Positions 1 through 64,000 of a DNA stretch of 64,000 nucleotides are shown one piece after another. Origin of the DNA: a virus (lineage: Duplodnaviria; Caudoviricetes); the IMG/VR virus record IMGVR_UViG_3300030943_000011, positions 1,739 through 65,738 of that record. One strand, 5' to 3'. A program made the translations under genes and the position numbers. Numbering within the stretch: position 1 is the stretch's first letter; every line of letters begins with the position of its first letter. The notes beneath the pieces were generated by a model. The model saw only the letters and a list, made by a program, of their open reading frames with translations. It was not told the origin of the DNA and made no database searches.

Positions 1-72
1 AGGATAGTAAGATCGCTTTCTTCCTGTTTAAAAAGGTAAAAACCACCGACAACGCAATTAAAAACCGATAAA

Positions 73-525
73 ATGCAAGTTAATAAATCATCAAATGAAA
101 ATAGAGATATTCAACTGGCAAAGCATTTATCATTGCATACCAATGAATTTCTTTCAAAATATAAATTGTTTGATCTAAACAATTTGAGACTTTATCTTCA
201 AAAAAGCAATTGCTGTTATTATACAAGGGTAGCTTCATTTTTAAAAGAGAACGATAAAATTAAATTCTCAAAAAAAGGCGGTAATGGAATAGACAATAGA
301 TATTCTGATTTATACATGAAAATTGATGCTGAGCCAATTCATTACAGAGTTTTTCTTGAATTAATTTTTCAATACAGAAAAAGTGTTTCCAATTATAAAA
401 AGAACAAGTTTTTGCCAGTAGAAATTGAACCTCTAGAATTACAAGATATATCAGATAAGCAGATTGCAGATGAATTAAGGCGCAGAGGATATATAGTCAC
501 CGCATCAAAAACCATTGAACTTTAA
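73..525 (+). CDS. Hypothetical phage protein
   Basis: 150-aa ORF with A-rich leader, co-oriented with primase; no motif recognised. Confidence 0.6.
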   Translation: MQVNKSSNENRDIQLAKHLSLHTNEFLSKYKLFDLNNLRLYLQKSNCCYYTRVASFLKENDKIKFSKKGGNGIDNRYSDLYMKIDAEPIHYRVFLELIFQYRKSVSNYKKNKFLPVEIEPLELQDISDKQIADELRRRGYIVTASKTIEL

Positions 526-579
526 TCAACGCCTTGTAACGCGAAACCCGTAACTCATAATCAACAATAATCAACACTA

Positions 580-3500
580 ATGATCCCACAAGATACTATC
601 CAGAAAGTACTGTCAGCCGCCAATATTACCGAAGTGGTTTCCGAATTTGTGAACCTGAAGAAGAAAGGCGTGAATTACCTGGGCGTTTGCCCTTTTCATA
701 ACGAGAAAACCCCCTCGATGATCGTCAGCCCGGCCAAGGGTATTTTTAAATGTTTTGGCTGCGGAAAGGCAGGTAATGCCATCAGCTTTGTGATGGAGCA
801 CGAAGCAATGACTTATCCTGAAGCCATTGAATACGTGGCTAAAAAATATCATGTCGAAATTCCGAAGGTTGAAATGACCGCAGATGAACTCCAGAAGCGG
901 AGTGAGCGCGATACGATGTTTACAATGAACCGTGTAGCAGCTACCTTTTATGCTGACAACCTGAAGAACCACGGACAGGCTATTAATTATCTGAAAGACC
1001 GTGATTTTGATCTGGTGGATCTGGCGAAATTCGAATTGGGAAGTATTGCCACTGCCTGGGGCGGCTTGCTGGAATACATGAGTTCGCTGGGATATAATCC
1101 GCAGCAATTGCATAAGGCCGGTCTGCTTAGCAAGGCAGAAAGCGGTAAGTACTTCGACCGGTTCCGCGACCGGGTGATGTTCCCGTATTTCGATCTGATG
1201 GGGCATGTAGTTGGCTTTACCGGACGTATACTCGACCCGAACCCGGGTAAAAACGACTCCAAATACCTCAATTCTCCGGAAACTGAATTGTTCCATAAGG
1301 GCCGGTTATTGTATGGTTTATTTCAGGCCAAAGCGGCCATTGTGAAAGAGGGAAAAGCTTACCTGGTTGAAGGCAATACCGATGTAATCCGTTTCCACAA
1401 ACAAGGACTTACCAATACCATTTGTACTTCAGGAACCGCTTTAACGGTTGAACATGCCCGATTGATCCGCCGATTTACAAGCAACCTAACCATTCTATTC
1501 GATGGCGATGGCGCAGGCTTGAAAGCAGCTGTTAAAGGCATCGATATTTGTATTGCCGAAGGCCTGAATGTGTATGTGGCCTTGCTTCCAACAGGCGAAG
1601 ATCCGGATACGTTTGCCAAAGGTAAAAGCCGCGACGAGCTGTATCGATGGATTGAAGATAACGAGAAAGATTTCATTTTGCTGATGTGCGATTTGGCTGC
1701 AAAAGACATTGAGCAAAAACCTGCCGAAAAAGGAAAGCTGATCAACGAACTGCTTGACATTGTAAAGAAAGTTCCGGATCTGATTACCCGCGAAACTTAT
1801 TTTTCTGAAGTGGCCAACAAATTCAGCCTCGACCGCAAAAAAGTTGAAGCCGGAGTATTCAAGGAAGAGAAGGCTGACGAGCTGTTTGGAATGATCGTGA
1901 ACGAAACGGCCATTCGCGAAAAGGACCAGGTATTTATTTACACCTCAAAAGAAACGGCATTTGCCAATACCGGCTCGGATCTTGAAACAAATTCGATAGT
2001 TATCTCCGGATTATTGACCGCCGTACAGATCGGAAAGCTTTCAGGTATAACTAAGAATTTAGTTTTTGCCGAAGAGTTTGACTACGAACATTCTGCATCA
2101 TGCCGGGCAGGGATGGAAGTATCTCCTGAAGAACTTATTAAAATTCAGCGTCAGGTCAAGCAAATGAAATTTCTGGCCGAGAACGGATTTGCAGTTTCGT
2201 TAAATTGTGGTGACCGATATGGAAATGATCAGGAATATGTATCGTTTTCGACCTTTTATTTTGACTATCTGGCCGAAAGTATCAAACCATATGATCCGGA
2301 TTCGAAGAAAGAAGCGGTAGAAGCAGCTGCCGAATTCCTGAGTAAGCTCGACAACACGACTATATCAATTAAAACAGCAGAGATTGCCAAGCGTTTTGGC
2401 CTGTCGAAAGCCGATTTTGCGCAGGTGCTGAAACCCTTCCTGAGTAAGGTAAAAAATAAGGTGCAGCAGCGTAACGAGGAAATAATGATCGATGATGAGC
2501 ATTATGTTTTTTCGATCGAGAAACTTCCCGAGTATGTCGATCAGAAGTTCTTTAATAAGTACAACCATTTTGCAGCCCAGAATAAAGACGGCAAAAAGAT
2601 CTTTTATGTGTTTGCCACCGAACATGGCACCCTGACCAAGGTCGGTAACTTCTACATGGAACCCCAGTTTCAGGTATTCTCAGACGATCCGCTTAAGAAT
2701 AAACGAATCTGCAAGCTGAACCATGCCGATTTGCGATCGTCGAAATACGTGGAGATCCCGAGTAACGAAATGATTGAGTTTGGAGCATTTAAAAAGTTCC
2801 TGTTTCGTCAGGGTCCTTACCTGCTCCGGAATGCCAAAGTATTTCATCTGGATACCATTCTCGACTCCATCGCGCTTCAGTTCCCTGTAGCCTACGAACT
2901 AACCATTTTCGGTCAGCAGAACGAAGACTTTTATACATTTAGCAATGCCGCGCTGATCGATGGGAATATTAAGTACATGGACGAGCTGGGACTGATCGAG
3001 CATGAGAACACCACCTTTTATTCGCCCTCGATATCAATTATTTATAAGGACGTCAGGAAAGATGAAGATCAGTTTGCCCTCGACCGTTTCTTTATTTACC
3101 GCGAAAACAAAAACGTACATTTCAAGGAATGGGCTGCCCTGGTACGCGAAGTGTATAAATACAACGATAACGGCTGCTGGACGGTACTCATGGCCATTAT
3201 GTGCGCCTTCCGGAGCGACATATTTAAGATTGACAGGCTATTCACCACCTTGTTTTTTATCGGCCCTACAGAGTGCGGAAAATCGCAATTGGCACAATCG
3301 ATACGAGCATTATACATTCATCCTGATGCGCCAATGTTTAACCTGAATTCCGGAACTGATGCCGCATTTTTCACCATGCTCCAGCGTTACCGCGATGCAC
3401 CGGTAGTGATGGAAGAGTATAACGATCAGCAGATATCGGATATTAAATTTCAGGGTTTGAAAGCCAGTATCTATGATGGTGAAGGTAAAACCAAGCGGCA

Positions 3501-4515
3501 AGGCGCACAGGGAACAGCGCTCGACGTTAGCCAGGTGAATGCGGTGCCGATATTGTTGGGACAGGAAGCTCCTGAACGTGATGATGCTTCGCTGGCCAAC
3601 CGTTGCGTATTATGCCCGGTACCTAAAAAGGAACTGTGGAGCGACAACGAAGTCGCAAATTTCCAACTCCTTAAACGATGGGAGAAAGAAGGACTTACAG
3701 AGATACTGGTTGAAGTATTGAAATGCAGGCCAATTGTAAGAGATCACTACCAAAACAAGCTGCGCATCGTGCAAAAGGAACTCCGTAAAGATTTGACCGA
3801 CGACCATTCAGTATTTCAAACCCGTGTATTAAATACGGTATCATTGTTTCTGGCCATGGTGAAGTTGTTCGAAGAGCATGTTCCCGGATTGGAATTGCCA
3901 TTCACTTACAAGGAGTTTTATCAGATTGCCCGGAAGAAGCTGATCCACCAGAGCGAAAGCATTACCAGCTCCAACCGTCTGGCCGTGTTCTTCGATACGT
4001 TTGTGCAACTCACCGAAGATACCCGTAACGGACTGATACGTGGTAAGGAATTTAAAATTGAATTGCTCGATGAAATTACCGTACGCGAAGGGCAGAAGAA
4101 CAGCAGCCTGAAGACTTTCGACGATGGGCCAAAGAAAGTATTGTTTGTAAGGCTCGAAGTGATTCACCCGAAATACCGCGACCGTGTGGGTATTCAGGAA
4201 CATTTGAAAATGAACAACCTCCAAAACTATCTGAAAGATCATCCGGCCTATATCGGAGCAGTAAAGCATAGCACATTCACCTGGCAGAACGAACACCGCG
4301 AACTGGCTGACGATAGCAGCGGCAGGGTAATATCTACCATGTTCGAAGAATCGAAACGCACCAGCGCCATTGCATTGGACTACGAGAAGTTGGGTATTGA
4401 TTTGGGTAGTTCAAGTCAGATGGAGGGAGGAAAGCCAGCATCGCCGGAACAACAGGCCGTCAGTTTGCAACTGCAGATGTATCCGAATGGAAAAGGCGAT
4501 GGATTGCCATACTGA
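580..4515 (+). CDS. DnaG-type primase fused to C-terminal P-loop NTPase/helicase-like domain
   Basis: CHC2 zinc finger (CPFHNEKTPS...CFGC), KYLNSPET, Toprim (VEGNTDV, FDGDGAG, DPD), then Walker A GPTECGKS and Walker B VVMEE; 1311 aa. Confidence 0.92.
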   Translation: MIPQDTIQKVLSAANITEVVSEFVNLKKKGVNYLGVCPFHNEKTPSMIVSPAKGIFKCFGCGKAGNAISFVMEHEAMTYPEAIEYVAKKYHVEIPKVEMTADELQKRSERDTMFTMNRVAATFYADNLKNHGQAINYLKDRDFDLVDLAKFELGSIATAWGGLLEYMSSLGYNPQQLHKAGLLSKAESGKYFDRFRDRVMFPYFDLMGHVVGFTGRILDPNPGKNDSKYLNSPETELFHKGRLLYGLFQAKAAIVKEGKAYLVEGNTDVIRFHKQGLTNTICTSGTALTVEHARLIRRFTSNLTILFDGDGAGLKAAVKGIDICIAEGLNVYVALLPTGEDPDTFAKGKSRDELYRWIEDNEKDFILLMCDLAAKDIEQKPAEKGKLINELLDIVKKVPDLITRETYFSEVANKFSLDRKKVEAGVFKEEKADELFGMIVNETAIREKDQVFIYTSKETAFANTGSDLETNSIVISGLLTAVQIGKLSGITKNLVFAEEFDYEHSASCRAGMEVSPEELIKIQRQVKQMKFLAENGFAVSLNCGDRYGNDQEYVSFSTFYFDYLAESIKPYDPDSKKEAVEAAAEFLSKLDNTTISIKTAEIAKRFGLSKADFAQVLKPFLSKVKNKVQQRNEEIMIDDEHYVFSIEKLPEYVDQKFFNKYNHFAAQNKDGKKIFYVFATEHGTLTKVGNFYMEPQFQVFSDDPLKNKRICKLNHADLRSSKYVEIPSNEMIEFGAFKKFLFRQGPYLLRNAKVFHLDTILDSIALQFPVAYELTIFGQQNEDFYTFSNAALIDGNIKYMDELGLIEHENTTFYSPSISIIYKDVRKDEDQFALDRFFIYRENKNVHFKEWAALVREVYKYNDNGCWTVLMAIMCAFRSDIFKIDRLFTTLFFIGPTECGKSQLAQSIRALYIHPDAPMFNLNSGTDAAFFTMLQRYRDAPVVMEEYNDQQISDIKFQGLKASIYDGEGKTKRQGAQGTALDVSQVNAVPILLGQEAPERDDASLANRCVLCPVPKKELWSDNEVANFQLLKRWEKEGLTEILVEVLKCRPIVRDHYQNKLRIVQKELRKDLTDDHSVFQTRVLNTVSLFLAMVKLFEEHVPGLELPFTYKEFYQIARKKLIHQSESITSSNRLAVFFDTFVQLTEDTRNGLIRGKEFKIELLDEITVREGQKNSSLKTFDDGPKKVLFVRLEVIHPKYRDRVGIQEHLKMNNLQNYLKDHPAYIGAVKHSTFTWQNEHRELADDSSGRVISTMFEESKRTSAIALDYEKLGIDLGSSSQMEGGKPASPEQQAVSLQLQMYPNGKGDGLPY

Positions 4516-4597
4516 AGCCGGACATTTTCATAATCAGACCGAAGGAAAACTAAAGGAGAAAAAAATAATAAAAAAAGCAACTGACAGGCAAAAGGGT

Positions 4598-5120
4598 GTT
4601 CCCGCGTTCCCGCGTTCCCGCACCCCGCGCCCCACGCTCTCAAAAAACCAGAGTAAAACGATTTTGCAAAACTCATGCCATTGAAAACCAAGCCGATAAA
4701 GTATGATAATAATGATAAAAAAAGTAATAATCTCTCTCTGTAAGTTGCGGGAACGATGGGTCACGCTGGGTCACGCTCTAAAAATTACTAATTTTTGGGT
4801 CACGCTGGGTCACGGTGGGACGGACGTTTTTAGCCGTGCCCCAACTTTTAATAAAAATAAGGTATTGAAAATTAATGTGTTAATCCGTAGCGGTTAGTCG
4901 TGGGAACGCGGGACGGAGAAATGGCAAAAAAAGGCCTTCTGAAAAAATAATTAATTTTTTTGCTCCAAAAACACCAAAAAACCGCCTACATATCTATTAA
5001 ATTTTAATAATCAATCAATTTTTTGAATCGAACAATATTAAAAAATGTTCAAAAAATTAGAAAAGTGATAAAAAGTAAACTAAAAAACTATTTAACAATT
5101 TTTAAAAACCAATAAATAAC
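4598..5120. promoter_or_regulatory. Putative replication origin (iterons plus AT-rich tract)
   Basis: GTTCCCGC x3 (4598-4621) with inverted copies near 4747 and 4902; TGGGTCACG x4 (4757-4776, 4796-4814); very AT-rich 4940-5120; directly after primase-helicase. Confidence 0.65.
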
Positions 5121-5220
5121 CCATGGGAAAAGAAATAAATTATGATTTTTTGGTAGATGAAATTATGGCTTACCAATTATCGAAGGAGTACAAACTTTTA
5201 AATTCATTAACACAATCGAT

Positions 5221-5499
5221 ATGGAAAAAGAAATCAAAATAGCAGCCAAACTCTACGAATGCAGAGATACTGCCAAACGTTTTTTCCGCGAAGAATATGC
5301 CGAAAGATTGAAGCCTTACATCCACATCATTAAAGAAGTAATGAAAGCCAATCAATTAGATGAACTGGAGGCTATTCTCAGGATCAGTAAAACCGAAACA
5401 TACCAAGAAGACGGAATGGTGCAACTATTGTTTATGGCTGCTGCAGTGGAAATGATGGAACCATCTGAAGAATTTTTAAACCAAACTAAAGATCAATAA
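5221..5499 (+). CDS. Hypothetical phage protein
   Basis: 92-aa ORF in tight operon spacing. Confidence 0.7.
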   Translation: MEKEIKIAAKLYECRDTAKRFFREEYAERLKPYIHIIKEVMKANQLDELEAILRISKTETYQEDGMVQLLFMAAAVEMMEPSEEFLNQTKDQ

Positions 5500-5500
5500 A

Positions 5501-5881
5501 ATGAACACACAATTTGGAGAATCATTAACAGGCGATTTCGAGGAAAGAACCTGGACGTTCGAAATGCCTGAAGACTTTACCGTTAAATCCGGAGAGTTTG
5601 CGATCGTACCAAAAGCTGAATATGAAGCATTGATTGAAAAACCAAGCTTTAACGGCGAATTGATTTTAACGCTGGAGAGCAAACGAGATTGGGTCCGTAA
5701 GGTTCCTAATTATCTTCCGGAAAAAACAAGGGCTGAACGACTGATTTGGCTCGATGCAAATAATAATAGCCTCACCATTGGCGAAGACTTTACATCTGCC
5801 GAAGAAATGAAATCATATCCTGTAAGGGTTTATCGGGTTACCAGAGTTACTGAAGCCGCGGAGAAAGTTAGAAATAAATAA
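5501..5881 (+). CDS. Hypothetical phage protein
   Basis: 126-aa ORF starting 1 bp after previous stop. Confidence 0.7.
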   Translation: MNTQFGESLTGDFEERTWTFEMPEDFTVKSGEFAIVPKAEYEALIEKPSFNGELILTLESKRDWVRKVPNYLPEKTRAERLIWLDANNNSLTIGEDFTSAEEMKSYPVRVYRVTRVTEAAEKVRNK

Positions 5882-5939
5882 CGTTAATTTTTAGACCGAC
5901 AATAGACCTATTTGAAACAAACCTTTTTAAATAAATGAT

Positions 5940-6305
5940 ATGATTAATATTCAAAATGAAGTTCAAAAAATTCATTCACAATTCGGAATGAGCGAAATGG
6001 CACTGTATAAAATACAGTTGTTATGTTATCAGTATGCCAAAGAATCAAAACAATTTAAACCAATTACGGATGAACTTCCACCTTTAGGAGTTGAATGTTT
6101 ATTACAGAACGATAAGTGGATACACTTGGATTTCAACCCAAAAGGTATTCGTATAGGTTATAGATGTGATTTAAGCGGATGGGTATCAGCATATTTTTGC
6201 AGTCAGCATGATTGTTATATGACAAGACAGGCCGATGAAGACAATGATAACTTCGAACTATCGAAAGCCGAAGATCAAATTCCGACACATTGGCGACATT
6301 ATTAA
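5940..6305 (+). CDS. Hypothetical phage protein (DUF551-like ends)
   Basis: PITDELPP near N-terminal half and PTHWR at C-terminus resemble small phage DUF551-type proteins. Confidence 0.55.
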   Translation: MINIQNEVQKIHSQFGMSEMALYKIQLLCYQYAKESKQFKPITDELPPLGVECLLQNDKWIHLDFNPKGIRIGYRCDLSGWVSAYFCSQHDCYMTRQADEDNDNFELSKAEDQIPTHWRHY

Positions 6306-6341
6306 CGTAATTAAAAGGTTAAACTATAGGAAGATAAAAAA

Positions 6342-6477
6342 TAACATCCAAAGCTATACGCAGGGCAGGTTACGAAGCGATTCACTTTCCTGTCCGCCAA
6401 GTAGCTGATACGGGCTGCAAAGCTCGAAACCCGATGCTACCTGACTTGCCGGATAGCTGAAGTTAACTGCCAGGGCT
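6342..6477. repeat. attC-like site 1 (family A, array-distal)
   Basis: TAAC 6342; arms agctatacgcagggcaggt / acctgacttgccggatagct; GTTAACTGCCAGGGCT from 6462; near-identical to site 3. Confidence 0.85.
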
Positions 6478-6608
6478 TCATTTTGTATCAATTGTTACAA
6501 ACAAGTAAAATAATTACGAAATATCGAAAAATAATTGTAAAAAAGCTTGCATGATATTACTATATATCGTATCTTTACTTCATCAAACAATCACAAATAC
6601 AAAACATC

Positions 6609-6902
6609 ATGGCAACTTTAGAAATCGGACAAACAGGAAAATTAGGAAATGAAATTTTAACAGTAGTTTCTATTTCTGAACCAACTTTTAAGTGTGACAA
6701 CGGCAAAATGTACATGATTGCAACTGCAAAATGGATGACTGAAGGAATTGAAATAGCAGCTCCAAAGGCAAAGAAAGCAAGAAAATACAACGCAGCCCCC
6801 GAAGATTATTTAACAGATATGACAAGAGAAGAAGCTGACAGAGCTGAAGCATACATGGCAAATGCAAAATTCAGACAAGCAGGTAGCTCATTAAGAAAAT
6901 AA
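6609..6902 (+). CDS. Cassette 1 hypothetical protein (paralog of 11039-11332)
   Basis: 97 aa, near-identical to second copy. Confidence 0.85.
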   Translation: MATLEIGQTGKLGNEILTVVSISEPTFKCDNGKMYMIATAKWMTEGIEIAAPKAKKARKYNAAPEDYLTDMTREEADRAEAYMANAKFRQAGSSLRK

Positions 6903-6909
6903 TAAAAAT

Positions 6910-8025
6910 ATGAATATAGCTTTAATTGACAATGATCTACTAATGAGAGATAATCATAATTTCCCCAACTTGGCAATTATGAAACTATCTGCATTTCATA
7001 AAAACAAAGGAGATGTCGTAGAAATAGCTACTTTTAATGAAATAAACCCTTTAGCGCTCTTTAAAAAAGAATACGATAAGATTTATATTTCAAAAGCTTT
7101 TACCGAAACACCAACGCCTTCATTTGTTTATAATTTACCAAATGTAAAGATTGGTGGCACTGGATTTTATTTTGATAAAGCAGAACCGTTGCCTTATGAA
7201 ATAGAACACACAAAACCTGATTACGATGCTTATAATTCAGCTTATAGAATTATAAAAGACACAATGTTTTATACTGATTATTCAATTGGCTATACTACTA
7301 GAGGATGCTTTAGACATTGCTTATTTTGTGTAAACATTAATAGTAATAAAGTTAAAGTACACAGTCATATTGATGAGTTTTATGATTCTTCAAGAAAAAA
7401 AATAGTTTTACTGGATGATAATGTTTTAGGATTACCAAACAATGAGCTTTTTAAAATATTTGATAAGTTTCAGGAAATAAATAAACCAATTAATTACAAA
7501 CAAGGACTCGATATCCGCTTGCTTTCAAAAGAACGAATTGATAGGTTATTTAGGTTAAAATATGATGGAGGAAAAGGCGGGTTTACTTATTATTTTGCAT
7601 TTGATTTATGGGAAAATAAATCCAAAATTGAAGAAAATTTAAAAATGTTTTCAGAAATGTATTTTGAAAGAAAGCCTGATGTAAAATGGTAAGAACGAAA
7701 TTGTATTGTTTTTGCGGGTTTAACCCAAATAATGAAAAATCTGAAAACTACTGGTTAACCGATTTGGAAATACTTTTTAAACGATTTGAAATAATATTTA
7801 GATATAAGGCCGCCCCTTATGTAATGAAGCATAAAGATTATAAAGAAAGTCCCTTTTTTTTACGTTTATGATGAAGTTGCAAACTATATTAATTCAATAA
7901 ATGGAACTTGTTTATCTATGAGCTTTAATGAATATTTGGATACAGCTTATAAAAACACAGTCAAAACACGTCAATTTAGAGATAAATACCCACAATTTAA
8001 AATATTATTTAACACTAAATTATAA
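6910..8025 (+). pseudogene. Radical SAM protein, broken by two apparent frameshifts
   Basis: FPNLAIMKLS N-terminus, CxxxCxxC (GCFRHCLFC), LLDDN, QGLDIRL; coding continues in other frames at ~7686 (A4 run) and ~7861 (T8 run) to a stop at 8025. Confidence 0.7.
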
Positions 8026-8030
8026 AAGAA

Positions 8031-8276
8031 ATGAAAACTTACTCATTGATCAAAACAAAGGCTGGCGAACGCAAAGGAACTGAAAATTCAAATTTTATTG
8101 GTGAAAATGAGAATGATCCTAAAATGTTGGCTGAAGTGAAAACTTACCTAACTGAATGGCTGAATAGTTATACAAGCATTTCGGATGAAGAAATTGCCGA
8201 TTTGTTTTCTGCCTTCGCTGGCAGTTTTTCTTATGACGTTTGGAGCTTTGAATTAATCGAAGAAAATGAAAATTAA
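8031..8276 (+). CDS. Cassette 1 hypothetical acidic protein (paralog of 11363-11611)
   Basis: 81 aa, conserved with second copy, overlaps the HTH gene. Confidence 0.8.
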   Translation: MKTYSLIKTKAGERKGTENSNFIGENENDPKMLAEVKTYLTEWLNSYTSISDEEIADLFSAFAGSFSYDVWSFELIEENEN

Positions 8277-8463
8277 CGAAGCTATCAAGGCTGCAAGAAT
8301 TGAGCAAAATATAACTCAAAAAGAACTTGCCGAAAAAATTGAAGTTCGCAAAGCCACAATTTCAGAGTTCGAGAGCGGTAAACATGCTCTCGGCTCTGAC
8401 AAACTCGAAGCGATAATGAACGCTTTAAATCTGACATTTTCAAAATACACGGACGCAGATTAG
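8266..8463 (+). CDS. XRE-family HTH regulator (cassette 1)
   Basis: IKAARIEQNITQKELAEKIEVRKATISEFESGK is a classical HTH_3 pattern. Confidence 0.9.
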   Translation: MKINEAIKAARIEQNITQKELAEKIEVRKATISEFESGKHALGSDKLEAIMNALNLTFSKYTDAD

Positions 8464-8609
8464 CCTTGCAGTTAACGCTCCCGCCAATACACGCAGTTGG
8501 GGATTTGAAAGATAATTTGTCAAACATAAATAAAACTTAAAAAATGAATGAACAAACGAAAACCACCGAAACCCCAATTGACGGGTATTTGGCTGTTATA
8601 ACCAGTTTT
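8462..8609. repeat. attC-like site 2 (family B, holds start codon of next gene)
   Basis: AGCCTTGCAGTTAAC 8462-8476; arms gccaatacacgcagttgggg / ccccaattgacgggtatttggc; GTTATAACCAGTTTT 8595-8609. Confidence 0.85.
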
Positions 8610-8801
8610 TCAGCCTGTCCACATTGCGGAAGCACGTATGGTTATTATAGCCGAGTCAAAATATCTGGCACGGTTGATTATCAATGTGATTTTAACGGCA
8701 ATGGCGAAAATACCAATATCGCAGATGGTTTTAATTACACAACAATCAGCAAAACTTACAGATGTATCGAGTGTCGAAAGATAATCTGTCAGATACATTA
8801 A
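8544..8801 (+). CDS. Cassette 2 zinc-ribbon protein
   Basis: CPHC...CIEC; ATG lies in loop of site 2, stop abuts site 3. Confidence 0.7.
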   Translation: MNEQTKTTETPIDGYLAVITSFSACPHCGSTYGYYSRVKISGTVDYQCDFNGNGENTNIADGFNYTTISKTYRCIECRKIICQIH

Positions 8802-8946
8802 AATTGGTTATAACGGTGGAAGCTATACGCAGGGCAGGATGCGAAGCGATTCACTTTCCTGTCCGAGAACTGGCTGATACGGGCTGCAACGCTCGAAAAC
8901 TACGGCTGCCTGACTTGCCGGATAGCTGAAGTTAGCAACTAGGCGT
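8800..8946. repeat. attC-like site 3 (family A)
   Basis: AAAATTGGTTATAAC 8800-8814; arms agctatacgcagggcagg / cctgacttgccggatagct; GTTAGCAACTAGGCGT 8931-8946. Confidence 0.87.
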
Positions 8947-8972
8947 TCATTCATCAACTTAAATCTAAAAAT

Positions 8973-9554
8973 ATGCCTTGGTACGATTTAAACGAAAAAG
9001 TAGAAACGAAAAAGGATTATTTGCAAAGAGTCAAATATGATGAGATTATTTGCAAGAAAACTAAAAATTTCATTGACATTATTGGAGATGATTTATCCCC
9101 AAATGTTCAATATCGAATGGTAACGGAACAATCTTTTAATGCAATAGTCGTAATTGAATATTTGCTTAAAAGATATGAGTTAGTTGAGATTTATATTGCT
9201 GTTTACCGAATGAATCAATTGTCAGTCAACAAACTAAAATCAATCATTGATGCCGGAAATATTAAATGTTCGATTTTGATTTCTTCGTTTTTTCGTGAAA
9301 ACAAACGATATGAACGCTGGGCCGAAGAACTGATTATGTATGCCGAAAAAAGAGAAAATGTAGAAGTTTCTTTTGCTGTAAATCACGCGAAAGTTTTTAT
9401 TGCAAAAACAAAGGATTTGAAATTTATAGTTTTTGAAGGGAGCGGAAATTTATCCGATAATGCCAGGATAGAGCAATATTTGATTGAGGATAATGAAACA
9501 ACATACAATTTTCATAAAGAATGGATTACTAACACTTTAAATTTAAAAAAATGA
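8973..9554 (+). CDS. Cassette 3 phospholipase D-superfamily (HKD-like nuclease) protein
   Basis: NHAKVFI...EGSGNLSDN...EQ fits HxK...GSxN; homologous to 21101-21697. Confidence 0.7.
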   Translation: MPWYDLNEKVETKKDYLQRVKYDEIICKKTKNFIDIIGDDLSPNVQYRMVTEQSFNAIVVIEYLLKRYELVEIYIAVYRMNQLSVNKLKSIIDAGNIKCSILISSFFRENKRYERWAEELIMYAEKRENVEVSFAVNHAKVFIAKTKDLKFIVFEGSGNLSDNARIEQYLIEDNETTYNFHKEWITNTLNLKK

Positions 9555-9865
9555 AAATCGAAAAAGAAAACGAAGAGCAGATTATCAATTTCGGAGTATT
9601 TACATATGATGCTTTGAAAATGGCCAATATTCTAAATCTTGAAGAAGCTGAAATTGCAAATGAAATGAGAGATAAAACATCTGATTTTTATAAGCTATAT
9701 CAAAAAGGCTGCGATATGGCAGACTATGTAATTGATTTAAAATTATTCGAAATGGCAAAGTCTGGCGATATAAAAGCTCTTGACAAATTAGATGATCGAA
9801 AAGAGATTCGAAATGCAGAAACAAGAGAAAGATTTAAAGAAATAGCAAGACAGAAAAGAGAATAA
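9551..9865 (+). CDS. Cassette 3 small helical protein (paralog of 21666-21956)
   Basis: 4-bp overlap with PLD-like gene; shares NEEQ..., MA.x.L.L.E, YxKG..., A..G pattern with 21666. Confidence 0.7.
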   Translation: MKIEKENEEQIINFGVFTYDALKMANILNLEEAEIANEMRDKTSDFYKLYQKGCDMADYVIDLKLFEMAKSGDIKALDKLDDRKEIRNAETRERFKEIARQKRE

Positions 9866-9903
9866 AATTCAAGAAGATAAAGATCACCATCAACGAAGCA
9901 CTT

Positions 9904-10049
9904 ACGCTTGTTGCTAACGGTGTAGCATACACGAAGTTGGGGAATAGAAAGTAATAACCTGTCAAATTTAACGAATGAAAATAGATACAGATACAGTAAC
10001 AACCTGCACCGATACCCCAATTGCGGGTATGCGAAGTTATGCACAGCTT
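9904..10049. repeat. attC-like site 4 (family B, holds start codon of methyltransferase)
   Basis: ACGCTTGTTGCTAAC 9904-9918; arms gcatacacgaagttgggg / ccccaattgcgggtatgc; GTTATGCACAGCTT 10036-10049. Confidence 0.87.
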
Positions 10050-10772
10050 TCACATGGATCTCTGTTCAGCGGGATTGAAGGTTTTGGATTAGGTGCTGCA
10101 ATGGCTGGAATCAAAACGGTTTTTAGTTGCGAATTTGAAGATTTTCAAACAAGTATTATTAAAAAGAATTTTGGAGATGAACACGAAATCAATAGAGATA
10201 TTAGAACGTATAAAAACCCGCCATTTGTTGACATCATTAGCGGTGGATTCCCTTGCCAGGACATCAGTATTGCTGGAAAAGGTATCGGAATTGGAGGTGA
10301 AAGAAGCGGCTTATGGTCTGAAATGTACCGTATTTGTGGGATCGTTAGACCAAAGTACATTATCATTGAAAACAGCCCAATGCTCCTTGTTCGAGGATTT
10401 GAGCAAGTCCTTTGCGACCTTTCCAAAATCGGGTATTATGCAGAATGGCAATGTTTATCTGGCACCGACTTTGGAATACAACAGGGTAGAGAGCGATTAT
10501 ATTGTATTGCCTACACCAACGAAATCGACAGCAAAAGGAGCTGCACGGAATCGGTATTTCGGAAGCCCTACTTACAGGGGAAATATACACGAGTATATCC
10601 GGGATGGAGAACAAGACAGTCTTTACCCTCACCCCGATTTGCTGGAAAATCTAATGTCATTCCCGATAGGATGGACAGAACTCAGTCAATAGGTAATGCG
10701 GTTCAACCGATAATTTCTCATTATCTTTTTGAATGTATCAAAATGCACTACGCCAAATTAAGTTGTGCATAA
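9975..10772 (+). CDS. Cassette 4 DNA cytosine-5 methyltransferase, main (alpha) chain
   Basis: Motif I SLFSGIEG, IV GGFPCQDIS, VI IENS, VIII QGRERL, X IGNAV; stop codon is the TAA of site 5 TAAC. Confidence 0.92.
   Translation: MKIDTDTVTTCTDTPIAGMRSYAQLSHGSLFSGIEGFGLGAAMAGIKTVFSCEFEDFQTSIIKKNFGDEHEINRDIRTYKNPPFVDIISGGFPCQDISIAGKGIGIGGERSGLWSEMYRICGIVRPKYIIIENSPMLLVRGFEQVLCDLSKIGYYAEWQCLSGTDFGIQQGRERLYCIAYTNEIDSKRSCTESVFRKPYLQGKYTRVYPGWRTRQSLPSPRFAGKSNVIPDRMDRTQSIGNAVQPIISHYLFECIKMHYAKLSCA
10093..10692 (+). CDS. Nested alternative-frame polypeptide, putative methyltransferase beta chain carrying motif IX
   Basis: 199 open codons inside the MTase gene ending LPTPT...LLENLMSFPIGWT (motif IX-like), which the main frame lacks; true start uncertain. 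Confidence 0.7.
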   Translation: MLQWLESKRFLVANLKIFKQVLLKRILEMNTKSIEILERIKTRHLLTSLAVDSLARTSVLLEKVSELEVKEAAYGLKCTVFVGSLDQSTLSLKTAQCSLFEDLSKSFATFPKSGIMQNGNVYLAPTLEYNRVESDYIVLPTPTKSTAKGAARNRYFGSPTYRGNIHEYIRDGEQDSLYPHPDLLENLMSFPIGWTELSQ

Positions 10773-10907
10773 CGGTCTGCAAGTACACGTCAGGGCTGGA
10801 CTACGGGCTGAAACCTTTCTTGTCAGAGCAAAAGACCGGGCGAATAAATGCAGACCGCACCGCACTGCTGCCAGACTTGCGGGTACTTTGCTGTTAACTG
10901 CTGGGCT
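10760..10907. repeat. attC-like site 5
   Basis: AAGTTGTGCATAAC 10760-10773; arms gcaagtacacgtcagggctgg / ccagacttgcgggtactttgc; GTTAACTGCTGGGCT 10893-10907. Confidence 0.85.
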
Positions 10908-11038
10908 TCGTTTTGTATCAATTGTTACAAACAAGTAAAATAATTACGAAATATCGAAAAATAATTGCAAAAAAGCTTGCATGATATTACTATATATCGT
11001 ATCTTTACTTCATCAAACAATCACAAATACAAAACATC

Positions 11039-11332
11039 ATGGCAACTTTAGAAATCGGACAAAAAGGAAAATTAGGAAATGAAGTTTTAACAGTAGTTTC
11101 TTTTGATAACATGACTTTCAAATGCGACAACGGCAAAATGTACATGATTGCAACTGCAAAATGGATGACTGAAGGAATTGAAACAGCAGCCCCAAAAGCA
11201 AAGAAAGTAAGAAAATACAACGCAGCTCCCGAAAATTATTTATCAGAAATGACAAGAGAAGAATCAGATAGAGCTGAAGCATACATGGCAAATGCAAAAT
11301 TCAGACAAGCAGGTAGCTCATTAAGAAAATAA
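11039..11332 (+). CDS. Cassette 5 hypothetical protein (paralog of 6609-6902)
   Basis: Near-identical duplicate. Confidence 0.85.
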   Translation: MATLEIGQKGKLGNEVLTVVSFDNMTFKCDNGKMYMIATAKWMTEGIETAAPKAKKVRKYNAAPENYLSEMTREESDRAEAYMANAKFRQAGSSLRK

Positions 11333-11362
11333 TAACCATTATAACCATTAAAACCATTTAAA

Positions 11363-11611
11363 ATGAAAACTTACTTATTGATCAAAACAAAAGCTGGCGA
11401 ACGCAAAGGAACTGAAATTTCAAATTTCATTGGTGAAAATGAAAATGATCCTAAAATGTTGAAGGAAACTGAAACCTACCTTCGCGCCTGGTTGGATAGT
11501 TACAACAACAGCCTGACACTTGAAGAGATTGACAGACTGTTTGAAAATTTTGAAGGTAGTTTCTCTTATGACGTTTGGAATTTTGAATTAATCGAAGAAA
11601 ATGAAAATTAA
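11363..11611 (+). CDS. Cassette 5 hypothetical acidic protein (paralog of 8031-8276)
   Basis: Duplicate with diverged middle. Confidence 0.8.
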   Translation: MKTYLLIKTKAGERKGTEISNFIGENENDPKMLKETETYLRAWLDSYNNSLTLEEIDRLFENFEGSFSYDVWNFELIEENEN

Positions 11612-11798
11612 CGAAGCCATCAAGGCTGCAAGAATTGAGCAAAATATAACTCAAAAAGAACTTGCCGAAAAAATTGAAGTTCGCAAAGCCACAATTTCAG
11701 AGTTCGAGAGCGGAAAACATGCTCTCGGCTCTGACAAGCTCGAAGCGATAATGAACGCTTTAAATCTGACTTTTTCAAAATGCACGGACGCAAATTAG
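11601..11798 (+). CDS. XRE-family HTH regulator (cassette 5)
   Basis: Identical to 8266-8463 product except at the C-terminal tail. Confidence 0.9.
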   Translation: MKINEAIKAARIEQNITQKELAEKIEVRKATISEFESGKHALGSDKLEAIMNALNLTFSKCTDAN

Positions 11799-11862
11799 CC
11801 TTGCAGTTAACTACTATATGTATTTTATTCTCACAACAAACTAACATTTAAAACTTTACAGC
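11797..11862. other. attI-like terminal half-site
   Basis: AGCCTTGCAGTTAAC (cassette 5 end) followed by non-hairpin AT-rich sequence, 51 bp before the recombinase ATG. Confidence 0.6.
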
Positions 11863-12696
11863 ATGAACATCGGAAACTATCAACGGCAACTTTCCGACTG
11901 GATGAAGTACAAAAAATACTCTCCGGAAAGCATAAGCAATTACGTTTCTTGTATCGGTAAGTTTCTCAAATATTTTGAAGATGAAGCAACAAAACCGAGT
12001 GAGATTTCTGCTGTTCAGATTAAAAAGTTTCTATCAACAAAACAGCAAGTAAATACTCATAAGGCTTATTTGTGTGCAATAAAGTTGTTTTACGAAAAGG
12101 TTGGACATCAACCGAGAAAGCTCGATAATGTTGAATATCCACGATCTGAAAAGAAATTGCCAATTGTTTTGAGTCAGGATGAAATACAAAAAATGTTTGA
12201 TGTTTGCGAAAACCTTAAACACCGCACTATTTTAGCATTGATTTACTCCTGTGGGTTGCGTGTTTCTGAAGTAATAAATCTGCAATGGAGTCACATCGAC
12301 TGCAGCCGAATGATAATCAACATTATTTGCGCAAAAGGGCGCAAAGACCGACAAATTGCATTACCCGAAACCATAATACCACTACTGAAAAGTTATTACA
12401 AAGAATATCACACTGAAAAATATGTTTTGAATGGTCAGTTTGGATTAAAATATTCAGACAGAAGCGTACTAGAGGTAATGAAGCAATTAGCCGCAAAATC
12501 AAAAATTAAAAAGCGAGTTTACACTCATCTTATCAGGCATAGCACATTTACGCACATGGTTGAGCAGGGCACAGACATAAACCTCATTCAGCGAATTGCA
12601 GGCCACAACAATGTTAAAACAACGATGCTCTATTGTCATCTTTCTGATAATCTTATCAGCAGAATACAATCACCAATTTCTAACATTAGAATTTGA
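11863..12696 (+). CDS. Tyrosine recombinase (XerD/IntI-like, 277 aa), candidate cassette integrase
   Basis: N-terminal SAM-like region; GLRVSE, AKGRKDR, HLIRH, AGH, TMLY = complete R-K-H-R-H-Y set. Confidence 0.93.
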   Translation: MNIGNYQRQLSDWMKYKKYSPESISNYVSCIGKFLKYFEDEATKPSEISAVQIKKFLSTKQQVNTHKAYLCAIKLFYEKVGHQPRKLDNVEYPRSEKKLPIVLSQDEIQKMFDVCENLKHRTILALIYSCGLRVSEVINLQWSHIDCSRMIINIICAKGRKDRQIALPETIIPLLKSYYKEYHTEKYVLNGQFGLKYSDRSVLEVMKQLAAKSKIKKRVYTHLIRHSTFTHMVEQGTDINLIQRIAGHNNVKTTMLYCHLSDNLISRIQSPISNIRI

Positions 12697-12735
12697 TTCA
12701 AGTATTGGAGTTGTTGAACTAAAATCGTTATTAAC

Positions 12736-12766
12736 AAAAGCCTGTTCGTAGTTGAGCAGGCTTTTT
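12736..12766 (+). terminator. Intrinsic terminator closing array/recombinase unit
   Basis: aaaagcctgttc gtagtt gagcaggcttttt. Confidence 0.8.
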
Positions 12767-12852
12767 ATGTTTTTCGAACCATACATATTAAAATTAATTT
12801 CTATATTGTAACCGCTTCATTCACCGTGTTAATCCTATAACGCGATGTAAAA

Positions 12853-13422
12853 ATGACTTCACCCGATAAATTTGTAGTTTCCATACCAGTTAAGCCTTAC
12901 GTAAAGCGCTTTATCGAATTGAACTACGGTTTACCTGCAGATTTCACCAATCACCCCGAAATTCACAAGGTTGTATGCCGCTCGTTAAAGAAACCGCGCA
13001 CTCAGTATGATAAACAATTTGAAAATAAATTGTGTACTTACACTGAAACAATTGAAATTGTAATATCACAGCGAGATTTCTACCGTTACGGTTGGGAGTT
13101 CTCGCGCACTGATGTGGTTGAATTTGGAAAGTCATTTGAATCAATCATTAAATGTAACATGCACAATGTGGTGAATATTTACCGGGGTGTTGGACTATCG
13201 ATTAAAGACAGCATCCAGAAATACCAGGTGCATTATAAAATGGAAGAAGAATACTGGCCTTATGAGTCGATCAAGAAAGAATATTACCGCCGTAGGCCGG
13301 TAAACCAGATTGATTTTTTTGTTGAGATTATTGGTAAAATAGACGAATTATTTATGCTCACATTGTCCCGCAAAAAGGACAATGTGACACCAAAAAAAAT
13401 AGAATATGAAACAGTTGAATAA
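12853..13422 (+). CDS. Putative transcriptional regulator (candidate late-gene activator)
   Basis: 189-aa basic protein immediately before the structural genes; function by position only. Confidence 0.45.
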   Translation: MTSPDKFVVSIPVKPYVKRFIELNYGLPADFTNHPEIHKVVCRSLKKPRTQYDKQFENKLCTYTETIEIVISQRDFYRYGWEFSRTDVVEFGKSFESIIKCNMHNVVNIYRGVGLSIKDSIQKYQVHYKMEEEYWPYESIKKEYYRRRPVNQIDFFVEIIGKIDELFMLTLSRKKDNVTPKKIEYETVE

Positions 13423-13864
13423 GCCTTCAGACAACATGGGTGGACTCCTGAAAATTTGGGCGGTTCCACCAACCGATATCATCATCGGAATCGACTCCGT
13501 CAGTTTTTCATCTCAGGATGATATCGTCGAAATGTATTGCTCACCAGGGAGCATGTCGTTTACCGAAAAAGAAAACAACACCCAATCGGGATTGAGCTAC
13601 AAAACCGAATTGAACGCTTTTGTACCGAAGGACTCACCCGAAGCCCAAATCATTATTGAAGGTATGTCTGGCCGGAAATGGATCGTGGTTTATCTCGATC
13701 AGAATGAACAGTATAAAGTGGCCGGAACAGTTGATATCCCCTTGCGTGTTGCTTTCGATCTGAACACCGGTTCTGATACTCCCGAACGCAACGGGCATAG
13801 CGTTTCGTTTTACGGCACCCAGCTGTCGAAGGCGAAGTTTATCAGTAATCCATTTGCTGAATAA
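13406..13864 (+). CDS. Virion structural protein, paralog of 16422-16976
   Basis: Shared NMGG N-terminus and (I/F)(V/I)V.D...QY/KY..G pattern. Confidence 0.6.
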   Translation: MKQLNKPSDNMGGLLKIWAVPPTDIIIGIDSVSFSSQDDIVEMYCSPGSMSFTEKENNTQSGLSYKTELNAFVPKDSPEAQIIIEGMSGRKWIVVYLDQNEQYKVAGTVDIPLRVAFDLNTGSDTPERNGHSVSFYGTQLSKAKFISNPFAE

Positions 13865-13903
13865 GCCGAAAACCTCGTGTTTTCTGCTTTTACAGGCGGT
13901 CGA

Positions 13904-13939
13904 TGTCCTTTCGACCGCCTTTTTTGTGCCCTAAACTTG
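13904..13939 (+). promoter_or_regulatory. Late promoter motif copy 1
   Basis: TGTCCTTTC-N19-TAAACTTG before prohead protease. Confidence 0.75.
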
Positions 13940-13957
13940 CTGAAAATACAGCAAGTT

Positions 13958-15355
13958 ATGAACTATTTATTCTTAAAAGATATAGTAAGCAGCCCCTGGC
14001 AGGTCGATGCAAACACGTTCAGGTCGTTGCTTCCCATCTTCAGGGGATTCATGGCAGGAGCCAGCATCGAGAAAGCCGAAGAGCCCGAATACTATAAACC
14101 TTATTCCATTTCAGCAGCTGATAAGTCAACGGTTATGGGTTACTATGCCGACGATCAGCCCGAGTTAATGGATCAGGAGCCAGAGAAAGAAAAGGTAGTG
14201 AATGTTTTGCCAATCCGCTCGGTATTGACAAAACATGATCAGGAATGCGGACCGCGAGGAACCCGCACCTATGCTAATCGCTTGTTTCGTGCCGATGCCG
14301 AAGAAAACGTAATCGGTCACATTATAGTTATGGAATCAGGCGGCGGTCAGGCTATTGCTGTTCCTGAATTAACCGATGCTATCCTGAAATGTAAAAAGCC
14401 AATTATTACCTGGGTCGACGGTATGGCCTGTTCGGCCGCTTATTACATTGCCAGCTATACCAAAGAAATTATTGCCAGTCGCGCTAATGATATCATTGGC
14501 TGTATTGGTACTATGGCCGTTTACGAAGGTCGTAAAAGCAAGTCTGAAGAAAATGAAGATGGTGAAATTCAAGTAACGATTTACGCCGATGGCTCAGAGG
14601 AGAAAAACGAAGAGTATACCAGAGCAATCGATGAATTTGATTTTACCCTCGTTAAAGTCCGTTTTTTAAATCCATTGAATGACAAATTTAAAACAGACGT
14701 TACCGGCAATCGATCAGCAGTAAAACCTGAACAGTTGAAAGGCCGCAGTTATTTCGCTTCTGACTGTGTTGGAACGCTCGTTGATTCGATTGGCGAATTC
14801 AGTGTAGCCATGGATCGCATTATTGCACTGGCCGACTTCAAACCCACCAAAAAAACAAGTAATCAAAATAATAAAGTAACACTTAATTCATTTATTCCCA
14901 TGAAGAAACAATTCGTGAATGTGAATAAAGTGTTGAATGTGGAAACTTTGGAAGCTACCGAAGAAGGCGTATTCCTCAATGAGGACCAGCTGGAGTTGGT
15001 AGATAGCCAAATTGCACAGATTGACACTTTAACCAGCGAACACGCAACGGCTATTAACGCTGTTACTGCTGAACTTGCTACGGCAACCGAAAGCATAACT
15101 GCAGTAACTGCCGAACGCGATACCGCCCGTAACGAACTTACCAATGCTTTGAATCCGTTCAACGCCATTGATCCTACCATTGCCAGCGCTGAAACTCCTG
15201 AAGCAAAAGTTCAGGCTATCCGCACACTGTTGGCTGCTAAACCGGGAGCTGCTCCTGCTCAAAATTTGGGCAGTACCGATCCGATTACTGAAGAAGTTGA
15301 TTGGGAAGCCATCGACAATCTTCCGCACAACAAAGCTGTTGACGCAAACATTTAA
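13958..15355 (+). CDS. S49-family prohead protease with C-terminal scaffold
   Basis: ESGGG, MACSAAYYIAS, IGCIGT motifs; Ala/Thr/Glu coiled-coil tail; start moved to ATG 13958 downstream of promoter motif. Confidence 0.88.
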   Translation: MNYLFLKDIVSSPWQVDANTFRSLLPIFRGFMAGASIEKAEEPEYYKPYSISAADKSTVMGYYADDQPELMDQEPEKEKVVNVLPIRSVLTKHDQECGPRGTRTYANRLFRADAEENVIGHIIVMESGGGQAIAVPELTDAILKCKKPIITWVDGMACSAAYYIASYTKEIIASRANDIIGCIGTMAVYEGRKSKSEENEDGEIQVTIYADGSEEKNEEYTRAIDEFDFTLVKVRFLNPLNDKFKTDVTGNRSAVKPEQLKGRSYFASDCVGTLVDSIGEFSVAMDRIIALADFKPTKKTSNQNNKVTLNSFIPMKKQFVNVNKVLNVETLEATEEGVFLNEDQLELVDSQIAQIDTLTSEHATAINAVTAELATATESITAVTAERDTARNELTNALNPFNAIDPTIASAETPEAKVQAIRTLLAAKPGAAPAQNLGSTDPITEEVDWEAIDNLPHNKAVDANI

Positions 15356-15367
15356 TCCTTAATAGCC

Positions 15368-16333
15368 ATGACAATCACTACTTCTGCTATCGTATCAGAG
15401 TATGGCGCTTATTATCAGGATGCCGGACAAAACAAGAAACGCATTCTTACCATGCTCTCTCAGGGCCGCGAAATCGTCGATCTCGCCACCCCAATCAAAA
15501 CGGATGACACTATCTTCCGTTTAGCCAATGCAAGCTTTCGCTCGCTGGTGCAACCCTTCCAAAAAGCATTCACTCCAAAAGGTGGTGTTGAAATCGTTCC
15601 AAACGAAATCCGCGTATTCCGTTTCAAAATCGACGATGAATTCATGCCCGACGAATTGTACGGTACCTGGTTGGGTTTCCTTGCAAAAGGTGGTCTCGAC
15701 CGCAAAGAATGGCCATTTGTAAAATGGTTGATCGAAGTGTACTACAATCGCCAGATTGATCAGGACATGGAACTGAAAGAGTACTACAAAGGCGTTTATG
15801 CTGCTCCTGCCAATGGTGTTGCCGGTATCGACGGAACAGGTATGGATGGTTTGAAAAAACAACTTCAGGCTGGAGTTGATGCTGAAACCATAAATTCAAT
15901 CAATATCGGTCCATTAGACGAAGCCAACATCTTCGATCAGGTGGAAGAATTCACCGATAAAATTTCTGAAATCTATCAGGGTGTGCAAATGGATGTTTGC
16001 ATGAGCAAATATTGGGTAAAGAAATACCTTCAGGACAAACGTTCACAAGGTTTCTACATCAAGAAAGGCGACAACGAAATCACTACCGGTGTCGACTTTA
16101 CTCCGATGAATGTAAAAGGTTTGGCCTCTATGGTTGGAACCAACGACATTTTCTGTACTCCAACTGAAAACTTCCTACACCTCTCTCCAATCACTTCCAC
16201 CAAAAACAGCTGGAAAATTGAAGAAGCCAAACGTGCCGTAGCCGTTATGGGCGACTGGGCCGAAGGTTTAGGTTTTGGTATCAACCAAGCTGTATGGACT
16301 AACATCCGACCAACCGGATCGGGTTCAAACTAA
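15368..16333 (+). CDS. Major capsid protein
   Basis: 321 aa directly after protease-scaffold; strongly biased codons; positional inference. Confidence 0.75.
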   Translation: MTITTSAIVSEYGAYYQDAGQNKKRILTMLSQGREIVDLATPIKTDDTIFRLANASFRSLVQPFQKAFTPKGGVEIVPNEIRVFRFKIDDEFMPDELYGTWLGFLAKGGLDRKEWPFVKWLIEVYYNRQIDQDMELKEYYKGVYAAPANGVAGIDGTGMDGLKKQLQAGVDAETINSINIGPLDEANIFDQVEEFTDKISEIYQGVQMDVCMSKYWVKKYLQDKRSQGFYIKKGDNEITTGVDFTPMNVKGLASMVGTNDIFCTPTENFLHLSPITSTKNSWKIEEAKRAVAVMGDWAEGLGFGINQAVWTNIRPTGSGSN

Positions 16334-16421
16334 GATAATTTTCTATCAGCCGTTGCCTGAGTATGTCGAAGGCATAGGCTGGTAGAAATAATCACTCACC
16401 TTCAATAAAAAAGGAAATATC

Positions 16422-16976
16422 ATGTCAATCGAATTTACTGATATCAATAAGAACCTTCCCAATGGCGAGAACATGGGCGGGATCAATCAGAAAGTGTATT
16501 TTGGATTTCATGCTGATGTAGCCTCATGGCCAACTAAGCCAGTTAATCCACTTACGCTCGAAGCTAACGCAACTCTTACAGGCGATTTGACCATGAAAAC
16601 AGGCAAACGCATGTTCGAATTGTACATTACCGACGACACCGGCGAATTCAACATTGAAACGGTTGGTGAAGTTGATGCTAAATCGTTCGTTCAGCACCTG
16701 AACTTCTTCCATCCAGGACTGCAAAAGAAAATCCTCGGATTTATGAACGCAGCTAAAAACGATAACCTGGTGTTTATCGTGGTCGATGCTGAAGGTCAAA
16801 AATACCTGATGGGCGATTCGATGCGTCCGGCAACTTATCAGGGGGCTCCTGATGGTAACGGAACCGGTAAAGAAACTGCTGCCCGTAAGGGTATGAGTGC
16901 TGAATTCACCTACAAAACTGCAAACAACCATGTTTACGGTGGAAGTATTCCTCTGACTGAATCCGTAAGTGGGTAA
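16422..16976 (+). CDS. Putative major tail tube protein
   Basis: 184 aa, beta-rich, highly biased codons, follows capsid gene. Confidence 0.6.
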   Translation: MSIEFTDINKNLPNGENMGGINQKVYFGFHADVASWPTKPVNPLTLEANATLTGDLTMKTGKRMFELYITDDTGEFNIETVGEVDAKSFVQHLNFFHPGLQKKILGFMNAAKNDNLVFIVVDAEGQKYLMGDSMRPATYQGAPDGNGTGKETAARKGMSAEFTYKTANNHVYGGSIPLTESVSG

Positions 16977-17277
16977 CACCATGTGGACCAAATATTTTAA
17001 AATGATCGGAATTCGCCGTGGCAGGGTAATCACTCCCCGCCATGGCGAAATCGATTTTAGCAGGGATGACATTTCAATTGAAATATGTCAACAGCTCTAC
17101 GAAGAAGATTTTCCCTATCTGGCAATCACCGAAGAAGGTAAAAAAGAATTGTACGGTGCTGAACCCGATTTAGTAGTTTCAGAATCGGATCCCGTTTTTG
17201 AACATTTGCCACCGGCCGAAGAAAATCCCGATGAATTGAAAACCTCAATTCCCATTAAAAGAAAATACAAAAAGTAA
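16969..17277 (+). CDS. Hypothetical phage protein
   Basis: Overlaps previous gene, followed by terminator. Confidence 0.7.
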   Translation: MGNTMWTKYFKMIGIRRGRVITPRHGEIDFSRDDISIEICQQLYEEDFPYLAITEEGKKELYGAEPDLVVSESDPVFEHLPPAEENPDELKTSIPIKRKYKK

Positions 17278-17303
17278 AGCTCCGAATAATCGGGGCTTTT
17301 TTT
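17276..17303 (+). terminator. Intrinsic terminator
   Basis: aaagctccga ataa tcggggcttttttt. Confidence 0.8.
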
Positions 17304-17312
17304 ATGACCGTT

Positions 17313-17348
17313 TGTCCTTTCTGCTCGTTTTTCTGCGCCTTTTCTTTA
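17313..17348 (+). promoter_or_regulatory. Late promoter motif copy 2 (weak -7 box)
   Basis: TGTCCTTTC-N19-TTTCTTTA. Confidence 0.55.
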
Positions 17349-17370
17349 CCTGAAATTAAACAAGCATAGC

Positions 17371-17559
17371 ATGAATAGTGATAAAAGAGAATTCAACATG
17401 TTTAAAGGCGATGGATTTCCCCTAATCGCGATTACTCCTGAACGCAATTCGAAATGCAAGTGTGGAAGCGGCAAAAAAACAAAAAATTGCTGTGGAGTTA
17501 AAACACAGGTTTTCTCTACGAAGACCGAAAGGGTAACCAAGCGTAAAAAGAAACCATGA
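17371..17559 (+). CDS. SEC-C motif small protein
   Basis: RNSKCKCGSGKKTKNCC matches SEC-C zinc-binding motif. Confidence 0.8.
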   Translation: MNSDKREFNMFKGDGFPLIAITPERNSKCKCGSGKKTKNCCGVKTQVFSTKTERVTKRKKKP

Positions 17560-19691
17560 AAATCATATTTCTGATAGGTGTAAATAATGTGGGCGGTGCA
17601 GAATATGTTTCGTTTCAGCACGTAATGATGGCCAGTCGTAACGAAATGGATGTTACCGTACTGAGTGGAACTAAGGGGATGTTCTTTGACTTTATAAAGT
17701 CATCAGGAATAAAAATTGAAGTAATTGGAATGAATCCAAAATCATCTGTTATTGAATCCTACCTAAAAGATTGCGATGTGGTTTTTAACTGTAACTCGTT
17801 TGGTATTACCCAAACTGTGATCTCTCTCAAACAAAAATACGGATTCCGTTATCTGACTATTATACATAGCAACATCAACTGGGTGTATGATCAGATGCTT
17901 AAATATTACCAACACACCGACGGATTTTATGCAATACACCAAAAGATTGTCGATTCGTTTGTGGCTAAGGGCGTGATGCATATCCGAAAGTTTACAGTTA
18001 TACCCAATTGTGTGGATGCCAAACTGGTCGGTAAAAATTTGGAACGTAGAGAGGCCGTTCGCGAAAAGTTTGGATTTGATAAAGACGATTTTGTGATTGG
18101 CATGATTACCCGAATCGCCCAGGATAAAAATACAATGGATGCACTTAAAATACTGAAAGGATTGCCCGCGAGTATTCAATCTAAACTATTCATTATAGGT
18201 GGTGCTGCCGATAATGCCTCAAGCATTGACTATGAGCGCCGAATTGTAAAACAAATTAAAGAACTTGGTTTGACAGGCCGGGTGATCATCACGGGCAACG
18301 TAATTTCTGAACAGGTATATGAGCTGATGCAAGCTTTTGATATCGGTTTAAATTGTTCGCCATCTGAAGGGTTACCCATTGCCTTGCTTGAAATGATGGG
18401 CGCAGAAATACCTTGTATAATGCCCTCGCTCGGTGAAATTACAGAGGTTTTGGATTCAAGCCGCGGACTTATCGTGTGGATAAGGCAACGACTGGATATA
18501 GGTGAAATTTTGGCTGAACCGTGTTACGATGATTACGAGATTCAAAACTTCAGATATGGTATTTCGCTGCTTCACAGCCATAAATCGCTTCGTGAAAATA
18601 TGGGCGTCAATGCAGGTAAATACATTTTGGAACATCGCAACCTGGTCATTCAGGAAAAAATGTTTTTGAAATTTATAGGCACCAGTCAGCCGGTTCTGGT
18701 ACCAAAAGTAAAACCAACAATAGAACAGCGCAAAATCAGTATGGCAGGAAGTGGATATACTGCGGAAACCGATGTTGTTTATGTGTTGGGCACCGGATCG
18801 CACTGGAACGACAACGAGCTCCGTTTTAGTTTGCGCAGTCTGGCCAGTAACCTTAATGGAATTAGAAATGTGTTTGTGGTTGGAGCAAAACCCAAATTTT
18901 TACAGAATATAATTCACATCCAAGCTAACGATGAATTTGAGCCCGCCAAAAATGCCGATGGAAACATTATTCTAAAAGTATTAAAGGCTTGCGCCGACGA
19001 ACGGCTATCAGATAATTTTCTGTTTATTAACGACGATCACCTGATACTGGATCCAATTGAAATTTTGGAAGTTCCGCAATTCCACAAAGGTGATATGAAA
19101 GATTATGATCGTGATTTTTGGAAATTGAATTTTTGGAGGGAAAGACTAAAACGAACCATGCATATACTGTATGATCGGGGGTTGACGACATTCAATTTTG
19201 ACTGTCATACACCCATGTTAATTAATAAAATACGGTTCGTTGAAATAATGAATAGCTTCAACTATGGCGCCGATATTGGCCTAACCATGAAAAGTCTGTA
19301 CGGAAATTCAGAAAATTCAAACTCAATAGTACAGCTTACCAACGAAAAGCAAACCATTTTTAAGAATTATACCCTTCAAGAATTGAACGAACGATTAAGT
19401 GCCTGTCGGTTCATGTCGTTCAACGACCAGGGATTGAATAACTCGCTAATTTATTGGTTATGGAGCAAATTTCCGAATCAGACAGAATACGAATCAGACG
19501 ACATTCAGGAAAAAATAATTGACGTTTACAGTTGGCTCGAAAGTTCGCGTGACTTTAAAGCAGGAATAGATCTGTTTAAAAAATACATGAAAGGCAATAA
19601 CCTGCTCGATTTATTCGAAGATGGTGAAACCCCACGATTACGGAAAAAATTGGAATATAAATTAGAAAGGATATTCGATGGCATCAAATGA
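17556..19691 (+). CDS. GT4 glycosyltransferase fused to Stealth-like phosphotransferase domain
   Basis: GGAE, VIPNCVD, EGLPIALLEMM (EX7E); then DVVYVLG...DNELRFSLRSL...FLFINDD. Confidence 0.85.
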   Translation: MKIIFLIGVNNVGGAEYVSFQHVMMASRNEMDVTVLSGTKGMFFDFIKSSGIKIEVIGMNPKSSVIESYLKDCDVVFNCNSFGITQTVISLKQKYGFRYLTIIHSNINWVYDQMLKYYQHTDGFYAIHQKIVDSFVAKGVMHIRKFTVIPNCVDAKLVGKNLERREAVREKFGFDKDDFVIGMITRIAQDKNTMDALKILKGLPASIQSKLFIIGGAADNASSIDYERRIVKQIKELGLTGRVIITGNVISEQVYELMQAFDIGLNCSPSEGLPIALLEMMGAEIPCIMPSLGEITEVLDSSRGLIVWIRQRLDIGEILAEPCYDDYEIQNFRYGISLLHSHKSLRENMGVNAGKYILEHRNLVIQEKMFLKFIGTSQPVLVPKVKPTIEQRKISMAGSGYTAETDVVYVLGTGSHWNDNELRFSLRSLASNLNGIRNVFVVGAKPKFLQNIIHIQANDEFEPAKNADGNIILKVLKACADERLSDNFLFINDDHLILDPIEILEVPQFHKGDMKDYDRDFWKLNFWRERLKRTMHILYDRGLTTFNFDCHTPMLINKIRFVEIMNSFNYGADIGLTMKSLYGNSENSNSIVQLTNEKQTIFKNYTLQELNERLSACRFMSFNDQGLNNSLIYWLWSKFPNQTEYESDDIQEKIIDVYSWLESSRDFKAGIDLFKKYMKGNNLLDLFEDGETPRLRKKLEYKLERIFDGIK

Positions 19692-20523
19692 AGTGAAACA
19701 GGAAGTATTGCAATGGATTTCCGATGGTTGCAATTACCAGGTTGGCGTAGCGCTCTACACGCAATATGGTAAGAATGTATTTCTGAAGCGTGATTTTCCG
19801 GCGCATCAGAACCGGTACTCCATCAAAATTATTTACGAACTGTGTAAATCGGTAGGACTCGATTACCAGCAGTTGAAAAGCACGAAGCAAATTCCTGAAG
19901 TAAAAACATCGCTCCCTTCGACACGCTCAGTGGGCGGAGCAATATTCAACGCATCGTTGCCTGAGCAGTCCCGAGTACTCGGGATGTCGAAGGCAGAACC
20001 ACCGGAAGGCATGCCTGAAACGATTGAAATACCCCGGATCGAAGAATACCCGCCTGTTGTTCGCCGTGTGATTGCTGAATATGCTGAAACGTTTCAGGAA
20101 CGCAGTAAAACGCACCGCATTATGAGCGAAATGCCCGATGGCAATAGTCAGGCATTAAAAACCAAACGCGCCCAGTTATTTGATATCGTTAAATCGCTTT
20201 CAGATCGCTTGCAGCTCTTATTCGATGTTCAGGAGGTTTATAAAAATACCGGATTCGTACCTACTGAAGCCGAGATTTGGCCAGCGCCCAAAGAAAACCC
20301 AAAAACTGAATTGCCCGATGATGTCGAGCAACTGAAGAAGATGAAAAAGAATCAGCAATCAGCCAATACGAAAGACCAAAGTCTGTTGGACTATCAGAAC
20401 GAAAAGCAGGGAGCTGTGAAACGCCCGATGCCCAACGGTCCTAAACGGATGAAGATTGAAAACCGGATTAAGGCCCGCCTGAAAATGATTGAAGAGATTG
20501 ATTATAAACTTTTAAAACTTTAA
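19678..20523 (+). CDS. Hypothetical phage protein with in-frame REP-like insert
   Basis: 281 aa, overlaps GT gene; N-terminus resembles GT C-terminus. Confidence 0.75.
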   Translation: MASNEVKQEVLQWISDGCNYQVGVALYTQYGKNVFLKRDFPAHQNRYSIKIIYELCKSVGLDYQQLKSTKQIPEVKTSLPSTRSVGGAIFNASLPEQSRVLGMSKAEPPEGMPETIEIPRIEEYPPVVRRVIAEYAETFQERSKTHRIMSEMPDGNSQALKTKRAQLFDIVKSLSDRLQLLFDVQEVYKNTGFVPTEAEIWPAPKENPKTELPDDVEQLKKMKKNQQSANTKDQSLLDYQNEKQGAVKRPMPNGPKRMKIENRIKARLKMIEEIDYKLLKL

Positions 20524-20526
20524 GCT

Positions 20527-20706
20527 ATGTGGCCACAAATTACATTATTGGTAATTTACTTGATAAAATTGATTATTAATATTATCAACGAAGGTGAACC
20601 AAGAAATGAACATTTCGATACTATGAATCAAATTATAAGGACAGCATTCGTTCTTTTTGTTTTGTATTGGGGTGGATTTTTTGATTGCTTCTTTAATAAG
20701 GTATAA
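20527..20706 (+). CDS. Small membrane protein (not in ORF track)
   Basis: MWPQITLLVIYLIKLII...LYWGGFF, 59 aa, two hydrophobic segments. Confidence 0.65.
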   Translation: MWPQITLLVIYLIKLIINIINEGEPRNEHFDTMNQIIRTAFVLFVLYWGGFFDCFFNKV

Positions 20707-20711
20707 ATTAA

Positions 20712-21056
20712 ATGGTTAATCAGTTCCACCGAAAGAGAACTGAAATATATATAAATACACATAGAATGATTTACTTAAGAATTATTGAGAAATGTCGAAA
20801 AGACGAAGGTTCAAAATTTGACAAAGTAACGGAAGATTTTGAACTTGGAAGTTGTCATTCATTGCTTGTAAAAGGTGAGACAAGCGAGTTTGAAGATGAA
20901 ATGGAAAATCATTTTCCAGAAACATCCCACGAAGGAATAAGAGCACTACTATGCGCTGAAAACGGTTCTCATTTTTTCATTCGAGAAGTAACGCCTTTTG
21001 AGCAGCAGGAGTATTATCTTATGGGAGAAACTGGGAAAACGTATGGAAGATTGTAA
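20712..21056 (+). CDS. Hypothetical phage protein
   Basis: 114-aa ORF, start uncertain. Confidence 0.6.
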   Translation: MVNQFHRKRTEIYINTHRMIYLRIIEKCRKDEGSKFDKVTEDFELGSCHSLLVKGETSEFEDEMENHFPETSHEGIRALLCAENGSHFFIREVTPFEQQEYYLMGETGKTYGRL

Positions 21057-21100
21057 ATTAAATCTGGGCAGGGGCAAAACCCTGCCATTTTAGAACTTAT

Positions 21101-21697
21101 ATGCTAACTAATACATATTTACATCAGCCGGATCGAGATAATACCACTTATCCGCCTCTAGGAGCAAAACCCGATTCAGTTGGATTAGTTTGCCTAAATG
21201 GAGCATCAGTATTTGTGGCCGATGATGAACGAAACCTAAGCAAAGCCATTGGGCAGCTTGCCCCCGGGGAAACAACCCATTTTTACAGCTGGGGAAACTT
21301 TAACCTGGTGCGGCTAATTGTGTTCATTCTGAAACAAACCGGTCCGGCTCATTGCTTCATGACTTCATACAGCTTCAGCCAGAAAAGCATTGAGCAGCTG
21401 CAGCACCGAATAGAGAAAAAGGAATTGTTGTCGTTCAGGGTAATCATCGATAACCGGGTACGGAGCATGAGCCCAAAACCCTTCCAGATGCTCACGGAGA
21501 GCTTTAATTACCGTTGTACTTCGGTACATGCCAAAGTAGCACTGATATGGAACGAAAACTGGAAGATTTGCATCACTACCAGCCAGAATGCAACCGATAA
21601 CCCCAAACTGGAACGGGGCACGATTTTTACCGATGCTGAAGTTTTTGAATTTGACTTAAAAGTACTTGAAAATGAATTTGAACGAGGAACAACTTAG
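21101..21697 (+). CDS. Phospholipase D-superfamily (HKD-like) protein
   Basis: VHAKVALI...TTSQNATDNPKLE. Confidence 0.7.
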   Translation: MLTNTYLHQPDRDNTTYPPLGAKPDSVGLVCLNGASVFVADDERNLSKAIGQLAPGETTHFYSWGNFNLVRLIVFILKQTGPAHCFMTSYSFSQKSIEQLQHRIEKKELLSFRVIIDNRVRSMSPKPFQMLTESFNYRCTSVHAKVALIWNENWKICITTSQNATDNPKLERGTIFTDAEVFEFDLKVLENEFERGTT

Positions 21698-21956
21698 CAT
21701 GGTGGAGGAAATGGCAGGACTGTTTTTTCCTCCGGAAATGATAGCTATAAATCTGGAACTCGATGAAGATGATACCGCCAGATTCATTATAAATGTGCAA
21801 ATCAATACCACATCAATGCCAATTGTAGCTGCATATTACAAAGGCAGGCTCCAGTCTGAAATTGAACTTCGAAAATCGATTAAGCAATCGGCTAATAATG
21901 GATCCAGTCCGAGCCAGCAAATGATGTTAAACTTTAAACGGGAAAGTACAAGATGA
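21666..21956 (+). CDS. Small helical protein upstream of terminase
   Basis: 96 aa, homologous to 9551-9865. Confidence 0.65.
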   Translation: MKMNLNEEQLSMVEEMAGLFFPPEMIAINLELDEDDTARFIINVQINTTSMPIVAAYYKGRLQSEIELRKSIKQSANNGSSPSQQMMLNFKRESTR

Positions 21957-22147
21957 GTAAAAAACAGATTTTTATCAATTGGCTTATTTTAGTTGCATTA
22001 TCCTTAATTGAGGACATGATCAGAAATAGAGTAAGCCTATATTGGCTCTTAACTCATTTGATAAATTGTTTCCTTGCAGTTCAAATAGTTAGATTATTGA
22101 AATTTACATATTCTAAAATTAAAGAAAGATGTCACGCACAGCGTTAG
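21953..22147 (+). CDS. Small membrane protein
   Basis: 64 aa, two hydrophobic stretches, overlapping neighbours. Confidence 0.5.
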   Translation: MSKKQIFINWLILVALSLIEDMIRNRVSLYWLLTHLINCFLAVQIVRLLKFTYSKIKERCHAQR

Positions 22148-22722
22148 AAGATACTAACTACGAACTGATCAAAGCGCATGTCCTTGATCCGGATACTTCT
22201 CCACTTTCACCCGAAAAGAAGGAAATGCTGGAGCGTGTAGTTTCGGCTTCAAAAATTCTGGATAAAAACCCCATCCAAAAGCAGGCAGTTGCCATCCATC
22301 AGCAGAAATACCCGCACATTAGCAGGGCACAGGCTTACGAAGATCTTCGCTTTGCTGTTCGTTTATTCAATACCCTGCATACCTTCGATTACGATTTATG
22401 GCGAAACTGGATATTGAGCGATATTGTAAAAAACATCGATAAATGTCGCAATGCAGAATCTGAAAAAGATCGGCGTGTAATTGCCATGGAGCATGCCAAC
22501 CTGATTAAAATACTTGGTGAAAAGCCAACAGAACTTCCAGATCCAAAACGCACCGAAAAACATCAGTTCTATATTTTGATCCAAAACGATAACCGAAAGG
22601 TAAAAATTGACATCAATAATCTGAAGGACTTACCCGAATCGGCACTTCGCGAACTTAACCGGGCAATTTACGGCGGTAACGAAATCACCGAAGCCGATGC
22701 CGAAGAAATATTGAACACATGA
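22129..22722 (+). CDS. Putative terminase small subunit
   Basis: Helical 197-aa protein overlapping terminase large subunit start by 4 bp. Confidence 0.6.
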   Translation: MSRTALEDTNYELIKAHVLDPDTSPLSPEKKEMLERVVSASKILDKNPIQKQAVAIHQQKYPHISRAQAYEDLRFAVRLFNTLHTFDYDLWRNWILSDIVKNIDKCRNAESEKDRRVIAMEHANLIKILGEKPTELPDPKRTEKHQFYILIQNDNRKVKIDINNLKDLPESALRELNRAIYGGNEITEADAEEILNT

Positions 22723-24437
22723 TAACCGAACTGATTGAACTAAACGGTCCACAACAATTATCGGTTATCAACGATGCCAAAAACGAAGTTGATATAGAGG
22801 GTCGTGGTACCGGGAAATCGTATAAAATTGGATGGGAGATTAACCAGATCGTTCGAAATATGCCACGATCAATCTCTTCCATCACTGGCCGTACTTATGG
22901 TCAGATTTATACTCGAACCTTACCATCAACACTTAAGTTTCTTGAAAAATTGGGTTATGAGAAGGATAAAGACTTCAAAATTGGCGGACAACCCGATAAA
23001 AGGCTTGGTTTTGCTGAACCTTATGAGAAAGTAACCAAAAAAGGCTTCGAAAACTTTATTTCCTTTTCGAATGGTACCGGGTTCATGATGTTATCGCAGG
23101 AACGCTCCGGATCTTCCCGTGGTCCCAATCTCGACCGTGAAATTGTTGATGAAGCCCTTACCTTGAATAAAGAACGCTACGACGAAGAAGTATCGCCAGC
23201 CAACCGTGGAAACGAAGAACATTTTGGCTTCAAAGCTCCAAAACGCATCAAACAGCATCACGGATTCAGGTATGTTTCGTCAATGCCTTATACCCGCGAA
23301 CAAATGTGGTTGCTCCGATACGGCGATTATTACATGGCTGAAGCTGGAATCCCTATTTTCGACATCTGGAACCGTATCGTAAAGCTCCAGTTACAAGTGA
23401 TCGAAGCTGCTATTGCTGAAGATAAACGTTTGTTTAAAGATATCTGGAACGAAACAGTCAGGCTGAAAAAGCAGATTGCGCCATTCGTTTCGAAAGATGG
23501 GTTACTGTTTACCTTGGCTAATGCATTCGACAACGTGCAGAACCTGGGCATGTCGTATATCATCCGGGAATACAAAAAACAAAGCCTGCTCACCTTCATG
23601 ATCGAGATCCTGAACTGGATCATCGATAAAGTAGAAGACTGCTATTATCCACTCGATAGCCAAAGGCACATCTATTACGATGCGTATAATGATGATTTCA
23701 TTCGTGGAGTTGCTGAGAATAGCAATTGGGATGCTGATCAACTATCAACATCTGATTGCCGCTTTGATTTGGACTGCGATCCTAATCGTCCACTGGAGAT
23801 AGTTCCCGACTGGGGAGCAAAGATCAATCTATTCAGTATTGGTCAGGAGCGAAACTATAATTTTGCCACAAAGATGGTTGAGCCAGTTGATTGTGTGATA
23901 AATGAATTCAGCATAAAGCCTCAGGATGCAAGGAGCGTACCCGTTGACGATCTGGTCGATATGTTCTGCGATTACTACAAGGAACATCCATGCAGAGACT
24001 TAATGTACTTCAGGGATAGATACGGAGATCATCGCCAGCCTAACGTAAAGAACTCAAAGCCATATAACGAGCAAGCAATTGAACGACTGGAGAAGCGCGG
24101 ATGGAGAGTAACAGCAAGAGTACACAGAGGAATGGAACCACCACAGCACGATAAGTATCTGTTGTGGTCAAACATCTTAAAAGGAAATGATCCACGCTAT
24201 CCAAAGGTGATCATCAATGGTCGTAACTGTAAGTACACTATCATATCAATGAACAATACTCGTGTAATCGAGAGAGATGGTAAGTTTGACAAGGATAAAT
24301 CATCAGAGCGTAAGGACACGATCCTGCCCGAAGAAGCTACACACTTCGGCGATGCTGTCGATAAACGCATCTGGACAAAGTATGGTGAAATACTTTATCG
24401 TTCAGGTAACTCCACATTCGTAAGCCCAAGACTTTAA
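22719..24437 (+). CDS. Terminase large subunit
   Basis: Walker A GRGTGKS, RGPN..IVDEA Walker B, SS coupling motif, nuclease DWG and HFGDAVD. Confidence 0.9.
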   Translation: MITELIELNGPQQLSVINDAKNEVDIEGRGTGKSYKIGWEINQIVRNMPRSISSITGRTYGQIYTRTLPSTLKFLEKLGYEKDKDFKIGGQPDKRLGFAEPYEKVTKKGFENFISFSNGTGFMMLSQERSGSSRGPNLDREIVDEALTLNKERYDEEVSPANRGNEEHFGFKAPKRIKQHHGFRYVSSMPYTREQMWLLRYGDYYMAEAGIPIFDIWNRIVKLQLQVIEAAIAEDKRLFKDIWNETVRLKKQIAPFVSKDGLLFTLANAFDNVQNLGMSYIIREYKKQSLLTFMIEILNWIIDKVEDCYYPLDSQRHIYYDAYNDDFIRGVAENSNWDADQLSTSDCRFDLDCDPNRPLEIVPDWGAKINLFSIGQERNYNFATKMVEPVDCVINEFSIKPQDARSVPVDDLVDMFCDYYKEHPCRDLMYFRDRYGDHRQPNVKNSKPYNEQAIERLEKRGWRVTARVHRGMEPPQHDKYLLWSNILKGNDPRYPKVIINGRNCKYTIISMNNTRVIERDGKFDKDKSSERKDTILPEEATHFGDAVDKRIWTKYGEILYRSGNSTFVSPRL

Positions 24438-24973
24438 TCTCATGCAGCACATCCGTTAACCAACGGATAAGCTGCTTCATGCTAGGTATCAACCCATCAT
24501 CCTTATAAGTTGATGTATACAGGACTGCCCTTGCCTGTAATTCATAGAATAGGACTAACCCATCACACATAGGACTGCGCGTGAGATTCACCACAGCGCG
24601 TATTACCACGCACCACCCAGCGCCTCATATTTGCTTGAAATCTGGCCTCTTTTCTGCTCGAAAGGTTAGGGCGAGTTCGGCAACGCAGAGGCAAATAAAA
24701 ACGTTTCAGCGTTTTTATTTGCATAATGTTATAGGATTCAGAAGTTTACACGAAAATAAACTGGATAGAGTCAAACTTATACTCTACGCTTTTTCTTGGA
24801 AGAAAAAGCGACCAAAAAGAACCTTGCGCCATCCGTTTTGCAAACGTCTGAATTTTCAGGGACCAGCTTCGCTCCTAAAAATTTTGCGCAGTTCTTTTCT
24901 CTGATTTTGCTACTTAGATTTTCCGCAAGGCACCAGAGAAAAGAACCAAAAGAGACTGCCAACTTATAGGCAT

Positions 24974-25003
24974 AAAAAAACCCGGCTACTCACCGGGTCT
25001 TTT
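24974..25003. terminator. Bidirectional intrinsic terminator
   Basis: aaaaaaacccgg ctactca ccgggtctttt. Confidence 0.7.
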
Positions 25004-25021
25004 ATTTCGTTCGTAATTTTA

Positions 25022-25207
25022 TTACTGAATATCTCTTAAAGCTTCAATCTGCTTTTTCAATTTCACAACATATTCTTTCATTGCAATTTCCAGACAGTTT
25101 CCTTTCTTTAAATCAATACCAGTAATGGTTTCAAACTCCTTAAGAGTTTTTTCAAACTCTTTAATATTATCCTCTTCTGCCTGAAAATTAATGTTTTTCT
25201 TTACCAT
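25022..25207 (-). CDS. Small putative DNA-binding (RHH-like) protein
   Basis: 61 aa, KNINFQ strand then helices; ends at terminator. Confidence 0.5.
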   Translation of the reverse strand: MVKKNINFQAEEDNIKEFEKTLKEFETITGIDLKKGNCLEIAMKEYVVKLKKQIEALRDIQ

Positions 25208-25316
25208 GATATACGTATTTTATAATCACAAATATAATATAAAAGAATTTTATTATACAACTAATATTTTTCTTTTATTTTCTTGATTTGTAAAGAAATT
25301 AAAATACATTTGTATA

Positions 25317-25560
25317 ATGTTTGAAATTAAACCAATGGAATATATTATATCCAAAACCTGTCGTATTTGTAATATAGAAAAGCCAATTGACAATTTCTAT
25401 AAGACCAAAAAAAATACTGATGGTTATTTCAACTCATGTAAGGAATGCGATAAAGAAAAGAGCAAGCAATGGGCTTTGAATAATCCGAATAAAATAAAGG
25501 AAAGAAAGCAAACTAATAAATATAAAGAGGCTCACCGACTTAGATCCGCAGGGCAGCGGT
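25317..25560 (+). pseudogene. Zinc-finger N-terminus of HNH-type endonuclease, apparently truncated
   Basis: KTCRICNIEKPIDNFYK...GYFNSCKEC then runs out of frame into radC-like gene; no nuclease domain seen. Confidence 0.5.
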
Positions 25561-25567
25561 GCAACGA

Positions 25568-26041
25568 ATGCAAGCAAATTTATTTACCACGGTACCAATG
25601 TACAATTCAACTTTGGCCGAAATCGAAATCACGTATAAACCAAAGTACAAAGCATCCGAATTACCAAAGGTTGTTACTTCATCCGATGGTTATGCCTGTC
25701 TGAAAGATGTTTTTCCAAGTCTCGACTACCGTGAATTCTTTTACATACTATGCTTGAACCGGAATAACAAAGTGCTGGGTTACTGCCAGATTTCAGTGGG
25801 CGGCATTTCCGGAACAATGGCCGATGTGAAAATAATCATGCAAACTGCGCTGAAATCCAACGCCTGTAGCATAATTCTCGCACACAATCATCCGTCAGGG
25901 AACCTGATACCCAGCGAAGCCGATAAAGATCTGACGAAGAAGATCAGGGAAGCCGGTAAAGTTCTCGATATCCCGGTACTGGATCACCTGATTCTTACAT
26001 CAGAATCTTACTTCTCATTTGCCGACGAAGGCTTGATGTAA
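25568..26041 (+). CDS. RadC-like JAB domain protein
   Basis: REFF, IILAHNHPSGNLIPSEAD, VLDHLIL, YFSFADEG. Confidence 0.93.
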   Translation: MQANLFTTVPMYNSTLAEIEITYKPKYKASELPKVVTSSDGYACLKDVFPSLDYREFFYILCLNRNNKVLGYCQISVGGISGTMADVKIIMQTALKSNACSIILAHNHPSGNLIPSEADKDLTKKIREAGKVLDIPVLDHLILTSESYFSFADEGLM

Positions 26042-26050
26042 AAAAAACTC

Positions 26051-26800
26051 ATGGAAAAACAGAAAAGCTTTGCCCAGTACATGCAGCAGTTAGCGCGTAG
26101 GAACAGCATCAGTAATGTATTCAGCGACTTTTTGGAAATGGCAGTTTGCGCCTTATCACTCGGGGCGATGGAAGACCGTTACCTAGAAATTGTACGGAAG
26201 TACGATAAACCGGAAGCGTACCTGATGGCTGAAGCATTTGGCGCACTGGTGATGGAAATGGATAACCACGGTGAAGGCTTGAAAGATGTTTTCGGCGAAT
26301 TCTTTATGGAGCATGTCTCACATGGTCACAATGGCCAGTTTTTCACACCAGAGCCAATCTGCGAAATGATGGCACGTATGACCGGCCCGATTGAAACCGG
26401 ATCCCGCGTATTAGATTGCGCCTGTGGATCGGGACGAACATTACTTGCCGCAGCAAAGATTAATCGGTTTGCATATTTCTACGGTGCAGATGTGGATAAG
26501 AACTGCTGTATGATGTGCCTGATCAACATGTGCCTGAATACAATGTTTGGAGAAGTTGCCTGGATGAACTCACTATCTAATCAGTTTTATGGTGCCTGGC
26601 AAGTAAAGGTTCATCCATCGGGAAAAGGACCATATATTGTTCCCATTACCGAATCAGAAAGCGTTATCGTACTAAAAATGCCCGAAAACGTAACGCAAAA
26701 ACCAAAAAGTGTAACGATTCCGGAATGGAACGAACTACCGTCTGATCTGTTTGACGATTTACTCACTCTGGTAAATACTCAACAGCTCACTTTATTCTAG
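26051..26800 (+). CDS. HsdM-like N6 methyltransferase-fold protein lacking motif IV
   Basis: GQFFTP and VLDCACGSGRTL present; no NPP(F/Y). Confidence 0.8.
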   Translation: MEKQKSFAQYMQQLARRNSISNVFSDFLEMAVCALSLGAMEDRYLEIVRKYDKPEAYLMAEAFGALVMEMDNHGEGLKDVFGEFFMEHVSHGHNGQFFTPEPICEMMARMTGPIETGSRVLDCACGSGRTLLAAAKINRFAYFYGADVDKNCCMMCLINMCLNTMFGEVAWMNSLSNQFYGAWQVKVHPSGKGPYIVPITESESVIVLKMPENVTQKPKSVTIPEWNELPSDLFDDLLTLVNTQQLTLF

Positions 26801-26818
26801 CCCTTCGGGGCTTTTTTT
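26799..26818 (+). terminator. Intrinsic terminator
   Basis: agccc ttcg gggct tttttt. Confidence 0.8.
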
Positions 26819-26836
26819 GTTCGCTAATACTTTTTC

Positions 26837-26872
26837 TGTCCTTTCTATACGCTGCCCTGCGCTATATCTTCG
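26837..26872 (+). promoter_or_regulatory. Late promoter motif copy 3
   Basis: TGTCCTTTC-N19-TATCTTCG before portal operon. Confidence 0.75.
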
Positions 26873-26903
26873 GTTCATCATTAATAATTCATTATTCAAA
26901 TAC

Positions 26904-27191
26904 ATGGCAGAAAAGCCCATCACCATCCGCCGTAACCTGGCGCTTAAAGAATACGAGGTTAAAGAAACACCCAACGGTAAGCAAGTTACCTTCTCACTCA
27001 AATTTGTGAAGAAAGACGGTGAACTGGTATTCATGCCCCGTGCCGTTGCTGCCGGGTTAAAAATGAACATGAAAGAAAACCGGATGCGCGGTGTACTTCC
27101 GGTTGATGCTCAGGGCGAAGGATGCGGACATGTTACTCCGGTGCACATCGACAGTTTAATTGAATGGAACGGTAAAAAAATACGAATGTAA
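26904..27191 (+). CDS. Hypothetical protein preceding portal
   Basis: ATG 26904 in A-rich context; TAATG coupling to next gene. Confidence 0.7.
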   Translation: MAEKPITIRRNLALKEYEVKETPNGKQVTFSLKFVKKDGELVFMPRAVAAGLKMNMKENRMRGVLPVDAQGEGCGHVTPVHIDSLIEWNGKKIRM

Positions 27192-28555
27192 TGGCAGAAA
27201 TACTTTGGAATAAGCAAGGCGACCCGTTAATGGTTTCAGGACGAAGCTATATGGGTGTTACAAAAGGTGGCCCTACCGAACAACCTAAAAAACTGGCATC
27301 GCCAAAACCACCCGAAATCGATTTGGATCGAACGCGAGTTGGCGATATCGTGATTGCCGACTGGGGACCAGGTAATCTGTGGCCAACAAAAGCCGACGAA
27401 ATCATCAACAAGGTTGGTGTACTCAATACCGGATTGCGTTTTACCCGTAACTTTACGCTTGGTCAGGGTATTTTCCCTTGCGAAGTGGATGGCTACGACG
27501 AGAAAGGTAACGAGGTATTAAAAGCCGTTGCCGATAAAACACTGGCCGTTTTTGCCAATAGCCGTATGGTTCGCCGTTATATGGAAAAAGCCCTGCGCGA
27601 TTACCTGAAGCTGGGCATCGGTTACGTTCAGTTATTGATGAATTCCGATGGTGATAAAATCGTTGGTATCAATACCATCAATGCAAAGTATTGCCGCCTT
27701 GCTGTTGCCAATGCCATGGGTGTAGTCGAAAAATGTGTGGTGTCAGGCAAATGGCCCGACGTTCCTTCAGGCGATAATTTTACCGTTATTGATGTGCTCG
27801 ACGAATACGACCCGCTGGCCGATCTGCAACGCCGTCGCTTTGGCAATCAAACCAAGGGCAAATCATATATCATGTGTATCCGCGATTCGTGGAGCAACAA
27901 CGAATATTACTCCGCGCCATTGTGGTATGCTTCTTATCTGGCCGGATGGGTCGATATCGCCGGAATGATTCCCAACTTTTTGAAAAAAGCATATGCCAAC
28001 CAAATCACATGGAAATGGCACATCCAAATCCCTTATTCGTTCTGGGATCGTCAGTTTCCAAAGAATACATTTGCATCAACCGAATTACGTCAAAAGGCAA
28101 TCAACGATTATATGGATAGCATTGAAGATAACCTGTGTGGAACCGATAATGCCGACAAACCGATCTTTACGTTCTTCGAAATCAACCCACAAAACGGAAA
28201 GGCCGAAGAGCAATGGATCATTAAACCGCTGGAGAATAAACTGAGCAACGAGCAAAACCTGATCACTTCTGCAGCAGCCAACAGCGAGATCATGTTTGCC
28301 ATCATGGTTAACCCTAACGTAATGGGTGCCGGGATGCCCGGAGGAACTTATGCCGGCAACCAGGGAGGTTCGAACATTCGTGAGGCTTACCTGGTGAACG
28401 TGGCTAATGCCTGGCTCGATCGTCAGGGTATTCTCGATCCGATTGAAACCGTTCACCGGTTTAATGGTGGTAACGAATCGGTCGAATGGCGTTTCCGTAA
28501 CACCGTGCTTACCACACTCGATTCCGGCGCCGGAACAACTAAAACGCTGTCATAA
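27191..28555 (+). CDS. Portal protein
   Basis: 454 aa; YYSAP.W and GGSNIREAY segments and position fit portal proteins. Confidence 0.75.
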   Translation: MAEILWNKQGDPLMVSGRSYMGVTKGGPTEQPKKLASPKPPEIDLDRTRVGDIVIADWGPGNLWPTKADEIINKVGVLNTGLRFTRNFTLGQGIFPCEVDGYDEKGNEVLKAVADKTLAVFANSRMVRRYMEKALRDYLKLGIGYVQLLMNSDGDKIVGINTINAKYCRLAVANAMGVVEKCVVSGKWPDVPSGDNFTVIDVLDEYDPLADLQRRRFGNQTKGKSYIMCIRDSWSNNEYYSAPLWYASYLAGWVDIAGMIPNFLKKAYANQITWKWHIQIPYSFWDRQFPKNTFASTELRQKAINDYMDSIEDNLCGTDNADKPIFTFFEINPQNGKAEEQWIIKPLENKLSNEQNLITSAAANSEIMFAIMVNPNVMGAGMPGGTYAGNQGGSNIREAYLVNVANAWLDRQGILDPIETVHRFNGGNESVEWRFRNTVLTTLDSGAGTTKTLS

Positions 28556-28573
28556 CTCATAACTATATACGCC

Positions 28574-29572
28574 ATGCTATTCAAAACGATAAACGAAATT
28601 CAGCAACATCTGGCCATTGGTGTCGGATCAGATTTTAATCAGCTTGCACCACACATTTCGAATGCCGAGGTGGCTTTTATACGTCCGCTTTTGGGAACGG
28701 CGCTATTCGAAGAAATTCAGGATTTCTATTCGAATCCGCCTACAGATTCGCCAACCGATGAAGCTATTATTGATGCCCGTGAGGCTATGACTTTACTCAT
28801 TCCAAAAGTTCAGAAGTCGCTTATTCATCTGGCGTACCTCATAGGATTTCAGGTCTTGAATGCTACGATCTCATCCGGAGGGTTTAAACGAACCGAATCG
28901 ACGACAACCAAAAGTCTTTACCATTATCAGGAAGACGAACTGAAGGAATATTTCAAAACAGCAGGGTTCAATGCGATGGACGAAGTTTTGGAATTCATTG
29001 AAACTGAAATCGTTCATTTTGGTGAATTCAAAGCATCATCAAACTGGACCGTACTAAAAGCAGCATTTATTCCCGATACAAAGACTTTCGAATCCATTTA
29101 CTTCATCAATAACAGCCGGTTGACATTTTTGCGTCTGAAATCGTACTCCGGATTGATTGAAGACATGGAGATACGGCCCATACTTGGAACGGCCATTTTC
29201 GACGAAGTAAAAGCGGAAATGGTGAAAGATGCACCTGCAGCTAAAGTATTGGCATTGCTCGGTTACATCCGCAACCCCATTGCTTACCTGTCGACAGCCA
29301 TGCTGATGGAAGAGTCGGGTGCTGATTTAGGCGAAAAAGGATTGTATTTCGAAAGTACATCGACAATAAGCATTAGCGGCAAAAACAAACAGGTAACGAA
29401 TTCCGATCGCATTGCCCTGCTCGCTGCCCGTAACCGCAGTTTAGGAAATGCTTATCTCGATCAGCTAAAAAGTTATCTCGCTGCAAATGCCGATGTCTGG
29501 CCAAACTATTCAGGCCAAACAGGAAGCGTATTTCGCAGAGATAATACCGGTAAAAAAACTTTTTGGGCATGA
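28574..29572 (+). CDS. Putative head-tail adaptor
   Basis: Internally duplicated (IRPLLGTALFEEI / IRPILGTAIFDEV) helical protein after portal. Confidence 0.55.
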   Translation: MLFKTINEIQQHLAIGVGSDFNQLAPHISNAEVAFIRPLLGTALFEEIQDFYSNPPTDSPTDEAIIDAREAMTLLIPKVQKSLIHLAYLIGFQVLNATISSGGFKRTESTTTKSLYHYQEDELKEYFKTAGFNAMDEVLEFIETEIVHFGEFKASSNWTVLKAAFIPDTKTFESIYFINNSRLTFLRLKSYSGLIEDMEIRPILGTAIFDEVKAEMVKDAPAAKVLALLGYIRNPIAYLSTAMLMEESGADLGEKGLYFESTSTISISGKNKQVTNSDRIALLAARNRSLGNAYLDQLKSYLAANADVWPNYSGQTGSVFRRDNTGKKTFWA

Positions 29573-30402
29573 AACCAGTAACAATTAAATACCGCCCTAT
29601 CGTATTTATCCCTGCTTACCGAACGGTATCCGGAAGTTTTCCGCAGAACTGGGGCGAAGTATCGGCCAAGCAATTAATTGCCATTGCCTGCGTATATAAA
29701 AACCGCATATCCGATCTGGCATTTTTAAAATCCATGTCAGGGTTGCCCATGCGGGTGTTGAAACGCACCGACGATTACGAACGGTTTAAGCTGATGGAAC
29801 AACTCGAATTTATCAGCGATCGACGGGCATTTCATGAATTTATTATTCAGGAAATACGACTTTCGAAGGTTATCCGCCCGGCACGTGAATATGGTATGCG
29901 GGGTCCTTTACTCCATGCTCCAGAGCCAAAACTGAAGGGAGTTACTTTCGGCCAGTTTATTTTTGCGGACACTTATTTTTCAAACTACCTGGAGTCGAAT
30001 GACGAAAACGATCTGAATAAATTCATTGCCGCTTTATATCTCCGGATAGATGAAAAATTTGATGAATCACTGATACAGAAACGACATTCAGCAGTCGGCA
30101 AAATCGACCGCACAACCCGCGAAGCCATTGTAATCAACTACCAGCTCATACACGAATGGTTATCACTGGCTTATCCGCTAATATTTCAGCGCCGAAATGA
30201 AATTCAAGCGGAAAGTCATCCCGAACTTATTTCGGGATCTGATAAAAAAACAACACGTGATTCATCTGTATGGATCAAAGTCTTTCAGAATTTTGTAGGC
30301 GACGACATTCTGCACGATGACGTATGGGCATCGAAACCCGTTAATACCATATTTGCCTACATGACCCGCAAATACAAAGAATCAGCCAGATCAAAAAATT
30401 AA
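29563..30402 (+). CDS. Hypothetical morphogenesis protein (possible tail assembly chaperone)
   Basis: 279 aa in structural operon. Confidence 0.55.
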   Translation: MGMKPVTIKYRPIVFIPAYRTVSGSFPQNWGEVSAKQLIAIACVYKNRISDLAFLKSMSGLPMRVLKRTDDYERFKLMEQLEFISDRRAFHEFIIQEIRLSKVIRPAREYGMRGPLLHAPEPKLKGVTFGQFIFADTYFSNYLESNDENDLNKFIAALYLRIDEKFDESLIQKRHSAVGKIDRTTREAIVINYQLIHEWLSLAYPLIFQRRNEIQAESHPELISGSDKKTTRDSSVWIKVFQNFVGDDILHDDVWASKPVNTIFAYMTRKYKESARSKN

Positions 30403-30407
30403 ACACC

Positions 30408-30923
30408 ATGAACATCAAATTTTCAGCACTTGTTACCTACTTCGAAAACCTTGCCCGCCTACATAAAGACATTGGGCATACCAACAACGAAAAACATTTC
30501 TTCCGGATGGAAGTGGATGAAGTACTGGCCGGAATTAACCGTACCGATGTAAAATACCCGTTCTTGATACTCGAAGGTTATGGCTACGACTTTACCGATA
30601 GTAAGTCTGATAATTTGCTGAAGAACCGCCGCGGCGCTTTTATGTTGCTCGATCATGTTAAGGACCCGACCGACTTTGATGCCATCCACGATGTATGGGA
30701 TCACATGGAAGAAATTGGTGATGAACTTCTCGTGAAGATGAAAACCGATAAGTATAATCCGCAGGCTCCAGTTATCCGTGACTTCCAGTTCAGCGCCTCC
30801 GAAGCTACATTAATAGCCAACGAACTCGATGGCAGTTACGGAATTCGCTTTACTTACACGCTAACATCGCCCCGGGCAAACGACATCGATCCAACGAAAT
30901 GGCTACCTGTTGGCAGCGAATAA
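30408..30923 (+). CDS. Putative tail terminator/neck protein
   Basis: 171 aa, YPFLILE motif, position. Confidence 0.5.
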   Translation: MNIKFSALVTYFENLARLHKDIGHTNNEKHFFRMEVDEVLAGINRTDVKYPFLILEGYGYDFTDSKSDNLLKNRRGAFMLLDHVKDPTDFDAIHDVWDHMEEIGDELLVKMKTDKYNPQAPVIRDFQFSASEATLIANELDGSYGIRFTYTLTSPRANDIDPTKWLPVGSE

Positions 30924-30932
30924 TTAAGCACC

Positions 30933-31505
30933 ATGGGCTACGATCCGAATAGAGAGAACGACGGCATAAACCGAATGACCGGCAACCGTGTAGGAGGTGG
31001 CCGTATTACGGGCAATTCGAAACCGGTTATACTGGTTAATCGGAGCGAACAGGAAACACTTCAGGATATGCTGGCCGGAGTGCAGCAAAACGAATTAATT
31101 GAAATGTGGGTTCCTAAAGTTCGCCGCGCCTTGCGCTCCAGTGCCCGTTGGTTCTCCGATGGTAAAACAGATCCGTTTGTAATCCGCGATCACGGTAAAC
31201 AAACCGAGAAGAAACTGGCCGACTCCATTGGCAGTTATACAAAAAAAGATATTGATACCATCACCAAAATAGCCTTTAAATTCGAGCGGCATGGGGTATT
31301 TGTGCATAAAGGAGTTGGCCGTGGTTACCATGCCAGCGGCACAGGCTTTGTAAATAGAACTGCTAAAGGTTCACAGGTTCATCCGCGTGTGGCCGTCGAA
31401 TGGTTTAACCCGGTACTCGACCAATATCTGCCCGAACTGGTAGAAAAAATTGCCCGTATCAATGCCGATGCTGTGGTAAATTACACTGCGATGAAGATTT
31501 TATAA
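30933..31505 (+). CDS. Putative neck/tail completion protein
   Basis: LADSI...GVFVHKGVG...WFNPVL pattern like HK97 gp10-type proteins. Confidence 0.55.
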   Translation: MGYDPNRENDGINRMTGNRVGGGRITGNSKPVILVNRSEQETLQDMLAGVQQNELIEMWVPKVRRALRSSARWFSDGKTDPFVIRDHGKQTEKKLADSIGSYTKKDIDTITKIAFKFERHGVFVHKGVGRGYHASGTGFVNRTAKGSQVHPRVAVEWFNPVLDQYLPELVEKIARINADAVVNYTAMKIL

Positions 31506-31516
31506 TATGATTTTTT

Positions 31517-31552
31517 TGTCCTTTCCTTTACATGCCTGCCATTATATATTTG
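31517..31552 (+). promoter_or_regulatory. Late promoter motif copy 4
   Basis: TGTCCTTTC-N19-TATATTTG. Confidence 0.8.
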
Positions 31553-31583
31553 CTCAAACATTAACTCTAAAAAAGTTTAAATA

Positions 31584-32150
31584 ATGACAACAAAATTTTA
31601 TCTTTTTCAAAGGGCAACTGATTCAGTCTGGATTTTTGGAAGTTCAGTAAAAAGCGTTTGCCCTGCTGGGTCGTACCGAATCGATATTGTGGGCGACAAT
31701 GTAACAATACATGCAGTATTTAACCGCGACATATCACTTAATTACGGAGCAACATTTGCTGACTATTTAAAAGAAAATGGTAATCCTTATGCGTCGATCG
31801 CTGAATTTGAAGCTGCAACAATTGGGTTTTTCTGTGCTTCAGAGGCTGGAGCTGTATCCGTTGGATTAACTGATGCTCAACTTCGTGAAACTGCTGTTCC
31901 GGTAACCGTCCCTTTCGATAATGTTGGCGTTTGCAATGGATGTATTGCTGCAGTATTATCTGATACGGTTGATTTATCTCATCCGGGATTTATTCAACCC
32001 CGGCTTTTGGAAGGTAACATTAAAGTTACTGATGAGAATGGTAATGTCAGCACACTTGCTTTTGATAAGAAAGAAATATCAGCGTTCAGGGTTAAGCGCG
32101 TTTGGGTAACCGGAACAACTGCAAACATGGGTATAGTAGTAATCTATTAA
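31584..32150 (+). CDS. Putative virion decoration/spike-base protein
   Basis: GLTDAQLRETAVPV and C-terminal VKRVWVTGTTA..IV motif. Confidence 0.55.
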   Translation: MTTKFYLFQRATDSVWIFGSSVKSVCPAGSYRIDIVGDNVTIHAVFNRDISLNYGATFADYLKENGNPYASIAEFEAATIGFFCASEAGAVSVGLTDAQLRETAVPVTVPFDNVGVCNGCIAAVLSDTVDLSHPGFIQPRLLEGNIKVTDENGNVSTLAFDKKEISAFRVKRVWVTGTTANMGIVVIY

Positions 32151-32159
32151 TTTACGAAC

Positions 32160-32318
32160 ATGCTAATAAGATCATTAAGTCTTGCAGTACAATCGAGGGT
32201 TCAACAAGGGGCAAATACGGCTCCTGACAATGCACTGTTTTTTATCAGTTTAGTAGACGGATTAAAATATTATTTAACCATGACTATTGATGGAGTTGAA
32301 AATTACATAACGATTTAA
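32160..32318 (+). CDS. Small hypothetical protein (not in ORF track)
   Basis: 52-aa ORF exactly filling the gap between neighbours. Confidence 0.5.
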   Translation: MLIRSLSLAVQSRVQQGANTAPDNALFFISLVDGLKYYLTMTIDGVENYITI

Positions 32319-32329
32319 AAATTCACAAA

Positions 32330-33010
32330 ATGCCAACAAAAAACATAAACGATCCCGAAGCTAAGGCTGCAATTGCGCTCGCTCTTGGATTAGATAATCC
32401 AGATAGTTTGACTGATTTTTTTTATACTAAAGAACAAATTGATTCATTGCTAGATGGTACGTTTGAAAAAGATGGGTTACTGTATCAATTAACATACACG
32501 AGCCGTGCTGTTCCGACTCCTAAAAATCTAATTTTATATTCTGAAGAATTAGATAGAACAACTGCTTGGAACGCTTATCATGTTGCAATAACACCGAATC
32601 AAGGACTTGACCTAGACGGCAATAACACATTAGAATCCATAGTTCCAACCGATAATTCAAATCAGATATTAAGGTTAGTTAGTTCTATAACTGTTGTTGC
32701 TGGTTTGGAATACACTTTATCATTTGATGCTAAAAAATCAAGTGACTTGGCGTATGCAAAATGGTCTGTTTATGACGTAGATCATGACACTTTTCCCGTA
32801 GAAAAAGTTAGTTTTTTTAGCCAGTTAAGCGAAACCGTAAGTCGCGTAAGTCTTAAATTTACAGTTCCTACCGGTTGCACTTCGATTAATATATATTTGG
32901 TTGCTGATAATCAAAATCAGGACTTAACTGGAACTTTATATATTGGTAGGGTGCAATTGGATGATACTGGTTCTAAGTATATCAAAACCACTGATACGCC
33001 CGTACAATGA
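32330..33010 (+). CDS. Carbohydrate-binding-module-like virion protein
   Basis: KNLILYSEEL, YTLSFDAK, RVSLKFT, QL...YIKT. Confidence 0.6.
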   Translation: MPTKNINDPEAKAAIALALGLDNPDSLTDFFYTKEQIDSLLDGTFEKDGLLYQLTYTSRAVPTPKNLILYSEELDRTTAWNAYHVAITPNQGLDLDGNNTLESIVPTDNSNQILRLVSSITVVAGLEYTLSFDAKKSSDLAYAKWSVYDVDHDTFPVEKVSFFSQLSETVSRVSLKFTVPTGCTSINIYLVADNQNQDLTGTLYIGRVQLDDTGSKYIKTTDTPVQ

Positions 33011-35019
33011 AATATTATTTTCTGACAATAGTTTTGTTTTGTACTATGCTTGCTAATGCGGCATTACACACTGTCACAAGCGGTACAGGAACATTTCACA
33101 CGCTGCAAGATGTGAGCGAACATACTTTTGTTGCAGGAGATACAATTGCTTTTCATGCCGGAGAAACATTTACCGGATCGCTAACACTTGGTCAATCTGG
33201 TACGTCTGGTAATCCTATTGTTTTTACTAAATATGGAACTGGTTCTGATCCAATTATAACAGGATTTACAACCGTTACATCATGGACTAATTTAGGTAGT
33301 AATATTTGGGAAAGTACCAATGCTGTTTCAACCCTTTCGACCTGTAACATGGTATCGATTAATGGGGTTAATACTTCAAAAGGTAGGTATCCAAATCCTG
33401 ATGCGACATGGGGCGGTTTTTTGACTATTGATTCACACACAGGAACTACATCAATCACTCATAACGCTTTTACTGGAAATCCAAATTGGACAGGTGCAGA
33501 GGTTGTAATGAAAATAAATGGGTATGTTACTTGTCGTACACGAATAACCAATCAATCTGAAGGAACATTAACTTGCAATACGGCTGACGCAGGAACCCCA
33601 GCAGATACTTATGGTTTTTTTATTCAAGACGATATTAGAACTCTTGATCAACAAAATGAGTGGTATTACAATCCTTCAACTAAAAAAATAAGTATTTATA
33701 GTGCAAGTCAGCCAGTAAATGTTAAAGTGGCTTCTGTTGAAAATCTATTTGAATACCTTACACCAAATAATGTAACGCAAGGTAATTGGTCAATTGTTGA
33801 GAATATTACATTCGAGGGTGCAAATAATAATGCTTTGTCAATAGCAGAATCACGCCCGTATCTAAATCATGCAACAATTCAGAATTGTAATATAAAATAT
33901 ACCGGTGTCAATGCAATACAGATTAAGGGTGATTATCTTGAAATTTTAAACAATAATATTCAATATTCAAATAGAAAGGCAATTGAGGCTCCAGCTTCAA
34001 CAAACGTTACAATTAAAGATAATATTATTGATAGCAGTGGTTTGTTATATGGAATGGCCGGAAGCGGTTTTTATGGGGCAACCTGCGCGGTTTCAGTTGG
34101 AAGTGAATGGATAACTCCAAGTCCGATTCTGGTTGAGAACAATAGAATAACAAACACAGCTCTTAATGGTATTCATTGTCAAAGCGGAATAGTTACAATT
34201 AAAAATAACTTTATTGATACATATTGTGTAAACGGTGATGATGGTGCTGGAATATACTCATGGCATACTTCCGGTGTTGAAATCGTTGGAAACATTATTA
34301 TAAATGGTATTGGTGATGTCAACGGAAGAACAGGAACATTCCCGATTCAGGCTTGTGGTATTTATTTAGATGAATTAACAAATAATTGTTCAGTACATGG
34401 TAATTCAGTCTACAATGCTACGGTTCACGGCATATTTATGAACGAAGCCAGAAATATAGATATTTATGACAATACTGTTTTTGACACAAAAAACATTCGG
34501 ACAGAAAATGCTCCAGCTAATCAACTTGCAATAAATAGCAGTAGCGATCCACTATATCAAGCTACTGAAATGAATGTGTACAATAACATATTTGTAGCAA
34601 AATCAAATCAAATAGTTGCCGGGTTTCAATCAACAATCAACAACCTAACTTTGATGGGTAGTTTTCGCAATAACTATTATGCGATGCCCGAAAATCCTAA
34701 TGGAAATTTATTTTGGGTTCAACAACCAAATCAAACTGATATACAAGATAAAACTCTTTCTGAATGGAAGTCATTTTCAGGTCAAGATTCAAATTCAAAG
34801 TTATCACCACAAATAGTTTCTTCTGTAAATGATCTTCAGTTTGAATATAATTCAACTACATCCCCCAAACCGATTACTTTAAGTCGTCCAATGATGGACG
34901 TAAAAGGTAATAAATATGCCAAATCTGTGACCTTACAATCTTTTACTTCTGTGGTTTTAATGAAGGATTTGACTCCCCGCATTTACTTAAAATTTGCAGG
35001 TAAAATATATCATTTTTAA
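33007..35019 (+). CDS. Right-handed parallel beta-helix (pectin-lyase-like) protein with signal peptide
   Basis: Repeated I.NN.I/GI motifs, DDGAGIYSW, GIYLDE; hydrophobic N-terminus ending ANA. Confidence 0.8.
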   Translation: MKYYFLTIVLFCTMLANAALHTVTSGTGTFHTLQDVSEHTFVAGDTIAFHAGETFTGSLTLGQSGTSGNPIVFTKYGTGSDPIITGFTTVTSWTNLGSNIWESTNAVSTLSTCNMVSINGVNTSKGRYPNPDATWGGFLTIDSHTGTTSITHNAFTGNPNWTGAEVVMKINGYVTCRTRITNQSEGTLTCNTADAGTPADTYGFFIQDDIRTLDQQNEWYYNPSTKKISIYSASQPVNVKVASVENLFEYLTPNNVTQGNWSIVENITFEGANNNALSIAESRPYLNHATIQNCNIKYTGVNAIQIKGDYLEILNNNIQYSNRKAIEAPASTNVTIKDNIIDSSGLLYGMAGSGFYGATCAVSVGSEWITPSPILVENNRITNTALNGIHCQSGIVTIKNNFIDTYCVNGDDGAGIYSWHTSGVEIVGNIIINGIGDVNGRTGTFPIQACGIYLDELTNNCSVHGNSVYNATVHGIFMNEARNIDIYDNTVFDTKNIRTENAPANQLAINSSSDPLYQATEMNVYNNIFVAKSNQIVAGFQSTINNLTLMGSFRNNYYAMPENPNGNLFWVQQPNQTDIQDKTLSEWKSFSGQDSNSKLSPQIVSSVNDLQFEYNSTTSPKPITLSRPMMDVKGNKYAKSVTLQSFTSVVLMKDLTPRIYLKFAGKIYHF

Positions 35020-35165
35020 TTATTCTATTGCACTTGTCGAACCTCTTTTGCACTCACTTTTAACAAAATAAATCGGTCATTTTCAGCGGAAAATTGACCG
35101 ATTTTTCGTAATTTAGAAGTGATAAAAAATTCGAAAACTTTAAAATTAATCCTTAAATTTGGGGC

Positions 35166-35233
35166 ATTGCCTTGAGTGTTCCGTGACAGTGATGTCCGGA
35201 CGGTGTCGAATACCGTATCGCACTTAAGGCAAT
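35166..35233 (+). ncRNA. Candidate structured RNA leader
   Basis: 13-bp stem attgccttgagtg / cacttaaggcaat enclosing two hairpins, upstream of AGGAGG and ATG 35256. Confidence 0.4.
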
Positions 35234-35255
35234 ACTTCGTTTAGGAGGTTTAAAA

Positions 35256-36240
35256 ATGAACACTGCTTTAAAATTGGTCCACAACGCGAACGGAAAGCGG
35301 GACTACATCAACCGGCTGATCCAGGCCGAACCAAAAACCGGAGTTTTATTTGTTGATTTTATTTGGCCAGACCGTTATTAAGAAATCAAAACGGCGGGGA
35401 GTAAGCTATGTTAAAGGGTATAAAACCCTGGTAAATCATTTGAAAGCTTTTTCCAAAGAGTATGAAGCTGATATCTATACCAACAGCGTTGGTGAAGACT
35501 TTATGGATGATTTTATTTTGTACCTGCAGGATAAGGATCTGCGGCAAACATACATCATCACGCTTTTATCACTCGTTAAGGCGATGGCTGCCAAGGCCGC
35601 GAAGTATGGATATGCGGTTGACTCCAGTTACGATGACGTAACGGTAGATCCGGAGGAGATCTTCACGGTTTATTTATCGATGAATGAAATCACCAGAATC
35701 TATTATTTTAAGGGATTGACGAAAAAACAGGAACGAATCCGTGATCTGTTCGTTGTTGGATGCCTTACTGCGCTGCGTTATTCAGATTATTCAACCCTAA
35801 CAAAAGAAAACTTCACAAAAGACTACATTGTCAAAATCACCAAGAAAACTGGTAAAAAAGTAACGATTCCGCTACACAACTACGTCCGCGAAATTTATAC
35901 AAAGTACGACGGTGAAGTTTCACCAGGTATCAGCCTCCAGCATTTTAACCGCTACATCAAAAAGATTTGTCAGAGGGTAGGGTTTACCGAGGAAATCGTT
36001 TACCACTACACCAAAGGAGGAAAGTTGGTCACCGAGTCAAAACAGAAATGGCAATTAGTCAGTAGCCATACAGGGCGTCGAAGTGCGGCAACTAACCTCT
36101 ATCAAACTGGCAGGATAAAAACCTATGAGATTATGGCACTCACTGGCCATACGACTGAGAAAAGCTTTTTCCGATACATTCGAACGTCCGATGAAGATAA
36201 GGCCAGACAAATTGCCGGAGATAACTTTTTTCGGCATTAA
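35256..36240 (+). CDS. Second tyrosine recombinase (Bacteroidota integrase-like), apparent frameshift near 35367
   Basis: RDLFVVGCLTALRYSD, KKT, SSHTGRRS, TGH, FFRY; SD and ATG at 35256 are one base out of frame with 35350-36240. Confidence 0.8.
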
Positions 36241-36261
36241 ACTTATTTCACATCAAAAATC

Positions 36262-36287
36262 AAAACCTGCTCCCCGCAGGTTTTTTT
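36262..36287 (+). terminator. Intrinsic terminator
   Basis: aaaacctgc tcccc gcaggttttttt. Confidence 0.7.
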
Positions 36288-36312
36288 ATTTCATTCATTT
36301 GTCATAACTTAG

Positions 36313-37086
36313 TTGGATAAACCAAAAATCAAGCTTATGGCATGGATCGTAGTAATTATCATTATTGTGGTTTTTGTCGCTGTTAAATCAAAACCAACTA
36401 AAAAACCTCTTGAAAAATACATCAGTTACCCTGAAAACATTGTTAAAAGCGACAACGAAAGAAGGGAAAGAATAGCCAGAGGTGAACATGATGATATGTA
36501 TTTGGCATACAAAGATCATCATCGGGGAAAATCACTTGCCCAAATCGAACAGTACATAAAAGCAAAGCGCGAAGAAGGTGGAGATTACTGGAGTAATAGC
36601 CGGTTAGAGTATAAAGTATTAATGGATTTGGCCAGACCGCTTGAGATTAGTAGGAATGCAGAAATAAAGCAATTGGTAGAATCAGAACAGATTTACCAGT
36701 ATAGTTATACAAAACTACTTGAGTATTACCGAATTATAACATATAATCCACAGATTTATGCAGGGTTTAATCTAAACTTGCTTAACGATGCACTTGAAAA
36801 AGCTTCATTTCAAAAGTTTAATCCAGAACTAATAAAGAAACCACCTTCAACTGCTGTAAGGTGGTTGATCGCACGTGAAAAAGAAGGTGAATATATTGCC
36901 AGTGAACTGAATGATATTGCCGGAAAAATGGAAAAACAGGAATTACCTGAAGAGGCCTACAAACGCCAGCGCAAAAATATTCAAAGCAACATTTCAAAAG
37001 CAAAGAAGGAAGGTAATTGGCTTAAAACTGAAGAATTAGAACAAAAACTTATAACCCTTAAAAATCAAAAAATCAATCCAACATGA
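36313..37086 (+). CDS. Membrane-anchored moron protein
   Basis: N-terminal TM WIVVIIIIVVFVAV. Confidence 0.7.
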   Translation: MDKPKIKLMAWIVVIIIIVVFVAVKSKPTKKPLEKYISYPENIVKSDNERRERIARGEHDDMYLAYKDHHRGKSLAQIEQYIKAKREEGGDYWSNSRLEYKVLMDLARPLEISRNAEIKQLVESEQIYQYSYTKLLEYYRIITYNPQIYAGFNLNLLNDALEKASFQKFNPELIKKPPSTAVRWLIAREKEGEYIASELNDIAGKMEKQELPEEAYKRQRKNIQSNISKAKKEGNWLKTEELEQKLITLKNQKINPT

Positions 37087-37538
37087 AAAAACTATTTGCA
37101 CTTATTTTTATTTTAACGATAATACTCTCCTGTAGCAAAACGGATGATAGTTCAAATGAAATTTTAAAAACTTACATCAAAGTAATATCAACTACGCCGG
37201 AGATTGGTGGTATGATTGATAATTCAAATATTATTACGGCAAAGTTGAATTACTATATATCCTCAAGTGATCGGGTTGGTGATGGTATAATTAGAATAAA
37301 TGTATTCATTCGATGTAAAGGAAAAGATAATAAAGAAGACTTTAGCGCAGAATCCTATGGCGGCCCAGCTTTCCCAGAATGGTGGTTACACACTGATTTT
37401 AACTATACACTTGATTTAGATGACTATAAATTTTTAGACATTTATCATCCTGTTGAAATTAAATTCGCATTTTATAAGAATACTAATGGCCCCCTCAATT
37501 ACTTTTATGTTAGTGATAAAATAAAATTTAAGAACTAG
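37083..37538 (+). CDS. Lipoprotein moron
   Basis: MKKLFALIFILTIILSC lipobox followed by SKTDDS. Confidence 0.75.
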   Translation: MKKLFALIFILTIILSCSKTDDSSNEILKTYIKVISTTPEIGGMIDNSNIITAKLNYYISSSDRVGDGIIRINVFIRCKGKDNKEDFSAESYGGPAFPEWWLHTDFNYTLDLDDYKFLDIYHPVEIKFAFYKNTNGPLNYFYVSDKIKFKN

Positions 37539-37561
37539 AAAATACTATTGAATATTTATCC

Positions 37562-37599
37562 AAAAGAAAAACCCGGCTAATTTTCCGGGTTTTTCTTTT
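37562..37599. terminator. Bidirectional intrinsic terminator
   Basis: aaaagaaaaacccgg ... ccgggtttttctttt. Confidence 0.8.
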
Positions 37600-37623
37600 G
37601 GTATTAATCTCTATCTTTACAAA

Positions 37624-37762
37624 GCCAAACTACATTTATATAATTTTAGAAATACGCTGAAGGGAATTTTTTTCCCCGGTAGCGTTTTCAGCATTTTAGT
37701 ATTTCTAAAACTGGATGTGGTTTGGCGACCCGCTATCGGGGTTTTTAAAGCCAAACCACATG
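37624..37762 (+). ncRNA. Candidate switchable RNA leader
   Basis: gccaaactacat (37624) / atgtggtttggc (37715) / gccaaaccacat (37750, overlaps ATG); inner 12-bp stem. Confidence 0.5.
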
Positions 37763-38074
37763 GAAAAATCAAAAATCAAAATTAAAGGCATCCGTACTGC
37801 TTACATCGATGAAGAAGTGGACGAAAAAAAAGTTGAAGAGAAAGAATCAGTCGAAGAATCGCTGGTAGATCTTATTTTCGACCGATATGCTCCAGCTGAA
37901 TCATACCCCGAAAGCACCGATCAAAAAACCACCCTCGATTTAATCGACGAGATGGAATCGACCTGCGAAGTTTATAAATCAAAAGTTAAAATGGCTATGG
38001 AAGCCAAAGGCTTCAAACTTCACTATACCGGATCCGAATTCATCTGGCTGTTAAAAGAAAGATATAATCAGTAA
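37760..38074 (+). CDS. Hypothetical protein
   Basis: Likely start ATG 37760 (MEKSKIK). Confidence 0.65.
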   Translation: MEKSKIKIKGIRTAYIDEEVDEKKVEEKESVEESLVDLIFDRYAPAESYPESTDQKTTLDLIDEMESTCEVYKSKVKMAMEAKGFKLHYTGSEFIWLLKERYNQ

Positions 38075-38096
38075 TTCAATCCTTCAGTAATTTAAG

Positions 38097-38119
38097 AAGC
38101 GGCAGAAAGCCGCTTTTTT
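38097..38119 (+). terminator. Intrinsic terminator
   Basis: aagcggc agaaa gccgctttttt. Confidence 0.8.
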
Positions 38120-38121
38120 CT

Positions 38122-38157
38122 TGTCCTTTCCATCCGTGTTAGCCTGCATTAGATTTG
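38122..38157 (+). promoter_or_regulatory. Late promoter motif copy 5
   Basis: TGTCCTTTC-N19-TAGATTTG before tape measure. Confidence 0.8.
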
Positions 38158-38197
38158 AATTCAGTAAGTAAATCCTTCAGTAATTCAATTCTTCACC

Positions 38198-41100
38198 ATG
38201 GCACAATCATACGACCGACGAATAAACCTGTACATCAACATTGATGGCAAAGATGTGAAAAACGATGTGGCCAGCATCAAGGCTGAAATGAACAAAATTG
38301 TCAACGCACAAGCCCGCATGACAATTGGCTCGAAAGAATACCAGGCACAAGCTGAAAAAATAAAACATCTTAAAGGCATACTCGACCAGCACCGTCAGGA
38401 TATCACCAGCATCGACAAATCATGGTCGCTGGGCAAAATGGGCGATTCGTTTAACCGCTATTTCTCTTTGATTACGGCGGGTATGGCTTCATTGGTAGGT
38501 TTGGCATTGTCTGTTCGCCAGGTTGTTCAGTCATTTAACGACTTCGAAGAACGCCTCGATAACCTATCGGCTTTAACGGGTTTATCAGGCGAAGATCTCG
38601 ATTGGTTAGGACAGAAAGCAAAAGATCTCTCCACTGCAACGCTCGAAAGTGGAATCCGGGTAACCTATGGAGCGCAGCAAATTGTCGATGCCTTTACCAA
38701 AACCGGATCGGCCCGGCCCGAGCTGCTAAAAAATAAAGAAGCATTGGTCGCAGTAACCACCGAAGCCATCATTTTAGCCAGCGCTGCAAAAATAGAGCTT
38801 CAGCCAGCCATCGAAGGGTTGACCATGGTAATGAACCAGTACAACGTTTCGGCCACTGAAGCCCGTCGCATTATCAATACACTGGGAGCTGGATCCAAAG
38901 AAGGTGCCGGAGAAATTCCTTACCTTACCGTTGGTTTTGAGAAAGTAGGTACCGTTGCTTCTCAGGCCGGATTATCCATCGAAACACTTGTTGCTGCTCT
39001 CGAAACCCTTGCGCCTCGAATGACTCAGCCCGAAATTGCAGGGCGCGGATTAAAAGGCGTATTGCTTGCGCTTCAGGCCGGAGCCGACGATACCAACCCT
39101 AAGATTGTTGGTTTTTCGAATGCGATAGAAAATCTGGCGAAAAAGAACCTGACGGTGACCGAATCAATGGCATTATTTGGTTCCGAAAATATTACCTGCG
39201 CCAATACTCTAACGGCCAACGTCAAGGAATTGAAATACTATGAGCAAGCAGTAACCGACACCAATGTAGCCATCGAACAGGCCGCTATTAATACCGACAA
39301 CAACAATTCGAAACTGGCCCAGGCAAAAAACAGGCTGAACCTGATGAGCATCGAACTGGGTGAAAAGCTTGCACCGGCGCTTACCATTAGCACCAGTGGC
39401 TTATCTTATTTTATTAAGGCAATGAGTATCATGGCCAATTTTGTAAGTCAGAATAAAGTTTTGCTTGTAACATTACTTGTATCTTTAATTGCTTATGGAT
39501 CGGCTATAAGAATAGCCACAATAATGGAAGCGGGTTTAAACCGGGAAAAGGGAATAGGACTGGTTATTACAAAGTTGAGTATTTTCTGGAACAGAGCAGC
39601 CAGTAGCGCAATGCTGTTGTATCAGGCTGCGGTTGCATTACTAACAGGTAATATTACCAGAGCGACACGTGCAATGCAGCTATTTTGGGCATTCTCTGCA
39701 TTAAATCCTGTGGGTTTGATTACTGCAGCAGTTGTAGGATTAGGAGCGGCATTGTATTTTCTTTCCGGAAGGCTCACCGCAGCACAAAAAGCGCAAAAAA
39801 TGCTCAACGACATGAACGTGGAAGCCCAGAAAAATATCGTTGAAGAAAAAATTAAGCTTGAAACATTAATGGATTTGGCCCGCGACGAAAAGCTTTCGAA
39901 AATGGATCGGCTGAAAGCCATTATGCAACTCAATGCCATTTCGCCCAAATATCTCGGAGGCTTAACCCTCGAAAATATTAATACCAAAGCTGCAACCGAA
40001 TCAACAAAAGCTTATACCGAATCACTTTTACATAATGCCCGTGCTCAGGCAGCCAAAGAAAAAATAATAGAGATAGATAAACAACTGCTCGATTTGCAAG
40101 CTGGAAATATAGAAAATATATCATTTTTAGATAAAGCAAGAGTTAGATTGGCAGAAGGGTTTAAGCATGACTATAGTGCAGAAAAGGCTAATACACTAAT
40201 AGCTGCCAAGGCAATTGAAGATTTAACTAAACAAAAAGAAAAGTTGGTTGGCATCGCTAAAGAGCAGGCTGTGGCCGATTTATTAACCGGTGGAGGTGGT
40301 GGCGATCCTATCAATACCGATTTAATCAGAGCCAAAGAACTGGAGCTTGAACTGGCAAATAAAATGCCGCGTTCAACTGAAGCCGAAATAGTGGCAAGGA
40401 ATAAAGCCATCGAAACTATTCAAAAAGAAATCGACCGGCTCAATGCCCTGGGAACCGTAAAAGAAGGTGCTGCAGGCGAAGAGCAAGCTAAACGTGACGA
40501 GAAAGCCATTAAAAAGAAAATGGACTTTGAAGAAGCCGCGCATAACGACGAGATGAGCCGCATTAACCGCGAACATCTCGATGGTAAAACTACCGACGAT
40601 CAGTACAAAGCCGATTTGCTTGATGAAGACCTAAAGTTTCTGGCTAAAAAGTTGACTATTTATAAGGTTGGAAGCAAGGAATATAAAGCCGCTTACAACG
40701 AATCACTGCAGAAACAGGTCGATGCGCAGAAAGTAGTTCAGGATTTACTCCTAAAAGCTCAAAAAGGACTGGCCGATGCCGGTATCGAAAATCTTAAGGA
40801 TGGAATTAACAAAGAAAAAGCTCTTCAGGAGCAACGCTTTAAAGAAGAAATTGACGCCCTGAAAAAACAGTTGCTAGAGAAGGCCGTTCTGTCCGATCAG
40901 GAGATTGCCCTTAACGATACCATCAACCAAACTATTGAACAGAAAAAAATAACGCACCTAAAAGCAATGGCCGATCTGGATAAGGCCGGTGCTTTGCAAA
41001 AACAGATGGATGCTGCAATTATCGATCAGGCTAAAGCAGCAACAGACGAGGAAAAATATGCAGCCGAACGCGAGCTGGCACAGGCGCAATACGATCAGGA

Positions 41101-41899
41101 CATTCAGGACGCCAACGGTAATGCCGCAAAAATAGCCCAGGCCGAACGTGGTCTTTCTGATCGACTGATACAGATTAAGCTCGACGAACTGGATAGGCGG
41201 CAACAAATAGGCGATGCTGTTTTTGGCGCTGCAAATACTTTATTTGGTGCATTGGTCGATTTGGCCGGGAAAGAAACCGCATTGGGCAAAGCGTTATTCC
41301 TGTTTCAACAGACCGCCGCCATCGGACAAATCATTTTTAATACCGGTATCGCTAATGCAAAAGCCCTTGCCGCATCGCCTTTAACGTTTGGCCAACCATG
41401 GGTGACAATTAATACAATAACCGGAGCGGCCAGTATTGCTGCTGTGGTCGCTCAATCAATTGCCGGTTTTTCTGGTGGTGGTTACACCGGATCTGGAAAC
41501 AAAAATGAAGTGGCCGGTCAGGTACATAAAGACGAATATGTAGTACCGTCGAAAGTTTTAAATTCTCCGCTCGGAGCCGCATTGGTAGCTAACCTCGAAG
41601 ACATGCGAACCAATCCGGTAATGGTTACCCAGGCAGCAGTTCAGGCCAGCCGTAGCAACCGGAACTCAGGTTGCGATGCGTCAGCGGCTATGGTGGTCAA
41701 TCCATCGCCAAATACTCCGATCGATTCTGGAGCCGCTTCCCACGATTCCGAGCTAACTAACGCCATAAACAACATGTCGCGGGCAGTGGCTATCCTGGTT
41801 AAAAATGGCGTTCAGTTTCCGATCGTGCCATTTAAAAAGCAATTGGACGAAATCTCCGACCTGATCGATCAGACCGGCATGGGAGGATTTAAAAAATAG
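38198..41899 (+). CDS. Tail tape measure protein (TP901-type core)
   Basis: 1233 aa Ala/Leu-rich coiled coil, hydrophobic NPVG segment, C-terminal FSGGGYTG...AGQVHKDEYVVP. Confidence 0.92.
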   Translation: MAQSYDRRINLYINIDGKDVKNDVASIKAEMNKIVNAQARMTIGSKEYQAQAEKIKHLKGILDQHRQDITSIDKSWSLGKMGDSFNRYFSLITAGMASLVGLALSVRQVVQSFNDFEERLDNLSALTGLSGEDLDWLGQKAKDLSTATLESGIRVTYGAQQIVDAFTKTGSARPELLKNKEALVAVTTEAIILASAAKIELQPAIEGLTMVMNQYNVSATEARRIINTLGAGSKEGAGEIPYLTVGFEKVGTVASQAGLSIETLVAALETLAPRMTQPEIAGRGLKGVLLALQAGADDTNPKIVGFSNAIENLAKKNLTVTESMALFGSENITCANTLTANVKELKYYEQAVTDTNVAIEQAAINTDNNNSKLAQAKNRLNLMSIELGEKLAPALTISTSGLSYFIKAMSIMANFVSQNKVLLVTLLVSLIAYGSAIRIATIMEAGLNREKGIGLVITKLSIFWNRAASSAMLLYQAAVALLTGNITRATRAMQLFWAFSALNPVGLITAAVVGLGAALYFLSGRLTAAQKAQKMLNDMNVEAQKNIVEEKIKLETLMDLARDEKLSKMDRLKAIMQLNAISPKYLGGLTLENINTKAATESTKAYTESLLHNARAQAAKEKIIEIDKQLLDLQAGNIENISFLDKARVRLAEGFKHDYSAEKANTLIAAKAIEDLTKQKEKLVGIAKEQAVADLLTGGGGGDPINTDLIRAKELELELANKMPRSTEAEIVARNKAIETIQKEIDRLNALGTVKEGAAGEEQAKRDEKAIKKKMDFEEAAHNDEMSRINREHLDGKTTDDQYKADLLDEDLKFLAKKLTIYKVGSKEYKAAYNESLQKQVDAQKVVQDLLLKAQKGLADAGIENLKDGINKEKALQEQRFKEEIDALKKQLLEKAVLSDQEIALNDTINQTIEQKKITHLKAMADLDKAGALQKQMDAAIIDQAKAATDEEKYAAERELAQAQYDQDIQDANGNAAKIAQAERGLSDRLIQIKLDELDRRQQIGDAVFGAANTLFGALVDLAGKETALGKALFLFQQTAAIGQIIFNTGIANAKALAASPLTFGQPWVTINTITGAASIAAVVAQSIAGFSGGGYTGSGNKNEVAGQVHKDEYVVPSKVLNSPLGAALVANLEDMRTNPVMVTQAAVQASRSNRNSGCDASAAMVVNPSPNTPIDSGAASHDSELTNAINNMSRAVAILVKNGVQFPIVPFKKQLDEISDLIDQTGMGGFKK

Positions 41900-41966
41900 A
41901 AGTACCCTAGTCCGAGCGCGACCATAAGTCGCCACCGGAGTTTTCTTCCATCTTCCGCACTATTTC

Positions 41967-42002
41967 TGTCCTTTCTCCCGGCTGCGGTCTCCTTTATCTT
42001 CG
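41967..42002 (+). promoter_or_regulatory. Late promoter motif copy 6
   Basis: TGTCCTTTC-N19-TATCTTCG. Confidence 0.8.
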
Positions 42003-42026
42003 GTTCAGTAATTCAATCCTTCAGTC

Positions 42027-43238
42027 ATGATAGATTTTAGCATATACGGTGGTATCGTTCAGCTTTCGGGCAACAAAGTCGAAATTGAAGTATCCAACGA
42101 CGACATCAAAGGCGAATCGCCCCGCGCGATGCTTAAAGCAACCAGTACCGATGGCGCAGTTCCCGGTGGCCCGTTCGAAGATGCAAGAGAATGGCGACCA
42201 TTAACCCCAACTGTTGAAGGATCCGGGAAAGCCATCTTCGACTTTCAGGAATACCTCGACGCTCCAACCGATTATAATTTCACCTTTCCTTATGGCGCCA
42301 CTTATGCCGTGAAACATCCGCTTCGTGCGTTCGATATCGATATCCTTGCAGGCGCGAGTTATATCGACAACGATGTTGAAAGCGCAACTTACGGCCAGAA
42401 AATTACAGCATGGCAGGAAGCTGCCGAAGCAGTCTCTATCCGGATACTGAAGGGAGGAATGAGCCAGTACCGTCAGGCACAATACAACGAAGACGCCACC
42501 GATTTTTATCACGATTGGATCCTTGCAAACAAATACCTGACACACCGGCCAAACAACCAGAAAGTATCGTACAATCAGCCGATAAGGTTGTGGTACTTGC
42601 TACCTGGCGAAACGCAGGTAACACGTGCGCTCTATATTTTTTACACTTGTGCAGACGGGTCTAACGGCGCTACAATGCGCATGGTTACATTAGATCCAGA
42701 CGGGCTTTACGAATTCATACTCGACCCTGCATTGTGGGAACTGCCAGCAAATACAGTACAGTTCGGTTTCTTGCAGATGGAAAACCTGACAATTATTGGC
42801 GAAACGCGGGTTTTCATTATCGATCCGCAATTCTACTCCGAGAATAACACCTTTCTGTTTTTTGCCAACTCGCTGGCCGGCATCGACGATGTGTGGTTTA
42901 CCGGAGCAGTTAAGTTACTGGTCAACTCCGAAGCCGAAACCGGAATTCAGCAGCTCGACCGCAATGCCACTACCCGCGACCGCTCAGTAATAGAAACAAA
43001 CTCAACCGGATCGCGAAAATGGTCCATATTTCCGGGCAATCGGTTAAGTGTGGCCGAAATTGAAGACTTGCAGGATTTCATTTATTCGCGGTTTCGTTGG
43101 TTGGTTTGGAACGGAAAGATCGTGCCGGTAAACCTTGAGCGTGGCGAATTTGAACTGACAAATACCATACGCGACCTGGTCATTAACGACGAACTGGAGT
43201 TCGTATTTGTAGAAGCCCACTCAAATAATCACTATTAA
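42027..43238 (+). CDS. Distal tail/baseplate protein
   Basis: Follows tape measure; FANSLAGIDDVWFTG C-terminal domain. Confidence 0.6.
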   Translation: MIDFSIYGGIVQLSGNKVEIEVSNDDIKGESPRAMLKATSTDGAVPGGPFEDAREWRPLTPTVEGSGKAIFDFQEYLDAPTDYNFTFPYGATYAVKHPLRAFDIDILAGASYIDNDVESATYGQKITAWQEAAEAVSIRILKGGMSQYRQAQYNEDATDFYHDWILANKYLTHRPNNQKVSYNQPIRLWYLLPGETQVTRALYIFYTCADGSNGATMRMVTLDPDGLYEFILDPALWELPANTVQFGFLQMENLTIIGETRVFIIDPQFYSENNTFLFFANSLAGIDDVWFTGAVKLLVNSEAETGIQQLDRNATTRDRSVIETNSTGSRKWSIFPGNRLSVAEIEDLQDFIYSRFRWLVWNGKIVPVNLERGEFELTNTIRDLVINDELEFVFVEAHSNNHY

Positions 43239-43239
43239 A

Positions 43240-43938
43240 ATGAGCGTCATCGATAAGCTTCTAAAGAGCATTCGCGGGGTAGGCAAAGGCAACCCGATTA
43301 CCTATATGCAGCTTTCCGCTATCATCAGGGCGCTGTGGAGCGAAACACATGACAACAATGTGATTGAAAATATTGCACAGGTTGCGCATGGTTTTACAGT
43401 TGGACAAACGGTAAGGCAAAATGGAGAAGGCGCATGGGAATTAGCGCAAGCTGATGCTTTTGGCGTAATGGCAATCGTTTGCAGGGTTGTGACAGCAGAT
43501 ATTTTTTGGATTAGAACCGGTGGATTGCTCCCAGGCGAATACACTATCGCCGCTAAGTATTTTCAGTCAATAGTAACTTCTGGCGCATTAATGATGCAAA
43601 CCGATCCCGAAGTATGGGAAGCGGGGCAATACTGGCAATTTATCGGAACCGGATCGGATAAAGGTTTACTGATCGAAATTGCAGAACCAACCATTATAAG
43701 TGAAATTGCCATCGGAGAAGTGAAAGAAGTTGATCTAATTGGGGTTGTAGATGGCGAAAACAAAAATTATTCAACACCAGTTGCTTATCAACCTGGAAGT
43801 ATATCAGTTTTTTTAAACGGACAAAAATTAAACAAGGACGATTATACAGAGACAAGCGATACAACGGTAACGCTTGTAGACGCTCCTAAAAATACAATGT
43901 TTACAGATGTAGTTTCGGCAATTATAACACTTAAATAG
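43240..43938 (+). CDS. Tail-associated protein
   Basis: AHGFTVGQ..WELAQAD and VFLNGQ..DDYTE modules. Confidence 0.6.
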   Translation: MSVIDKLLKSIRGVGKGNPITYMQLSAIIRALWSETHDNNVIENIAQVAHGFTVGQTVRQNGEGAWELAQADAFGVMAIVCRVVTADIFWIRTGGLLPGEYTIAAKYFQSIVTSGALMMQTDPEVWEAGQYWQFIGTGSDKGLLIEIAEPTIISEIAIGEVKEVDLIGVVDGENKNYSTPVAYQPGSISVFLNGQKLNKDDYTETSDTTVTLVDAPKNTMFTDVVSAIITLK

Positions 43939-43945
43939 TAAAGTC

Positions 43946-44914
43946 ATGACACCATTTAGAAGTAGTACGCAATTAAAGATTGATGAAAATCTGAATTATA
44001 ACGGGAAAAAGGGAGTTAGTTTGGCTGATGGGGTTGATGCTCAGGACGCGGTAACGGTTAACCAGTTGAACAATGCTGTTATGTCAGGATCAACATCAAT
44101 ACATGCACCTGTTGCCGACTTAGCGGCTTCAAAGGCTGTTGTTGCAGCCGCAAGAGCAGATAGGATGCTGATGCTCATAGAAACAATTGGCTTATATGCA
44201 TTCGATGCTCAAAGTACGATAGCCAGTAACGATGACTCGGTAATAAGACCTACTGATATCGCTTCAGATGCTTCAGCCGGAAGGTGGATTCGACTTTCAA
44301 GTAATATTACTGATATTGTGGCAATCTTAAATAATGCTGCAGCTATCACAGTTATTGCCGATGCCGATAAAATGAACGTACTGGTATCGGGGGTGATCAA
44401 AAATGTCACATGGGCTTATATAAAATCAATCCTTAAAACTTATTTCGACGACCTGTACAACAAGTATGTTCACCCAAATCATTCTGGAGATGTTACTTCG
44501 GTTGCTGACGGAGCGCAAACAATTGCAGCCAATGCAGTCACAAACGCAAAGGCAGCACAGATGGCTACTAAAACATATAAAGGTCGTACAAGTGCCGGAA
44601 CAGGAAATGCAGAAGATGTTTCGGTTGCTACGTTAAAAACTGATTTAGGGATGCGTACAAGATACTACAGGCAATCTCTTACTGGTGCTATAACCGGGTC
44701 AAATACAGTATTTACAATCATCGCAAATATAGTTTCAGGCTCAGAAGAACTATTTTTGAACGGTCAACTTCAGGATGCCAATGCCGGGGTCGATTATACG
44801 ATCAGCTACGGAGCTACTACTACAGTAACGTTTGCAACTGCCCCTAAATCAGTGGTTGTCGATGGCGTTACTTATACCGACAAAATATTAATGAGTTATG
44901 ACGTTTTAAACTAA
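43946..44914 (+). CDS. Tail fibre-like protein
   Basis: LADGVDAQDAVTVNQL stalk motif, YVHPNHSGDVT, LFLNGQLQ...DYT. Confidence 0.65.
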   Translation: MTPFRSSTQLKIDENLNYNGKKGVSLADGVDAQDAVTVNQLNNAVMSGSTSIHAPVADLAASKAVVAAARADRMLMLIETIGLYAFDAQSTIASNDDSVIRPTDIASDASAGRWIRLSSNITDIVAILNNAAAITVIADADKMNVLVSGVIKNVTWAYIKSILKTYFDDLYNKYVHPNHSGDVTSVADGAQTIAANAVTNAKAAQMATKTYKGRTSAGTGNAEDVSVATLKTDLGMRTRYYRQSLTGAITGSNTVFTIIANIVSGSEELFLNGQLQDANAGVDYTISYGATTTVTFATAPKSVVVDGVTYTDKILMSYDVLN

Positions 44915-44918
44915 TCAC

Positions 44919-46307
44919 ATGAAAACAAATATTAAGATTTTAGTTGTTGTAGTAATTTTTCTGTTAATGGGTGCAACTGGAACGCTTATCAGGTACGATC
45001 AACTTGTTCCGATAAAGGCTATTCAAATTCTAAATACACCAGCCGGCACGATAAGTTCAACCAACGTTCAGGCAGCGATTGATGAGTTAAACAGTGAAAA
45101 AGAAAGTTCTTTGGGTAATCCTTCAGTAACTGGATATGTTCTTTCATCAACAACAGGAGGATCCAGATCGTGGATTGCTCCGTCAGGTGGAGCAGATGGG
45201 AATAATTATCCTACATCATTAGGGTTTTCGGGTGGAACATTATCATTAGGTAGAAGCGGATTATCTGATTTGACAACTTCGTTGGATGGAAGATACTTGA
45301 CTTCTTATAATGAAACTGACCCAAACATATCTACATGGGCGAGAGCATCAGTTAAACCGAGTTATTCTTATTCTGAAATAGGAAGCCCGCCCACTGCATT
45401 GAGTTCGTTCACAAACGATTTAGGAAATTACGGAAGTTTTGTAACTGGAACTCCGTGGACGTCTATGGGATATTTAACATCTCAAACATCCCATGCAGAT
45501 GTTGTTGTTGATGGTGATTTCACATCTCAAGGAATAATTCTTCGAGGTGCGACATCAGGAACATATTCGATTTTAACAAATAATTCTTCAAATTGGGATG
45601 ACGCTTACAGTAAGATGGGTAAAGTTAATATAGGTGGTTCGTATTTAGTTTTATCGTCTGGCGAATTCTTTGATAATACTTTTGGAACTGGAGTAATGAT
45701 TAAAGATGCTAATCCGACTTCTGGAAGCACAAAACCAGTTCAGTCAGGAGGGGTTTATACAGCATTATCGGGGAAAGCTGCTTTAGCTGGTTCAGCATCT
45801 CAGGCTTTTAGTGCAAGTGAGTTTGATTTACCAAATGGGTGGGTGGTGAATGACCATGATGGCATTTTTAGGTTTTATTATAGTGGCCAAGATAGGGCAT
45901 ATATTGACGGAAGCGGGAACATGGCACTTGACGGTTCTATAACTTCCATTGAGGGATATCGGGGGTCATCAGATATTCGGTTAAAGAAAAATATTAAGCC
46001 AATTGAAAGAAATGTTTCTGCGATAAACCTATGCCAATTTGAAATGAAAAGCGATAGCACTAAACGGATACACTATGGTGCAATTGCTCAGGAGGTAGAA
46101 AAGATTGCCCCGGAATTGGTTTATGAAGATGGAAATGGCATGAAATCAGTTGCATATATCGAACTTCTTGTTCTTAAGGTAGCTCAGCTAGAGAAAGAAG
46201 TTAAATCGAATAAGCAAATACCTGTTATTCCTTCATGGATATGGGCGTGCCTGTTTTCGTTAATAACATTGAATGTTATATTGATAATAAATAATTTAAG
46301 GAAATGA
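44919..46307 (+). CDS. Tail fibre-like protein with peptidase S74 intramolecular chaperone domain
   Basis: SSDIRLKKNI...GAIAQEVEKIAPELV...VAY; hydrophobic N- and C-termini. Confidence 0.8.
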   Translation: MKTNIKILVVVVIFLLMGATGTLIRYDQLVPIKAIQILNTPAGTISSTNVQAAIDELNSEKESSLGNPSVTGYVLSSTTGGSRSWIAPSGGADGNNYPTSLGFSGGTLSLGRSGLSDLTTSLDGRYLTSYNETDPNISTWARASVKPSYSYSEIGSPPTALSSFTNDLGNYGSFVTGTPWTSMGYLTSQTSHADVVVDGDFTSQGIILRGATSGTYSILTNNSSNWDDAYSKMGKVNIGGSYLVLSSGEFFDNTFGTGVMIKDANPTSGSTKPVQSGGVYTALSGKAALAGSASQAFSASEFDLPNGWVVNDHDGIFRFYYSGQDRAYIDGSGNMALDGSITSIEGYRGSSDIRLKKNIKPIERNVSAINLCQFEMKSDSTKRIHYGAIAQEVEKIAPELVYEDGNGMKSVAYIELLVLKVAQLEKEVKSNKQIPVIPSWIWACLFSLITLNVILIINNLRK

Positions 46308-47905
46308 AAAGACTAATTTTATTAACCGTTTTATTGACATTAACAATTTGGTCTTTCGGGCAGACAAACAGCTATGTGACCGAATATTATCTTGCCAATA
46401 CATTCACTCCCAAATCGGGCATAACTCCCGGCTCAAATAATACGCTTTGGATGGATTGCGATCAGATAACTGCACGATATAATGTCACTATTTCAGGGAT
46501 CACAACAACGGGAAATCGGTTGCCATCACAAAACCAATTATCGAATGCGGCAACTGCCCCTACTTATATAGCCGGAGGTCGTAATTATGTTATTGGTTGC
46601 GGGTCATCTGGTGCTATAACCGGATCAAATGCAATAACTGTTGGTACGCTTTTTCTCAGTTATTCGGGTACTACATCAACCTCATATACGACCTATGCTA
46701 TTGAGTCAATCAATAATAATTCGGACGGGGACGGCAATAACTTTTTAACCCTTAAACTGAACGGAACGATCGTTACCGGTGCAACAAATGTTGCGATTAC
46801 CGGATTAGCTACAGGCGCAAACTCCGGATTAACACTCGAATGGAATGATACATCAGGAGCATTGCGTAATGATATTGCGACTCAGAAGTTATCTATTACC
46901 TATCATATTGTCGATTCAAACGGATTATCAGGTGCAACGCAAACGGATTATATCGGTTTGGTTGGATATTATCAGGCATGGGTTTCATTAACCAATGTTG
47001 CAACAACTCATGCTACAATTACCGCTACTGTTTATGGAACGAATATAACAGACTCCGGTATTTATTGGGGACAGATATCTGGAACGTTGCCAAATAAAGT
47101 TTCATCAGGATCAACCACTTCAGGCGCAGCAATAGCTACAAACATAACTGGCTTATGGAACTCAAGCTTATACTATTATAAACTTTATGTTGTTGTTGAT
47201 GGTGGTGCGATTGAATATATTGATGGTACGCAAAGATCATTTATTACACAAGTTCAGTCAGATCTATACACAACAGCGTCGTCGCCATCATGGGTAGCAC
47301 AAACAGGAGTTACAAGCATAACTGTTGAAGCATGGGGCGGTGGTGGTTCTGGTGGTCCTGCAACGGGTACCTCTTCACGTGGTGGCGGTGGTTCTGGTGG
47401 TTCGTATTCTAAAAAAATAGTATCAGTAACGCCTGGCAATACTTATACTGTCTCGATCGGAGCAGGTGCAGTTGCAAACATCACAACAAAAGTAGATGGT
47501 GCAGCTACTAATTTTGGGTCTGGACTTGTGATTGCAAATGGAGGCATAGGGGGTGCATCGACTTCCGGAACTGCCGGAACTGGTGCAACCGGTGTTACAA
47601 CCGGTTCAGTAGGAACTACAATTTACAAAGGTGGTAATGGTGGAAATGGAACGGCTTCCGGATCGTCAGGTGGTGGTGGTTCCGGTGCTGGAAGTACTGG
47701 CGCGGGAAATAATGGATCTTCAGGAACTGCCGGTGCTGCAAAATCAGATAATGGAGGAGCAGGTGGAACAGGAGTAACTACTGCCAATACTTATAACAAC
47801 GGAGGCTCTTATGGTGGTGGTGGTTCTGGTGGATTATCCAACTCATCAACCGATCGCAAAGGTGGAAATGGTGGTGACGGGTATTTAAGAATAACATATC
47901 CATAA
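46304..47905 (+). CDS. Glycine-rich tail/adhesin-like protein with signal peptide
   Basis: VEAWGGGGSGG...GGDGYLRITY glycine-rich domain. Confidence 0.7.
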   Translation: MKRLILLTVLLTLTIWSFGQTNSYVTEYYLANTFTPKSGITPGSNNTLWMDCDQITARYNVTISGITTTGNRLPSQNQLSNAATAPTYIAGGRNYVIGCGSSGAITGSNAITVGTLFLSYSGTTSTSYTTYAIESINNNSDGDGNNFLTLKLNGTIVTGATNVAITGLATGANSGLTLEWNDTSGALRNDIATQKLSITYHIVDSNGLSGATQTDYIGLVGYYQAWVSLTNVATTHATITATVYGTNITDSGIYWGQISGTLPNKVSSGSTTSGAAIATNITGLWNSSLYYYKLYVVVDGGAIEYIDGTQRSFITQVQSDLYTTASSPSWVAQTGVTSITVEAWGGGGSGGPATGTSSRGGGGSGGSYSKKIVSVTPGNTYTVSIGAGAVANITTKVDGAATNFGSGLVIANGGIGGASTSGTAGTGATGVTTGSVGTTIYKGGNGGNGTASGSSGGGGSGAGSTGAGNNGSSGTAGAAKSDNGGAGGTGVTTANTYNNGGSYGGGGSGGLSNSSTDRKGGNGGDGYLRITYP

Positions 47906-47914
47906 ATAATAACC

Positions 47915-50695
47915 ATGTACACACTCACAATTGGTAACAACCAGCTAATTCTCGATAGCGATTTTTCGCCATCGTTAACCTATAAAAATCCGGCATGGTG
48001 TTTTGGAGAGCTTCCCGGTCCGTTGTGTCTCGATGTAACTATTCCTGATAACGACATCAACCGAAACTATCTGGGGTTTCCCGGTCGTTTTGCTAAAGTG
48101 GCAAAAAAGAACGACCGAAAATTCCCGAAAGCCGAACTTCGTTGGAATGGCTACTTATATATTTATGGAACGCTTGTTATCACTAAAACCGACGAAAAAA
48201 GATATTCAGGCTATATACAAAGCGAACTTCGTAGCCTTAGCGATGCACAACAGGAGAAATTAATTGGCAACCACAATCTATTGGGCGAATTGACTTTTGT
48301 AAACAAAACAAATTACGATCCTGCGACAGATAATTACTGCACCATAAGGCTAAGTAACGATGGGTTCTGGACTGATAAGGGCGAACAGGAAACTGTCGAC
48401 AATGAAACACGCAGCGTGTTAACCCGCAAATTTCGCGATACTGTCGAGTCGGTTGTGAATGCCACCACGATCGATGGTGTAAAAGTATCAGCTGCTGATA
48501 GTGAGGTGGTGGTGGTAAGCCCCTTCCCGTTTTTGCATAAATTAATCGAGCTTCTTCTTCGCGAAAACAAATTATTCGTGCGAAACGATTTTCTCCGGGG
48601 CGATGCCGATTTGAAAACACTTTGCCTTTATCACAATGTCTCAATATGCGAACCAACATCTGTACTTCTGCCAGTTGAAACATGGTATTATTTTGATTAT
48701 TTTGATAATGATGGCAATGCGGTAATTAATAATTATAAAATCGATTCAGTTATCGAAACCCAAACATGGGAAACAGCCAATTTTAAACTTAAAAAGTTGT
48801 TGCCAAAAATGAAGCTTAACGAATTAATACTTTCGATACAGAACCTCACAAACAGTTTTTACCATTTTTCAGGCATCGACGACGTGGATAACATTGACCG
48901 CGAAAGCCTGTTTGACATGACACCATTCGATCTGTCGAAATACCGTATTAGCCGCTGGTTACCCGGCACCCGTCAAAACCTTTGCCTAAAGTTTAAATTC
49001 TCGCACGACTCCGACGACCAGATATTTAACGAGAACTTTACCGATATCAGTTCGCGCGAAGACGACATAAAAGAAGCAGTACAAACCTATCCTGATTTGC
49101 TCTTAATTACCGGAATGAAAATTGGCAACATTCGCCTGGTAATTGCCGAAAAAAAATACTACGAATACCGGCAGGAAACCATCGAAGACGAAGCAGGCAA
49201 ATCGAAAAATGTAATAATATGGGCCATTCTAACAGTCGATATTCAGGACTATAAATATAACCCTACCGGCGACGAATCAGAAAATATAGAAACTATGTTT
49301 TCGACACTGCTGATGAAATTGGACGGACAGCCAATCGCTTTACAGAAAGGAAACAACAGCCAGTTTTCACAATATACCGAGAATTTCAGTCCGCGCCTGC
49401 TGTTTTACAATGGCAATAATACTGGAGGATCAACATCCAGCTCCGGCTTGTCGATCGACTGGAAAAGTCTGGTTGCTACCCGTTACCGGCGTACTGCCCC
49501 GTTTTATGCAAATGCTTTACCGATTGAAGCCGATTTTAGGTTTCCAGGAAATATTTTATATAAAGTGCTGAACGAAATTTATAAACCTTACCTCGATCGT
49601 GACGGATCGTTTTTCATTAAGGAATTGCAGATTAGTTCAGCCACATCGGAGTTTGTGAATGCCACATTAACCGTATTCAAAAACGAAGACAATGTATTTG
49701 AGTCCACAGCTGATACAGTTACCGGAGGTGGCGAACATTTCGGTAACTTGTTTACCCCAATGTTTATCGGCGTTACCGAAAACGGCTGGCCAATCCTGAT
49801 CAATGCGCAGGGAATTCCTCGCCCGATGCCCGATTATGGCAACCTGTCTACCGTAACGTTTGCAAACAAAACATGTGTCGAATACAATGCAGCCTACAAA
49901 CAGCTTTTTGTGGGTGGAAATAATGGCCAGTTGCATGTTTGCGACTTAAGTGACATGGAAAACCTGAGATACAAAACTATCCAGGTGTTTGCCGGAACCG
50001 ACGAAATTTCAGCCGTGGCTATCTGCAATAACATTCTTTTTATTGGTCGTGCCTGCTCTCCTCCAATTGCGTATGTGGTGCCTATGCATGCAAATTTCGA
50101 CGACTATGCAAACGGGGCTATCCAGTTGGCGCCGTTCAATTCATCAAGCGACTTTATCCGTTCGTTTATGTATGCAGATGGATGGTATTATGCCTGCAAT
50201 ACCGGTGGCGAATTGTTCCGAAGCGAAAACGGAACGGTTGAATGGGCCGAAGTTTTTGATACACATTCAGAATACATCAAAATCGGTCTGACAGCATCTC
50301 GAATATGGCTGGTAGAGTTGAACGAGGACCTGATGTATTCGCTCCGGAGCGATCCAACGCATTTTAACCGATTTGGAGGACTGGCAGGCGATCCGCTTCA
50401 GCATGTCCGCGATTTGCAACCGCTATTGAATGATCAGATTCTATACCTATGCGACGATGATGCAGCCTGTATATTCAAGATCGATCCGGGTGTGTCGAAT
50501 GCGAACATCACACCAAACGGAATCAAGAGTGCCGGTGGCGCTTGTTTCGATGGCACAAAGTATGCCTATATCAGCGTGAAGGATTGGGGAGGCTATACTA
50601 AAATTGCTACTTACAACGACAATGTTGTTGGTGCTGAAGTTATCTGGAGTTACCTGAATGTTCAGGCATTCTTCAGCAAATTGTTTTTGTACTAA
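47915..50695 (+). CDS. Tail tip/hub protein with probable C-terminal beta-propeller
   Basis: 926 aa, last gene of tail module, PRLLFYNG segment. Confidence 0.6.
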   Translation: MYTLTIGNNQLILDSDFSPSLTYKNPAWCFGELPGPLCLDVTIPDNDINRNYLGFPGRFAKVAKKNDRKFPKAELRWNGYLYIYGTLVITKTDEKRYSGYIQSELRSLSDAQQEKLIGNHNLLGELTFVNKTNYDPATDNYCTIRLSNDGFWTDKGEQETVDNETRSVLTRKFRDTVESVVNATTIDGVKVSAADSEVVVVSPFPFLHKLIELLLRENKLFVRNDFLRGDADLKTLCLYHNVSICEPTSVLLPVETWYYFDYFDNDGNAVINNYKIDSVIETQTWETANFKLKKLLPKMKLNELILSIQNLTNSFYHFSGIDDVDNIDRESLFDMTPFDLSKYRISRWLPGTRQNLCLKFKFSHDSDDQIFNENFTDISSREDDIKEAVQTYPDLLLITGMKIGNIRLVIAEKKYYEYRQETIEDEAGKSKNVIIWAILTVDIQDYKYNPTGDESENIETMFSTLLMKLDGQPIALQKGNNSQFSQYTENFSPRLLFYNGNNTGGSTSSSGLSIDWKSLVATRYRRTAPFYANALPIEADFRFPGNILYKVLNEIYKPYLDRDGSFFIKELQISSATSEFVNATLTVFKNEDNVFESTADTVTGGGEHFGNLFTPMFIGVTENGWPILINAQGIPRPMPDYGNLSTVTFANKTCVEYNAAYKQLFVGGNNGQLHVCDLSDMENLRYKTIQVFAGTDEISAVAICNNILFIGRACSPPIAYVVPMHANFDDYANGAIQLAPFNSSSDFIRSFMYADGWYYACNTGGELFRSENGTVEWAEVFDTHSEYIKIGLTASRIWLVELNEDLMYSLRSDPTHFNRFGGLAGDPLQHVRDLQPLLNDQILYLCDDDAACIFKIDPGVSNANITPNGIKSAGGACFDGTKYAYISVKDWGGYTKIATYNDNVVGAEVIWSYLNVQAFFSKLFLY

Positions 50696-50721
50696 AAGTC
50701 ACCTTCCCTCCATTTTAATAC

Positions 50722-50764
50722 AACTCCGGGTGCGGCTAAAAGTCGCGCCCGGAGTTCTTTTTTT
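50722..50764 (+). terminator. Intrinsic terminator
   Basis: aactccgggtgcggct aaa agtcgcgcccggagtt + T run. Confidence 0.8.
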
Positions 50765-50799
50765 GTCCTTTCTGTAAGCAGTCTGACGGCTTATGTTTG
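50764..50799 (+). promoter_or_regulatory. Late promoter motif copy 7 (lysis operon)
   Basis: TGTCCTTTC-N19-TATGTTTG. Confidence 0.8.
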
Positions 50800-50813
50800 A
50801 AATAAAAAACGCT

Positions 50814-51140
50814 ATGTCGCCAGAACTCTACAAATTCATCGTGACACTTGCCGGTGCTGCAATCACGATTCTACTCGCTATCGTAGGTTATTTTTTACAA
50901 AAACAGGTCACAGTAACCGAAACGCTCATTAAGGCTGTAAATGCACTGACACTGACAGTTGAGCTGATCCAAAACAATCAGGAAAATTCAACGGCCAACT
51001 GCGGAATGAAGCATGCAGTTATCGACACCCGGTTGAACAAGCATTCGCAAATATTGAGCGAACACGACAAGGCAATTACGCGCTTGGAAACGCTGAAACC
51101 TGTGCGAAATCGAAATTCATCGAAAAAAGAGACAGCATGA
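50814..51140 (+). CDS. Holin/antiholin-like single-TM protein
   Basis: N-terminal TM plus coiled coil at head of lysis cassette. Confidence 0.55.
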   Translation: MSPELYKFIVTLAGAAITILLAIVGYFLQKQVTVTETLIKAVNALTLTVELIQNNQENSTANCGMKHAVIDTRLNKHSQILSEHDKAITRLETLKPVRNRNSSKKETA

Positions 51141-51613
51141 AAAATCTGATGCTAATCCTTGCTTTCATTCTTCTTACTTCAGCAGTCCCAACCTACGTTC
51201 GCACAGTTGATAAAGCCGAATATGAACTTTACAAAAAGTGGTGTGCTAAAGTGGTATCAAAAAGAGTCGAACAAACTGGCAAAATAACACTCCTGAAAAA
51301 AGACGGCTACTATACCAAGGCAGACGGCACATTTACCCGCAGTACAAAAGCACCCTACTGGTATTCATTGTCAACCAAATCGTTTACGATCAACGAAAAC
51401 GAAAAGATGGTAAGTCGTTTTGTAATCGTTAACGAAGCCAACGATGCCACGCCCACTATTAAAGAATTTTACACGGTCTGGATGGTGGCGAAATACAATG
51501 CCGAAATTAAAAGGCTTCAGGAGGCTATTGCGAATCCCGACTTTGCCGATCACGTTGTGAACCTTACAAAACAACTCAATTACATTAAATCAGAATTAAC
51601 CAAAATTCAATAG
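51137..51613 (+). CDS. Exported hypothetical protein
   Basis: Signal-peptide-like N-terminus. Confidence 0.6.
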   Translation: MKNLMLILAFILLTSAVPTYVRTVDKAEYELYKKWCAKVVSKRVEQTGKITLLKKDGYYTKADGTFTRSTKAPYWYSLSTKSFTINENEKMVSRFVIVNEANDATPTIKEFYTVWMVAKYNAEIKRLQEAIANPDFADHVVNLTKQLNYIKSELTKIQ

Positions 51614-51615
51614 CC

Positions 51616-52146
51616 ATGGCAGAATTTATAAAAGGATTTCAAAAGACAATTGACGCAGAAGGTGGATATGTCAACGATCCCGATGATCCGGGCGGCGAAA
51701 CCTATAAAGGAGTTGCCCGAAAAATACACAGCAAATGGGAAGGATGGACAAACATCGACATGCTGAAGCGCCAACCTGGTTTTCCTGCTTCCATCGATAA
51801 GGATGCTGAAATCCGCGAGTTAGTTGGCGAATTTTACCTCGTTAATTACTGGAATAAGCTGAAAGGCGATGAAATAATCAATCAGGAAGTCGCTGAATCT
51901 ATTTTTGATTTCGGAGTTAACGCCGGAGCTGCTACCAGTGCTGCACTGGCACAGATGGTGGTGGGCGCCAACGCAGATGGTGTGATAGGTCCTGATTCTT
52001 TATCAGCAATAAATGCTTTTAATCCGGAGCATTTTCAGGCTGCATTTACAGTCGAGAAAATCAGGAGATACATTGCAATTTGCAATAAACGAGAAACCAG
52101 CCGGAAGTATTTCTATGGTTGGGTTAATAGAGCAGTTAATCATTAA
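51616..52146 (+). CDS. GH108 endolysin
   Basis: EGGYVNDPDDPGGETYKGV, FDFGVNAG, DGVIGP, YFYGWVNR. Confidence 0.93.
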   Translation: MAEFIKGFQKTIDAEGGYVNDPDDPGGETYKGVARKIHSKWEGWTNIDMLKRQPGFPASIDKDAEIRELVGEFYLVNYWNKLKGDEIINQEVAESIFDFGVNAGAATSAALAQMVVGANADGVIGPDSLSAINAFNPEHFQAAFTVEKIRRYIAICNKRETSRKYFYGWVNRAVNH

Positions 52147-52156
52147 ATTTTCAAAT

Positions 52157-52390
52157 ATGAAAAAGTTTTTTATTTGGATAGCTTCTGCCATTGAAGATCA
52201 GAAAGGAAGTATCTCATCAAAGAGGCTTGGTTTTTTTTGGTGTCTTTGGATGTTGAGTCGGGCAGTTACCCAGCCAACTATTAATGAAATAGTCCTATAT
52301 ACTATAGCTGGACTTGCTTTTGGATTAGCAGGGTTAACAATTCCAGAGTGGTTCTCAAATCTTAAAAACAAACCAAATGAAGCAAATTAA
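52157..52390 (+). CDS. Putative holin
   Basis: 77 aa, SSKR followed by two TM segments. Confidence 0.6.
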   Translation: MKKFFIWIASAIEDQKGSISSKRLGFFWCLWMLSRAVTQPTINEIVLYTIAGLAFGLAGLTIPEWFSNLKNKPNEAN

Positions 52391-52940
52391 TTTATTACTC
52401 ATAATCTTGGTTTTATTGGTTGGTTGCCGGTCAACTAAAAAAGTGATTAAATCGGATGTTCAAACGAATATCCAAACCGAAACGAAACAAACAACGGCAT
52501 CGAAAGAGAAGCAAAACATTGATTTTGATAAAAATTCGAATCAGGAAACCACTAATATCAATATTAAGTTTTCGCCACCTGATAAGAATTTACCACAAAC
52601 CGATCGCATTAATACCGGCATTCCTGAAGTTGACGAGCAACTTAAAAATCAGAATTTAGGCGATCACGGTCCGGTTGAATCAATATCGATTACAACGACC
52701 AAAAGCAATGAATCGGATAAAAGCAAGGTCACAACAGAGAAAGAAGATCAATCGACTACAAATACAAAGGCAAAAGATCAGTCGACCGAAAACACAGTAA
52801 CAAAGGAAAAAACGAAACCCGATCGGCGCTGGATGTGGTTTCTTATAATTCCTGCAGCAGCTGTCGGATTTTTGATTTATCGAAAATGGGCGTGGATCCA
52901 GTCTGTCCTTTCAAAATTTTCAGGAAAAAGCAAAATTTGA
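52377..52940 (+). CDS. Putative unimolecular spanin
   Basis: Lipobox LLVGC plus C-terminal TM WMWFLIIPAAAVGFLIY. Confidence 0.65.
   Translation: MKQINLLLIILVLLVGCRSTKKVIKSDVQTNIQTETKQTTASKEKQNIDFDKNSNQETTNINIKFSPPDKNLPQTDRINTGIPEVDEQLKNQNLGDHGPVESISITTTKSNESDKSKVTTEKEDQSTTNTKAKDQSTENTVTKEKTKPDRRWMWFLIIPAAAVGFLIYRKWAWIQSVLSKFSGKSKI
52904..52939 (+). promoter_or_regulatory. Late promoter motif copy 8
   Basis: TGTCCTTTC-N19-AAAATTTG. Confidence 0.65.
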
Positions 52941-52973
52941 TTCTCAATTATTTATAAACTTAAATTTTACCAG

Positions 52974-53375
52974 ATGAAAACGATTTTAGCATTTCTATTT
53001 TTGGTGATTTGTTTGGTGGTCATGCCACCAGGCTATTCGCAGGCTTCGAGTATTGATCACGGAATTACGTTTGTGGCCGATGTTGGTCATGTGGCACCTG
53101 TAGCTATGGTTCAGGAGATTGGAGGTATTGCTTATCGGCAATTTTCCAATGTGATCGTTATCTCTCATTCCGACGCTGTTTTACCGGCAACCTGTTTATA
53201 TTCGGATGAGAAAATTATGCTTAAATTACCTGTTGTGGCTTTGTTTTATATCGATCGATTATGCCATCAAACTTATGCGATGAATAAACGACCTCCTAAT
53301 TTACAAAGCAAGAAAGCATCCACTGAAAATATTACGATCAGCCCAATCCAGATCAGGGCCGATATGCAAGGTTAG
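52974..53375 (+). CDS. Exported hypothetical protein
   Basis: Signal-peptide-like N-terminus; own promoter motif. Confidence 0.6.
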   Translation: MKTILAFLFLVICLVVMPPGYSQASSIDHGITFVADVGHVAPVAMVQEIGGIAYRQFSNVIVISHSDAVLPATCLYSDEKIMLKLPVVALFYIDRLCHQTYAMNKRPPNLQSKKASTENITISPIQIRADMQG

Positions 53376-53403
53376 GTTTTTAGTTAAATAGTTTTATTGG
53401 TTT

Positions 53404-53437
53404 ATCCCCGGTTCACGAGCTGATCTGGGGATTTTTT
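53404..53437 (+). terminator. Intrinsic terminator between convergent genes
   Basis: atccccggttca cgagc tgatctggggatttttt. Confidence 0.65.
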
Positions 53438-53464
53438 GTATAATGTGGTAAGTGGTAGGTAAGA

Positions 53465-54724
53465 TTATATACAAAATTCAAATTCTTCCAAAACAATAGT
53501 ACAGGCAAATCCGGGTGGATCAGGAAACTTAGTTCGCACATGTTCCGACCGCTCCCCGAAATGCCTGCGGATATACCGGTAGGTTGAAGCAATATCGGTA
53601 TGACCCAGTTGATTCATTATCTCGACGATAGTAGCGCCACTCTCAAGTAATTTTCCGGCGCCGGTATGTTTGAATGAATACCACTTGTACAAATCGGTTA
53701 ATCCAAGCTGCTCCCGATACTTATTAAACCGGGTCCTCAATGTATTGTACCCGATTGAAAATTTACCCGGACGTCCAAACCGGCTGATTAGGTACATATC
53801 CTTTCCATAGTGAATTACGCCCTGTTCAACCAGTATTTTGTACATCTGAGCCGGAATATCAACCGTTCGTTCTTTCCGTTTTTTGGCTACGTTTTTAGGT
53901 ATATGTATCGTTCGTGCCGACATATTTACCTGATTAAGTTTAAGCTTAAGCAATTCGTCACCTGGCCGGATGAAACAAAAATACTGGAGCATGGCGCCAA
54001 GAAACAGTTGGGGATCTTCAGCCCTGATCATTGGAAGTATCAATTCTAAATCTTCATCCAGAAATGGAATAGCTGAGAAATCCTCACCAGGTTCCGGAAT
54101 TCCAATTCTACCCACCGGACTCTCATTGATTACTTTGCGATCGATAAGATAAGCCCAGAAGCCATCGAGCGTAATTTTATATTTTTCAACTGTTGGACCT
54201 GCCAGATGACGATCAATAATCAAGTGATCGAAAAATCTAAGAATCAGATCATGATTATATGTTGAAAGGTCATTGTCAACCAATTTTTCACGCTCGAGCC
54301 ATGACACAAACTCCCGGAGTTTACCGCGATAACTTTCGTAAGTTTTTTTTGCTTTGATGCTTTTCTGAAGGGTGACATATTCGGAGGCATAGAACCTGAC
54401 GTTCTTATTTGCCTGTCGCTTACGACCGTATACCTGAGCAGCTGTGTGATACTCCAGATCATCGACATATACCACCTGAACTGAGGAGTCATCTGTAGGA
54501 TTCCATCCCTTCAGCAGTTTTGCAGTGAGGTTATTGATTAACTCTTCACCAAACTTATACCGATCCTTTTTTGTACGGATTTGGGCAAAACCTTCCTGAT
54601 ATCGTTTCCGCACCATTTTATCAGTTCGCGGATCACGATAGCCAATCTCAACCCACCAGGGTTTTGAAAGGTCGCCGCCCTGATCAAACAGGCGCGGCGC
54701 CCTGAACAATTTCTGTCGTCTCAT
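53465..54724 (-). CDS. Phage integrase (lysogeny tyrosine recombinase)
   Basis: FIRPGDEL, AKKRK, YSFKHTGA, QLGHTD..TYRY; N-terminal arm-binding region; likely start ATG 54724. Confidence 0.9.
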   Translation of the reverse strand: MRRQKLFRAPRLFDQGGDLSKPWWVEIGYRDPRTDKMVRKRYQEGFAQIRTKKDRYKFGEELINNLTAKLLKGWNPTDDSSVQVVYVDDLEYHTAAQVYGRKRQANKNVRFYASEYVTLQKSIKAKKTYESYRGKLREFVSWLEREKLVDNDLSTYNHDLILRFFDHLIIDRHLAGPTVEKYKITLDGFWAYLIDRKVINESPVGRIGIPEPGEDFSAIPFLDEDLELILPMIRAEDPQLFLGAMLQYFCFIRPGDELLKLKLNQVNMSARTIHIPKNVAKKRKERTVDIPAQMYKILVEQGVIHYGKDMYLISRFGRPGKFSIGYNTLRTRFNKYREQLGLTDLYKWYSFKHTGAGKLLESGATIVEIMNQLGHTDIASTYRYIRRHFGERSEHVRTKFPDPPGFACTIVLEEFEFCI

Positions 54725-54763
54725 AATGTCTGAATAAAGTTCGTCCCCACGCCCAAAAAACAA

Positions 54764-54980
54764 ACACATACATAACGACATACATTTTCTTTAACGCTGA
54801 CATACACTTTTTAAACCTTAAAGCGTTGAAAATCAGCTATCTTATAAAACATCGTGGAGCTGGCGGGAGATTCAAAAACCCTTTAACCACTTCATCCTGA
54901 TGTTCTTGAAAATCGTATTATGTGTATGTTGCAAGTTTTGGTTGTATTCGTGAGTGTAGCTATAATATAATGTGTATGTC
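54764..54980. other. attP: tmRNA 3'-end core with flanking arm-type repeats
   Basis: 54854-54869 reverse complement CTCCCGCCAGCTCCAC matches typical ssrA 3' end; (G)ACATACA(C/T) copies on left, TGTGTATGT(T/C) on right. Confidence 0.75.
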
Positions 54981-54983
54981 GTT

Positions 54984-55019
54984 TGTCCTTTCCTGCATTT
55001 ACCAAAACGATTAGCATTG
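54984..55019 (+). promoter_or_regulatory. Late promoter motif copy 9
   Basis: TGTCCTTTC-N19-TAGCATTG. Confidence 0.65.
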
Positions 55020-55037
55020 TTGAAAATTTATTCAATT

Positions 55038-55199
55038 ATGAAAGCACTTAAAAATTTTGTCAACGCTATTTTTGGTAACAAATCCGAAAAAATAAGATTA
55101 AGGTCAGTTGATTTGGCTTTAAAATCAAATACGGATTCAAGCAATCTTATTAAAGTTGCTGATGGTATTTATAAGTACATCAAAAACGGTACGTTATAA
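55038..55199 (+). CDS. Small hypothetical protein
   Basis: ATG 55038 just after promoter motif. Confidence 0.55.
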   Translation: MKALKNFVNAIFGNKSEKIRLRSVDLALKSNTDSSNLIKVADGIYKYIKNGTL

Positions 55200-55403
55200 T
55201 CCAATCATCGCTTTTATTTCATCAAAACTTGCGGTCACATATTCTGTTTGCGGCCATAAGTCTTTTCCTCTCGAAAAATTCAGGGTTATTACCGATCCGT
55301 TACCGTCGCTGGATGGTTCTGGTTCAATTTTCCCAATGGTTGAAACACCAATAATAATTGGTGTTTTTTCTTTTGTAGTTAAAACAATAAATTCTTTGCT
55401 CAT
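55194..55403 (-). CDS. Small hypothetical protein (lysogenic strand)
   Basis: 69 aa with AAGGAG upstream. Confidence 0.6.
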   Translation of the reverse strand: MSKEFIVLTTKEKTPIIIGVSTIGKIEPEPSSDGNGSVITLNFSRGKDLWPQTEYVTASFDEIKAMIGL

Positions 55404-55556
55404 CTCCTTTATATTATGTGTATGTCAACTTAGGATCAATATTTTTTGCTTTTTAAAAAGGTTTAATCCTGTTTTATTTATTCTACTACTTCTATAACAC
55501 AAACTTCATCACCACCCCACCATACCAACGGAAGCTCTAATTGGTACTTTTGGAAA

Positions 55557-55943
55557 TTAGACCGCTTGTGCGATACTTGCATCCGGGGTCTCTTTTTTAT
55601 GCTCTCCCTGCAATGCTGCAATTGTTTGTTTTTGCGACTCAACTAATGCGTTGGCTCCATCAAGCTTGGCCTGTAACACTTCACATTTATTACATGGTTC
55701 ATTAGCCACATTCAATATTTCTTCTCCAACTAATATCTTTTGCTGCTTTTCTTCCTTGTCGAAGTAATAAGCTATCGTTCGGCCAAAGTAATCTGCAAGT
55801 ATTTCAACTTCATCAGGTGTCCAATTTCCATGTTTCATGCGATTGATCGCTGTAGTATATGGCAATTTTAAAATATTTGAAACGTCAATTTTGGTTAGAC
55901 TTTTAAAATTGATATCTGAAGCTATCCTATTGATATTTAACAT
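55557..55943 (-). CDS. Putative immunity repressor (HTH plus coiled coil)
   Basis: HTH-like N-terminus ending LADYFG..IAYYF; divergent from early operon. Confidence 0.7.
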   Translation of the reverse strand: MLNINRIASDINFKSLTKIDVSNILKLPYTTAINRMKHGNWTPDEVEILADYFGRTIAYYFDKEEKQQKILVGEEILNVANEPCNKCEVLQAKLDGANALVESQKQTIAALQGEHKKETPDASIAQAV

Positions 55944-56059
55944 GTATTATTTAGAATTAAAATAAATAATCATTTTTGGTTATTTTTTAACCAATATTGG
56001 TTTTTAATCAAACCAAATTTTGTACTATTGTCATATAAATATGTAATAATTATACAACT
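55944..56059. promoter_or_regulatory. Divergent promoter/operator region
   Basis: AT-rich gap with palindrome AACCAATATTGGTT (55989-56002) and further TTGGTT/AACCAA half-sites. Confidence 0.55.
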
Positions 56060-56245
56060 ATGGCAACAGCAAATAGGATGAAGTTTTTAACTCAACTGAA
56101 CGATGCCCGTTCGGCAATTGTACTGCCAAAAGAGTTAAAGAAAATTGTGAAAGCAAAAGCAAAAGAAGATAACACCAACGAATCGCAGTGGATAAAGGTT
56201 GCTATCATAGAGAAGTTGGAACGATCTGAAGTAGAAGTAGAGTAA
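56060..56245 (+). CDS. RHH-like small regulator (Cro position)
   Basis: AIVLPKELKK..K.KA....NESQWIKVAIIEKL. Confidence 0.65.
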   Translation: MATANRMKFLTQLNDARSAIVLPKELKKIVKAKAKEDNTNESQWIKVAIIEKLERSEVEVE

Positions 56246-56251
56246 AAACAC

Positions 56252-56296
56252 AAAAAACCCCGCTTAAATCTTGGCGGACTATTAGCGGGGTTTTTT
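56252..56296 (+). terminator. Intrinsic terminator/attenuator
   Basis: aaaaaaccccgct ... agcggggtttttt. Confidence 0.75.
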
Positions 56297-56307
56297 AAAT
56301 AAATCTA

Positions 56308-56865
56308 TTGGTTATGAAAGAACAACAGGTTACATCGCAAAATGTTCCGGCTGGAATTTTTTCGGGTATCGAAGCTTTTTGGCACGAAAACGAAAAGTGG
56401 GTAATTGCCAACGGAACGGTTAAACGTTTCCACGAATGCGACTCCCGAATTCAGCAACCTATATGGAAAGCATTTATGGCCGATAAACAATCGTTGGCAT
56501 ACATCGCTAAAATAGGAATCACTAAAGCTTCAGAAGTATTCGACCGCTGGTATCGCTGCGTTGTTGGCGGATTGGACCATGTTCCAGATTTCGATTTCAA
56601 GTTTACTCCCGATGCCTATAATAATATGTGCACCGACCACTCCTGCCCCCTTCGTGGTCGCTTATGCTCTCGCGCTGCTGGACTCAAAAACTACGAGGTT
56701 GAAACCATCATCGCACTGAAATCGGCCAAAAATATGGATCAGGTTGCTAATACCGTTCACGTGTCATTGCCAGCTATTAAATCGCGTGTAGCCATTATGC
56801 GCGAAAAGATGAATGTAACTACAACAGTTGGAATAATTGCCCGTGCTGCCGAATTCGGAATTTAA
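56308..56865 (+). CDS. LuxR-type HTH protein
   Basis: C-terminal QVANTVHVSLPAIKSRVAIMREKMNV. Confidence 0.7.
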   Translation: MVMKEQQVTSQNVPAGIFSGIEAFWHENEKWVIANGTVKRFHECDSRIQQPIWKAFMADKQSLAYIAKIGITKASEVFDRWYRCVVGGLDHVPDFDFKFTPDAYNNMCTDHSCPLRGRLCSRAAGLKNYEVETIIALKSAKNMDQVANTVHVSLPAIKSRVAIMREKMNVTTTVGIIARAAEFGI

Positions 56866-56883
56866 CCAATAAATACCAATACA

Positions 56884-57414
56884 ATGAAAAATTCGATTAA
56901 AAAGTTTTTAGAGTTCAACGGCAAAACCATTTATTTCGTTGCTGTTGATGGCCAGTACTGGATCGCAATTAAACCAATTTGCGAAGCTTTAAATGTGGAT
57001 TACATCCGCCAGTTTAAGAACCTGAAAGATGACAAAATTTTGGGTGCTGCGTTGTCTAATCAGACAATGCACGATGCCTCCGGAAGACTTCAGGAAATGT
57101 CTTCTTTGCCTGAATTTTTCATCTACGGATGGATATTCCAGATTCAATCTCAATCAACTGAATTGGCTGCCTATAAATGGGAATGTTACCGGGTTTTATA
57201 CGAACATTTCCACGGCGCAATCACTGGCCGTAAAGAATTACTTTCCGAAAAAGCCCGCATCCAAATCGAAATCGATAAATGTTTCAATACACTCGATCCA
57301 GAAGTTGCTCTTCGCCTCGATCGTGCCAATACTCAAATAAATAAAATTAATAAGCAACTACGAGAACTCGATGCAGATGTAATGGAGGAAGAAAAAACAT
57401 TGTTCGATTCTTAA
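56884..57414 (+). CDS. Antirepressor, P22 AR N-terminal domain
   Basis: WIAIKPICEALNVDY..Q..LK.D...GWIFQI. Confidence 0.85.
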   Translation: MKNSIKKFLEFNGKTIYFVAVDGQYWIAIKPICEALNVDYIRQFKNLKDDKILGAALSNQTMHDASGRLQEMSSLPEFFIYGWIFQIQSQSTELAAYKWECYRVLYEHFHGAITGRKELLSEKARIQIEIDKCFNTLDPEVALRLDRANTQINKINKQLRELDADVMEEEKTLFDS

Positions 57415-57519
57415 TTGATTGATGCAGTTCTGGGCCCTGCTAAACAAAACCGCCCTGTGTTACATGTATCAAATTTGCAACAACGCCCCGGTACAGTTAG
57501 GTTATTTGCCGGGGCACAC

Positions 57520-57592
57520 AGCGAAGTAGAGCAGCAGGCAGCTCGCCGGATTCATAATCCGGAGGTCATGGGTTCGATTCCCGTCTTCGCGA
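57520..57592 (+). tRNA. tRNA-Met(CAT), initiator-like
   Basis: Acceptor gcgaag/cttcgc, D stem gagc/gctc, anticodon arm ccgga-ttCATaa-tccgg, T arm atggg-ttcgatt-cccgt; CCA not encoded. Confidence 0.85.
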
Positions 57593-57701
57593 CACGGTGG
57601 ATGAAGCAATTCGGGGGTAGATCCTTATCGGTGCCCCTGTTTTTCACCTAACAAACAACAAAATTACAAATAGCGTCCCCACGCCCAAAAACAACACAGT
57701 T

Positions 57702-58076
57702 ATGATTTACATTGCCGGACCAATTACAGAAGTTCAGCCCGACTTAGCAGAAGCTAAATTTCAACAGGTTGAAAATGACCTTCGCAAACTTGATTTGAAA
57801 GTAATCAATCCACTTAAACTTGGTATTCCCTACTCGTGGAGTCATGCTGAACAGTTGAAAGAATGCAAAAGAGTTATATCCAAAGATGCCACGGCTATTT
57901 ATTTTATGCGTGGATGGCAAAACTCAAAACGTTGTCGTGAAGAATTTGAACATGTTCATGAGTTGAACCAATTGCCAACTCGGAGAATTTTAGTTTATCA
58001 GGAAACTGATTTCGGACTAAGTTCTGTCCGTCGTGACATCCTCAATAACGAACTTACCTGCTTAATCGACGAATAG
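57702..58076 (+). CDS. DUF4406-like protein
   Basis: IYIAGPIT...INP...AIYFMRGWQNSK.C..E. Confidence 0.75.
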   Translation: MIYIAGPITEVQPDLAEAKFQQVENDLRKLDLKVINPLKLGIPYSWSHAEQLKECKRVISKDATAIYFMRGWQNSKRCREEFEHVHELNQLPTRRILVYQETDFGLSSVRRDILNNELTCLIDE

Positions 58077-58078
58077 CC

Positions 58079-58294
58079 ATGTGTACCATTATCAACATCA
58101 AAATTGGATCGTGCCGCACAATTAACTATACCGGCGACATTAAATACCTGGGCGACACACTGGCCGAAGAAGCGCAGGATGATCCGGAACTCGAACAGCA
58201 GATTTTATTTGCAGCCAACGAAATAGGTATGGCAATACGTTCGAGAGATAAGGGAAAGCAGATGATCGATGTGCTTTTAAATAAAAACTCATAA
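58079..58294 (+). CDS. Hypothetical early protein
   Basis: Operon spacing. Confidence 0.6.
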   Translation: MCTIINIKIGSCRTINYTGDIKYLGDTLAEEAQDDPELEQQILFAANEIGMAIRSRDKGKQMIDVLLNKNS

Positions 58295-58307
58295 CTCCGA
58301 AACTGCC

Positions 58308-58622
58308 ATGTTTGCCACCGAAGCCCGAAGTTATATCGAAAGCCTGATCCAGATTCAGAAAAAAATCAGGGGAAAGGGTTATAACAGGGTCGACCAGTCG
58401 TTGATTAACGAATGCCTCGTAACTCTCGAAACGCTCCTGAAAGCATGGCATTACTCAACCAACGAATTGATGGCTAAATTCTGGATCAGCCATCGCACCG
58501 AAATTCGATTTTTGATACCAACAAACAGCTACAAAGGTTTTAAGGCACTAATGGTTCACTTCGAATACCTCGATAAAGACAGCAAAACATATAAACCAGT
58601 TAACCAATTAATTACTAGCTAA
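58308..58622 (+). CDS. Hypothetical early protein
   Basis: Operon spacing. Confidence 0.6.
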   Translation: MFATEARSYIESLIQIQKKIRGKGYNRVDQSLINECLVTLETLLKAWHYSTNELMAKFWISHRTEIRFLIPTNSYKGFKALMVHFEYLDKDSKTYKPVNQLITS

Positions 58623-58633
58623 ATCCTTTACCA

Positions 58634-59002
58634 ATGAAACACAATATCCAAGTATACAACCACGAGGTAATGTTCACCTGCCTGAAATGTCACGAAGAGT
58701 TTGATGGACGTATCCATCGTTTCACGTGCCCTTATTGCCAAACTGAAATCCCTCACGCCAATCGTATTTCAAAAACAATCGACTATCTGATACTTGCCAT
58801 TGCTATTTGGGCGGTGCTTTCAATGGTTACAGGCTGCAGCGTTTCGAAAATGCAATATTCGGTTCGCCAACATAAAAACCGAATTGCACAGGAAAACGCG
58901 CAGTACGAGCATTCTATCTCTGCCGGGAACGACTGGACCCGCCCCTACCGCCACGGATGGGAACGCCCCAAAGGATCGTGGCCGTTTCAGTTTTTACAGT
59001 AA
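58634..59002 (+). CDS. Zinc-ribbon plus TM protein
   Basis: CLKC...CPYC then hydrophobic segment ending TGC. Confidence 0.6.
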   Translation: MKHNIQVYNHEVMFTCLKCHEEFDGRIHRFTCPYCQTEIPHANRISKTIDYLILAIAIWAVLSMVTGCSVSKMQYSVRQHKNRIAQENAQYEHSISAGNDWTRPYRHGWERPKGSWPFQFLQ

Positions 59003-59247
59003 CCGTAATGTTTGGTGAAATCCATATTCATCGATACGGATCGGCGCTGTGTCATGCCAGTGGTGGCCTCTATATTCAGTTCGAAGAAGCTACCGGAATG
59101 AACCCCGCAAATTGCTGCAAAGATTGCGAGAGGCGATTTACCAACATTGCTAAAATGATGAAACTGGATTGGAATATGATAGGAATAGACAAAGCCGTGT
59201 TACGCGGAAAAACTGAAGAATATAAATAATAACTAAACAACAATAAG

Positions 59248-59517
59248 GTGAGCGCAAAAAACCCAACTAAGGCACTGCCGGCAGCATTAATACCAGGTAT
59301 TAACCGCATTAAACCGGCACACGACCGAGAAATACTGAAGCACAACCGGGTTAGAAGTCCCGACACATCGAAAATGCCCATACAGATTCATGATACAAAA
59401 ATGAAATGCACTTATTTTTTCACTTCTGTAGAGCAAAAAAACAGGTGTATCGAACGACTGGCACAAAAGCCAAACAACGAATCTTTGAAAAAAGGTGGAA
59501 GAACCTCAATACTTTAA
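59248..59517 (+). CDS. Hypothetical early protein
   Basis: Operon spacing. Confidence 0.5.
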   Translation: MSAKNPTKALPAALIPGINRIKPAHDREILKHNRVRSPDTSKMPIQIHDTKMKCTYFFTSVEQKNRCIERLAQKPNNESLKKGGRTSIL

Positions 59518-59520
59518 ATC

Positions 59521-59898
59521 ATGACACCACAGGAAGAAAAAGAAGTATTTCAATTCAGAGTAGTAAAACAATGGGCTGACGATGAATTATGGAAACGCCG
59601 GACTCCATTTACCGAAACCGGATATCTGTATACCGAATTGATAAACCAGTTGAATGATCGTGAATTGAGCGATGCAAAGTGCCTGGCTCGGATCCTATTA
59701 AAAGAATGCGAATCGCATAATGCCAAAATCGCAACAAAACGAACCATTTTAAAAAACCTGCGATTTTCTAAAAATTGGATGTCAAGCAAAGTATTTTCAG
59801 GAATGAACCTTCCGCTACGAGCTATCGACAAACTGATTTCAGAAAATCCGGAAATGTCACATTACGAAATTTATAAGCTTTTAAACAACAGAATCTAA
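59521..59898 (+). CDS. Hypothetical early protein
   Basis: Operon spacing. Confidence 0.6.
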   Translation: MTPQEEKEVFQFRVVKQWADDELWKRRTPFTETGYLYTELINQLNDRELSDAKCLARILLKECESHNAKIATKRTILKNLRFSKNWMSSKVFSGMNLPLRAIDKLISENPEMSHYEIYKLLNNRI

Positions 59899-59909
59899 CC
59901 AATAATACC

Positions 59910-60683
59910 ATGAAAGAAATACCAATTTTATTCAGTACTCCAATGGTTCAGGCCCTGCTCGATGGCCGCAAAACAATGACTCGAAGAATTGTAAATACCA
60001 AACGATCTGGTTGGGATTGCCAAACGATGAAATTTGCATTGAGCAAAATAATCAGGGCTATTGATACAAAAATCAGTTCTGTTATTGGATTTCACGCCTT
60101 TTTTCAAGCAAACGATTCTGACCATAAATTAGGAACAATGTGCCACTACGGGCAACCTGGTGATGTGCTTTGGGTAAGAGAAAGTTTTTCCTTTTGGCTT
60201 GATGCAATAAAATACAAAGCGGATGGTGAAAGTGTATTAAAAGGATTTAAGTATAAGCCATCCATTCACATGCGTAAAGATTATGCCCGCATCTGGTTGC
60301 AAGTAGAAGAGATCAGGGTGGAACAGTTGCAGGATATTTCAGAAGAAGATGCAAAATCGGAAGGTATTCTACCTGCTATTGAATCGAGTAGTTCATTTCT
60401 ATACTACGATAAATATTCAATGAAACTACTTGCCGGGGGTGCAATGAAAACGGAAGTTATAAAGGGTGAAAAAGTACGTATTGGAGCTAGTTATACCGGA
60501 GCGAAAAGTTCATTCCGATCTCTTTGGACATACATAAACGGCCCCCAAAGCTGGGACTCCAACCCATGGGTATGGGTGGTTAAATTCAAAACTCTCTCCA
60601 CTACTGGAAAACCCCAGATGTGTTACAAAACCAATGAACTATGCAAATACGACTGTATAGGTCTTTGCCGCGAAAGCATGTAA
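59910..60683 (+). CDS. ASCH/PUA-like phage protein
   Basis: PILFSTPMVQALLDGRKTMTRR, PGDVLWVRE, PSIHM, LQDISEEDA, NPWVWV. Confidence 0.8.
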   Translation: MKEIPILFSTPMVQALLDGRKTMTRRIVNTKRSGWDCQTMKFALSKIIRAIDTKISSVIGFHAFFQANDSDHKLGTMCHYGQPGDVLWVRESFSFWLDAIKYKADGESVLKGFKYKPSIHMRKDYARIWLQVEEIRVEQLQDISEEDAKSEGILPAIESSSSFLYYDKYSMKLLAGGAMKTEVIKGEKVRIGASYTGAKSSFRSLWTYINGPQSWDSNPWVWVVKFKTLSTTGKPQMCYKTNELCKYDCIGLCRESM

Positions 60684-60716
60684 TCTAGTTAATAATCATT
60701 CAATAAATACATATCC

Positions 60717-61292
60717 ATGCAAAATCAAACATCAACACCGGAAGAGTTAATTCCGCTCCGTCAGCTCGACGGCTGTATCAATACCATTTCGGGCAAAAAA
60801 TTCAATCTTTTGGAGCCAACCGTTGAAATGGTCGACCTGCTCGACATTGCCAAAGGATTGGCCTACAAACCGCACTTTGGCGGCATGTCGCCCCGCTTTT
60901 TTTCGGTGGCCGAACATTGCCTATTGGTTCGTTACCTGCTTATCAAGAATACCGTTCACGTTTCTCTTGGTATTGAGCTGGCCGCGCTGTTGCACGATGC
61001 TGCCGAAGCCTATATTGGCGATATGATTAAGCCACTTAAAGTTCACCTTCCGTTTTATTGCGAAGTGGAAGACCGGATTATGAAGGTCATTTTCGAGCAT
61101 TTTGGCCTGAAAGTATATTTACTGAAGCTGGTCAAAAAATACGATCTGAAAGCACAGGAAATTGAATACAACTGCTTTTTCAAAGGCAGCGAATACCCGC
61201 TTCTGTATCACGATCCTGAAAAAGCATTGATGGTTTATCATGCAGAACTGCAAAAGGCCATTGCCAAACATCAATCAACCTATCAAGTTTAA
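60717..61292 (+). CDS. HD-domain phosphohydrolase (YfbR-like)
   Basis: FSVAEHC, ALLHDAAEAYIGD. Confidence 0.85.
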   Translation: MQNQTSTPEELIPLRQLDGCINTISGKKFNLLEPTVEMVDLLDIAKGLAYKPHFGGMSPRFFSVAEHCLLVRYLLIKNTVHVSLGIELAALLHDAAEAYIGDMIKPLKVHLPFYCEVEDRIMKVIFEHFGLKVYLLKLVKKYDLKAQEIEYNCFFKGSEYPLLYHDPEKALMVYHAELQKAIAKHQSTYQV

Positions 61293-61297
61293 CAGCC

Positions 61298-62368
61298 ATG
61301 TCAGCAACAAAAGAACATTTTCATGATCAAATCGAGGCCGGACAACGCTCGAAACAGCATAAAATTAGCTGGCTCAATATGCCAGGTTACAAGCCTGAAA
61401 CGTGGAACCCCATTGTTGGATGCTCTAAAGTATCTCCCGGATGCGATAACTGTTATGCCGAACGAATGGCTAACCGATTAACCGGAATTCAGGCCACAAA
61501 AGACAATTATTCGCCGGTAATTTCTAACGGCAAATGGAATGGTAATACAAGTGCTTGCCTTAATCAGTGGAATTGGCCACTAGTCTGGAAAGCACCGCGA
61601 ATGGTATTTGTTTGCTCAATGGGCGATCTTTTCCACGAATCAGTTTCATTCGAAACTATTGAGCAGATATATGATATGATGCTCGCAAATGATCAGCACA
61701 TTTTTATCGTCCTTACAAAAAGGCCGGAACGAATGTATGAGTTTTGGGACTGGCTTCTTCGTAAAACTGGTGGAGTTGGAATACAAGATGTTTGCCTAAA
61801 ATCAAAGAATAATATTTGGCAAGGAGTTACTGCAGAGAACCAGGAGCAAGCCAATAAACGAATCCCGATACTTTTATCAATACCAGCTGCTAAACGGTTT
61901 GTAAGCATCGAGCCGATGTTGGGACCGGTTGATTTAACCGCAATTAGGCCATTTATCTGCGAAACAATTACCCAAAACGCATTATCCGGATTTGCAACGA
62001 ACCAAACCAAATCATTCCGCGATGGGCTGCCTGTTTTAGACTGGGTTATCTGCGGAGGCGAATCTGGTCCCAAGGCCAGACCCATGCACCCCTACTGGGT
62101 TAGTTCAATTCGATATCAGTGTAAAGCAGCAAGCGTACCATTCTTTTTTAAACAGTGGGGCGAATGGAGACCAGCAATAGATTCAGATAGTGCCAAATCA
62201 AATCGATGGAGTTGGATTTGCAAAAATGGCAAAGTAGAACCAGGTCTGGGTCGAACATGGGAATTCGAAAAGCTACATCACTCATTGATGATCAACGTTG
62301 GCCGAAAAGCTGCCGGAGATTTGATCGACGGCGAACGCCATCAAAACTGGCCGAAAATTAACCTATAA
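61298..62368 (+). CDS. DUF5131 / Gp37-Gp68 family protein
   Basis: WNPIVGCSKVSPGCDNCYA, SMGDLFH, LTKRP, SIEPML, WVICGGESG, FFKQWG. Confidence 0.9.
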   Translation: MSATKEHFHDQIEAGQRSKQHKISWLNMPGYKPETWNPIVGCSKVSPGCDNCYAERMANRLTGIQATKDNYSPVISNGKWNGNTSACLNQWNWPLVWKAPRMVFVCSMGDLFHESVSFETIEQIYDMMLANDQHIFIVLTKRPERMYEFWDWLLRKTGGVGIQDVCLKSKNNIWQGVTAENQEQANKRIPILLSIPAAKRFVSIEPMLGPVDLTAIRPFICETITQNALSGFATNQTKSFRDGLPVLDWVICGGESGPKARPMHPYWVSSIRYQCKAASVPFFFKQWGEWRPAIDSDSAKSNRWSWICKNGKVEPGLGRTWEFEKLHHSLMINVGRKAAGDLIDGERHQNWPKINL

Positions 62369-62378
62369 GTTAACTATC

Positions 62379-62651
62379 ATGAATTTTCTGAAATTGAAAA
62401 GCGACCAGTATGTTGAGCTCGTTCCGCGGAGTAACTTTTCGCTGCACGAAATGATTACCGAAGCCATTGAATTCATTAATCAAAATGAGTTGAAAGGCGC
62501 GGACTTAATTGTGCAAGGCTTCACAATGGGCATTTACCCCGAAGACTACAAAGGCCGAGAATCAGAATTTATTCACGGCTTGCAAACCGAATTCGATAAT
62601 CATCAAAAGAAACATCCAGAACCTAAAAATCAAAACCAATGCAAGAATTAA
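62379..62651 (+). CDS. Hypothetical early protein
   Basis: Operon spacing. Confidence 0.55.
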   Translation: MNFLKLKSDQYVELVPRSNFSLHEMITEAIEFINQNELKGADLIVQGFTMGIYPEDYKGRESEFIHGLQTEFDNHQKKHPEPKNQNQCKN

Positions 62652-62878
62652 TCATGCTATCAATTTACGGCATACTTACAGCCATTATCATACTTTCAGT
62701 TTTTGCGATCCGTAGAGAGCGAAAATTGATTTACAAAGTCGAAAATGAAATTGCCGATGATGTCAAAACTGCTTCAGACGTACTCGAAACATTTTACGGC
62801 AAACTGGATGAATTTATGAAAGTAATCAGCGAGATATCCGATAAAGCCAAAACTGGCTCCGATTCAACCGAACAGTAA
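62639..62878 (+). CDS. Small single-TM protein
   Basis: N-terminal hydrophobic helix. Confidence 0.55.
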   Translation: MQELIMLSIYGILTAIIILSVFAIRRERKLIYKVENEIADDVKTASDVLETFYGKLDEFMKVISEISDKAKTGSDSTEQ

Positions 62879-62900
62879 TTTAACATTCATAACTCTCGCC

Positions 62901-63323
62901 ATGCCACGAATCATTGTCCCATCAGCTTTAGTAGCCAGCATACTTCCGGTACTCGATCGTAAATCTTCGGACATACAGGTCATAACAATTCGGATTCGCA
63001 AGCGAAAGCGACCTGTCGTCAAAGGCGAAGTACTTCAATTGTATTTCAGAAACCTAAATAAACGGCTCGAAAAGCTGGCCGTGGTGAAATGTAAGGCCGC
63101 TGAAGATACAGCAAAAGGGCAGCTGGTCACCCTGCGAAATACTTACGACCGCAAGTATTACCTGAATCGGAAAGTAAAGGCTGCCGGTTATAGACTCGAA
63201 CTGGAGCAAACCAGCAAAACGATTTTGATTCCTCCGGAAATGACCGGACATGCAGAATTGAATAAGGCAGTGAAGGAATTAAGTAACAATTACAATTACG
63301 GAGTGCAATACACATTGATATAG
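62901..63323 (+). CDS. Basic hypothetical protein
   Basis: 140 aa, operon spacing. Confidence 0.6.
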   Translation: MPRIIVPSALVASILPVLDRKSSDIQVITIRIRKRKRPVVKGEVLQLYFRNLNKRLEKLAVVKCKAAEDTAKGQLVTLRNTYDRKYYLNRKVKAAGYRLELEQTSKTILIPPEMTGHAELNKAVKELSNNYNYGVQYTLI

Positions 63324-63357
63324 AACACTTTATTATTTATATAAATAAATCAAAATC

Positions 63358-63834
63358 ATGGAATTAACACTTAAAAAAACAACAGCAAAAAAGCTCTATC
63401 CTGAAGCTCCAGCGTGGTTTCAGAAAGTATTGATCGAAACTTTTGGAGAAGATTACTTCAAAAAAAGAGAATTCACCGACATCAAAACCTTTGCGGATGC
63501 CTGCGAAGAATGTGGAATTACTGAAGAAGAGTTTGATTATCGTTTTGCCGCACTTGGTCTGGATGATGATACAATTAACTATGAAAAGCTAAAGATTGTA
63601 GTGAAAGCAATTAACCAGGGCTGGAATCCCGACTGGAGTAATTCCGATCAATACAAATACTGGCCATATTTCAATCTGTCTTCCGGTTTCGGTTTTTCGC
63701 GCTCGGCTTACTGCTGCGCTTACGCGATTACGGCTGTCGGCTCTCGCCTTTGCACTGATACCTCAGAGAAGGCTGAGTATATAGCCGAACAGTTCCAGGA
63801 AGAGTACAAGGAATACTTGCTGTATTCAGAATAA
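63358..63834 (+). CDS. DGR target protein
   Basis: Contains VR ending in VGSRLC (CLec-type G.RL motif). Confidence 0.85.
   Translation: MELTLKKTTAKKLYPEAPAWFQKVLIETFGEDYFKKREFTDIKTFADACEECGITEEEFDYRFAALGLDDDTINYEKLKIVVKAINQGWNPDWSNSDQYKYWPYFNLSSGFGFSRSAYCCAYAITAVGSRLCTDTSEKAEYIAEQFQEEYKEYLLYSE
63675..63753 (+). repeat. DGR variable repeat (VR)
   Basis: 79 bp ungapped match to 63867-63945. Confidence 0.92.
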
Positions 63835-63866
63835 TAAAAAAGGTTGTACGCTGCGTTGCTGTTAGT

Positions 63867-63945
63867 TCTGTCTTCCAGTTTCAGTTTTTCGAACTCGAAT
63901 TACAACTACGATAACACGAATACGAATGTCAGCTCTCACCTATGC
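63867..63945 (+). repeat. DGR template repeat (TR)
   Basis: AAC/AAT-rich; all 18 differences from VR are at TR adenines. Confidence 0.92.
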
Positions 63946-64000
63946 GATTACTGGCAGCGTAGACCTTGCCAACAGTGCAATAAATAAACTCATTTAAATG

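Follow-up and report, generated by a model that had tools for sequence, protein, structure and literature searches.

The array described here is likely (at a probability of about 0.8) to be an integron-type cassette capture-and-shuffling platform of a tailed Bacteroidota phage, its activity in this phage being inferred. In the window (the whole stretch of DNA that was analysed, 64,000 nucleotides), five imperfect AAC…GTT hairpins of 122-125 bp each separate five cassettes, and the array ends at an attI-like junction about 50 nt before a tyrosine recombinase gene. In the proposed mechanism, this enzyme, an insertion-less relative of the integron integrases, would recombine the folded + strands of the 122-125-nt hairpins; both its role as the catalyst and the folded single-stranded substrate are inferred. 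Recombination of hairpin with hairpin would excise circles of 2131, 338, 1104, 855 and 1038 bp or multiples thereof, while recombination of a hairpin with a double-stranded attI-like site directly 5' of the recombinase gene would insert a cassette, strand exchange being placed at AA|C on the + strand by a duplication seen in a relative. With exchange at this point, a cassette would consist of C-hairpin-GTT-genes-…AA and the entry point would adjoin the recombinase. Furthermore, the AT-rich hairpin loops supply a start codon and, by inference, probably a promoter.

Architecture of the array

The five attC-like hairpins lie on the + strand, with AAC-to-GTT spans at 6343-6464 (122), 8474-8597 (124), 8812-8933 (122), 9916-10038 (123) and 10771-10895 (125). 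Site 1 (6342-6465; TAAC…GTTA) has a GC-rich paired loop (type A) and arms that pair in the fold; it is part of cassette 1 and closes the array on the distal side. Site 3 (8811-8934), a direct repeat of site 1 at 86% identity, and site 5 (10770-10896), whose minimum-energy fold is an alternative stem, are also of type A. Site 2 (8473-8598) and site 4 (9915-10039) are of type B, with an AT-rich loop; the loop of site 2 contains the ATG (8544) of the next gene, and the methylase-gene ATG (9975 or 10029) falls within site 4. A covariance model (R1), built from these five sites and three from the related locus L001, scored sites 1 to 5 at 103.7, 103, 108.9, 104 and 90.2 bits, and recovered exactly these five, with no others, from the whole 65.7-kb virus record.

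The original prediction had placed five hairpin sites of these lengths at these positions, with the sequence at each GTT complementary to the end of its own cassette; both claims held. All five of the complementary pairs that it quoted are present (four being also listed among the inverted repeats), and the circle sizes that it predicted match the AAC-to-AAC distances along the array (2131, 338, 1104, 855 and 1038) exactly. For end complementarity, the four window cassettes that were scored reach 7-9 of a possible 13; over eight arrays, 30 cognate pairs gave a mean of 3.5 versus -1.8 for 94 non-cognate pairs. One cassette of L001 has non-complementary ends, which counts against the array model.

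Folding of both strands, proposed with the prediction as a check, gave energies not beyond those of shuffled sequence: whole-site DNA z-scores ranged from -0.2 to -2.2 on the + strand and from +0.25 to -1.06 on the - strand, so that folding energy alone is not significant. At all five window sites, the + strand had the lower score of the two; this, like the conserved G·T pairs on one strand, is only indirect evidence that a folded single strand is recombined with replicative resolution. The sites are therefore supported by the conservation of their architecture and the covariation of their stems, not by fold stability.

The recombinase and the attI-like junction

The attI-like site (11809-11862, + strand) comprises an AAC at 11809-11811 followed by TACTATATGTAT, and the recombinase gene starts 51 nt after this AAC. 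In 15 of 16 close loci, the motif YAAC-N4-6-(T)ATATGTA precedes the recombinase start codon by about 45-55 nt. Locus-specific (cassette) sequence stops at the junction AAC, and the homology of the window to L001, L003 and L004 begins at 11800-11808.

The recombinase (11863-12696, + strand; 277 aa) matches Pfam PF00589 and PF13495 (Phage_integrase and SAM_4 domains). It scores 162.6 bits against TIGR02249 (cut-off 265), with the match in two stretches, and 104.8 against PRK15417 (cut-off 435). A phmmer alignment to 2a3v pairs residues 10-178 with 9-180 and 202-274 with 246-319, leaving 24 versus 66 residues in between; the enzyme lacks the IntI-specific insertion. Similarly, the strongest TIGR02249 matches in five genomes that carry arrays are the genes linked to those arrays, and they cover only model positions 2-179 and about 238-315. 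In a tree (midpoint-rooted, with long-branch warnings), the short recombinases cluster with canonical IntI (100/99), and 10 XerC/D-type paralogues drawn from five Bacteroidota genomes fall outside this cluster. The claim of a 'non-IntI' recombinase thus held by half: the insertion is missing and the IntI cut-offs are not reached, yet the tree places the enzyme with canonical IntI. The presumed catalytic residues, R133, K158, H222, R225, H248 and Y257, do not vary among 20 relatives, and the gene has an uninterrupted reading frame.

Orthology to XerC or XerD was considered and rejected on account of sub-cut-off scores (TIGR02224, 152 bits against a cut-off of 335; TIGR02225, 150.6 against 330) and the separation in the tree.

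Covariation and distribution of the site family

The scan with R1, another of the proposed checks, recovered the site family beside related recombinases: 62 matches (E<=1) were returned in 30 sources (470 kb), and 59 share the strand of the recombinase. Of the 46 matches at E<=0.01 that were not used in training, 45 are on that strand and upstream of the recombinase gene. Site length is mostly about 118-130 nt, the loop accounting for about 62-74 nt, and a few sites in relatives are shorter (loops of 22-42 nt). AAC/GTT is invariant in alignments A2 and A4, which hold selected sites. The stems covary strongly, with 81% of cells paired versus 52.7% after shuffling and 309 double-change cells versus 90 (none of 500 shuffles reached 309; slid controls gave 26-64). 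These pair counts lean toward the model structure, since alignment A5 was fitted to it. In the inner helices, pairing reaches 91% and 97%; a single G·T pair is invariant, being present in 60/60 sequences, and the conserved G·T pairs lie on the sense strand. Such sense-strand pairs are also compatible with an RNA structure.

R1 matches occur in 49/151 genomes of a sample of the phylum containing Flagellimonas and in 0/151 of a control phylum; in at least 13 genomes, a match and a short recombinase share one contig within 22 kb. These counts bear on a rival in which the sites are borrowed, being host attC or CALIN sites worked by a host canonical IntI, while the 277-aa enzyme is an unrelated Xer-type recombinase serving, for example, dimer resolution. 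In its favour, canonical full-length IntI above the TIGR02249 cut-off is common in the sampled phylum (50/151 genomes), integrase-less attC clusters have been reported from phages, and IntI1 recombined 5/6 of those tested (PMC9892861). Against it, the R1 sites track the short recombinase and not canonical IntI: none of the matches inspected in the sampled genomes is close to a canonical IntI, R1 gave 0 matches in four 20-kb regions that surround canonical IntI genes from this phylum, and one of these regions (L113) has its own row of hairpins of about 115 nt. Genomes with both R1 sites and canonical IntI number 20 versus about 16 expected by chance, and the attI-like motif is conserved alongside the short recombinase gene. 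We consider this explanation very unlikely.

Gene orientation and start codons

The original prediction had missed that gene orientation is reversed relative to classical integrons. The longest ORF lies on the site strand and points toward the recombinase in 27/27 cases from the window and four related arrays (a count resting on the four viral-contig arrays examined plus L036); with this orientation, the genes here could not be served by a promoter at attI. In chromosomal relatives, the sites are on the antisense strand of 37/40 cassettes, which is the classical integron polarity. An ATG within the site opens an ORF that continues for >=30 codons beyond GTTA in 19/54 sites on the + strand versus 2/54 on the - strand; start codons in the loops are frequent in viral-contig arrays, in contrast to chromosomal ones.

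In one rival explanation, the hairpins would serve gene expression, as RNA structures or as promoter or terminator modules between phage genes, and the cassette pattern would be a by-product. The structured strand is indeed the sense strand, the G·T (G·U) pairs are conserved, and start codons sit in the loops of the 19 sites. Nevertheless, the antisense placement in chromosomal relatives argues against such a role, and the only Rfam match in the window is one tRNA. Moreover, a role in RNA would leave unexplained the invariant AAC/GTT, the complementarity of the cassette ends, the exact AAC-to-AAC duplication and circle-type contig described below, and the fixed junction adjoining the recombinase. 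Hence this rival, too, is given very little weight relative to the cassette platform.

Cassette contents

The body of cassette 1 (6466-8472), like all genes of the array on the + strand, holds a 97-aa ORF (6609-6902), a radical-SAM gene split into three ORFs (6910-7692, 7686-7871 and 7928-8083; phrog_9298, 1.3e-42, profile positions 1-207 of 305), an 81-aa ORF (8031-8276) and an HTH_3 regulator (8266-8463; Pfam HTH_3, 1.1e-14). Cassette 2 (8474-8811), whose ends are 93% complementary, encodes an 85-aa zinc-ribbon protein (8544-8801; phrog_9107, 2e-10) beginning inside site 2. Cassette 3 (genes at 8973-9865) encodes a 193-aa endonuclease-like protein (8973-9554; phrog_20533, 1.2e-16; phrog_16945 'endonuclease', 3.3e-6) and a 104-aa ORF (9551-9865). 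Cassette 4 encodes a C-5 cytosine DNA methyltransferase (9975-10772; Pfam PF00145, 6.7e-38), the stop codon of which sits in the TAAC of site 5; over 10051-10744, it is 84% identical in nucleotides to gut phage contigs, in which the gene carries a start of its own and hairpins are absent. The body of cassette 5 (10897-11808), the closest to the recombinase, contains ORFs at 11039-11332, 11363-11611 and 11601-11798 (HTH).

The genes between the sites had been described as unrelated, which failed in part, as cassettes 1 and 5 form a paralogous pair, with 92% identity between 6435-6905 and 10866-11335 and 88% between 8029-8476 and 11361-11811, cassette 1 differing by a 1.1-kb radical-SAM insert. 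The left hairpins of the two cassettes differ, which a simple rule that the hairpin travels with its body does not predict.

Evidence for cassette movement

Comparison with related phages showed different cassette content at this locus in L001, with only 11800-12692 in common (82% nucleotide identity) and the cassettes entirely different. In the relative L073, 4584-5724 recurs as 6684-7824 at 99.9% over 1141 nt; the duplicated unit is one AAC-to-AAC unit including its left hairpin, with differing neighbours on both sides, and places the exchange point at AA|C. A viral record of 2,049 nt (L092), with direct terminal repeats according to IMG/VR (1-141 equals 1909-2049 exactly), is a 1,908-nt circle-type contig of exactly two cassettes and two R1 sites, and one of these cassettes is a 79% nucleotide homologue of window cassette 3 with the same end sequences. 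Alternatively, a tandem arrangement may have been closed into a loop during assembly, with no free circle behind the contig. The integron-like reading of the original prediction is thus supported by the hairpins, the complementary ends, the attI-like junction, varied cassettes beside near-identical recombinases and the circle-type contig.

Its claim of an active or recently active array is only inferred. No excision or insertion joints were found in four metagenome runs, which are available as Logan contigs that drop rare forms. In contigs of the same peat runs, other DNA abuts the site edges, with loose ends at 9915 (X2, X3), 8877 (X2, X4, X5) and 8921 (X4, X5).

An unlikely but relevant rival is a fossil array, built earlier by the same mechanism and no longer recombining, the recombinase being repurposed or idle. 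The absence of joints in the four runs favours it, as do the split radical-SAM gene of cassette 1, the 18% nucleotide divergence of the L001 recombinase module, which shares no cassette, and the age of the cassette 1/5 duplication, taken to be old because the paralogues are only 88-92% identical. Against it stand the intact recombinase ORF with presumed catalytic residues invariant in 20 relatives, the R1 scores of all five sites (90-109 bits) and the peat-run contigs with other DNA abutting site edges.

Relation to known systems

The array resembles integrons, especially sedentary chromosomal ones, in its imperfect palindromes with invariant AAC…GTT, an outer stem formed from both ends of one cassette, an unpaired spacer and an inner stem with fixed mismatches. 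Further likenesses are an attI-like site at the 5' end of the recombinase gene, a recombinase with SAM_4 and Phage_integrase domains that groups with canonical IntI, and the classical gene polarity of chromosomal relatives (37/40). It differs in the missing IntI insertion (24 versus 66 residues) with scores below curated IntI cut-offs, in sites that are mostly of near-constant length with an outer stem of 14-15 bp instead of 7, and in genes that follow the hairpin toward the recombinase (27/27) with start codons inside hairpins; R1 also failed to detect sites next to the canonical IntI genes tested from this phylum. By the criteria for an integron in the sense of IntegronFinder, defined by IntI, attC sites (AAC/GTT, R and L boxes, unpaired features) are met on architecture and covariation, and an attI next to the integrase gene at the array start is met (motif in 15/16 loci). 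The IntI additional domain and IntI models are not met by the window recombinase, and a promoterless ORF followed by attC and transcribed from Pc away from attI is not met in the window and the four related arrays.

Phage CALINs carry hairpin-bounded cassettes, often with DNA methyltransferases, including in a Polaribacter phage, and have no integrase nearby, having been tested with bacterial IntI1 (Qi et al., 2023, PMC9892861). The window, unlike these, has a dedicated recombinase and an attI-like site. Classification as a CALIN (an attC cluster without integrase) was rejected, the recombinase gene being 51 nt from the array-ending AAC. R1 found no convincing match in Polaribacter phage P12002L (one partial, E 0.057).

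In CTX-type phage integration and the pdif modules of Acinetobacter plasmids (PMC7399989), small Xer-type recombinases without the IntI insertion likewise move DNA. In the CTX phage, attP takes the form of a hairpin folded from single-stranded DNA, and both kinds of element use host XerC/D and 28-bp dif-like sites. The window enzyme, in contrast, is element-encoded and apart from XerC/D paralogues in the tree, and its sites are 120-nt hairpins in arrays. Insertion-less enzymes are also implied among the 'integron-like' subgroup of simple tyrosine recombinases (Smyshlyaev et al., 2021, PMC8138268), of which the passages bearing on them mention no sites, arrays or phage carriage for such members. 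In the literature searched, no paper describing an insertion-less phage cassette system was found.

Significance

If the main reading is true, a gene-capture device resides within phage genomes of a major bacterial phylum, a setting in which integrons are almost absent according to published surveys (PMC9024848), and phages could swap small accessory genes such as those for a cytosine methyltransferase, an endonuclease-like protein, regulators and a radical-SAM enzyme. The start-codon-bearing hairpins would represent a new solution to cassette expression.

A bolder reading, for and against which the case seems evenly poised, is that of a second, large integron-type capture branch, found in roughly one in three of the genomes sampled from the Flagellimonas phylum and in their phages, whose recombinases lack, either from the outset or through loss, the IntI insertion that is considered essential for hairpin recombination. 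In phages, the recombination hairpin would have been re-engineered and moved 5' of the gene as a source of promoter and start codon, making anti-defence genes (for example, methyltransferases) pluggable in the direction of phage transcription. Canonical IntI may possibly derive from inside this insertion-less group.

Folded-single-strand integron recombination is linked in textbooks to the IntI-specific insertion. With a widespread and apparently functional insertion-less system, the need for this insertion becomes directly testable, and such a system also bears on the evolution of integrases from Xer-like enzymes.

Anatomy of the array and its phage

The cassette array put forward by the original prediction is real, and its reading as an integron-like system is supported as likely. 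The virus record (65.7 kb, linear class, 100% complete according to CheckV), of which the window comprises bases 1739-65738, carries genes typical of tailed phages (head protease, tape-measure protein and tail fibre proteins), and nearly all long ORFs of the window lie on the + strand. A primase is encoded at 580-4515. Five attC-like hairpin sites, spanning from AAC to GTT at 6343-6464, 8474-8597, 8812-8933, 9916-10038 and 10771-10895 (+ strand), were confirmed at the exact positions claimed and with the claimed lengths of 122, 124, 122, 123 and 125 bp. That the two ends of each cassette are complementary, as predicted, likewise holds in the sequence, as do the predicted circle sizes of 2131, 338, 1104, 855 and 1038 bp as AAC-to-AAC units. 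A scan of the window at Rfam gathering thresholds returned one tRNA only. Apart from the 277-aa tyrosine recombinase that follows the array (11863-12696, + strand), the window encodes a separate 438-aa integrase (53465-54781, - strand). This phage-type integrase, some 2.7 kb away from a tRNA-Met gene (the two spanning 53465-57593), is presumably the phage's own integration module and distinct from the cassette recombinase.

Structure of the hairpin sites

Each site opens with TAAC and a short spacer that stays unpaired (typically GGT…), followed by an imperfect inner stem of ~18-19 nt and a hairpin loop of ~67-70 nt; the returning arm and a second short spacer lead to the closing GTTA. The loops are of two types, GC-rich with further pairing (sites 1, 3 and 5) versus AT-rich with an ATG (sites 2 and 4). 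The complementarity of cassette ends is specific, as the mean score across 8 arrays was 3.5 for 30 neighbouring start/end pairs versus -1.8 for 94 non-cognate pairs; by eye, G faces T at one constant position in the outer stem of 17 well-matched pairs, in some cases preceded by a single bulged base. The thermodynamic stability of the sites is unremarkable (z of -0.2 to -2.2, + strand), and folding energy is thus neutral evidence for their reading as sites. An energy-based hairpin scan, independent of the covariance model described below, found 146 hairpins in the retrieved loci and the window versus 21 in shuffled sequence.

A strict sequence motif for the arms was tried and matched only the sites of the window and of L001 (a viral contig with a 94% identical recombinase); arm sequence is too variable, and structure-based scans were therefore used. 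A covariance model (R1) was trained on eight sites, five from the window and three from L001. Applied to both strands of 30 sources (470 kb), it gave 62 matches at E<=1, 59 of which lie on the strand of the recombinase gene; at E<=0.01, 45 of the 46 non-training matches share the strand of the recombinase gene and lie upstream of it. Across the entire virus record, window included, R1 recovered the five known sites and no others, and 58 further loci with more distant recombinase relatives (785 kb) yielded 9 matches at E<=0.01. In a model-guided alignment, the two inner helices are paired at 91% and 97%, one stem pair is G·T in all 60 sequences, and double-change cells number 309, versus 90 in shuffles (0/500 reach the observed value) and 26-64 with slid partners. 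The pairing is somewhat inflated, since the alignment was fitted to R1; the comparison with slid partners and the variety of pair types nonetheless argue for a real site structure. RNAalifold on a MAFFT alignment of 44 sites reported no structure because the arms were misaligned, and the model-guided alignment was used instead.

The attI-like end and the point of exchange

The array terminates at an AAC (11809-11811) located 51 nt 5' of the recombinase ATG. Among loci with close recombinases, 15/16 carry YAAC, 4-6 nt and then (T)ATATGTA before the recombinase gene, while the sequence to the left of the junction AAC is locus-specific throughout. L001 and the window have only 11800-12692 in common (82% nucleotide identity), i.e. 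the junction and the recombinase gene, with different cassettes; likewise, two further viral contigs (L003 and L004) share only the junction and recombinase gene with the window and harbour other cassettes.

The complementarity of cassette ends cannot tell which of the neighbouring hairpins belongs to a cassette. Three observations bear on this. The array end adjoining the recombinase lacks a hairpin and a complete hairpin stands at the far end. In L073 (from a Melioribacteraceae bin), a 1141-nt stretch occurs twice, at 4584-5724 and 6684-7824, with 99.9% identity. It begins at a hairpin's AAC and extends to the AAC(GGT) of the next hairpin, and the two copies differ in both flanks and in their right-hand hairpins. 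Furthermore, an ORF starts inside the hairpin and extends >=30 codons into the next cassette at 19/54 sites, versus 2/54 on the other strand; exchange on the GTT side is disfavoured because it would cut such genes in two. As all three agree, exchange is placed at AA|C on the + strand, and the mobile unit would be C-hairpin-GTT-body-AA. Two cases fit this simple model poorly, namely cassettes 1 and 5, which are paralogues yet differ in their left hairpins, and one L001 cassette whose ends do not match.

As a separate observation, one hairpin recurs at >90% identity between unrelated flanks in L049 (6720-6845), L073 (4583-4708 and 6683-6808) and L036 (8805-8930), from bins labelled Flavobacteriales, Melioribacteraceae and Bacteroidales. 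Hairpins thus seem to move, or to be exchanged or homogenised, apart from cassette bodies.

The recombinase and its relatives

The Pfam domains of the recombinase are those of IntI and Xer proteins, and its best NCBIfam scores all fall under the respective cut-offs: XerA_Arch, 183 bits; the integron-integrase profile TIGR02249, 162.6 bits in two stretches (cut-off 265); XerC, 152; and XerD, 151. Against the sequence of the Vibrio IntI4 structure (2a3v), it aligned on either side of the IntI-specific segment, where it has 24 residues versus 66 in IntI4. According to Smyshlyaev et al. 2021 (PMC8138268), integron function requires this insertion, although its conservation across their ‘integron-like’ subgroup is incomplete. 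R133, K158, H222, R225, H248 and Y257, which we take to be the catalytic residues, are invariant in 20 relatives. Five array-bearing Bacteroidota genomes encode no protein above the IntI cut-off, and their best partial IntI matches are the array-linked genes, which cover only model positions 2-179 and ~238-315. No close relative was found in the INPHARED phage collection, the best match (32% identity) being in Polaribacter phage Leef_1.

A maximum-likelihood tree was built from 44 proteins (26 short, i.e. insertion-less, recombinases, 8 full-length IntI matches from the same phylum and 10 XerC/D-type paralogues). The short recombinases and canonical IntI group together (100/99), apart from the Xer paralogues, and canonical IntI forms a single long-branched clade among unresolved short lineages; the tree is midpoint-rooted and a long-branch warning applies. 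Some bins with close recombinase relatives bear non-Bacteroidota titles (Woesebacteria, Saccharimonadales, Legionella and Calothrix), and the genome collection assigns a bin titled Bifidobacteriaceae (L050/G161) to the phylum of the Flagellimonas genome. Such bins might hold mis-binned phage or Bacteroidota contigs.

Cassette genes, polarity and expression

Polarity was scored by the longest ORF between neighbouring sites. In the viral-contig arrays (the window, L001, L003 and L004) and in L036, this ORF lies on the site strand in 27/27 cassettes, and these arrays are hence of reversed orientation; in L049, L054, L073, L115 and L116 it lies on the opposite strand in 37/40 cassettes, so that chromosomal arrays show the classical layout (gene then site, read away from attI). 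The reversed polarity is consistent with start codons within the loops and with the methylase of cassette 4, whose start codon lies within site 4 and whose homology starts just past the cassette terminal repeat. A promoter may also reside in the AT-rich loops, as tentatively inferred from sequence alone by a recurring TAAnnT(G/A)TCAAA-like stretch. Many chromosomal arrays have the short recombinase at the same array end but on the strand opposite to the sites (inverted-integrase layout), whereas in the window phage it is on the same strand as the sites.

Cassette genes also exist outside cassettes: the cassette-3 gene pair occurs at 82.6% nucleotide identity in L091, a contig without an R1 site, and the methylase gene is found in gut phage contigs, 84% identical at the nucleotide level, with its own ATG and no hairpins. 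The cassette 2 protein has no relatives in the viral-contig collection searched. Over 10051-10744, the cytosine methyltransferase gene of this peat-metagenome phage is 84% identical (nt) to human faecal virome contigs MT835900 and MT837905 and ~70% to Bacteroides phages; such identity across habitats suggests a recent spread of the gene. The radical-SAM gene of cassette 1 apparently lies in three ORFs (6910-7692, 7686-7871 and 7928-8083), the first matching only positions 1-207 of 305 of the phrog_9298 profile, and is, on account of this split and partial match, probably frameshifted. In gut phage contig MT837905 (L090), the gene after the methylase resembles this radical-SAM gene.

Possible signs of cassette mobility

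A viral contig of 2,049 nt (L092), found via relatives of the cassette-3 protein and classed by IMG/VR as having direct terminal repeats, begins and ends with exactly the same 141 nt, giving a 1,908-nt unit. It holds just two cassettes (868 and 1,040 nt) and two R1 sites (82 and 55 bits). One cassette is homologous to cassette 3 of the window (79% nucleotide, 85% amino acid identity) and has the same 15-16 nt at both ends, with different neighbours and a hairpin alike in its basal part only. L092 looks as an excised two-cassette circle would and may be a free circle captured in a virome; an assembly loop arising from a tandem arrangement is not excluded. With regard to excision, no joints, and no letters between joints, were found in contigs of the metagenome runs in which the phage occurs (X2-X5); uncovered parts in X5 and the habitat labels of low-share runs were left out of account. 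In several metagenome contigs the sequence diverges precisely at a site edge, as at 9915, where another cassette end abuts site 4 (in two runs); such loose contig ends are hints only. Catalysis by the 277-aa recombinase, a single-stranded substrate and present-day activity are all inferred and none has been demonstrated.

Distribution and coexistence with canonical integrons

In an even sample of the phylum of Flagellimonas ochracea (G006, the genome of L054), R1 matches at E<=1e-4 were present in 49/151 genomes, and in 0/151 genomes of the phylum that includes G162 (the source of L019, a bin titled Legionella). A sample based on L050 (48/151 with R1) belongs to the same phylum as G006 and hence repeats that result rather than serving as a second negative control. 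Full-length TIGR02249 matches over the cut-off occur in 50/151 genomes of the G006 phylum sample (G011-G160; examples L111-L114 and L126-L129). This count is unexpected against the statement that Bacteroidetes have almost only In0 (PMC9024848), and is far above what published surveys of complete genomes suggest.

R1 sites and full-length IntI co-occur in at least 20 genomes versus ~16 expected by chance (our own count). In at least 13 genomes, R1 matches and a split-match short recombinase share a contig at a distance of no more than 22 kb; none of the R1 matches compared is <100 kb from a canonical IntI, and four 20-kb regions around canonical IntI genes gave no match even at E<=1. In one such canonical region (L113), a separate row of AAC…GTT hairpins, each ~115 nt, lies upstream of the IntI gene. 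Among chromosomal arrays, R1 detected 20 sites in the 20-kb L115 and 8 in L116. Being absent from the four canonical regions and numerous in these arrays, R1 sites indicate that the short-recombinase and canonical systems coexist with different sites. L115 (G022:C12:209979-228147) was also seen to carry 22 near-identical sites of 124-128 nt in 20 kb.

Relation to described integrons

The closest published work in the literature searched is that of Qi et al. 2023 (PMC9892861), who describe integrase-less attC clusters in 17 phages (Polaribacter phage P12002L among them) and report both methyltransferase cassettes and IntI1-mediated recombination. R1 found no site in P12002L, whose site type it does not detect. 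In the open-access full-text literature searched (subscription journals being outside the scope), no account was found, for Bacteroidota or for phages of Bacteroidota, of hairpin-bounded cassette arrays run by a recombinase that lacks the insertion. The system described here follows the same integron logic; it departs from integrons in three respects: its enzyme is related to IntI but does not pass the test that defines IntI, its sites form a family of their own and, in phages, cassette polarity is reversed and the sites carry signals for expression, of which the promoter part is inferred.

What the first reader, a model, noticed from the sequence alone, without database searches (positions are those of the whole stretch)
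8474..10049. Recombination hairpins that encode the start codon and N-terminus of their gene
Seen: family-B sites 2 and 4 have an A-rich leader and ATG in the loop, and the ORF runs through the right arm (MNEQTKTTETPIDGYLAVI; MKIDTDTVTTCTDTPIAGMRSY). The methyltransferase has no in-frame ATG between GTT and motif I, so it must start inside the site. GTT is in different frames in the two cases, so the sites are not interchangeable. Family-A sites (1, 3, related 5) precede genes with their own starts. Inference: sites double as translation-initiation modules, which could help create cassettes from start-less fragments.
Basis: partly seen in the sequence, partly recalled or inferred. Interest (0 to 1): 0.75.

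Follow-up and report, generated by a model that had tools for sequence, protein, structure and literature searches.

The report
Phage cassette hairpins that start genes
In this phage the folded DNA sites that bound its swappable gene cassettes also hold the start codon and first ~20 codons of the gene behind them, an arrangement found in about a quarter of such cassettes in related phages.

Summary
Sites at 8473-8598 and 9915-10039 are ~125-nt imperfect hairpins (left box nnnTAAC, right box GTTAnnn). Each has an ATG in an A-rich loop, and the ORF reads through the 3' arm and GTTA into a Zn-ribbon protein or a C5 methyltransferase. Relatives of both proteins lack the leader and start where the hairpin ends, so the site supplies the only plausible start.

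The sites belong to an integron-like array of five sites, an attI-like site and a 277-aa Xer-like recombinase without the IntI insertion. Arrays of this kind lie beside related recombinases in 45 loci of phage contigs.

The cassette boundary is the left-hand TAAC, not the GTT. Each hairpin therefore travels with the gene downstream of it, and cassette movement does not split the start from its gene.

A 94%-identical copy of site 4 carries almost the same leader (one residue differs) on an unrelated protein in L225, and related copies head two more unrelated proteins in L030 and L222.

Of 94 sites, 23 to 24 hold the only nearby ATG. No translation or recombination experiment exists. The scan had already noted this kind on other phage DNA.

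The parts
6342..6465 (+). Site 1 (family A): left box TAAC at 6342-6345, right box GTTA at 6462-6465. It heads the cassette that carries the promoter-like region, ORF97, ORF260, ORF81 and the HTH gene.
   Evidence: Chain walk. DNA fold. 86% identical to site 3 (repeat D4). No ORF runs through it.
8473..8598 (+). Site 2 (family B): 5' arm about 8473-8502, loop about 8503-8571, 3' arm about 8572-8598. Single-base bulges lie on the 3' arm at 8581, 8584 and 8588.
   Evidence: The left box GCAGTTAAC is the 3' end of the previous cassette.
8544..8801 (+). ORF85, a Zn-ribbon protein (CPHC...CIEC). Its ATG lies in the loop of site 2. Residues 1-18 are encoded by the loop, the 3' arm and the GTT of the right box.
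   Evidence: There is no other in-frame ATG, GTG or TTG after the box. 75 of 78 remote relatives align only from query residue 14 or later, and the ten relatives fetched include ones that start M(x2-10)CPHCG.
8811..8934 (+). Site 3 (family A). It heads the cassette with ORF193 (8973-9554) and ORF104 (9551-9865), which have their own starts.
9915..10039 (+). Site 4 (family B): 5' arm about 9915-9942, loop about 9943-10014, 3' arm about 10015-10039. ATG at 9975 in the loop and ATG at 10029 in the 3' arm.
   Evidence: 93.6% identical to a site in L225 and 89.6% identical to one in L030, both followed by unrelated genes.
9975..10772 (+). C5 cytosine DNA methyltransferase, 265 aa. Residues 1-24 or so are site-encoded. 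Its stop codon TAA (10770-10772) is the TAA of the left box of site 5.
   Evidence: PF00145, E 6.7e-38, from residue 28. 114 of the 120 listed relatives do not cover the leader. N-termini are shown. Stop codon inside the box.
10770..10896 (+). Site 5 (related to family A). It heads the second copy of the promoter-ORF97-ORF82-HTH module (10903-11811).
   Evidence: 82% identical to a site in L030.
11798..11830 (+). attI-like site: GCCTTGCAGTTAA|C followed by TACTATATGTAT. The TAAC (11808-11811) lies 55 nt before the recombinase start. Inferred crossover is at or next to the TAAC.
   Evidence: The TAAC plus TAnTATATGTA motif is conserved upstream of the recombinase in relatives, while the sequence to its left varies. 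Homology between loci starts at this TAAC in 21 of 21 pairs.
11863..12696 (+). Tyrosine recombinase, 277 aa, Xer-like, without the integron-integrase insertion.
   Evidence: PF00589, E 4e-35. It falls below the curated cut-offs of XerA, integron integrase, XerC and XerD models. It aligns to IntI4 residues 9-180 and 246-319 with 23 residues in between, where IntI4 has 65.

Best explanation
The two hairpins are attC-like folded recombination sites of a phage-borne, integron-like cassette system. The system has a small Xer-like recombinase, an attI-like site just upstream of it, and an array of cassettes.

Polarity is the reverse of bacterial integrons. Each ~125-nt site lies at the 5' end of its cassette, on the coding strand. 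A cassette reads C + site body + GTTAnnnn + gene(s) + nnnnTAA, and the crossover is at or beside the left-hand TAA|C.

The site is therefore transcribed as the leader of its own gene. In sites 2 and 4 the A-rich, largely unpaired loop holds the initiation codon. The 3' arm, the GTTA box and the flank that pairs with the cassette's 3' end are translated as the first 18-24 residues. The gene bodies join the site exactly where free-standing relatives have their own initiator Met, so the site's ATG is the only start.

Shown by comparison: the anatomy of the sites, the cassette boundaries, the absence of the leader in relatives, and the recurrence in 23-24 of 94 sites.

Inferred: that translation really starts in the loop, that the + strand is the folded substrate, and that cleavage falls between A and C. 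The last point rests on analogy with integrons.

Over evolutionary time the same site body, with its leader, has been joined to unrelated gene bodies at the GTTA box. The process that does this is unknown.
For: Array and boxes:
- There are five sites, and each right-box flank is complementary to the next left-box flank.
- Chain walking finds 103 sites (94 distinct) in 45 loci beside related recombinases.
- Control: a site is found from 34 of 49 attI starts, against 4 of 402 random TAAC starts.

Boundary at the left box:
- The conserved attI part lies to the right of TAAC.
- In 21 of 21 locus pairs the recombinase/attI homology begins within 21 nt of that TAAC, and exactly at it in 7.
- L078 2806-3124 and L086 8133-8449 are 90% identical from one left-box TAAC to the next, with unrelated flanks on both sides.
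- 29 of 94 cassettes use the TAA of the next left box as their stop codon, and 45 more end within 15 nt of it.

Strand: the + strand folds better than the - strand in 47 of 65 sites, equally in 4 and worse in 14. Window sites 2, 3 and 4 also fold better on +.

Start in the loop:
- No ATG, GTG or TTG follows the box in ORF85.
- The methyltransferase domain starts 6 codons after the box.
- 114 of the 120 listed methyltransferase relatives do not cover the leader.
- 15 of the 28 relatives I fetched start 1-7 residues before THGSLFSG. I chose those 28 for varied length, so they are not a random sample.
- 12 of 14 viral loci carry plain genes starting M(x..)LTHGSLFSG (by inspection).
- 75 of 78 ORF85 relatives align only from query residue 14 or later.
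- 23 of 94 sites have an in-site ATG and no further ATG within 20 codons after the box. Window site 4 adds one more.
- In predicted RNA folds the -15..+5 region around these 24 ATGs is unpaired with probability 0.65, against 0.25 for the arms. The 20 bases upstream are 54% A.

Leader is tolerated rather than conserved: P0001 is 98% identical overall, and 4 of its 6 differences fall in the first 26 residues.
Against: - No experiment shows translation starts or recombination.
- No RNA run holds the locus. The laid contigs gave no cassette joints.
- Single-sequence folding energies are unremarkable.
- Sites were selected with a stem-score threshold, which inflates the gap between cognate and non-cognate arms.
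- Only one whole-cassette match in two contexts was found, against 9 site-only matches whose homology stops at or just after the right box.
- The two copies of the promoter-ORF97-HTH module are 94% identical from just after the right box, but they carry different site bodies, 72% identical over the last 36 nt. A boundary only at the left box does not predict this.
- 13 of the 36 fused cases have their own ATG within 20 codons after the box, so the loop ATG may be unused there.
- In L102 a leader ORF 92% identical in DNA to one in L088 ends after 27 codons. Leader ORFs therefore exist without being fused to a gene.
Confidence: 0.78

Rival explanations
1. The crossover is at the right-hand G|TT, as drawn for bacterial attC sites. 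Each hairpin then belongs to the cassette upstream of it and lends its ATG and leader to whatever start-less gene fragment is inserted behind it. Frame at GTT would decide which pairings work.
For: - Site bodies with their leaders recur in front of unrelated genes, and homology ends at GTTAT. Window site 4 matches L225 at 93.6%, L030 at 89.6% and L222 at 83.8%.
- The two module copies in the window share sequence from the right box onward but have different site bodies.
- Box complementarity alone cannot tell left-box from right-box crossover.
- The - strand folds better in 14 of 65 sites, so it could sometimes be the substrate.
Against: - The attI-like site has the form nnnTAAC plus a conserved right part. 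GTT is absent there in most relatives, which read GCTAAC, TATAAC or ACTAAC.
- The last cassette's 3' end pairs with the right flank of its own upstream site.
- The cassette shared by L078 and L086 starts and ends at left boxes.
- 29 of 94 stop codons coincide with the left-box TAA.
- A right-box boundary would cut 36 of 94 first genes away from their only or first ATG.
Confidence: 0.1
2. The leader frames are by-products. Loops are A-rich and happen to contain ATGs and open frames. The real starts are elsewhere, and the hairpin acts only as a recombination site and 5' untranslated leader.
For: - 62 of 94 sites have some ATG-led frame open through the right box, and 26 of these end within 30 codons.
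- 13 fused cases have their own ATG soon after the box.
- In L078 and L086 the domain-proximal Met lies 6-7 codons after the box.
- The leader sequence evolves fast.
Against: - For the two window genes no ATG, GTG or TTG lies between the box and the first conserved motif, and relatives start exactly there.
- 23 further cassettes have no ATG within 20 codons after the box. Several have conserved N-terminal motifs within about 5 residues of it, for example LSLFDGISC, VNADCFD and WWSGG.
Confidence: 0.08
3. The hairpins are not recombination sites. They would be regulatory RNA or DNA structures, such as translational operators, terminators or REP-like repeats, that happen to flank accessory genes.
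For: - There is no experimental recombination data.
- No joints appeared in the laid contigs.
- The RNA hairpins are predicted to be stable at about -30 kcal/mol.
Against: - The sites are linked to a tyrosine recombinase with a conserved half-site in 45 loci.
- The chained box complementarity has no regulatory rationale.
- Array content differs between phages whose recombinases are up to 97% identical, with breaks exactly at TAAC.
- One cassette occurs in two different arrays.
- No Rfam family matches the region 6000-12000.
Confidence: 0.04

Closest known systems
Integron gene cassettes and attC sites (IntI, attI, attC; class 1 integrons, Vibrio chromosomal integrons)
   Same: - Arrays of promoter-poor cassettes are bounded by imperfect hairpin sites with conserved ...AAC / GTT... 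boxes, and the four neighbouring variable bases are cassette-specific.
- Extrahelical bases sit on one arm.
- A half-site lies next to the start of a tyrosine recombinase gene that points away from the array.
- The better-folding strand is the recombinase's sense strand.
- Site families are shared by cassettes with unrelated genes.
   Different: - The recombinase has no IntI insertion and is closest to XerA-type proteins.
- Every cassette gene is written the other way round, so the site precedes its gene and is transcribed and partly translated.
- The element sits in a phage genome.
- Sites are ~125 nt with 60-70-nt A-rich loops.
- The integron attC covariance model was not available to test.
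ORF-11, ORF-17 and ORF-18 in attI1, and short ORFs inside attC sites (passages of the review PMC8876359)
   Same: A recombination site carries a translation start that helps express a cassette lacking its own initiation region. About 20% of class 1 cassettes lack one, according to that review. ORF-11 spans the crossover point.
   Different: Those are separate short peptides that act by translational coupling or reinitiation, and they belong to attI or to the preceding cassette. Here the site's ATG is fused in frame to the gene, so the site encodes the protein's N-terminus, and site and gene are one mobile unit. The 27-codon unfused leader ORF in L102 is the nearest look-alike.
attC clusters without an integrase (CALINs) and integron fragments in phage genomes (Qi et al. 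2023, PMC9892861; I read the abstract and section 3.4 and ran a term search)
   Same: attC-type sites in virulent phages, including a Bacteroidota (Polaribacter) phage. DNA methyltransferases are frequent cargo.
   Different: That study used IntI- and attC-model-based detection. It reports no dedicated non-IntI recombinase, no attI-like site and no reversed polarity. The terms 'start codon', 'Xer' and 'N-terminal' occur 0 times in its main text. Its supplements were not seen.
Fused integron cassettes, for example gcuF1-blaOXA-28 and aac(6')-Ib with a foreign N-terminus (passages in PMC8876359)
   Same: The N-terminus of a cassette protein is supplied by sequence outside the original gene.
   Different: Those are rare accidents caused by attC loss or insertion. 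Here the fusion is to the intact, presumably functional site and recurs in about a quarter of cassettes.

Membership tests
Integron (sensu stricto) | IntI-type integrase carrying the extra segment (around helix I2) between the catalytic patches | tested here: not met
   The protein is 277 aa. TIGR02249 scores 162.6 bits against a cut-off of 265, in two stretches. The alignment to IntI4 (2a3v) covers residues 9-180 and 246-319, with only 23 query residues where IntI4 has 65.
Integron (sensu stricto) | attI site next to the integrase start, with the array on the far side and the integrase transcribed away from it | tested here: met
   TAAC plus TAnTATATGTA lies 53-57 nt before the start in most relatives. 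Sequence left of it varies and cassettes lie to the left.
Integron (sensu stricto) | attC-type sites: imperfect hairpins with RYYYAAC / GTTRRRY boxes and extrahelical bases | tested here: inconclusive
   nnnTAAC ... GTTAnnn boxes, imperfect stems and single-base bulges on the 3' arm are present. The curated attC covariance model used by IntegronFinder was not available, and Rfam gave nothing.
Integron (sensu stricto) | Cassette ORF upstream of its attC, read outward from a Pc promoter at the integrase end | tested here: not met
   All cassette ORFs point toward the recombinase, and the site precedes its ORF.
Integron (sensu stricto) | Recombination of one folded strand, with cleavage between A and C of the AAC triplet | not testable with these tools
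   Indirect only. The + strand folds better in 47 of 65 sites, and boundaries map to the TAAC. TAAC is invariant, so the exact bond cannot be placed.
Xer/dif systems (XerC/D, XerA, XerH) | Equivalog-level match to a Xer recombinase, plus a ~28-bp dif-type duplex site | tested here: not met
   The best model is XerA at 183 bits against a cut-off of 220. XerC and XerD score about 150 against about 330. The sites are ~125-nt hairpins in arrays, not a single dif.
attI1 ORF-11-type translational coupling | A short, separate ORF in the site that ends at or before the cassette gene and promotes reinitiation | tested here: not met
   In the window both leader ORFs continue in frame into the gene, for 85 and 265 aa. 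One unfused 27-codon case exists in L102.

The most novel reading that the evidence does not exclude
The hairpin bodies are exchangeable 5' expression modules (leader, ATG and N-terminal peptide). The system would have two exchange points. The usual one, at the left TAAC, moves whole cassettes. A rarer one, at the right GTTA, perhaps through the complementary strand, re-pairs site bodies with gene bodies in frame. That would let the platform adopt ORFs stripped of their own start and build new N-terminal fusions. It would also be a visible trace of how cassettes are born, which is an open question for integrons.
Probability: 0.3. Interest if true: 0.85.

Novelty: new variant of a known kind. 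Interest (0 to 1): 0.68.

Why it matters
Integron biology treats attC sites as non-coding tails behind promoterless genes, and how a gene acquires its site is unsolved.

Here a related phage-borne system puts the site in front of the gene and uses it as the translation start and N-terminus. One ~125-nt element then has to satisfy a recombinase, fold as single-stranded DNA, stay open as mRNA around the ATG, and encode a tolerable peptide.

This matters in three ways:
- Gene callers and protein databases will mis-start or mis-cluster these cassette proteins.
- Tools built on IntI and attC profiles are likely to miss the whole system: the recombinase scores below the integron-integrase cut-off, though no integron-detection tool was run here.
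- The sharp junctions between shared leaders and unrelated gene bodies give a concrete handle on cassette genesis.

The cargo seen includes many DNA methyltransferases, which suggests a role in counter-defence. Function was not tested.

Tried and rejected
- RNAalifold on a MAFFT alignment of 65 sites gave no consensus structure, because the 5' arms were misaligned. I replaced it with an anchored arm-pairing score and a cognate versus non-cognate control.
- A first hairpin scanner without the chain rule was too noisy and missed site 3. I dropped it.
- My chain walker broke inside L030, so I read that array by eye.
- Megablast of window 4500-13500 against cultured phages found only one unrelated gene.
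- tblastn of the recombinase against the phage collection found nothing above 33% identity. No cultured model phage is at hand.
- No RNA holder is listed for the locus.
- Contigs of four runs gave no joints and only loose ends, one at 10040 next to the right box of site 4. This says nothing about expression or excision.
- ORF85 has no word-sharing relatives other than itself. The full HMMER scan found 78.
- I first suspected that the methyltransferase was frameshifted, because of the overlapping ORF 10093-10692. I rejected this: the 265-aa frame is conserved over its full length in relatives.
- Literature searches found no description of start codons inside attC-like sites of phage cassettes or of this Xer-like platform. 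They cover only the held open-access library. Supplements are closed, including those of PMC9892861.
Full report
WHAT IS THERE. The window is 64,000 of the 65,738 bases of a one-contig phage genome. Almost all genes lie on the + strand. Between 6342 and 11811 lie five sites of 124-127 nt: 6342-6465, 8473-8598, 8811-8934, 9915-10039 and 10770-10896. Each has a left box nnnTAAC, an imperfect stem of about 28 bp, a loop of 60-70 nt and a right box GTTAnnn. No further copies of their core motifs pair up elsewhere in the genome.

The bases after each GTTA are complementary to the bases before the next TAAC. GTTATAAC pairs with GTTATAAC, GTTAGCAAC with GTTGCTAAC, and GTTATGCAC with GTGCATAAC. The outermost pair is GTTAAC with GTTAAC.

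The array ends at GCCTTGCAGTTAAC followed by TACTATATGTAT, with the TAAC 55 nt before a 277-aa tyrosine recombinase gene (11863-12696).

THE OBSERVATION. All points hold.
- Site 2 has its ATG at 8544 in the loop, behind an A-rich stretch. The ORF reads through the 3' arm with GTT as codon 18.
- Site 4 has an ATG at 9975 in the loop and a second at 10029 in the 3' arm. There the GTT is split as AGT TAT.
- After the box the methyltransferase has no in-frame ATG until codon 20, which lies behind motif I. Pfam PF00145 starts at residue 28.
- ORF85 has no ATG, GTG or TTG after the box.
- The three A-type sites are followed by genes with their own starts.

IS IT MORE THAN CHANCE? A single fold is not convincing. 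DNA z-scores are -1.5 and -0.5, and RNA z-scores are -2.0 and -0.8. The family evidence is.
- Searching IMG/VR with the recombinase and then with an alignment of seven relatives gave 84 loci in all, 7 from the first search and 77 more from the second.
- Most carry TAAC plus TAnTATATGTA about 55 nt before the start codon, with variable sequence to the left.
- Walking upstream from that box, by requiring a complementary right box and then a hairpin, found 103 sites (94 distinct) in 45 loci. Their modal length is about 125 nt.
- The same step succeeds from 34 of 49 attI starts but from only 4 of 402 random TAAC positions downstream of the recombinase genes.
- Cognate arms pair far better than arms swapped between sites, 33.1 against 14.5, and 57 of 65 lie above the 95th percentile. 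The sites were pre-selected at a score of 22 or more.
- The + strand, which is the sense strand of the recombinase and of all cassette genes, pairs better than the - strand in 47 of 65 sites because of G-T pairs.

WHERE THE CASSETTE BOUNDARY LIES. Box complementarity fits a crossover in either box, so I looked for other evidence. Four lines point to the left box.
(a) The attI-like half-site has the form of a left box. GTT is not conserved there: relatives read GCTAAC, TATAAC or ACTAAC. The conserved part lies on the recombinase side.
(b) In 21 of 21 locus pairs that share recombinase/attI homology, including one pair at 97% identity, the homology begins 0-21 nt from that TAAC.
(c) One cassette occurs in two unrelated arrays. 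L078 2806-3124 and L086 8133-8449 are 90% identical from the left-box TAAC of one site to the left-box TAAC of the next, and both flanks are unrelated.
(d) Cassettes are trimmed to their ORFs. In 29 of 94 the last ORF uses the TAA of the next left box as its stop codon, as the window's methyltransferase does, and in 45 more it ends within 15 nt.

A cassette is therefore C + site body + GTTAnnnn + gene(s) + nnnnTAA. Read on the other strand, this is the standard integron layout of integrase, attI and cassettes. The difference is that every gene is antisense to the usual direction.

THE GENES START IN THE SITE.
- The methyltransferase has 2567 relatives at E <= 1e-10. Of the 120 listed, 114 cover only 77-92% of the query and are mostly 235-250 aa long. 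Six cover 96% or more.
- Of the 28 I fetched, chosen for varied lengths, 15 start 1-7 residues before THGSLFSG. These include proteins from Bacteroides and Limibacter genomes.
- Five carry long T/N/D/E-rich leaders ending (C/S)YA(P/Q/S)L(S/T)HG and C-termini ending GA/CA/EA-stop. Those C-termini are what GCATAA|C would encode.
- Of 14 viral loci, 12 hold plain genes starting M(x..)LTHGSLFSG with no hairpin seen upstream. One (L120) is a cassette whose gene has its own start after the site. One (L111) is a cassette starting in the loop of a different site.
- For ORF85 a full HMMER scan found 78 relatives. 75 align only from query residue 14 or later, and 63 from within their own first 12 residues.
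- The ten relatives I fetched include ones that start M(x2-10)CPHCG.
- In ORF85 the GTT of the right box sits where the relative P0122 has its ATG: V-ITSFSA-CPHCG against M-IKNFKS-CPHCG.

HOW GENERAL IT IS.
- Of 94 distinct sites, 62 have some ATG-led frame open through the right box.
- In 36 that frame continues at least 30 codons.
- In 23 there is no further ATG within 20 codons. Window site 4 is a 24th, because its next ATG lies behind motif I.
- Several of these have a conserved N-terminal motif within about five residues of the box.
- The ATG lies mostly 42-69 nt before GTTA.
- In predicted RNA folds the region around these 24 ATGs is unpaired with probability 0.65, against 0.25 for the arms. 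The 20 bases upstream are 54% A and 83% A+T.
- Relatives of the recombinase sit mostly on contigs binned as Bacteroidota, 8 of the 12 best. From my own knowledge, not from a call, initiation in that phylum relies on A-rich unstructured leaders rather than Shine-Dalgarno pairing.

LEADERS ON UNRELATED PROTEINS. Site-only homology is common: 9 pairs at 75-92% identity with unrelated flanks.
- A pattern search of metagenomes found a site 93.6% identical to site 4, from 14 nt before the TAAC to GTTAT. Its leader MKIDTDTVTTCYDTPIAGMRSY continues into an unrelated 155-aa protein with no Met of its own in the 70 residues printed after the box.
- L030 has MEIDTNTVTTCYDTPILGMQSY on a 167-aa protein. 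L222 has a related leader on a 238-aa protein.
- These bodies share no significant similarity. The best cross-hit has E = 0.017.
- In L078 and L086 one leader (MRNENMIE.QNPQCVQ...V|TGS) heads a C5 methyltransferase and a PAPS-reductase-like protein. Both domains start at residue 26.
- In L088 and L102 sites 92% identical in DNA carry the same leader ORF. One runs into a methyltransferase and the other stops after 27 codons.

The site with its start is thus a module that has been joined to different genes, often right at the GTTA box. A left-box crossover cannot produce this. Possible causes are cassette genesis from a template site, occasional exchange at the right box, or ordinary homologous recombination. 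I cannot tell which.

The two copies of the promoter-ORF97-HTH module in the window show the same pattern. They are 94% identical from just after the right box, behind different site bodies.

COMPARISON WITH WHAT IS KNOWN. The system works like an integron but fails membership on the integrase, which has no IntI insertion, and on cassette polarity. Known parallels for 'translation signals in recombination sites' are ORF-11, ORF-17 and ORF-18 in attI1 and short ORFs in attC. Those act by coupling, not by fusion (passages of PMC8876359). Phage attC clusters with methyltransferase cargo are in print (PMC9892861: abstract, section 3.4 and a term search), but without this recombinase, this polarity or site-embedded starts. 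Four literature searches found nothing closer. The scan's own earlier notes describe the same kind of array and site-embedded starts in other phage genomes. They prompted but are not independent evidence.

VERDICT. It is partly wrong: the cut point is the left TAAC, so site and gene are one cassette. Nothing here has been tested experimentally.

Noticed in passing
window 10093-10692 (+), inside the methyltransferase gene 9975-10772: A 199-codon ORF in another frame overlaps the methyltransferase. It contains LPTPT and ENLMSFPIGW-like stretches that resemble methyltransferase motifs. The main 265-aa frame is conserved over its full length in relatives, so it is not a frameshifted pseudogene.
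   Followed up: partly
window 6473-8476 versus 10903-11811: The module of promoter-like region, ORF97, ORF81/82 and a 65-aa HTH protein is present twice (85-94% identity). Each copy sits behind a different family-A site. The first copy holds an extra 260-aa ORF and further small ORFs (6910-8025). Both copies end in GCCTTGCAGTTAAC.
   Followed up: partly
94 cassettes in L001-L104 and the window: Cassette 3' ends are trimmed as tightly as the 5' ends. In 29 of 94 the stop codon is the TAA of the crossover box, and in 45 more the stop lies within 15 nt of it. The last residues of these proteins are also dictated by the site's outer stem.
   Followed up: yes
loops of many sites, for example L059 73-198, L068 1615-1740, L078 2806-2932 and L102 226-352: The 3' half of the loop carries a recurring A-rich consensus, roughly ACAAAAC..TTAAATTAAAC.ACC.AAT, across otherwise different sites. 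It could be a binding site, a translation enhancer or the shared ancestry of the leaders.
   Followed up: no
genome bases 1-1738 (before the window) and window 63358-63945: A reverse transcriptase of the diversity-generating-retroelement type (YADD-type motif region) is encoded at the start of the contig.
   Followed up: no
window 4590-4915: Between the 1311-aa primase fusion and the next genes lie clustered short direct repeats: TGGGTCACGCTGGGTCACG four times at 4747-4824, and GTTCCCGC repeats at 4593-4625 with an inverted partner at 4899-4913. This looks like an iteron or origin region.
   Followed up: no
L030 (IMG/VR contig, minus strand), about 9790 to 1090: A chain of 13 sites carries at least three DNA methyltransferase cassettes. 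It ends in an attI-like TAAC + TTGTATATAT with no recombinase gene behind it on that contig.
   Followed up: partly
L185, L193, L196 (genome contigs): Close relatives of the recombinase, with arrays, sit on short contigs binned as Patescibacteria or Saccharimonadales, alongside the Bacteroidota majority. These may be mis-binned phage contigs.
   Followed up: no

Follow-up and report, generated by a model that had tools for sequence, protein, structure and literature searches.

Integrons are defined and detected by the additional domain of their integrase, IntI, which is needed to read extrahelical bases. The phage system described here resembles classical integrons (IntI, attI and attC, as in class 1 and Vibrio chromosomal integrons) in several respects. 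A tyrosine recombinase gene lies by a putative docking site and a one-directional array of short cassettes. The sites are imperfect hairpins of 49-136 nt, which resembles the size range of attC, and they vary in sequence while conserving their shape, with AAC...GTT cores, an asymmetric bulge and a strand bias. The crossover appears to lie in the stem, the ends of a cassette are complementary, and cassettes carry DNA methyltransferases. However, the additional domain of IntI is absent from the phage recombinase, whose score stays under the IntI cut-off and which groups apart from IntI in a tree. Classical cassette genes point away from intI and have attC at their 3' end, whereas the phage cassette genes face the recombinase and have the hairpin at their 5' end, where it often holds the start codon. 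The paired cassette ends extend over about 12 nt plus TAAC instead of a 7-nt R box, the replicon is a phage, and no Pc-type promoter logic is evident.

Virulent phages, one of them a Polaribacter (Bacteroidota) phage, have been reported to carry integrase-less clusters of attC-type sites (CALINs) with methyltransferase cargo, and IntI1 recombined five of six tested sites at G|TTRRRY (Qi et al., 2023; PMC9892861). Those clusters are described as integron components without an integrase, and the main text of that report, where 'xer' occurs 0 times, names neither a phage-encoded Xer-like recombinase nor a recombinase-proximal site. A second precedent is the integration of CTX-phi by XerCD, in which a folded single strand is reported to be used (PMC3442271). 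XerA, XerC and XerD resemble the present recombinase in having two domains, about 280 aa and no arm-binding domain, and they provide its best sequence and structure matches, but the present enzyme is phage-encoded and goes with cassette arrays of several sites, not with one dif-like site. Finally, promoter-early stem-loops (PeSLs) of T4-type phages are reported to flank small non-essential genes, with modular shuffling and mini-circles (PMC2839356). PeSLs are promoter-terminator motifs swapped by repeat recombination, and the abstract of that account names no dedicated recombinase, 4-nt core or own-end complementarity (PMC2839356).

Our full-text literature search returned no account of phages in which hairpin cassette arrays go together with a Xer-like recombinase. 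We propose that the 277-aa protein analysed here is probably the site-specific recombinase of a phage-borne, integron-like cassette system. Its gene lies in a stretch of 64,000 nt (the window) from a complete phage record of 65.7 kb (Table 1). The same phage encodes a second integrase of 437 aa (53465-54781, - strand), which could be the lysogeny enzyme.

Table 1. Features of the recombinase locus, in positions of the window
Feature	Position	Strand	Length (nt)	Description
Cassette 1	6342..8472	+	2131	97-aa, 260-aa (CxxxCxxC motif), 61-aa and 81-aa ORFs; 65-aa HTH_3 protein
Cassette 1 hairpin	6342..6465	+	124	TAAC...GTTA
Cassette 2	8473..8810	+	338	85-aa protein; weak, sub-threshold zinc-ribbon Pfam matches
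Cassette 2 hairpin	8473..8598	+	126	32.5 bits (covariance model); ORF start codon 8544 in loop
Cassette 3	8811..9914	+	1104	193-aa and 104-aa ORFs without Pfam family
Cassette 3 hairpin	8811..8934	+	124	86% identical to cassette 1 element
Cassette 4	9915..10769	+	855	C5 cytosine DNA methyltransferase, PF00145 6.7e-38
Cassette 4 hairpin	9915..10039	+	125	34.6 bits (covariance model); ATG 9975 in loop
Cassette 5	10770..11807	+	1038	Duplicate of cassette 1 minus 260-aa and 61-aa genes; 97-aa, 82-aa and 65-aa HTH ORFs
Cassette 5 hairpin	10770..10896	+	127	Diverged from cassette 1 element, with compensatory stem changes
Putative attI-like docking site	11808..11824	+		TAAC-TACTATATGTATT, ~55 nt before recombinase ATG
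Tyrosine recombinase gene	11863..12696	+		277-aa ORF; SAM_4 core-binding and catalytic domains; without IntI additional domain

The cassette array and its hairpins

Five TAAC...GTTA hairpins of 124-127 nt lie in the 5.5 kb upstream of the recombinase gene, on the same strand, in an array that spans 6342-11807. All cassette ORFs are co-directional with the recombinase, and each hairpin stands at the 5' start of its cassette. This hairpin-first layout, with genes facing the recombinase, is the reverse of that in canonical integrons and corrects the picture implied by the initial annotation.

The 12 nt that follow the GTTA of a hairpin pair with the last 12 nt of the same cassette, immediately ahead of the next TAAC. 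Every one of the five window cassettes follows this rule. The duplex with the own end reaches -15.0, -13.5 and -15.0 kcal/mol in cassettes 1, 3 and 5, against -2.7, -3.1 and -5.8 with the neighbour's end; in cassette 2 the own end pairs at 11 of 12 positions and the neighbour's at 5 of 12, and the own-end pairing in cassette 4 is 10 of 12. The stop codon of the cassette 4 methyltransferase is the TAA of the next TAAC. Among cassettes of the wider family, at least 10 positions are paired in 48 of 101 cases, compared with 2 of 101 for the end of the preceding cassette and 12 of 1000 for random ends. Over the 52 complete cassettes, the median length is 500 nt.

The association between hairpins and recombinase extends across the homologous loci. 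A scan of 81 loci, which were not dereplicated, found 140 elements in 440,612 bp upstream and 9 in 649,496 bp downstream. When viral homologue loci with at least 3 kb of upstream sequence were dereplicated into 37 clusters, 26 had at least one hairpin of 100-150 nt (TAAC...GTTA) within 3 kb upstream, and 14 had two or more, versus 3 of 58 clusters with a hairpin within 3 kb downstream. The description of the recombinase as cassette-linked in the initial annotation, and its expectation that homologues would be systematically preceded by such arrays, are thus borne out. The strict scan found no upstream hairpin at 11 of the 37 dereplicated loci, for example at the homologue locus L005/L032, which has 10 kb of upstream sequence. 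Four distant cell-contig homologues (L135, L144, L127 and L140) have hairpins a few kb away, with no adjacent site and no consistent own-end pairing. The scan used an end-motif and arm-duplex search in place of a covariance model (R1) built from three window copies, which recovered the other two window copies, three elements in L001 and none in L003-L007; R1 was replaced because it was too narrow.

The 120 upstream elements fall into 88 sequence clusters. In size, elements of this kind form two classes, 49-92 nt and 100-150 nt. Each hairpin has a 5-bp base, TAACG/TGTTA, with a fixed G.T pair, a 3-4-nt bulge in the 5' arm and a covarying upper stem; in all, two G.T pairs are conserved. The main stem is about 24 bp overall and is followed by a terminal region of about 70 nt, often with the gene leader and start codon. 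The arms of one element pair with each other at -30.2 kcal/mol (n=88), versus -14.2 for arms of different elements (699 comparisons). When 77 of the 88 clusters were aligned with MAFFT, paired cells made up 88.2%, compared with 67.2% in shuffles, and changes on both sides of a pair occupy 249 cells, compared with 87; neither value was reached in 500 shuffles. The covariation score of these 77 clusters is 0.482, versus 0.085-0.159 for slid partners. As in an integron array, the five window sites, and the 88 diverged sites overall, share AAC/GTT cores and covariation.

Single copies are less telling. For 150-nt stretches of three elements, on both strands, the folding energy is no better than that of shuffled sequence (z from -0.74 to +0.19), and the case for structure therefore rests on the comparison between copies. 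Folding of a single sequence is uninformative because about 70 nt of each element is an unstructured loop. An Rfam scan of 4000-14000 at permissive thresholds matched no family. The hexamer GTTAAC occurs at 15 sites in the window, against 16.3 expected, and has no meaning alone.

Junctions at TAAC and the site before the recombinase gene

Two related phages (L071 and L072) have backbones that are 83-99% identical. The same cassettes are permuted between them at 98-100% identity, and their flanks diverge immediately on either side of TAAC. Likewise, in Logan contigs of two of the four metagenome runs examined (X2 and X3), where only loose ends at 9915 were used, cassette 4 has another left neighbour and the break is at TAAC. 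No joints were reported for the contigs of the four runs, which bears neither way on excision, and neither a circular cassette nor an empty site was observed. The duplicated block 6462-8476 / 10893-11811 had first suggested a cut at the 3' GTTA. We dropped this in favour of the 5' TAAC because of the L071/L072 comparison and the own-end test. Own-end complementarity together with junctions at TAAC places the apparent crossover inside the stem. An important caveat is that, by estimates from sequence and alignment, cassettes 1 and 5 are about 93% identical after GTTA and only about 55% identical in their hairpins. So abrupt a shift in identity, located where the hairpin ends on its 3' side, would not be expected from a crossover at the 5' TAAC by itself.

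The array ends at a different kind of site. DNA homology to three homologue loci (L001-L003) starts at 11800-11808, and the conserved site upstream of the recombinase gene begins exactly at the TAAC where the cassettes end. The sequence TAAC-TAnTATATGTA is kept in all seven of the loci first compared and recurs with variants among the 65 distinct upstream regions listed. The conserved arm lies on one side only of this TAAC (a dif site has two 11-bp arms and a 6-8-bp spacer), and the gene is phage-borne. In L072 a cassette abuts the recombinase-proximal site, a junction that lacks a hairpin. This same cassette stands at a hairpin in L071, as would be expected if the proximal site resembled attI.

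These junctions bear on an explanation in which the hairpins are RNA regulators (leaders, translation-start elements or terminators, much like PeSLs), the genes are shuffled by homologous recombination, and the recombinase is unrelated. The transcribed + strand is the better fold in 82 of 88 elements with RNA parameters (79 of 88 with DNA parameters). G.U pairs abound on this strand: those with G in the 5' arm and T in the 3' arm number 221, versus 27 in the opposite orientation, and the stem-base G.T is present in 78 of 87 elements. The first ORF begins within the hairpin in 39 of the 52 complete cassettes. Both this G.U bias of the + strand and the location of start codons in loops would suit a role at the RNA level as well, and in PeSLs there is a published case of phage genes shuffled by stem-loop cassettes, with mini-circle formation (PMC2839356). 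The explanation is, however, unlikely. The breakpoints fall at a TAAC of 4 nt whose flanks are unrelated on either side, and homologous exchange there is disfavoured because 4 nt is too short. The proximal junction receives cassettes without having a hairpin, and a single recombinase clade shows a tight linkage with the elements. In a linear transcript, moreover, own-end complementarity would span the whole gene, whereas in a DNA circle it is a simple stem extension.

The recombinase and its relatives

The 277-aa protein matches PF00589 (4e-35) and PF13495 (2.6e-8) in a Pfam search, and combines, as a member of the tyrosine recombinase superfamily does, an R-K-H-R-H-Y catalytic domain with an N-terminal SAM-like core-binding domain. 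The catalytic residues R133, K158/K161, H222, R225, H248 and Y257 were assigned from alignments to XerA and IntI, and are unvaried in the alignment of 15 family members. KGRKDR occupies residues 158-163 and HLIRH residues 222-226, and 58 residues therefore separate the two. The closest solved relatives by sequence search are XerA (8.2e-32) and IntI4 (3.4e-28), and the same two structures are the top Foldseek entries. In the AlphaFold2 model (mean pLDDT 80.1), a short loop, 183-198, connects helices 169-182 and 199-212.

The missing segment is seen in three comparisons. A phmmer alignment to VchIntIA (2a3v) pairs query residues 10-178 with IntI 9-180 and query residues 202-274 with IntI 246-319, so that 23 recombinase residues face 65 VchIntIA residues at the gap. 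The NCBIfam IntI profile TIGR02249 is matched at positions 4-179 and 244-314 of 315, with 180-243 unmatched. Against IntI1, with 25.6% identity, 312 IntI1 residues align to 267 query residues. These alignments confirm that the recombinase lacks the segment of about 42-64 residues (the I2 region) that defines integron integrases. The scores follow suit, with 162.6 bits for TIGR02249 against a cut-off of 265 and 104.8 bits for NF011946 against 435. Every Xer equivalog cut-off is missed as well: XerA_Arch gives 183.2 bits (cut-off 220), XerC 152.3 (335.15) and XerD 150.6 (329.6).

The homologue family comprises 3382 proteins at E<=1e-10. In a quick tree with two IntI references and one long outgroup, and without XerC, XerD or XerA references, the recombinases with an identity of at least 50% form one clade of 27 rows (SH-aLRT 99). 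This clade, which nests among recombinases from Bacteroidota cell contigs, belongs to a larger group of 57 rows with a support of 99, and both IntI1 and a Vibrio IntIA lie beyond that group. Thus the initial annotation, which had noted a full catalytic set, the 58-residue spacing and an absent IntI insertion, had inferred a clade distinct from IntI and had proposed scoring against an IntI profile, agrees with the ORF translation, the alignments, the profile scores and, within the references included, the tree. No relative at >=50% identity was found in the 50,697 records of deposited phage genomes (0/50,697), and the family may have gone unremarked because it is absent from them.

Could this protein instead be a small integrase of the usual phage kind, or a dimer resolvase of the Xer/Cre type, with the TAAC site as its attP- or dif-like site and the array either inactive or served by a different enzyme, for instance the IntI or Xer of the host? 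Its nearest families are indeed Xer-type by the scores above, its clade sits among cell-contig recombinases, and a bacterial IntI1 can recombine phage attC clusters (PMC9892861). We nevertheless regard this as quite improbable. The phage already has the 437-aa integrase, and the conserved upstream site starts at the very TAAC that ends the cassettes. In addition, hairpins accompany most relatives at >=51% identity and are absent near most of the cell-contig relatives at <=45%.

Proposed mechanism and its implications

The idea that the hairpins are selfish MITE- or REP-like elements inserting at TAAC, which move while the genes between them do not, would accommodate the TAAC/GTTA terminal inverted repeats, the many copies in two size classes and the related hairpins before unrelated genes (cassettes 1 and 3; Table 1), but it is very improbable, because hairpin and gene are permuted as whole units at 98-100% identity and the far end of the gene segment matches the flank of its own hairpin, a match that element-only insertion would not create.

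Returning to the cassette recombinase, its adjacency to the array, its co-occurrence with the hairpins and the junction at its own upstream TAAC suggest that it acts on the hairpins. We infer that the substrate is folded single-stranded DNA, and the assignment of the exact phosphate that would be cut is of the same kind. In our model, the recombinase would cut the coding (+) strand at TAAC in two folded sites and exchange it between them, thereby excising a cassette. In the excised circle, the two cassette ends would stand on either side of the hairpin and extend its stem. This would place the crossover, within TAAC, inside the stem, like the R box of an integron attC. By integron logic, cassette ends would be complementary because the crossover falls inside the stem. 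Insertion would occur when the recombinase joins a folded site to the double-stranded TAAC-TAnTATATGTA before its own gene. The layout corresponds to that of a canonical integron when the bottom strand is read, the one exception being the direction of the cassette genes, towards the recombinase. A point against a hairpin recombinase is that IntI needs its extra domain to read extrahelical bases, and this enzyme would have to recognize folded sites without that domain.

On balance, we lean toward a broader interpretation in which integron-type recombination of folded hairpins proceeds without the IntI-specific domain. A Xer-like clade in Bacteroidota phages would run a cassette platform in mirror orientation, the hairpin would double as leader and start region of the captured gene, and through the platform phages would exchange counter-defence genes, DNA methyltransferases among them. 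The platform could be an independent reinvention of integron logic or the relic of its Xer-like precursor. If a plain Xer-sized enzyme does run this cassette logic, folded-site recognition needs a second structural solution beyond the extra domain of the current account. Integron-finding tools based on IntI would not recognize the simpler phage recombinase, and surveys would undercount such systems by labelling their arrays integrase-less, like the published phage CALINs. Phages would also own a dedicated machine to gain, lose and reorder accessory genes, and the turnover of their counter-defence repertoires would become directly testable.

The cargo includes C5 and N6/N4 DNA methyltransferases, a Lar-type restriction-alleviation protein and PAPS-reductase-like proteins, and presumably serves counter-defence. 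Many of the cargo proteins are small and of unknown function, and 36 of 50 tested have no Pfam family. When 5001-13000 was compared with deposited phages in a DNA search for distant similarity, the body of the methyltransferase gene was matched and nothing else. At the level of gene order, Polaribacter phage Leef_1 offers a match, with a 32%-identical integrase after TAAC..TATATACG and at least one 55-nt hairpin.

The recombinase and its clade

The tyrosine recombinase encoded beside the cassette array matches PF00589 at 4e-35 and, in its N-terminal part, PF13495 at 2.6e-8 (Pfam), the latter being a domain typical of the IntI N terminus. The initial annotation had counted 58 residues between KGRKDR (158-163) and HLIRH (222-226), and this spacing is correct. 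R133, K158/K161, H222, R225, H248 and Y257 are invariant in 15 family members with 58-79% identity to the query.

Its further observation, that the enzyme lacks the extra segment of integron integrases, is confirmed, as three comparisons agree. The alignment to VchIntIA (2a3v), a solved integron integrase, falls into two blocks (query 10-178 with 9-180, and 202-274 with 246-319), between which 23 recombinase residues stand opposite 65 IntI residues. The NCBIfam IntI profile is matched only at positions 4-179 and 244-314 of 315, and the score of 162.6 bits lies below the cut-off of 265. IntI1 is 25.6% identical and about 45 residues longer across the aligned span. In an AlphaFold2 model (mean pLDDT 80.1), residues 183-198 form a short loop and an additional helical module is absent; the top structural neighbours of the model are XerA (5hxy), IntI (2a3v) and Pyrococcus Xer (4a8e).

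A maximum-likelihood tree was computed for 60 rows with a quick search, with one long outgroup and, for reference, two IntI sequences and none of XerC, XerD or XerA. In it the 27 sequences of at least 50% identity form one clade (SH-aLRT 99), sister to a Segetibacter contig at 45% identity. IntI1 and Vibrio IntIA fall outside a 99-supported group in this tree that holds the clade together with other proteins from cell contigs. Where upstream sequence is available, most relatives on genome contigs have hairpins there if their identity is at least 51%; relatives of at most 45% identity, which come mostly from Bacteroidota chromosomes, mostly lack them.

Features of the cassette region and its surroundings (window positions)
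Feature	Position	Strand	Basis or remark
Primase-type replication protein	580-4515		
Small ORFs	between primase-type gene and cassette region		
Cassette region	6342-11807		
Cassette cargo: C5 methyltransferase; HTH_3 protein (two); 85-aa protein with weak zinc-ribbon matches; unknowns			Pfam
TAAC...GTTA segment, ~125 nt	6342-6465		full-length alignment with other two
Further copy	8473-8598		covariance model from three segments
TAAC...GTTA segment, ~125 nt	8811-8934		full-length alignment with other two
Further copy	9915-10039		covariance model from three segments
TAAC...GTTA segment, ~125 nt	10770-10896		full-length alignment; compensatory stem changes
Tyrosine recombinase gene	11863-12696	+	ORF, 277 aa
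Two ORFs of unknown function	between recombinase and S49-type protease		
S49-type protease	13877-15355		
321-aa ORF	15368-16333		no Pfam family
Second tyrosine integrase, 437 aa	53465-54781	-	PF00589 at 9e-15 plus SAM-like domains

Hairpin elements upstream of the recombinase

In a related contig, the covariance model built from the three aligned window segments also found three copies, all ahead of the recombinase gene. We then scanned for TAAC...GTTA 100-150 nt apart with 34-nt ends pairing at -20 kcal/mol or better, which, in 81 loci that were not dereplicated, gave 140 elements on the upstream side of recombinase homologues (440,612 bp) versus 9 on the downstream side (649,496 bp). The loci were collapsed into 64 clusters at 97% or higher recombinase nucleotide identity, 37 of which have 3 kb or more of upstream sequence. 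Within 3 kb upstream, 26 of these carry one or more elements and 14 carry two or more (54 elements in total). Downstream sequence of 3 kb or more is present in 58 clusters, and 3 of them have an element there. The proposed association of homologues with hairpin arrays is supported. The strict 100-150-nt scan found no upstream element in 11 of the 37 clusters. Shorter elements of 49-92 nt numbered 85 upstream versus 11 downstream (not dereplicated), and the short-element scan returned none in the window.

Because single 150-nt stretches did not fold significantly better than shuffles, the evidence for structure is comparative. We grouped 120 upstream elements into 88 clusters at 85% identity, across which shape is conserved and sequence is not: arms of the same element pair at -30.2 kcal/mol, versus -14.2 for arms of different elements. 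Covariation was measured on a plain MAFFT alignment of 77 of these clusters, 11 with odd lengths or nested termini being left out. A 15-pair structure is paired in 88.2% of cells versus 67.2% after shuffling, with both-side changes in 249 cells versus 87 (neither reached in 500 shuffles), and the covariation score is 0.482 versus 0.146 for shuffled and 0.085-0.159 for slid partners.

The stem base has 5 bp, TAACG/TGTTA, with a fixed G.T pair in 78 of 87 elements, and above it the 5' arm carries a 3-4-nt bulge. The exact pattern of 5 bp followed by 4 unpaired bases opposite none occurs in 30 of 88 elements, and a net excess of at least two unpaired bases on the 5' arm in 78 of 88. Overall the main stem has a median of 24 bp, with a second frequent G.T pair in its upper part (51 of 77), and the terminal region a median of 72 nt. 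Folding is better on the + than on the - strand in 82 of 88 elements, and G.T pairs have G on the 5' arm 221 times versus 27 in the reverse orientation.

Cassette units, evidence of their movement and a proposed mechanism

Each hairpin is followed by 12 nt complementary to those that precede the next TAAC, which form the far end of the same unit. Among 101 non-identical cases, 48 pair at 10 or more of the 12 positions (mean 8.29), versus 2 of 101 with the preceding unit's end (mean 6.02) and 12 of 1000 with random ends (mean 5.87). All five window units follow this rule, with duplexes of -9.9 to -15.0 kcal/mol versus 0 to -5.8 with the neighbour's end. In a unit circularised at TAAC, both ends would flank the hairpin and extend its stem by about 12 bp, which would place the crossover inside the stem. 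The R box of integron attC sites follows the same logic.

Complete units, of which there are 52, range from 222 to 2066 nt in length (median 500). Their first ORF starts within the hairpin element in 39; in 15, as for the window's methyltransferase, the TAA of the following TAAC serves as stop codon of the last ORF. Window ORFs that start in two of the hairpin loops (8544-8600 and 9975-10035) share an N-terminal T(E/D)TPI(D/A)G encoded by the hairpin 3' arm, and we therefore predict an 18-residue extension of the methyltransferase ahead of an internal Met. The methyltransferase body (10051-10744) is 84% identical in DNA to uncultured human-faeces phage contigs and about 70% to Bacteroides phages. 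This homology starts 12 nt past the hairpin and ends before the next TAAC; since it is confined to the gene body, relatives of the cargo gene exist without cassette ends.

From 73 ORFs of 40 aa or more, we took 50 cassette proteins of other loci for comparison with Pfam, leaving out overlapping alternative-frame ORFs and window proteins. At E<=1e-4, 14 had a match, not always above the cut-off that Pfam itself sets, and the other 36 had none. The 14 comprise three N6/N4 and two C5 DNA methyltransferases, two PAPS-reductase-like proteins, a Lar restriction-alleviation protein, DUF4326, DUF1541, a zinc ribbon, an RNA-ligase-like protein, a weak GTP_EFTU match and one further recombinase. A counter-restriction role of the cargo is plausible from these families. 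One related contig (L058) has, within its cassette region, a second recombinase of 326 aa with the same domain make-up (4561-5538), which lies about 2.5 kb ahead of the first.

Two related loci, L071 and L072, with flanks 83-99% and recombinase genes 98.8% identical, carry the same cassettes (98-100% identity) in different order, and at the junctions the flanks diverge at once both 5' and 3' of TAAC. One cassette ending ...GGCATTACTGC|TAAC continues into recombinase-proximal TATTATATGTAA in L072 and into another hairpin in L071, so the site ahead of the gene is a real junction. This docking site reads YTAAC-TAnTATATGTAW, with variants, and precedes the ATG by about 40-58 nt in the 65 distinct upstream regions listed. 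Between the window and its closest relatives, DNA homology begins at the docking site and stops at the recombinase stop codon. Contigs (not reads) of two metagenome runs have a different cassette end before window cassette 4, with the break at TAAC.

Window cassettes 1 and 5 are duplicates with the same bounding ends. Compared with cassette 5, cassette 1 has an inserted 260-aa ORF (CxxxCxxC motif) and an overlapping 61-aa ORF (6910-7871). Neither has a Pfam family, and a frameshift may have split a single gene into the two.

From adjacency, the junction at the recombinase's own upstream site and clade-specific co-occurrence, we infer that the hairpin array is tied to the adjoining recombinase, which supports the initial annotation's idea of a distinct recombinase clade acting at hairpin sites. 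The layout corresponds to a canonical integron read on the bottom strand, with AAC-first/GTT-last hairpins, a docking site and the integrase gene in sense. Canonical integrons differ in gene orientation, as the cassette genes here lie on the integrase strand. The better-folding strand, here the coding strand, is the counterpart of the recombinogenic bottom strand of attC, and on the basis of this geometry and folding we propose single-strand exchange. Excision would take place at TAAC between two folded + strand sites, and insertion beside the recombinase gene by exchange of a folded site with the double-stranded docking site. Resolution would be by replication, as in integrons. Judged from sequence, the system appears to follow integron logic in a phage host, with another clade of recombinase and with the gene orientation mirrored.

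Known relatives and genome context

Full-text literature searches returned no account of phage arrays of hairpin cassettes linked to a Xer-like recombinase. Among 10,705 phage genomes, Qi et al. 2023 (PMC9892861) counted 3 complete IntI integrons, one In0 and 17 attC clusters lacking an integrase, including one cluster from a Polaribacter phage. Five of six such phage sites were recombined by IntI1, with the junction G|TTRRRY, and the main text does not mention a Xer-type enzyme. PeSL cassettes of T4-type phages are a looser analogue of the hairpin cassettes.

Deposited phage genomes contain no relative of the recombinase with at least 50% identity, the best match (32.4%) being the integrase of Polaribacter phage Leef_1, which is a cultured phage from the North Sea. 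Leef_1 has the same gene order of primase, small ORFs, small integrase and protease/capsid. It also has a TAAC..TATATACG motif ahead of the integrase, one TAAC...GTTA hairpin of 55 nt and two AAC...GTT hairpins that are 122-128 nt long, and may be a culturable relative of the system; the regions noted are 4246-4300 and 7930-8855 of its locus, L171. Four Bacteroidota and Ignavibacteriota genome contigs (L135, L144, L127 and L140) have hairpins of the same family 1-6 kb from homologues of 35-40% identity, with neither an adjacent docking motif nor consistent own-end pairing.

The best plasmid match is on an Aeromonas veronii plasmid (L175, 4001-4765; 41% identity over query residues 20-275). Situated between sul1/ISCR1 and IS26, the gene is annotated as a 203-aa tyrosine recombinase, looks shortened and is directly followed by a VEB-type beta-lactamase gene.

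The window covers 64,000 of the 65,738 bases of the IMG/VR virus record, which is rated 100% complete, and nearly all of its genes are on the + strand. The 437-aa integrase gives the phage another enzyme that could serve lysogeny, and is probably the lysogeny integrase. A tRNA-Met gene (57520-57593, +) lies 2.7 kb from it, and attP may be located near the two. Just past the primase gene, positions 4590-4830 contain short repeats, both tandem and inverted (GTTCCCGC three times, TGGGTCACGC in two pairs), that look like replication-origin iterons. In the late region, a 711-aa ORF (17556-19691) has glycosyltransferase group 1 domains and a sub-threshold Stealth CR2 match, which is unusual cargo for a structural module.
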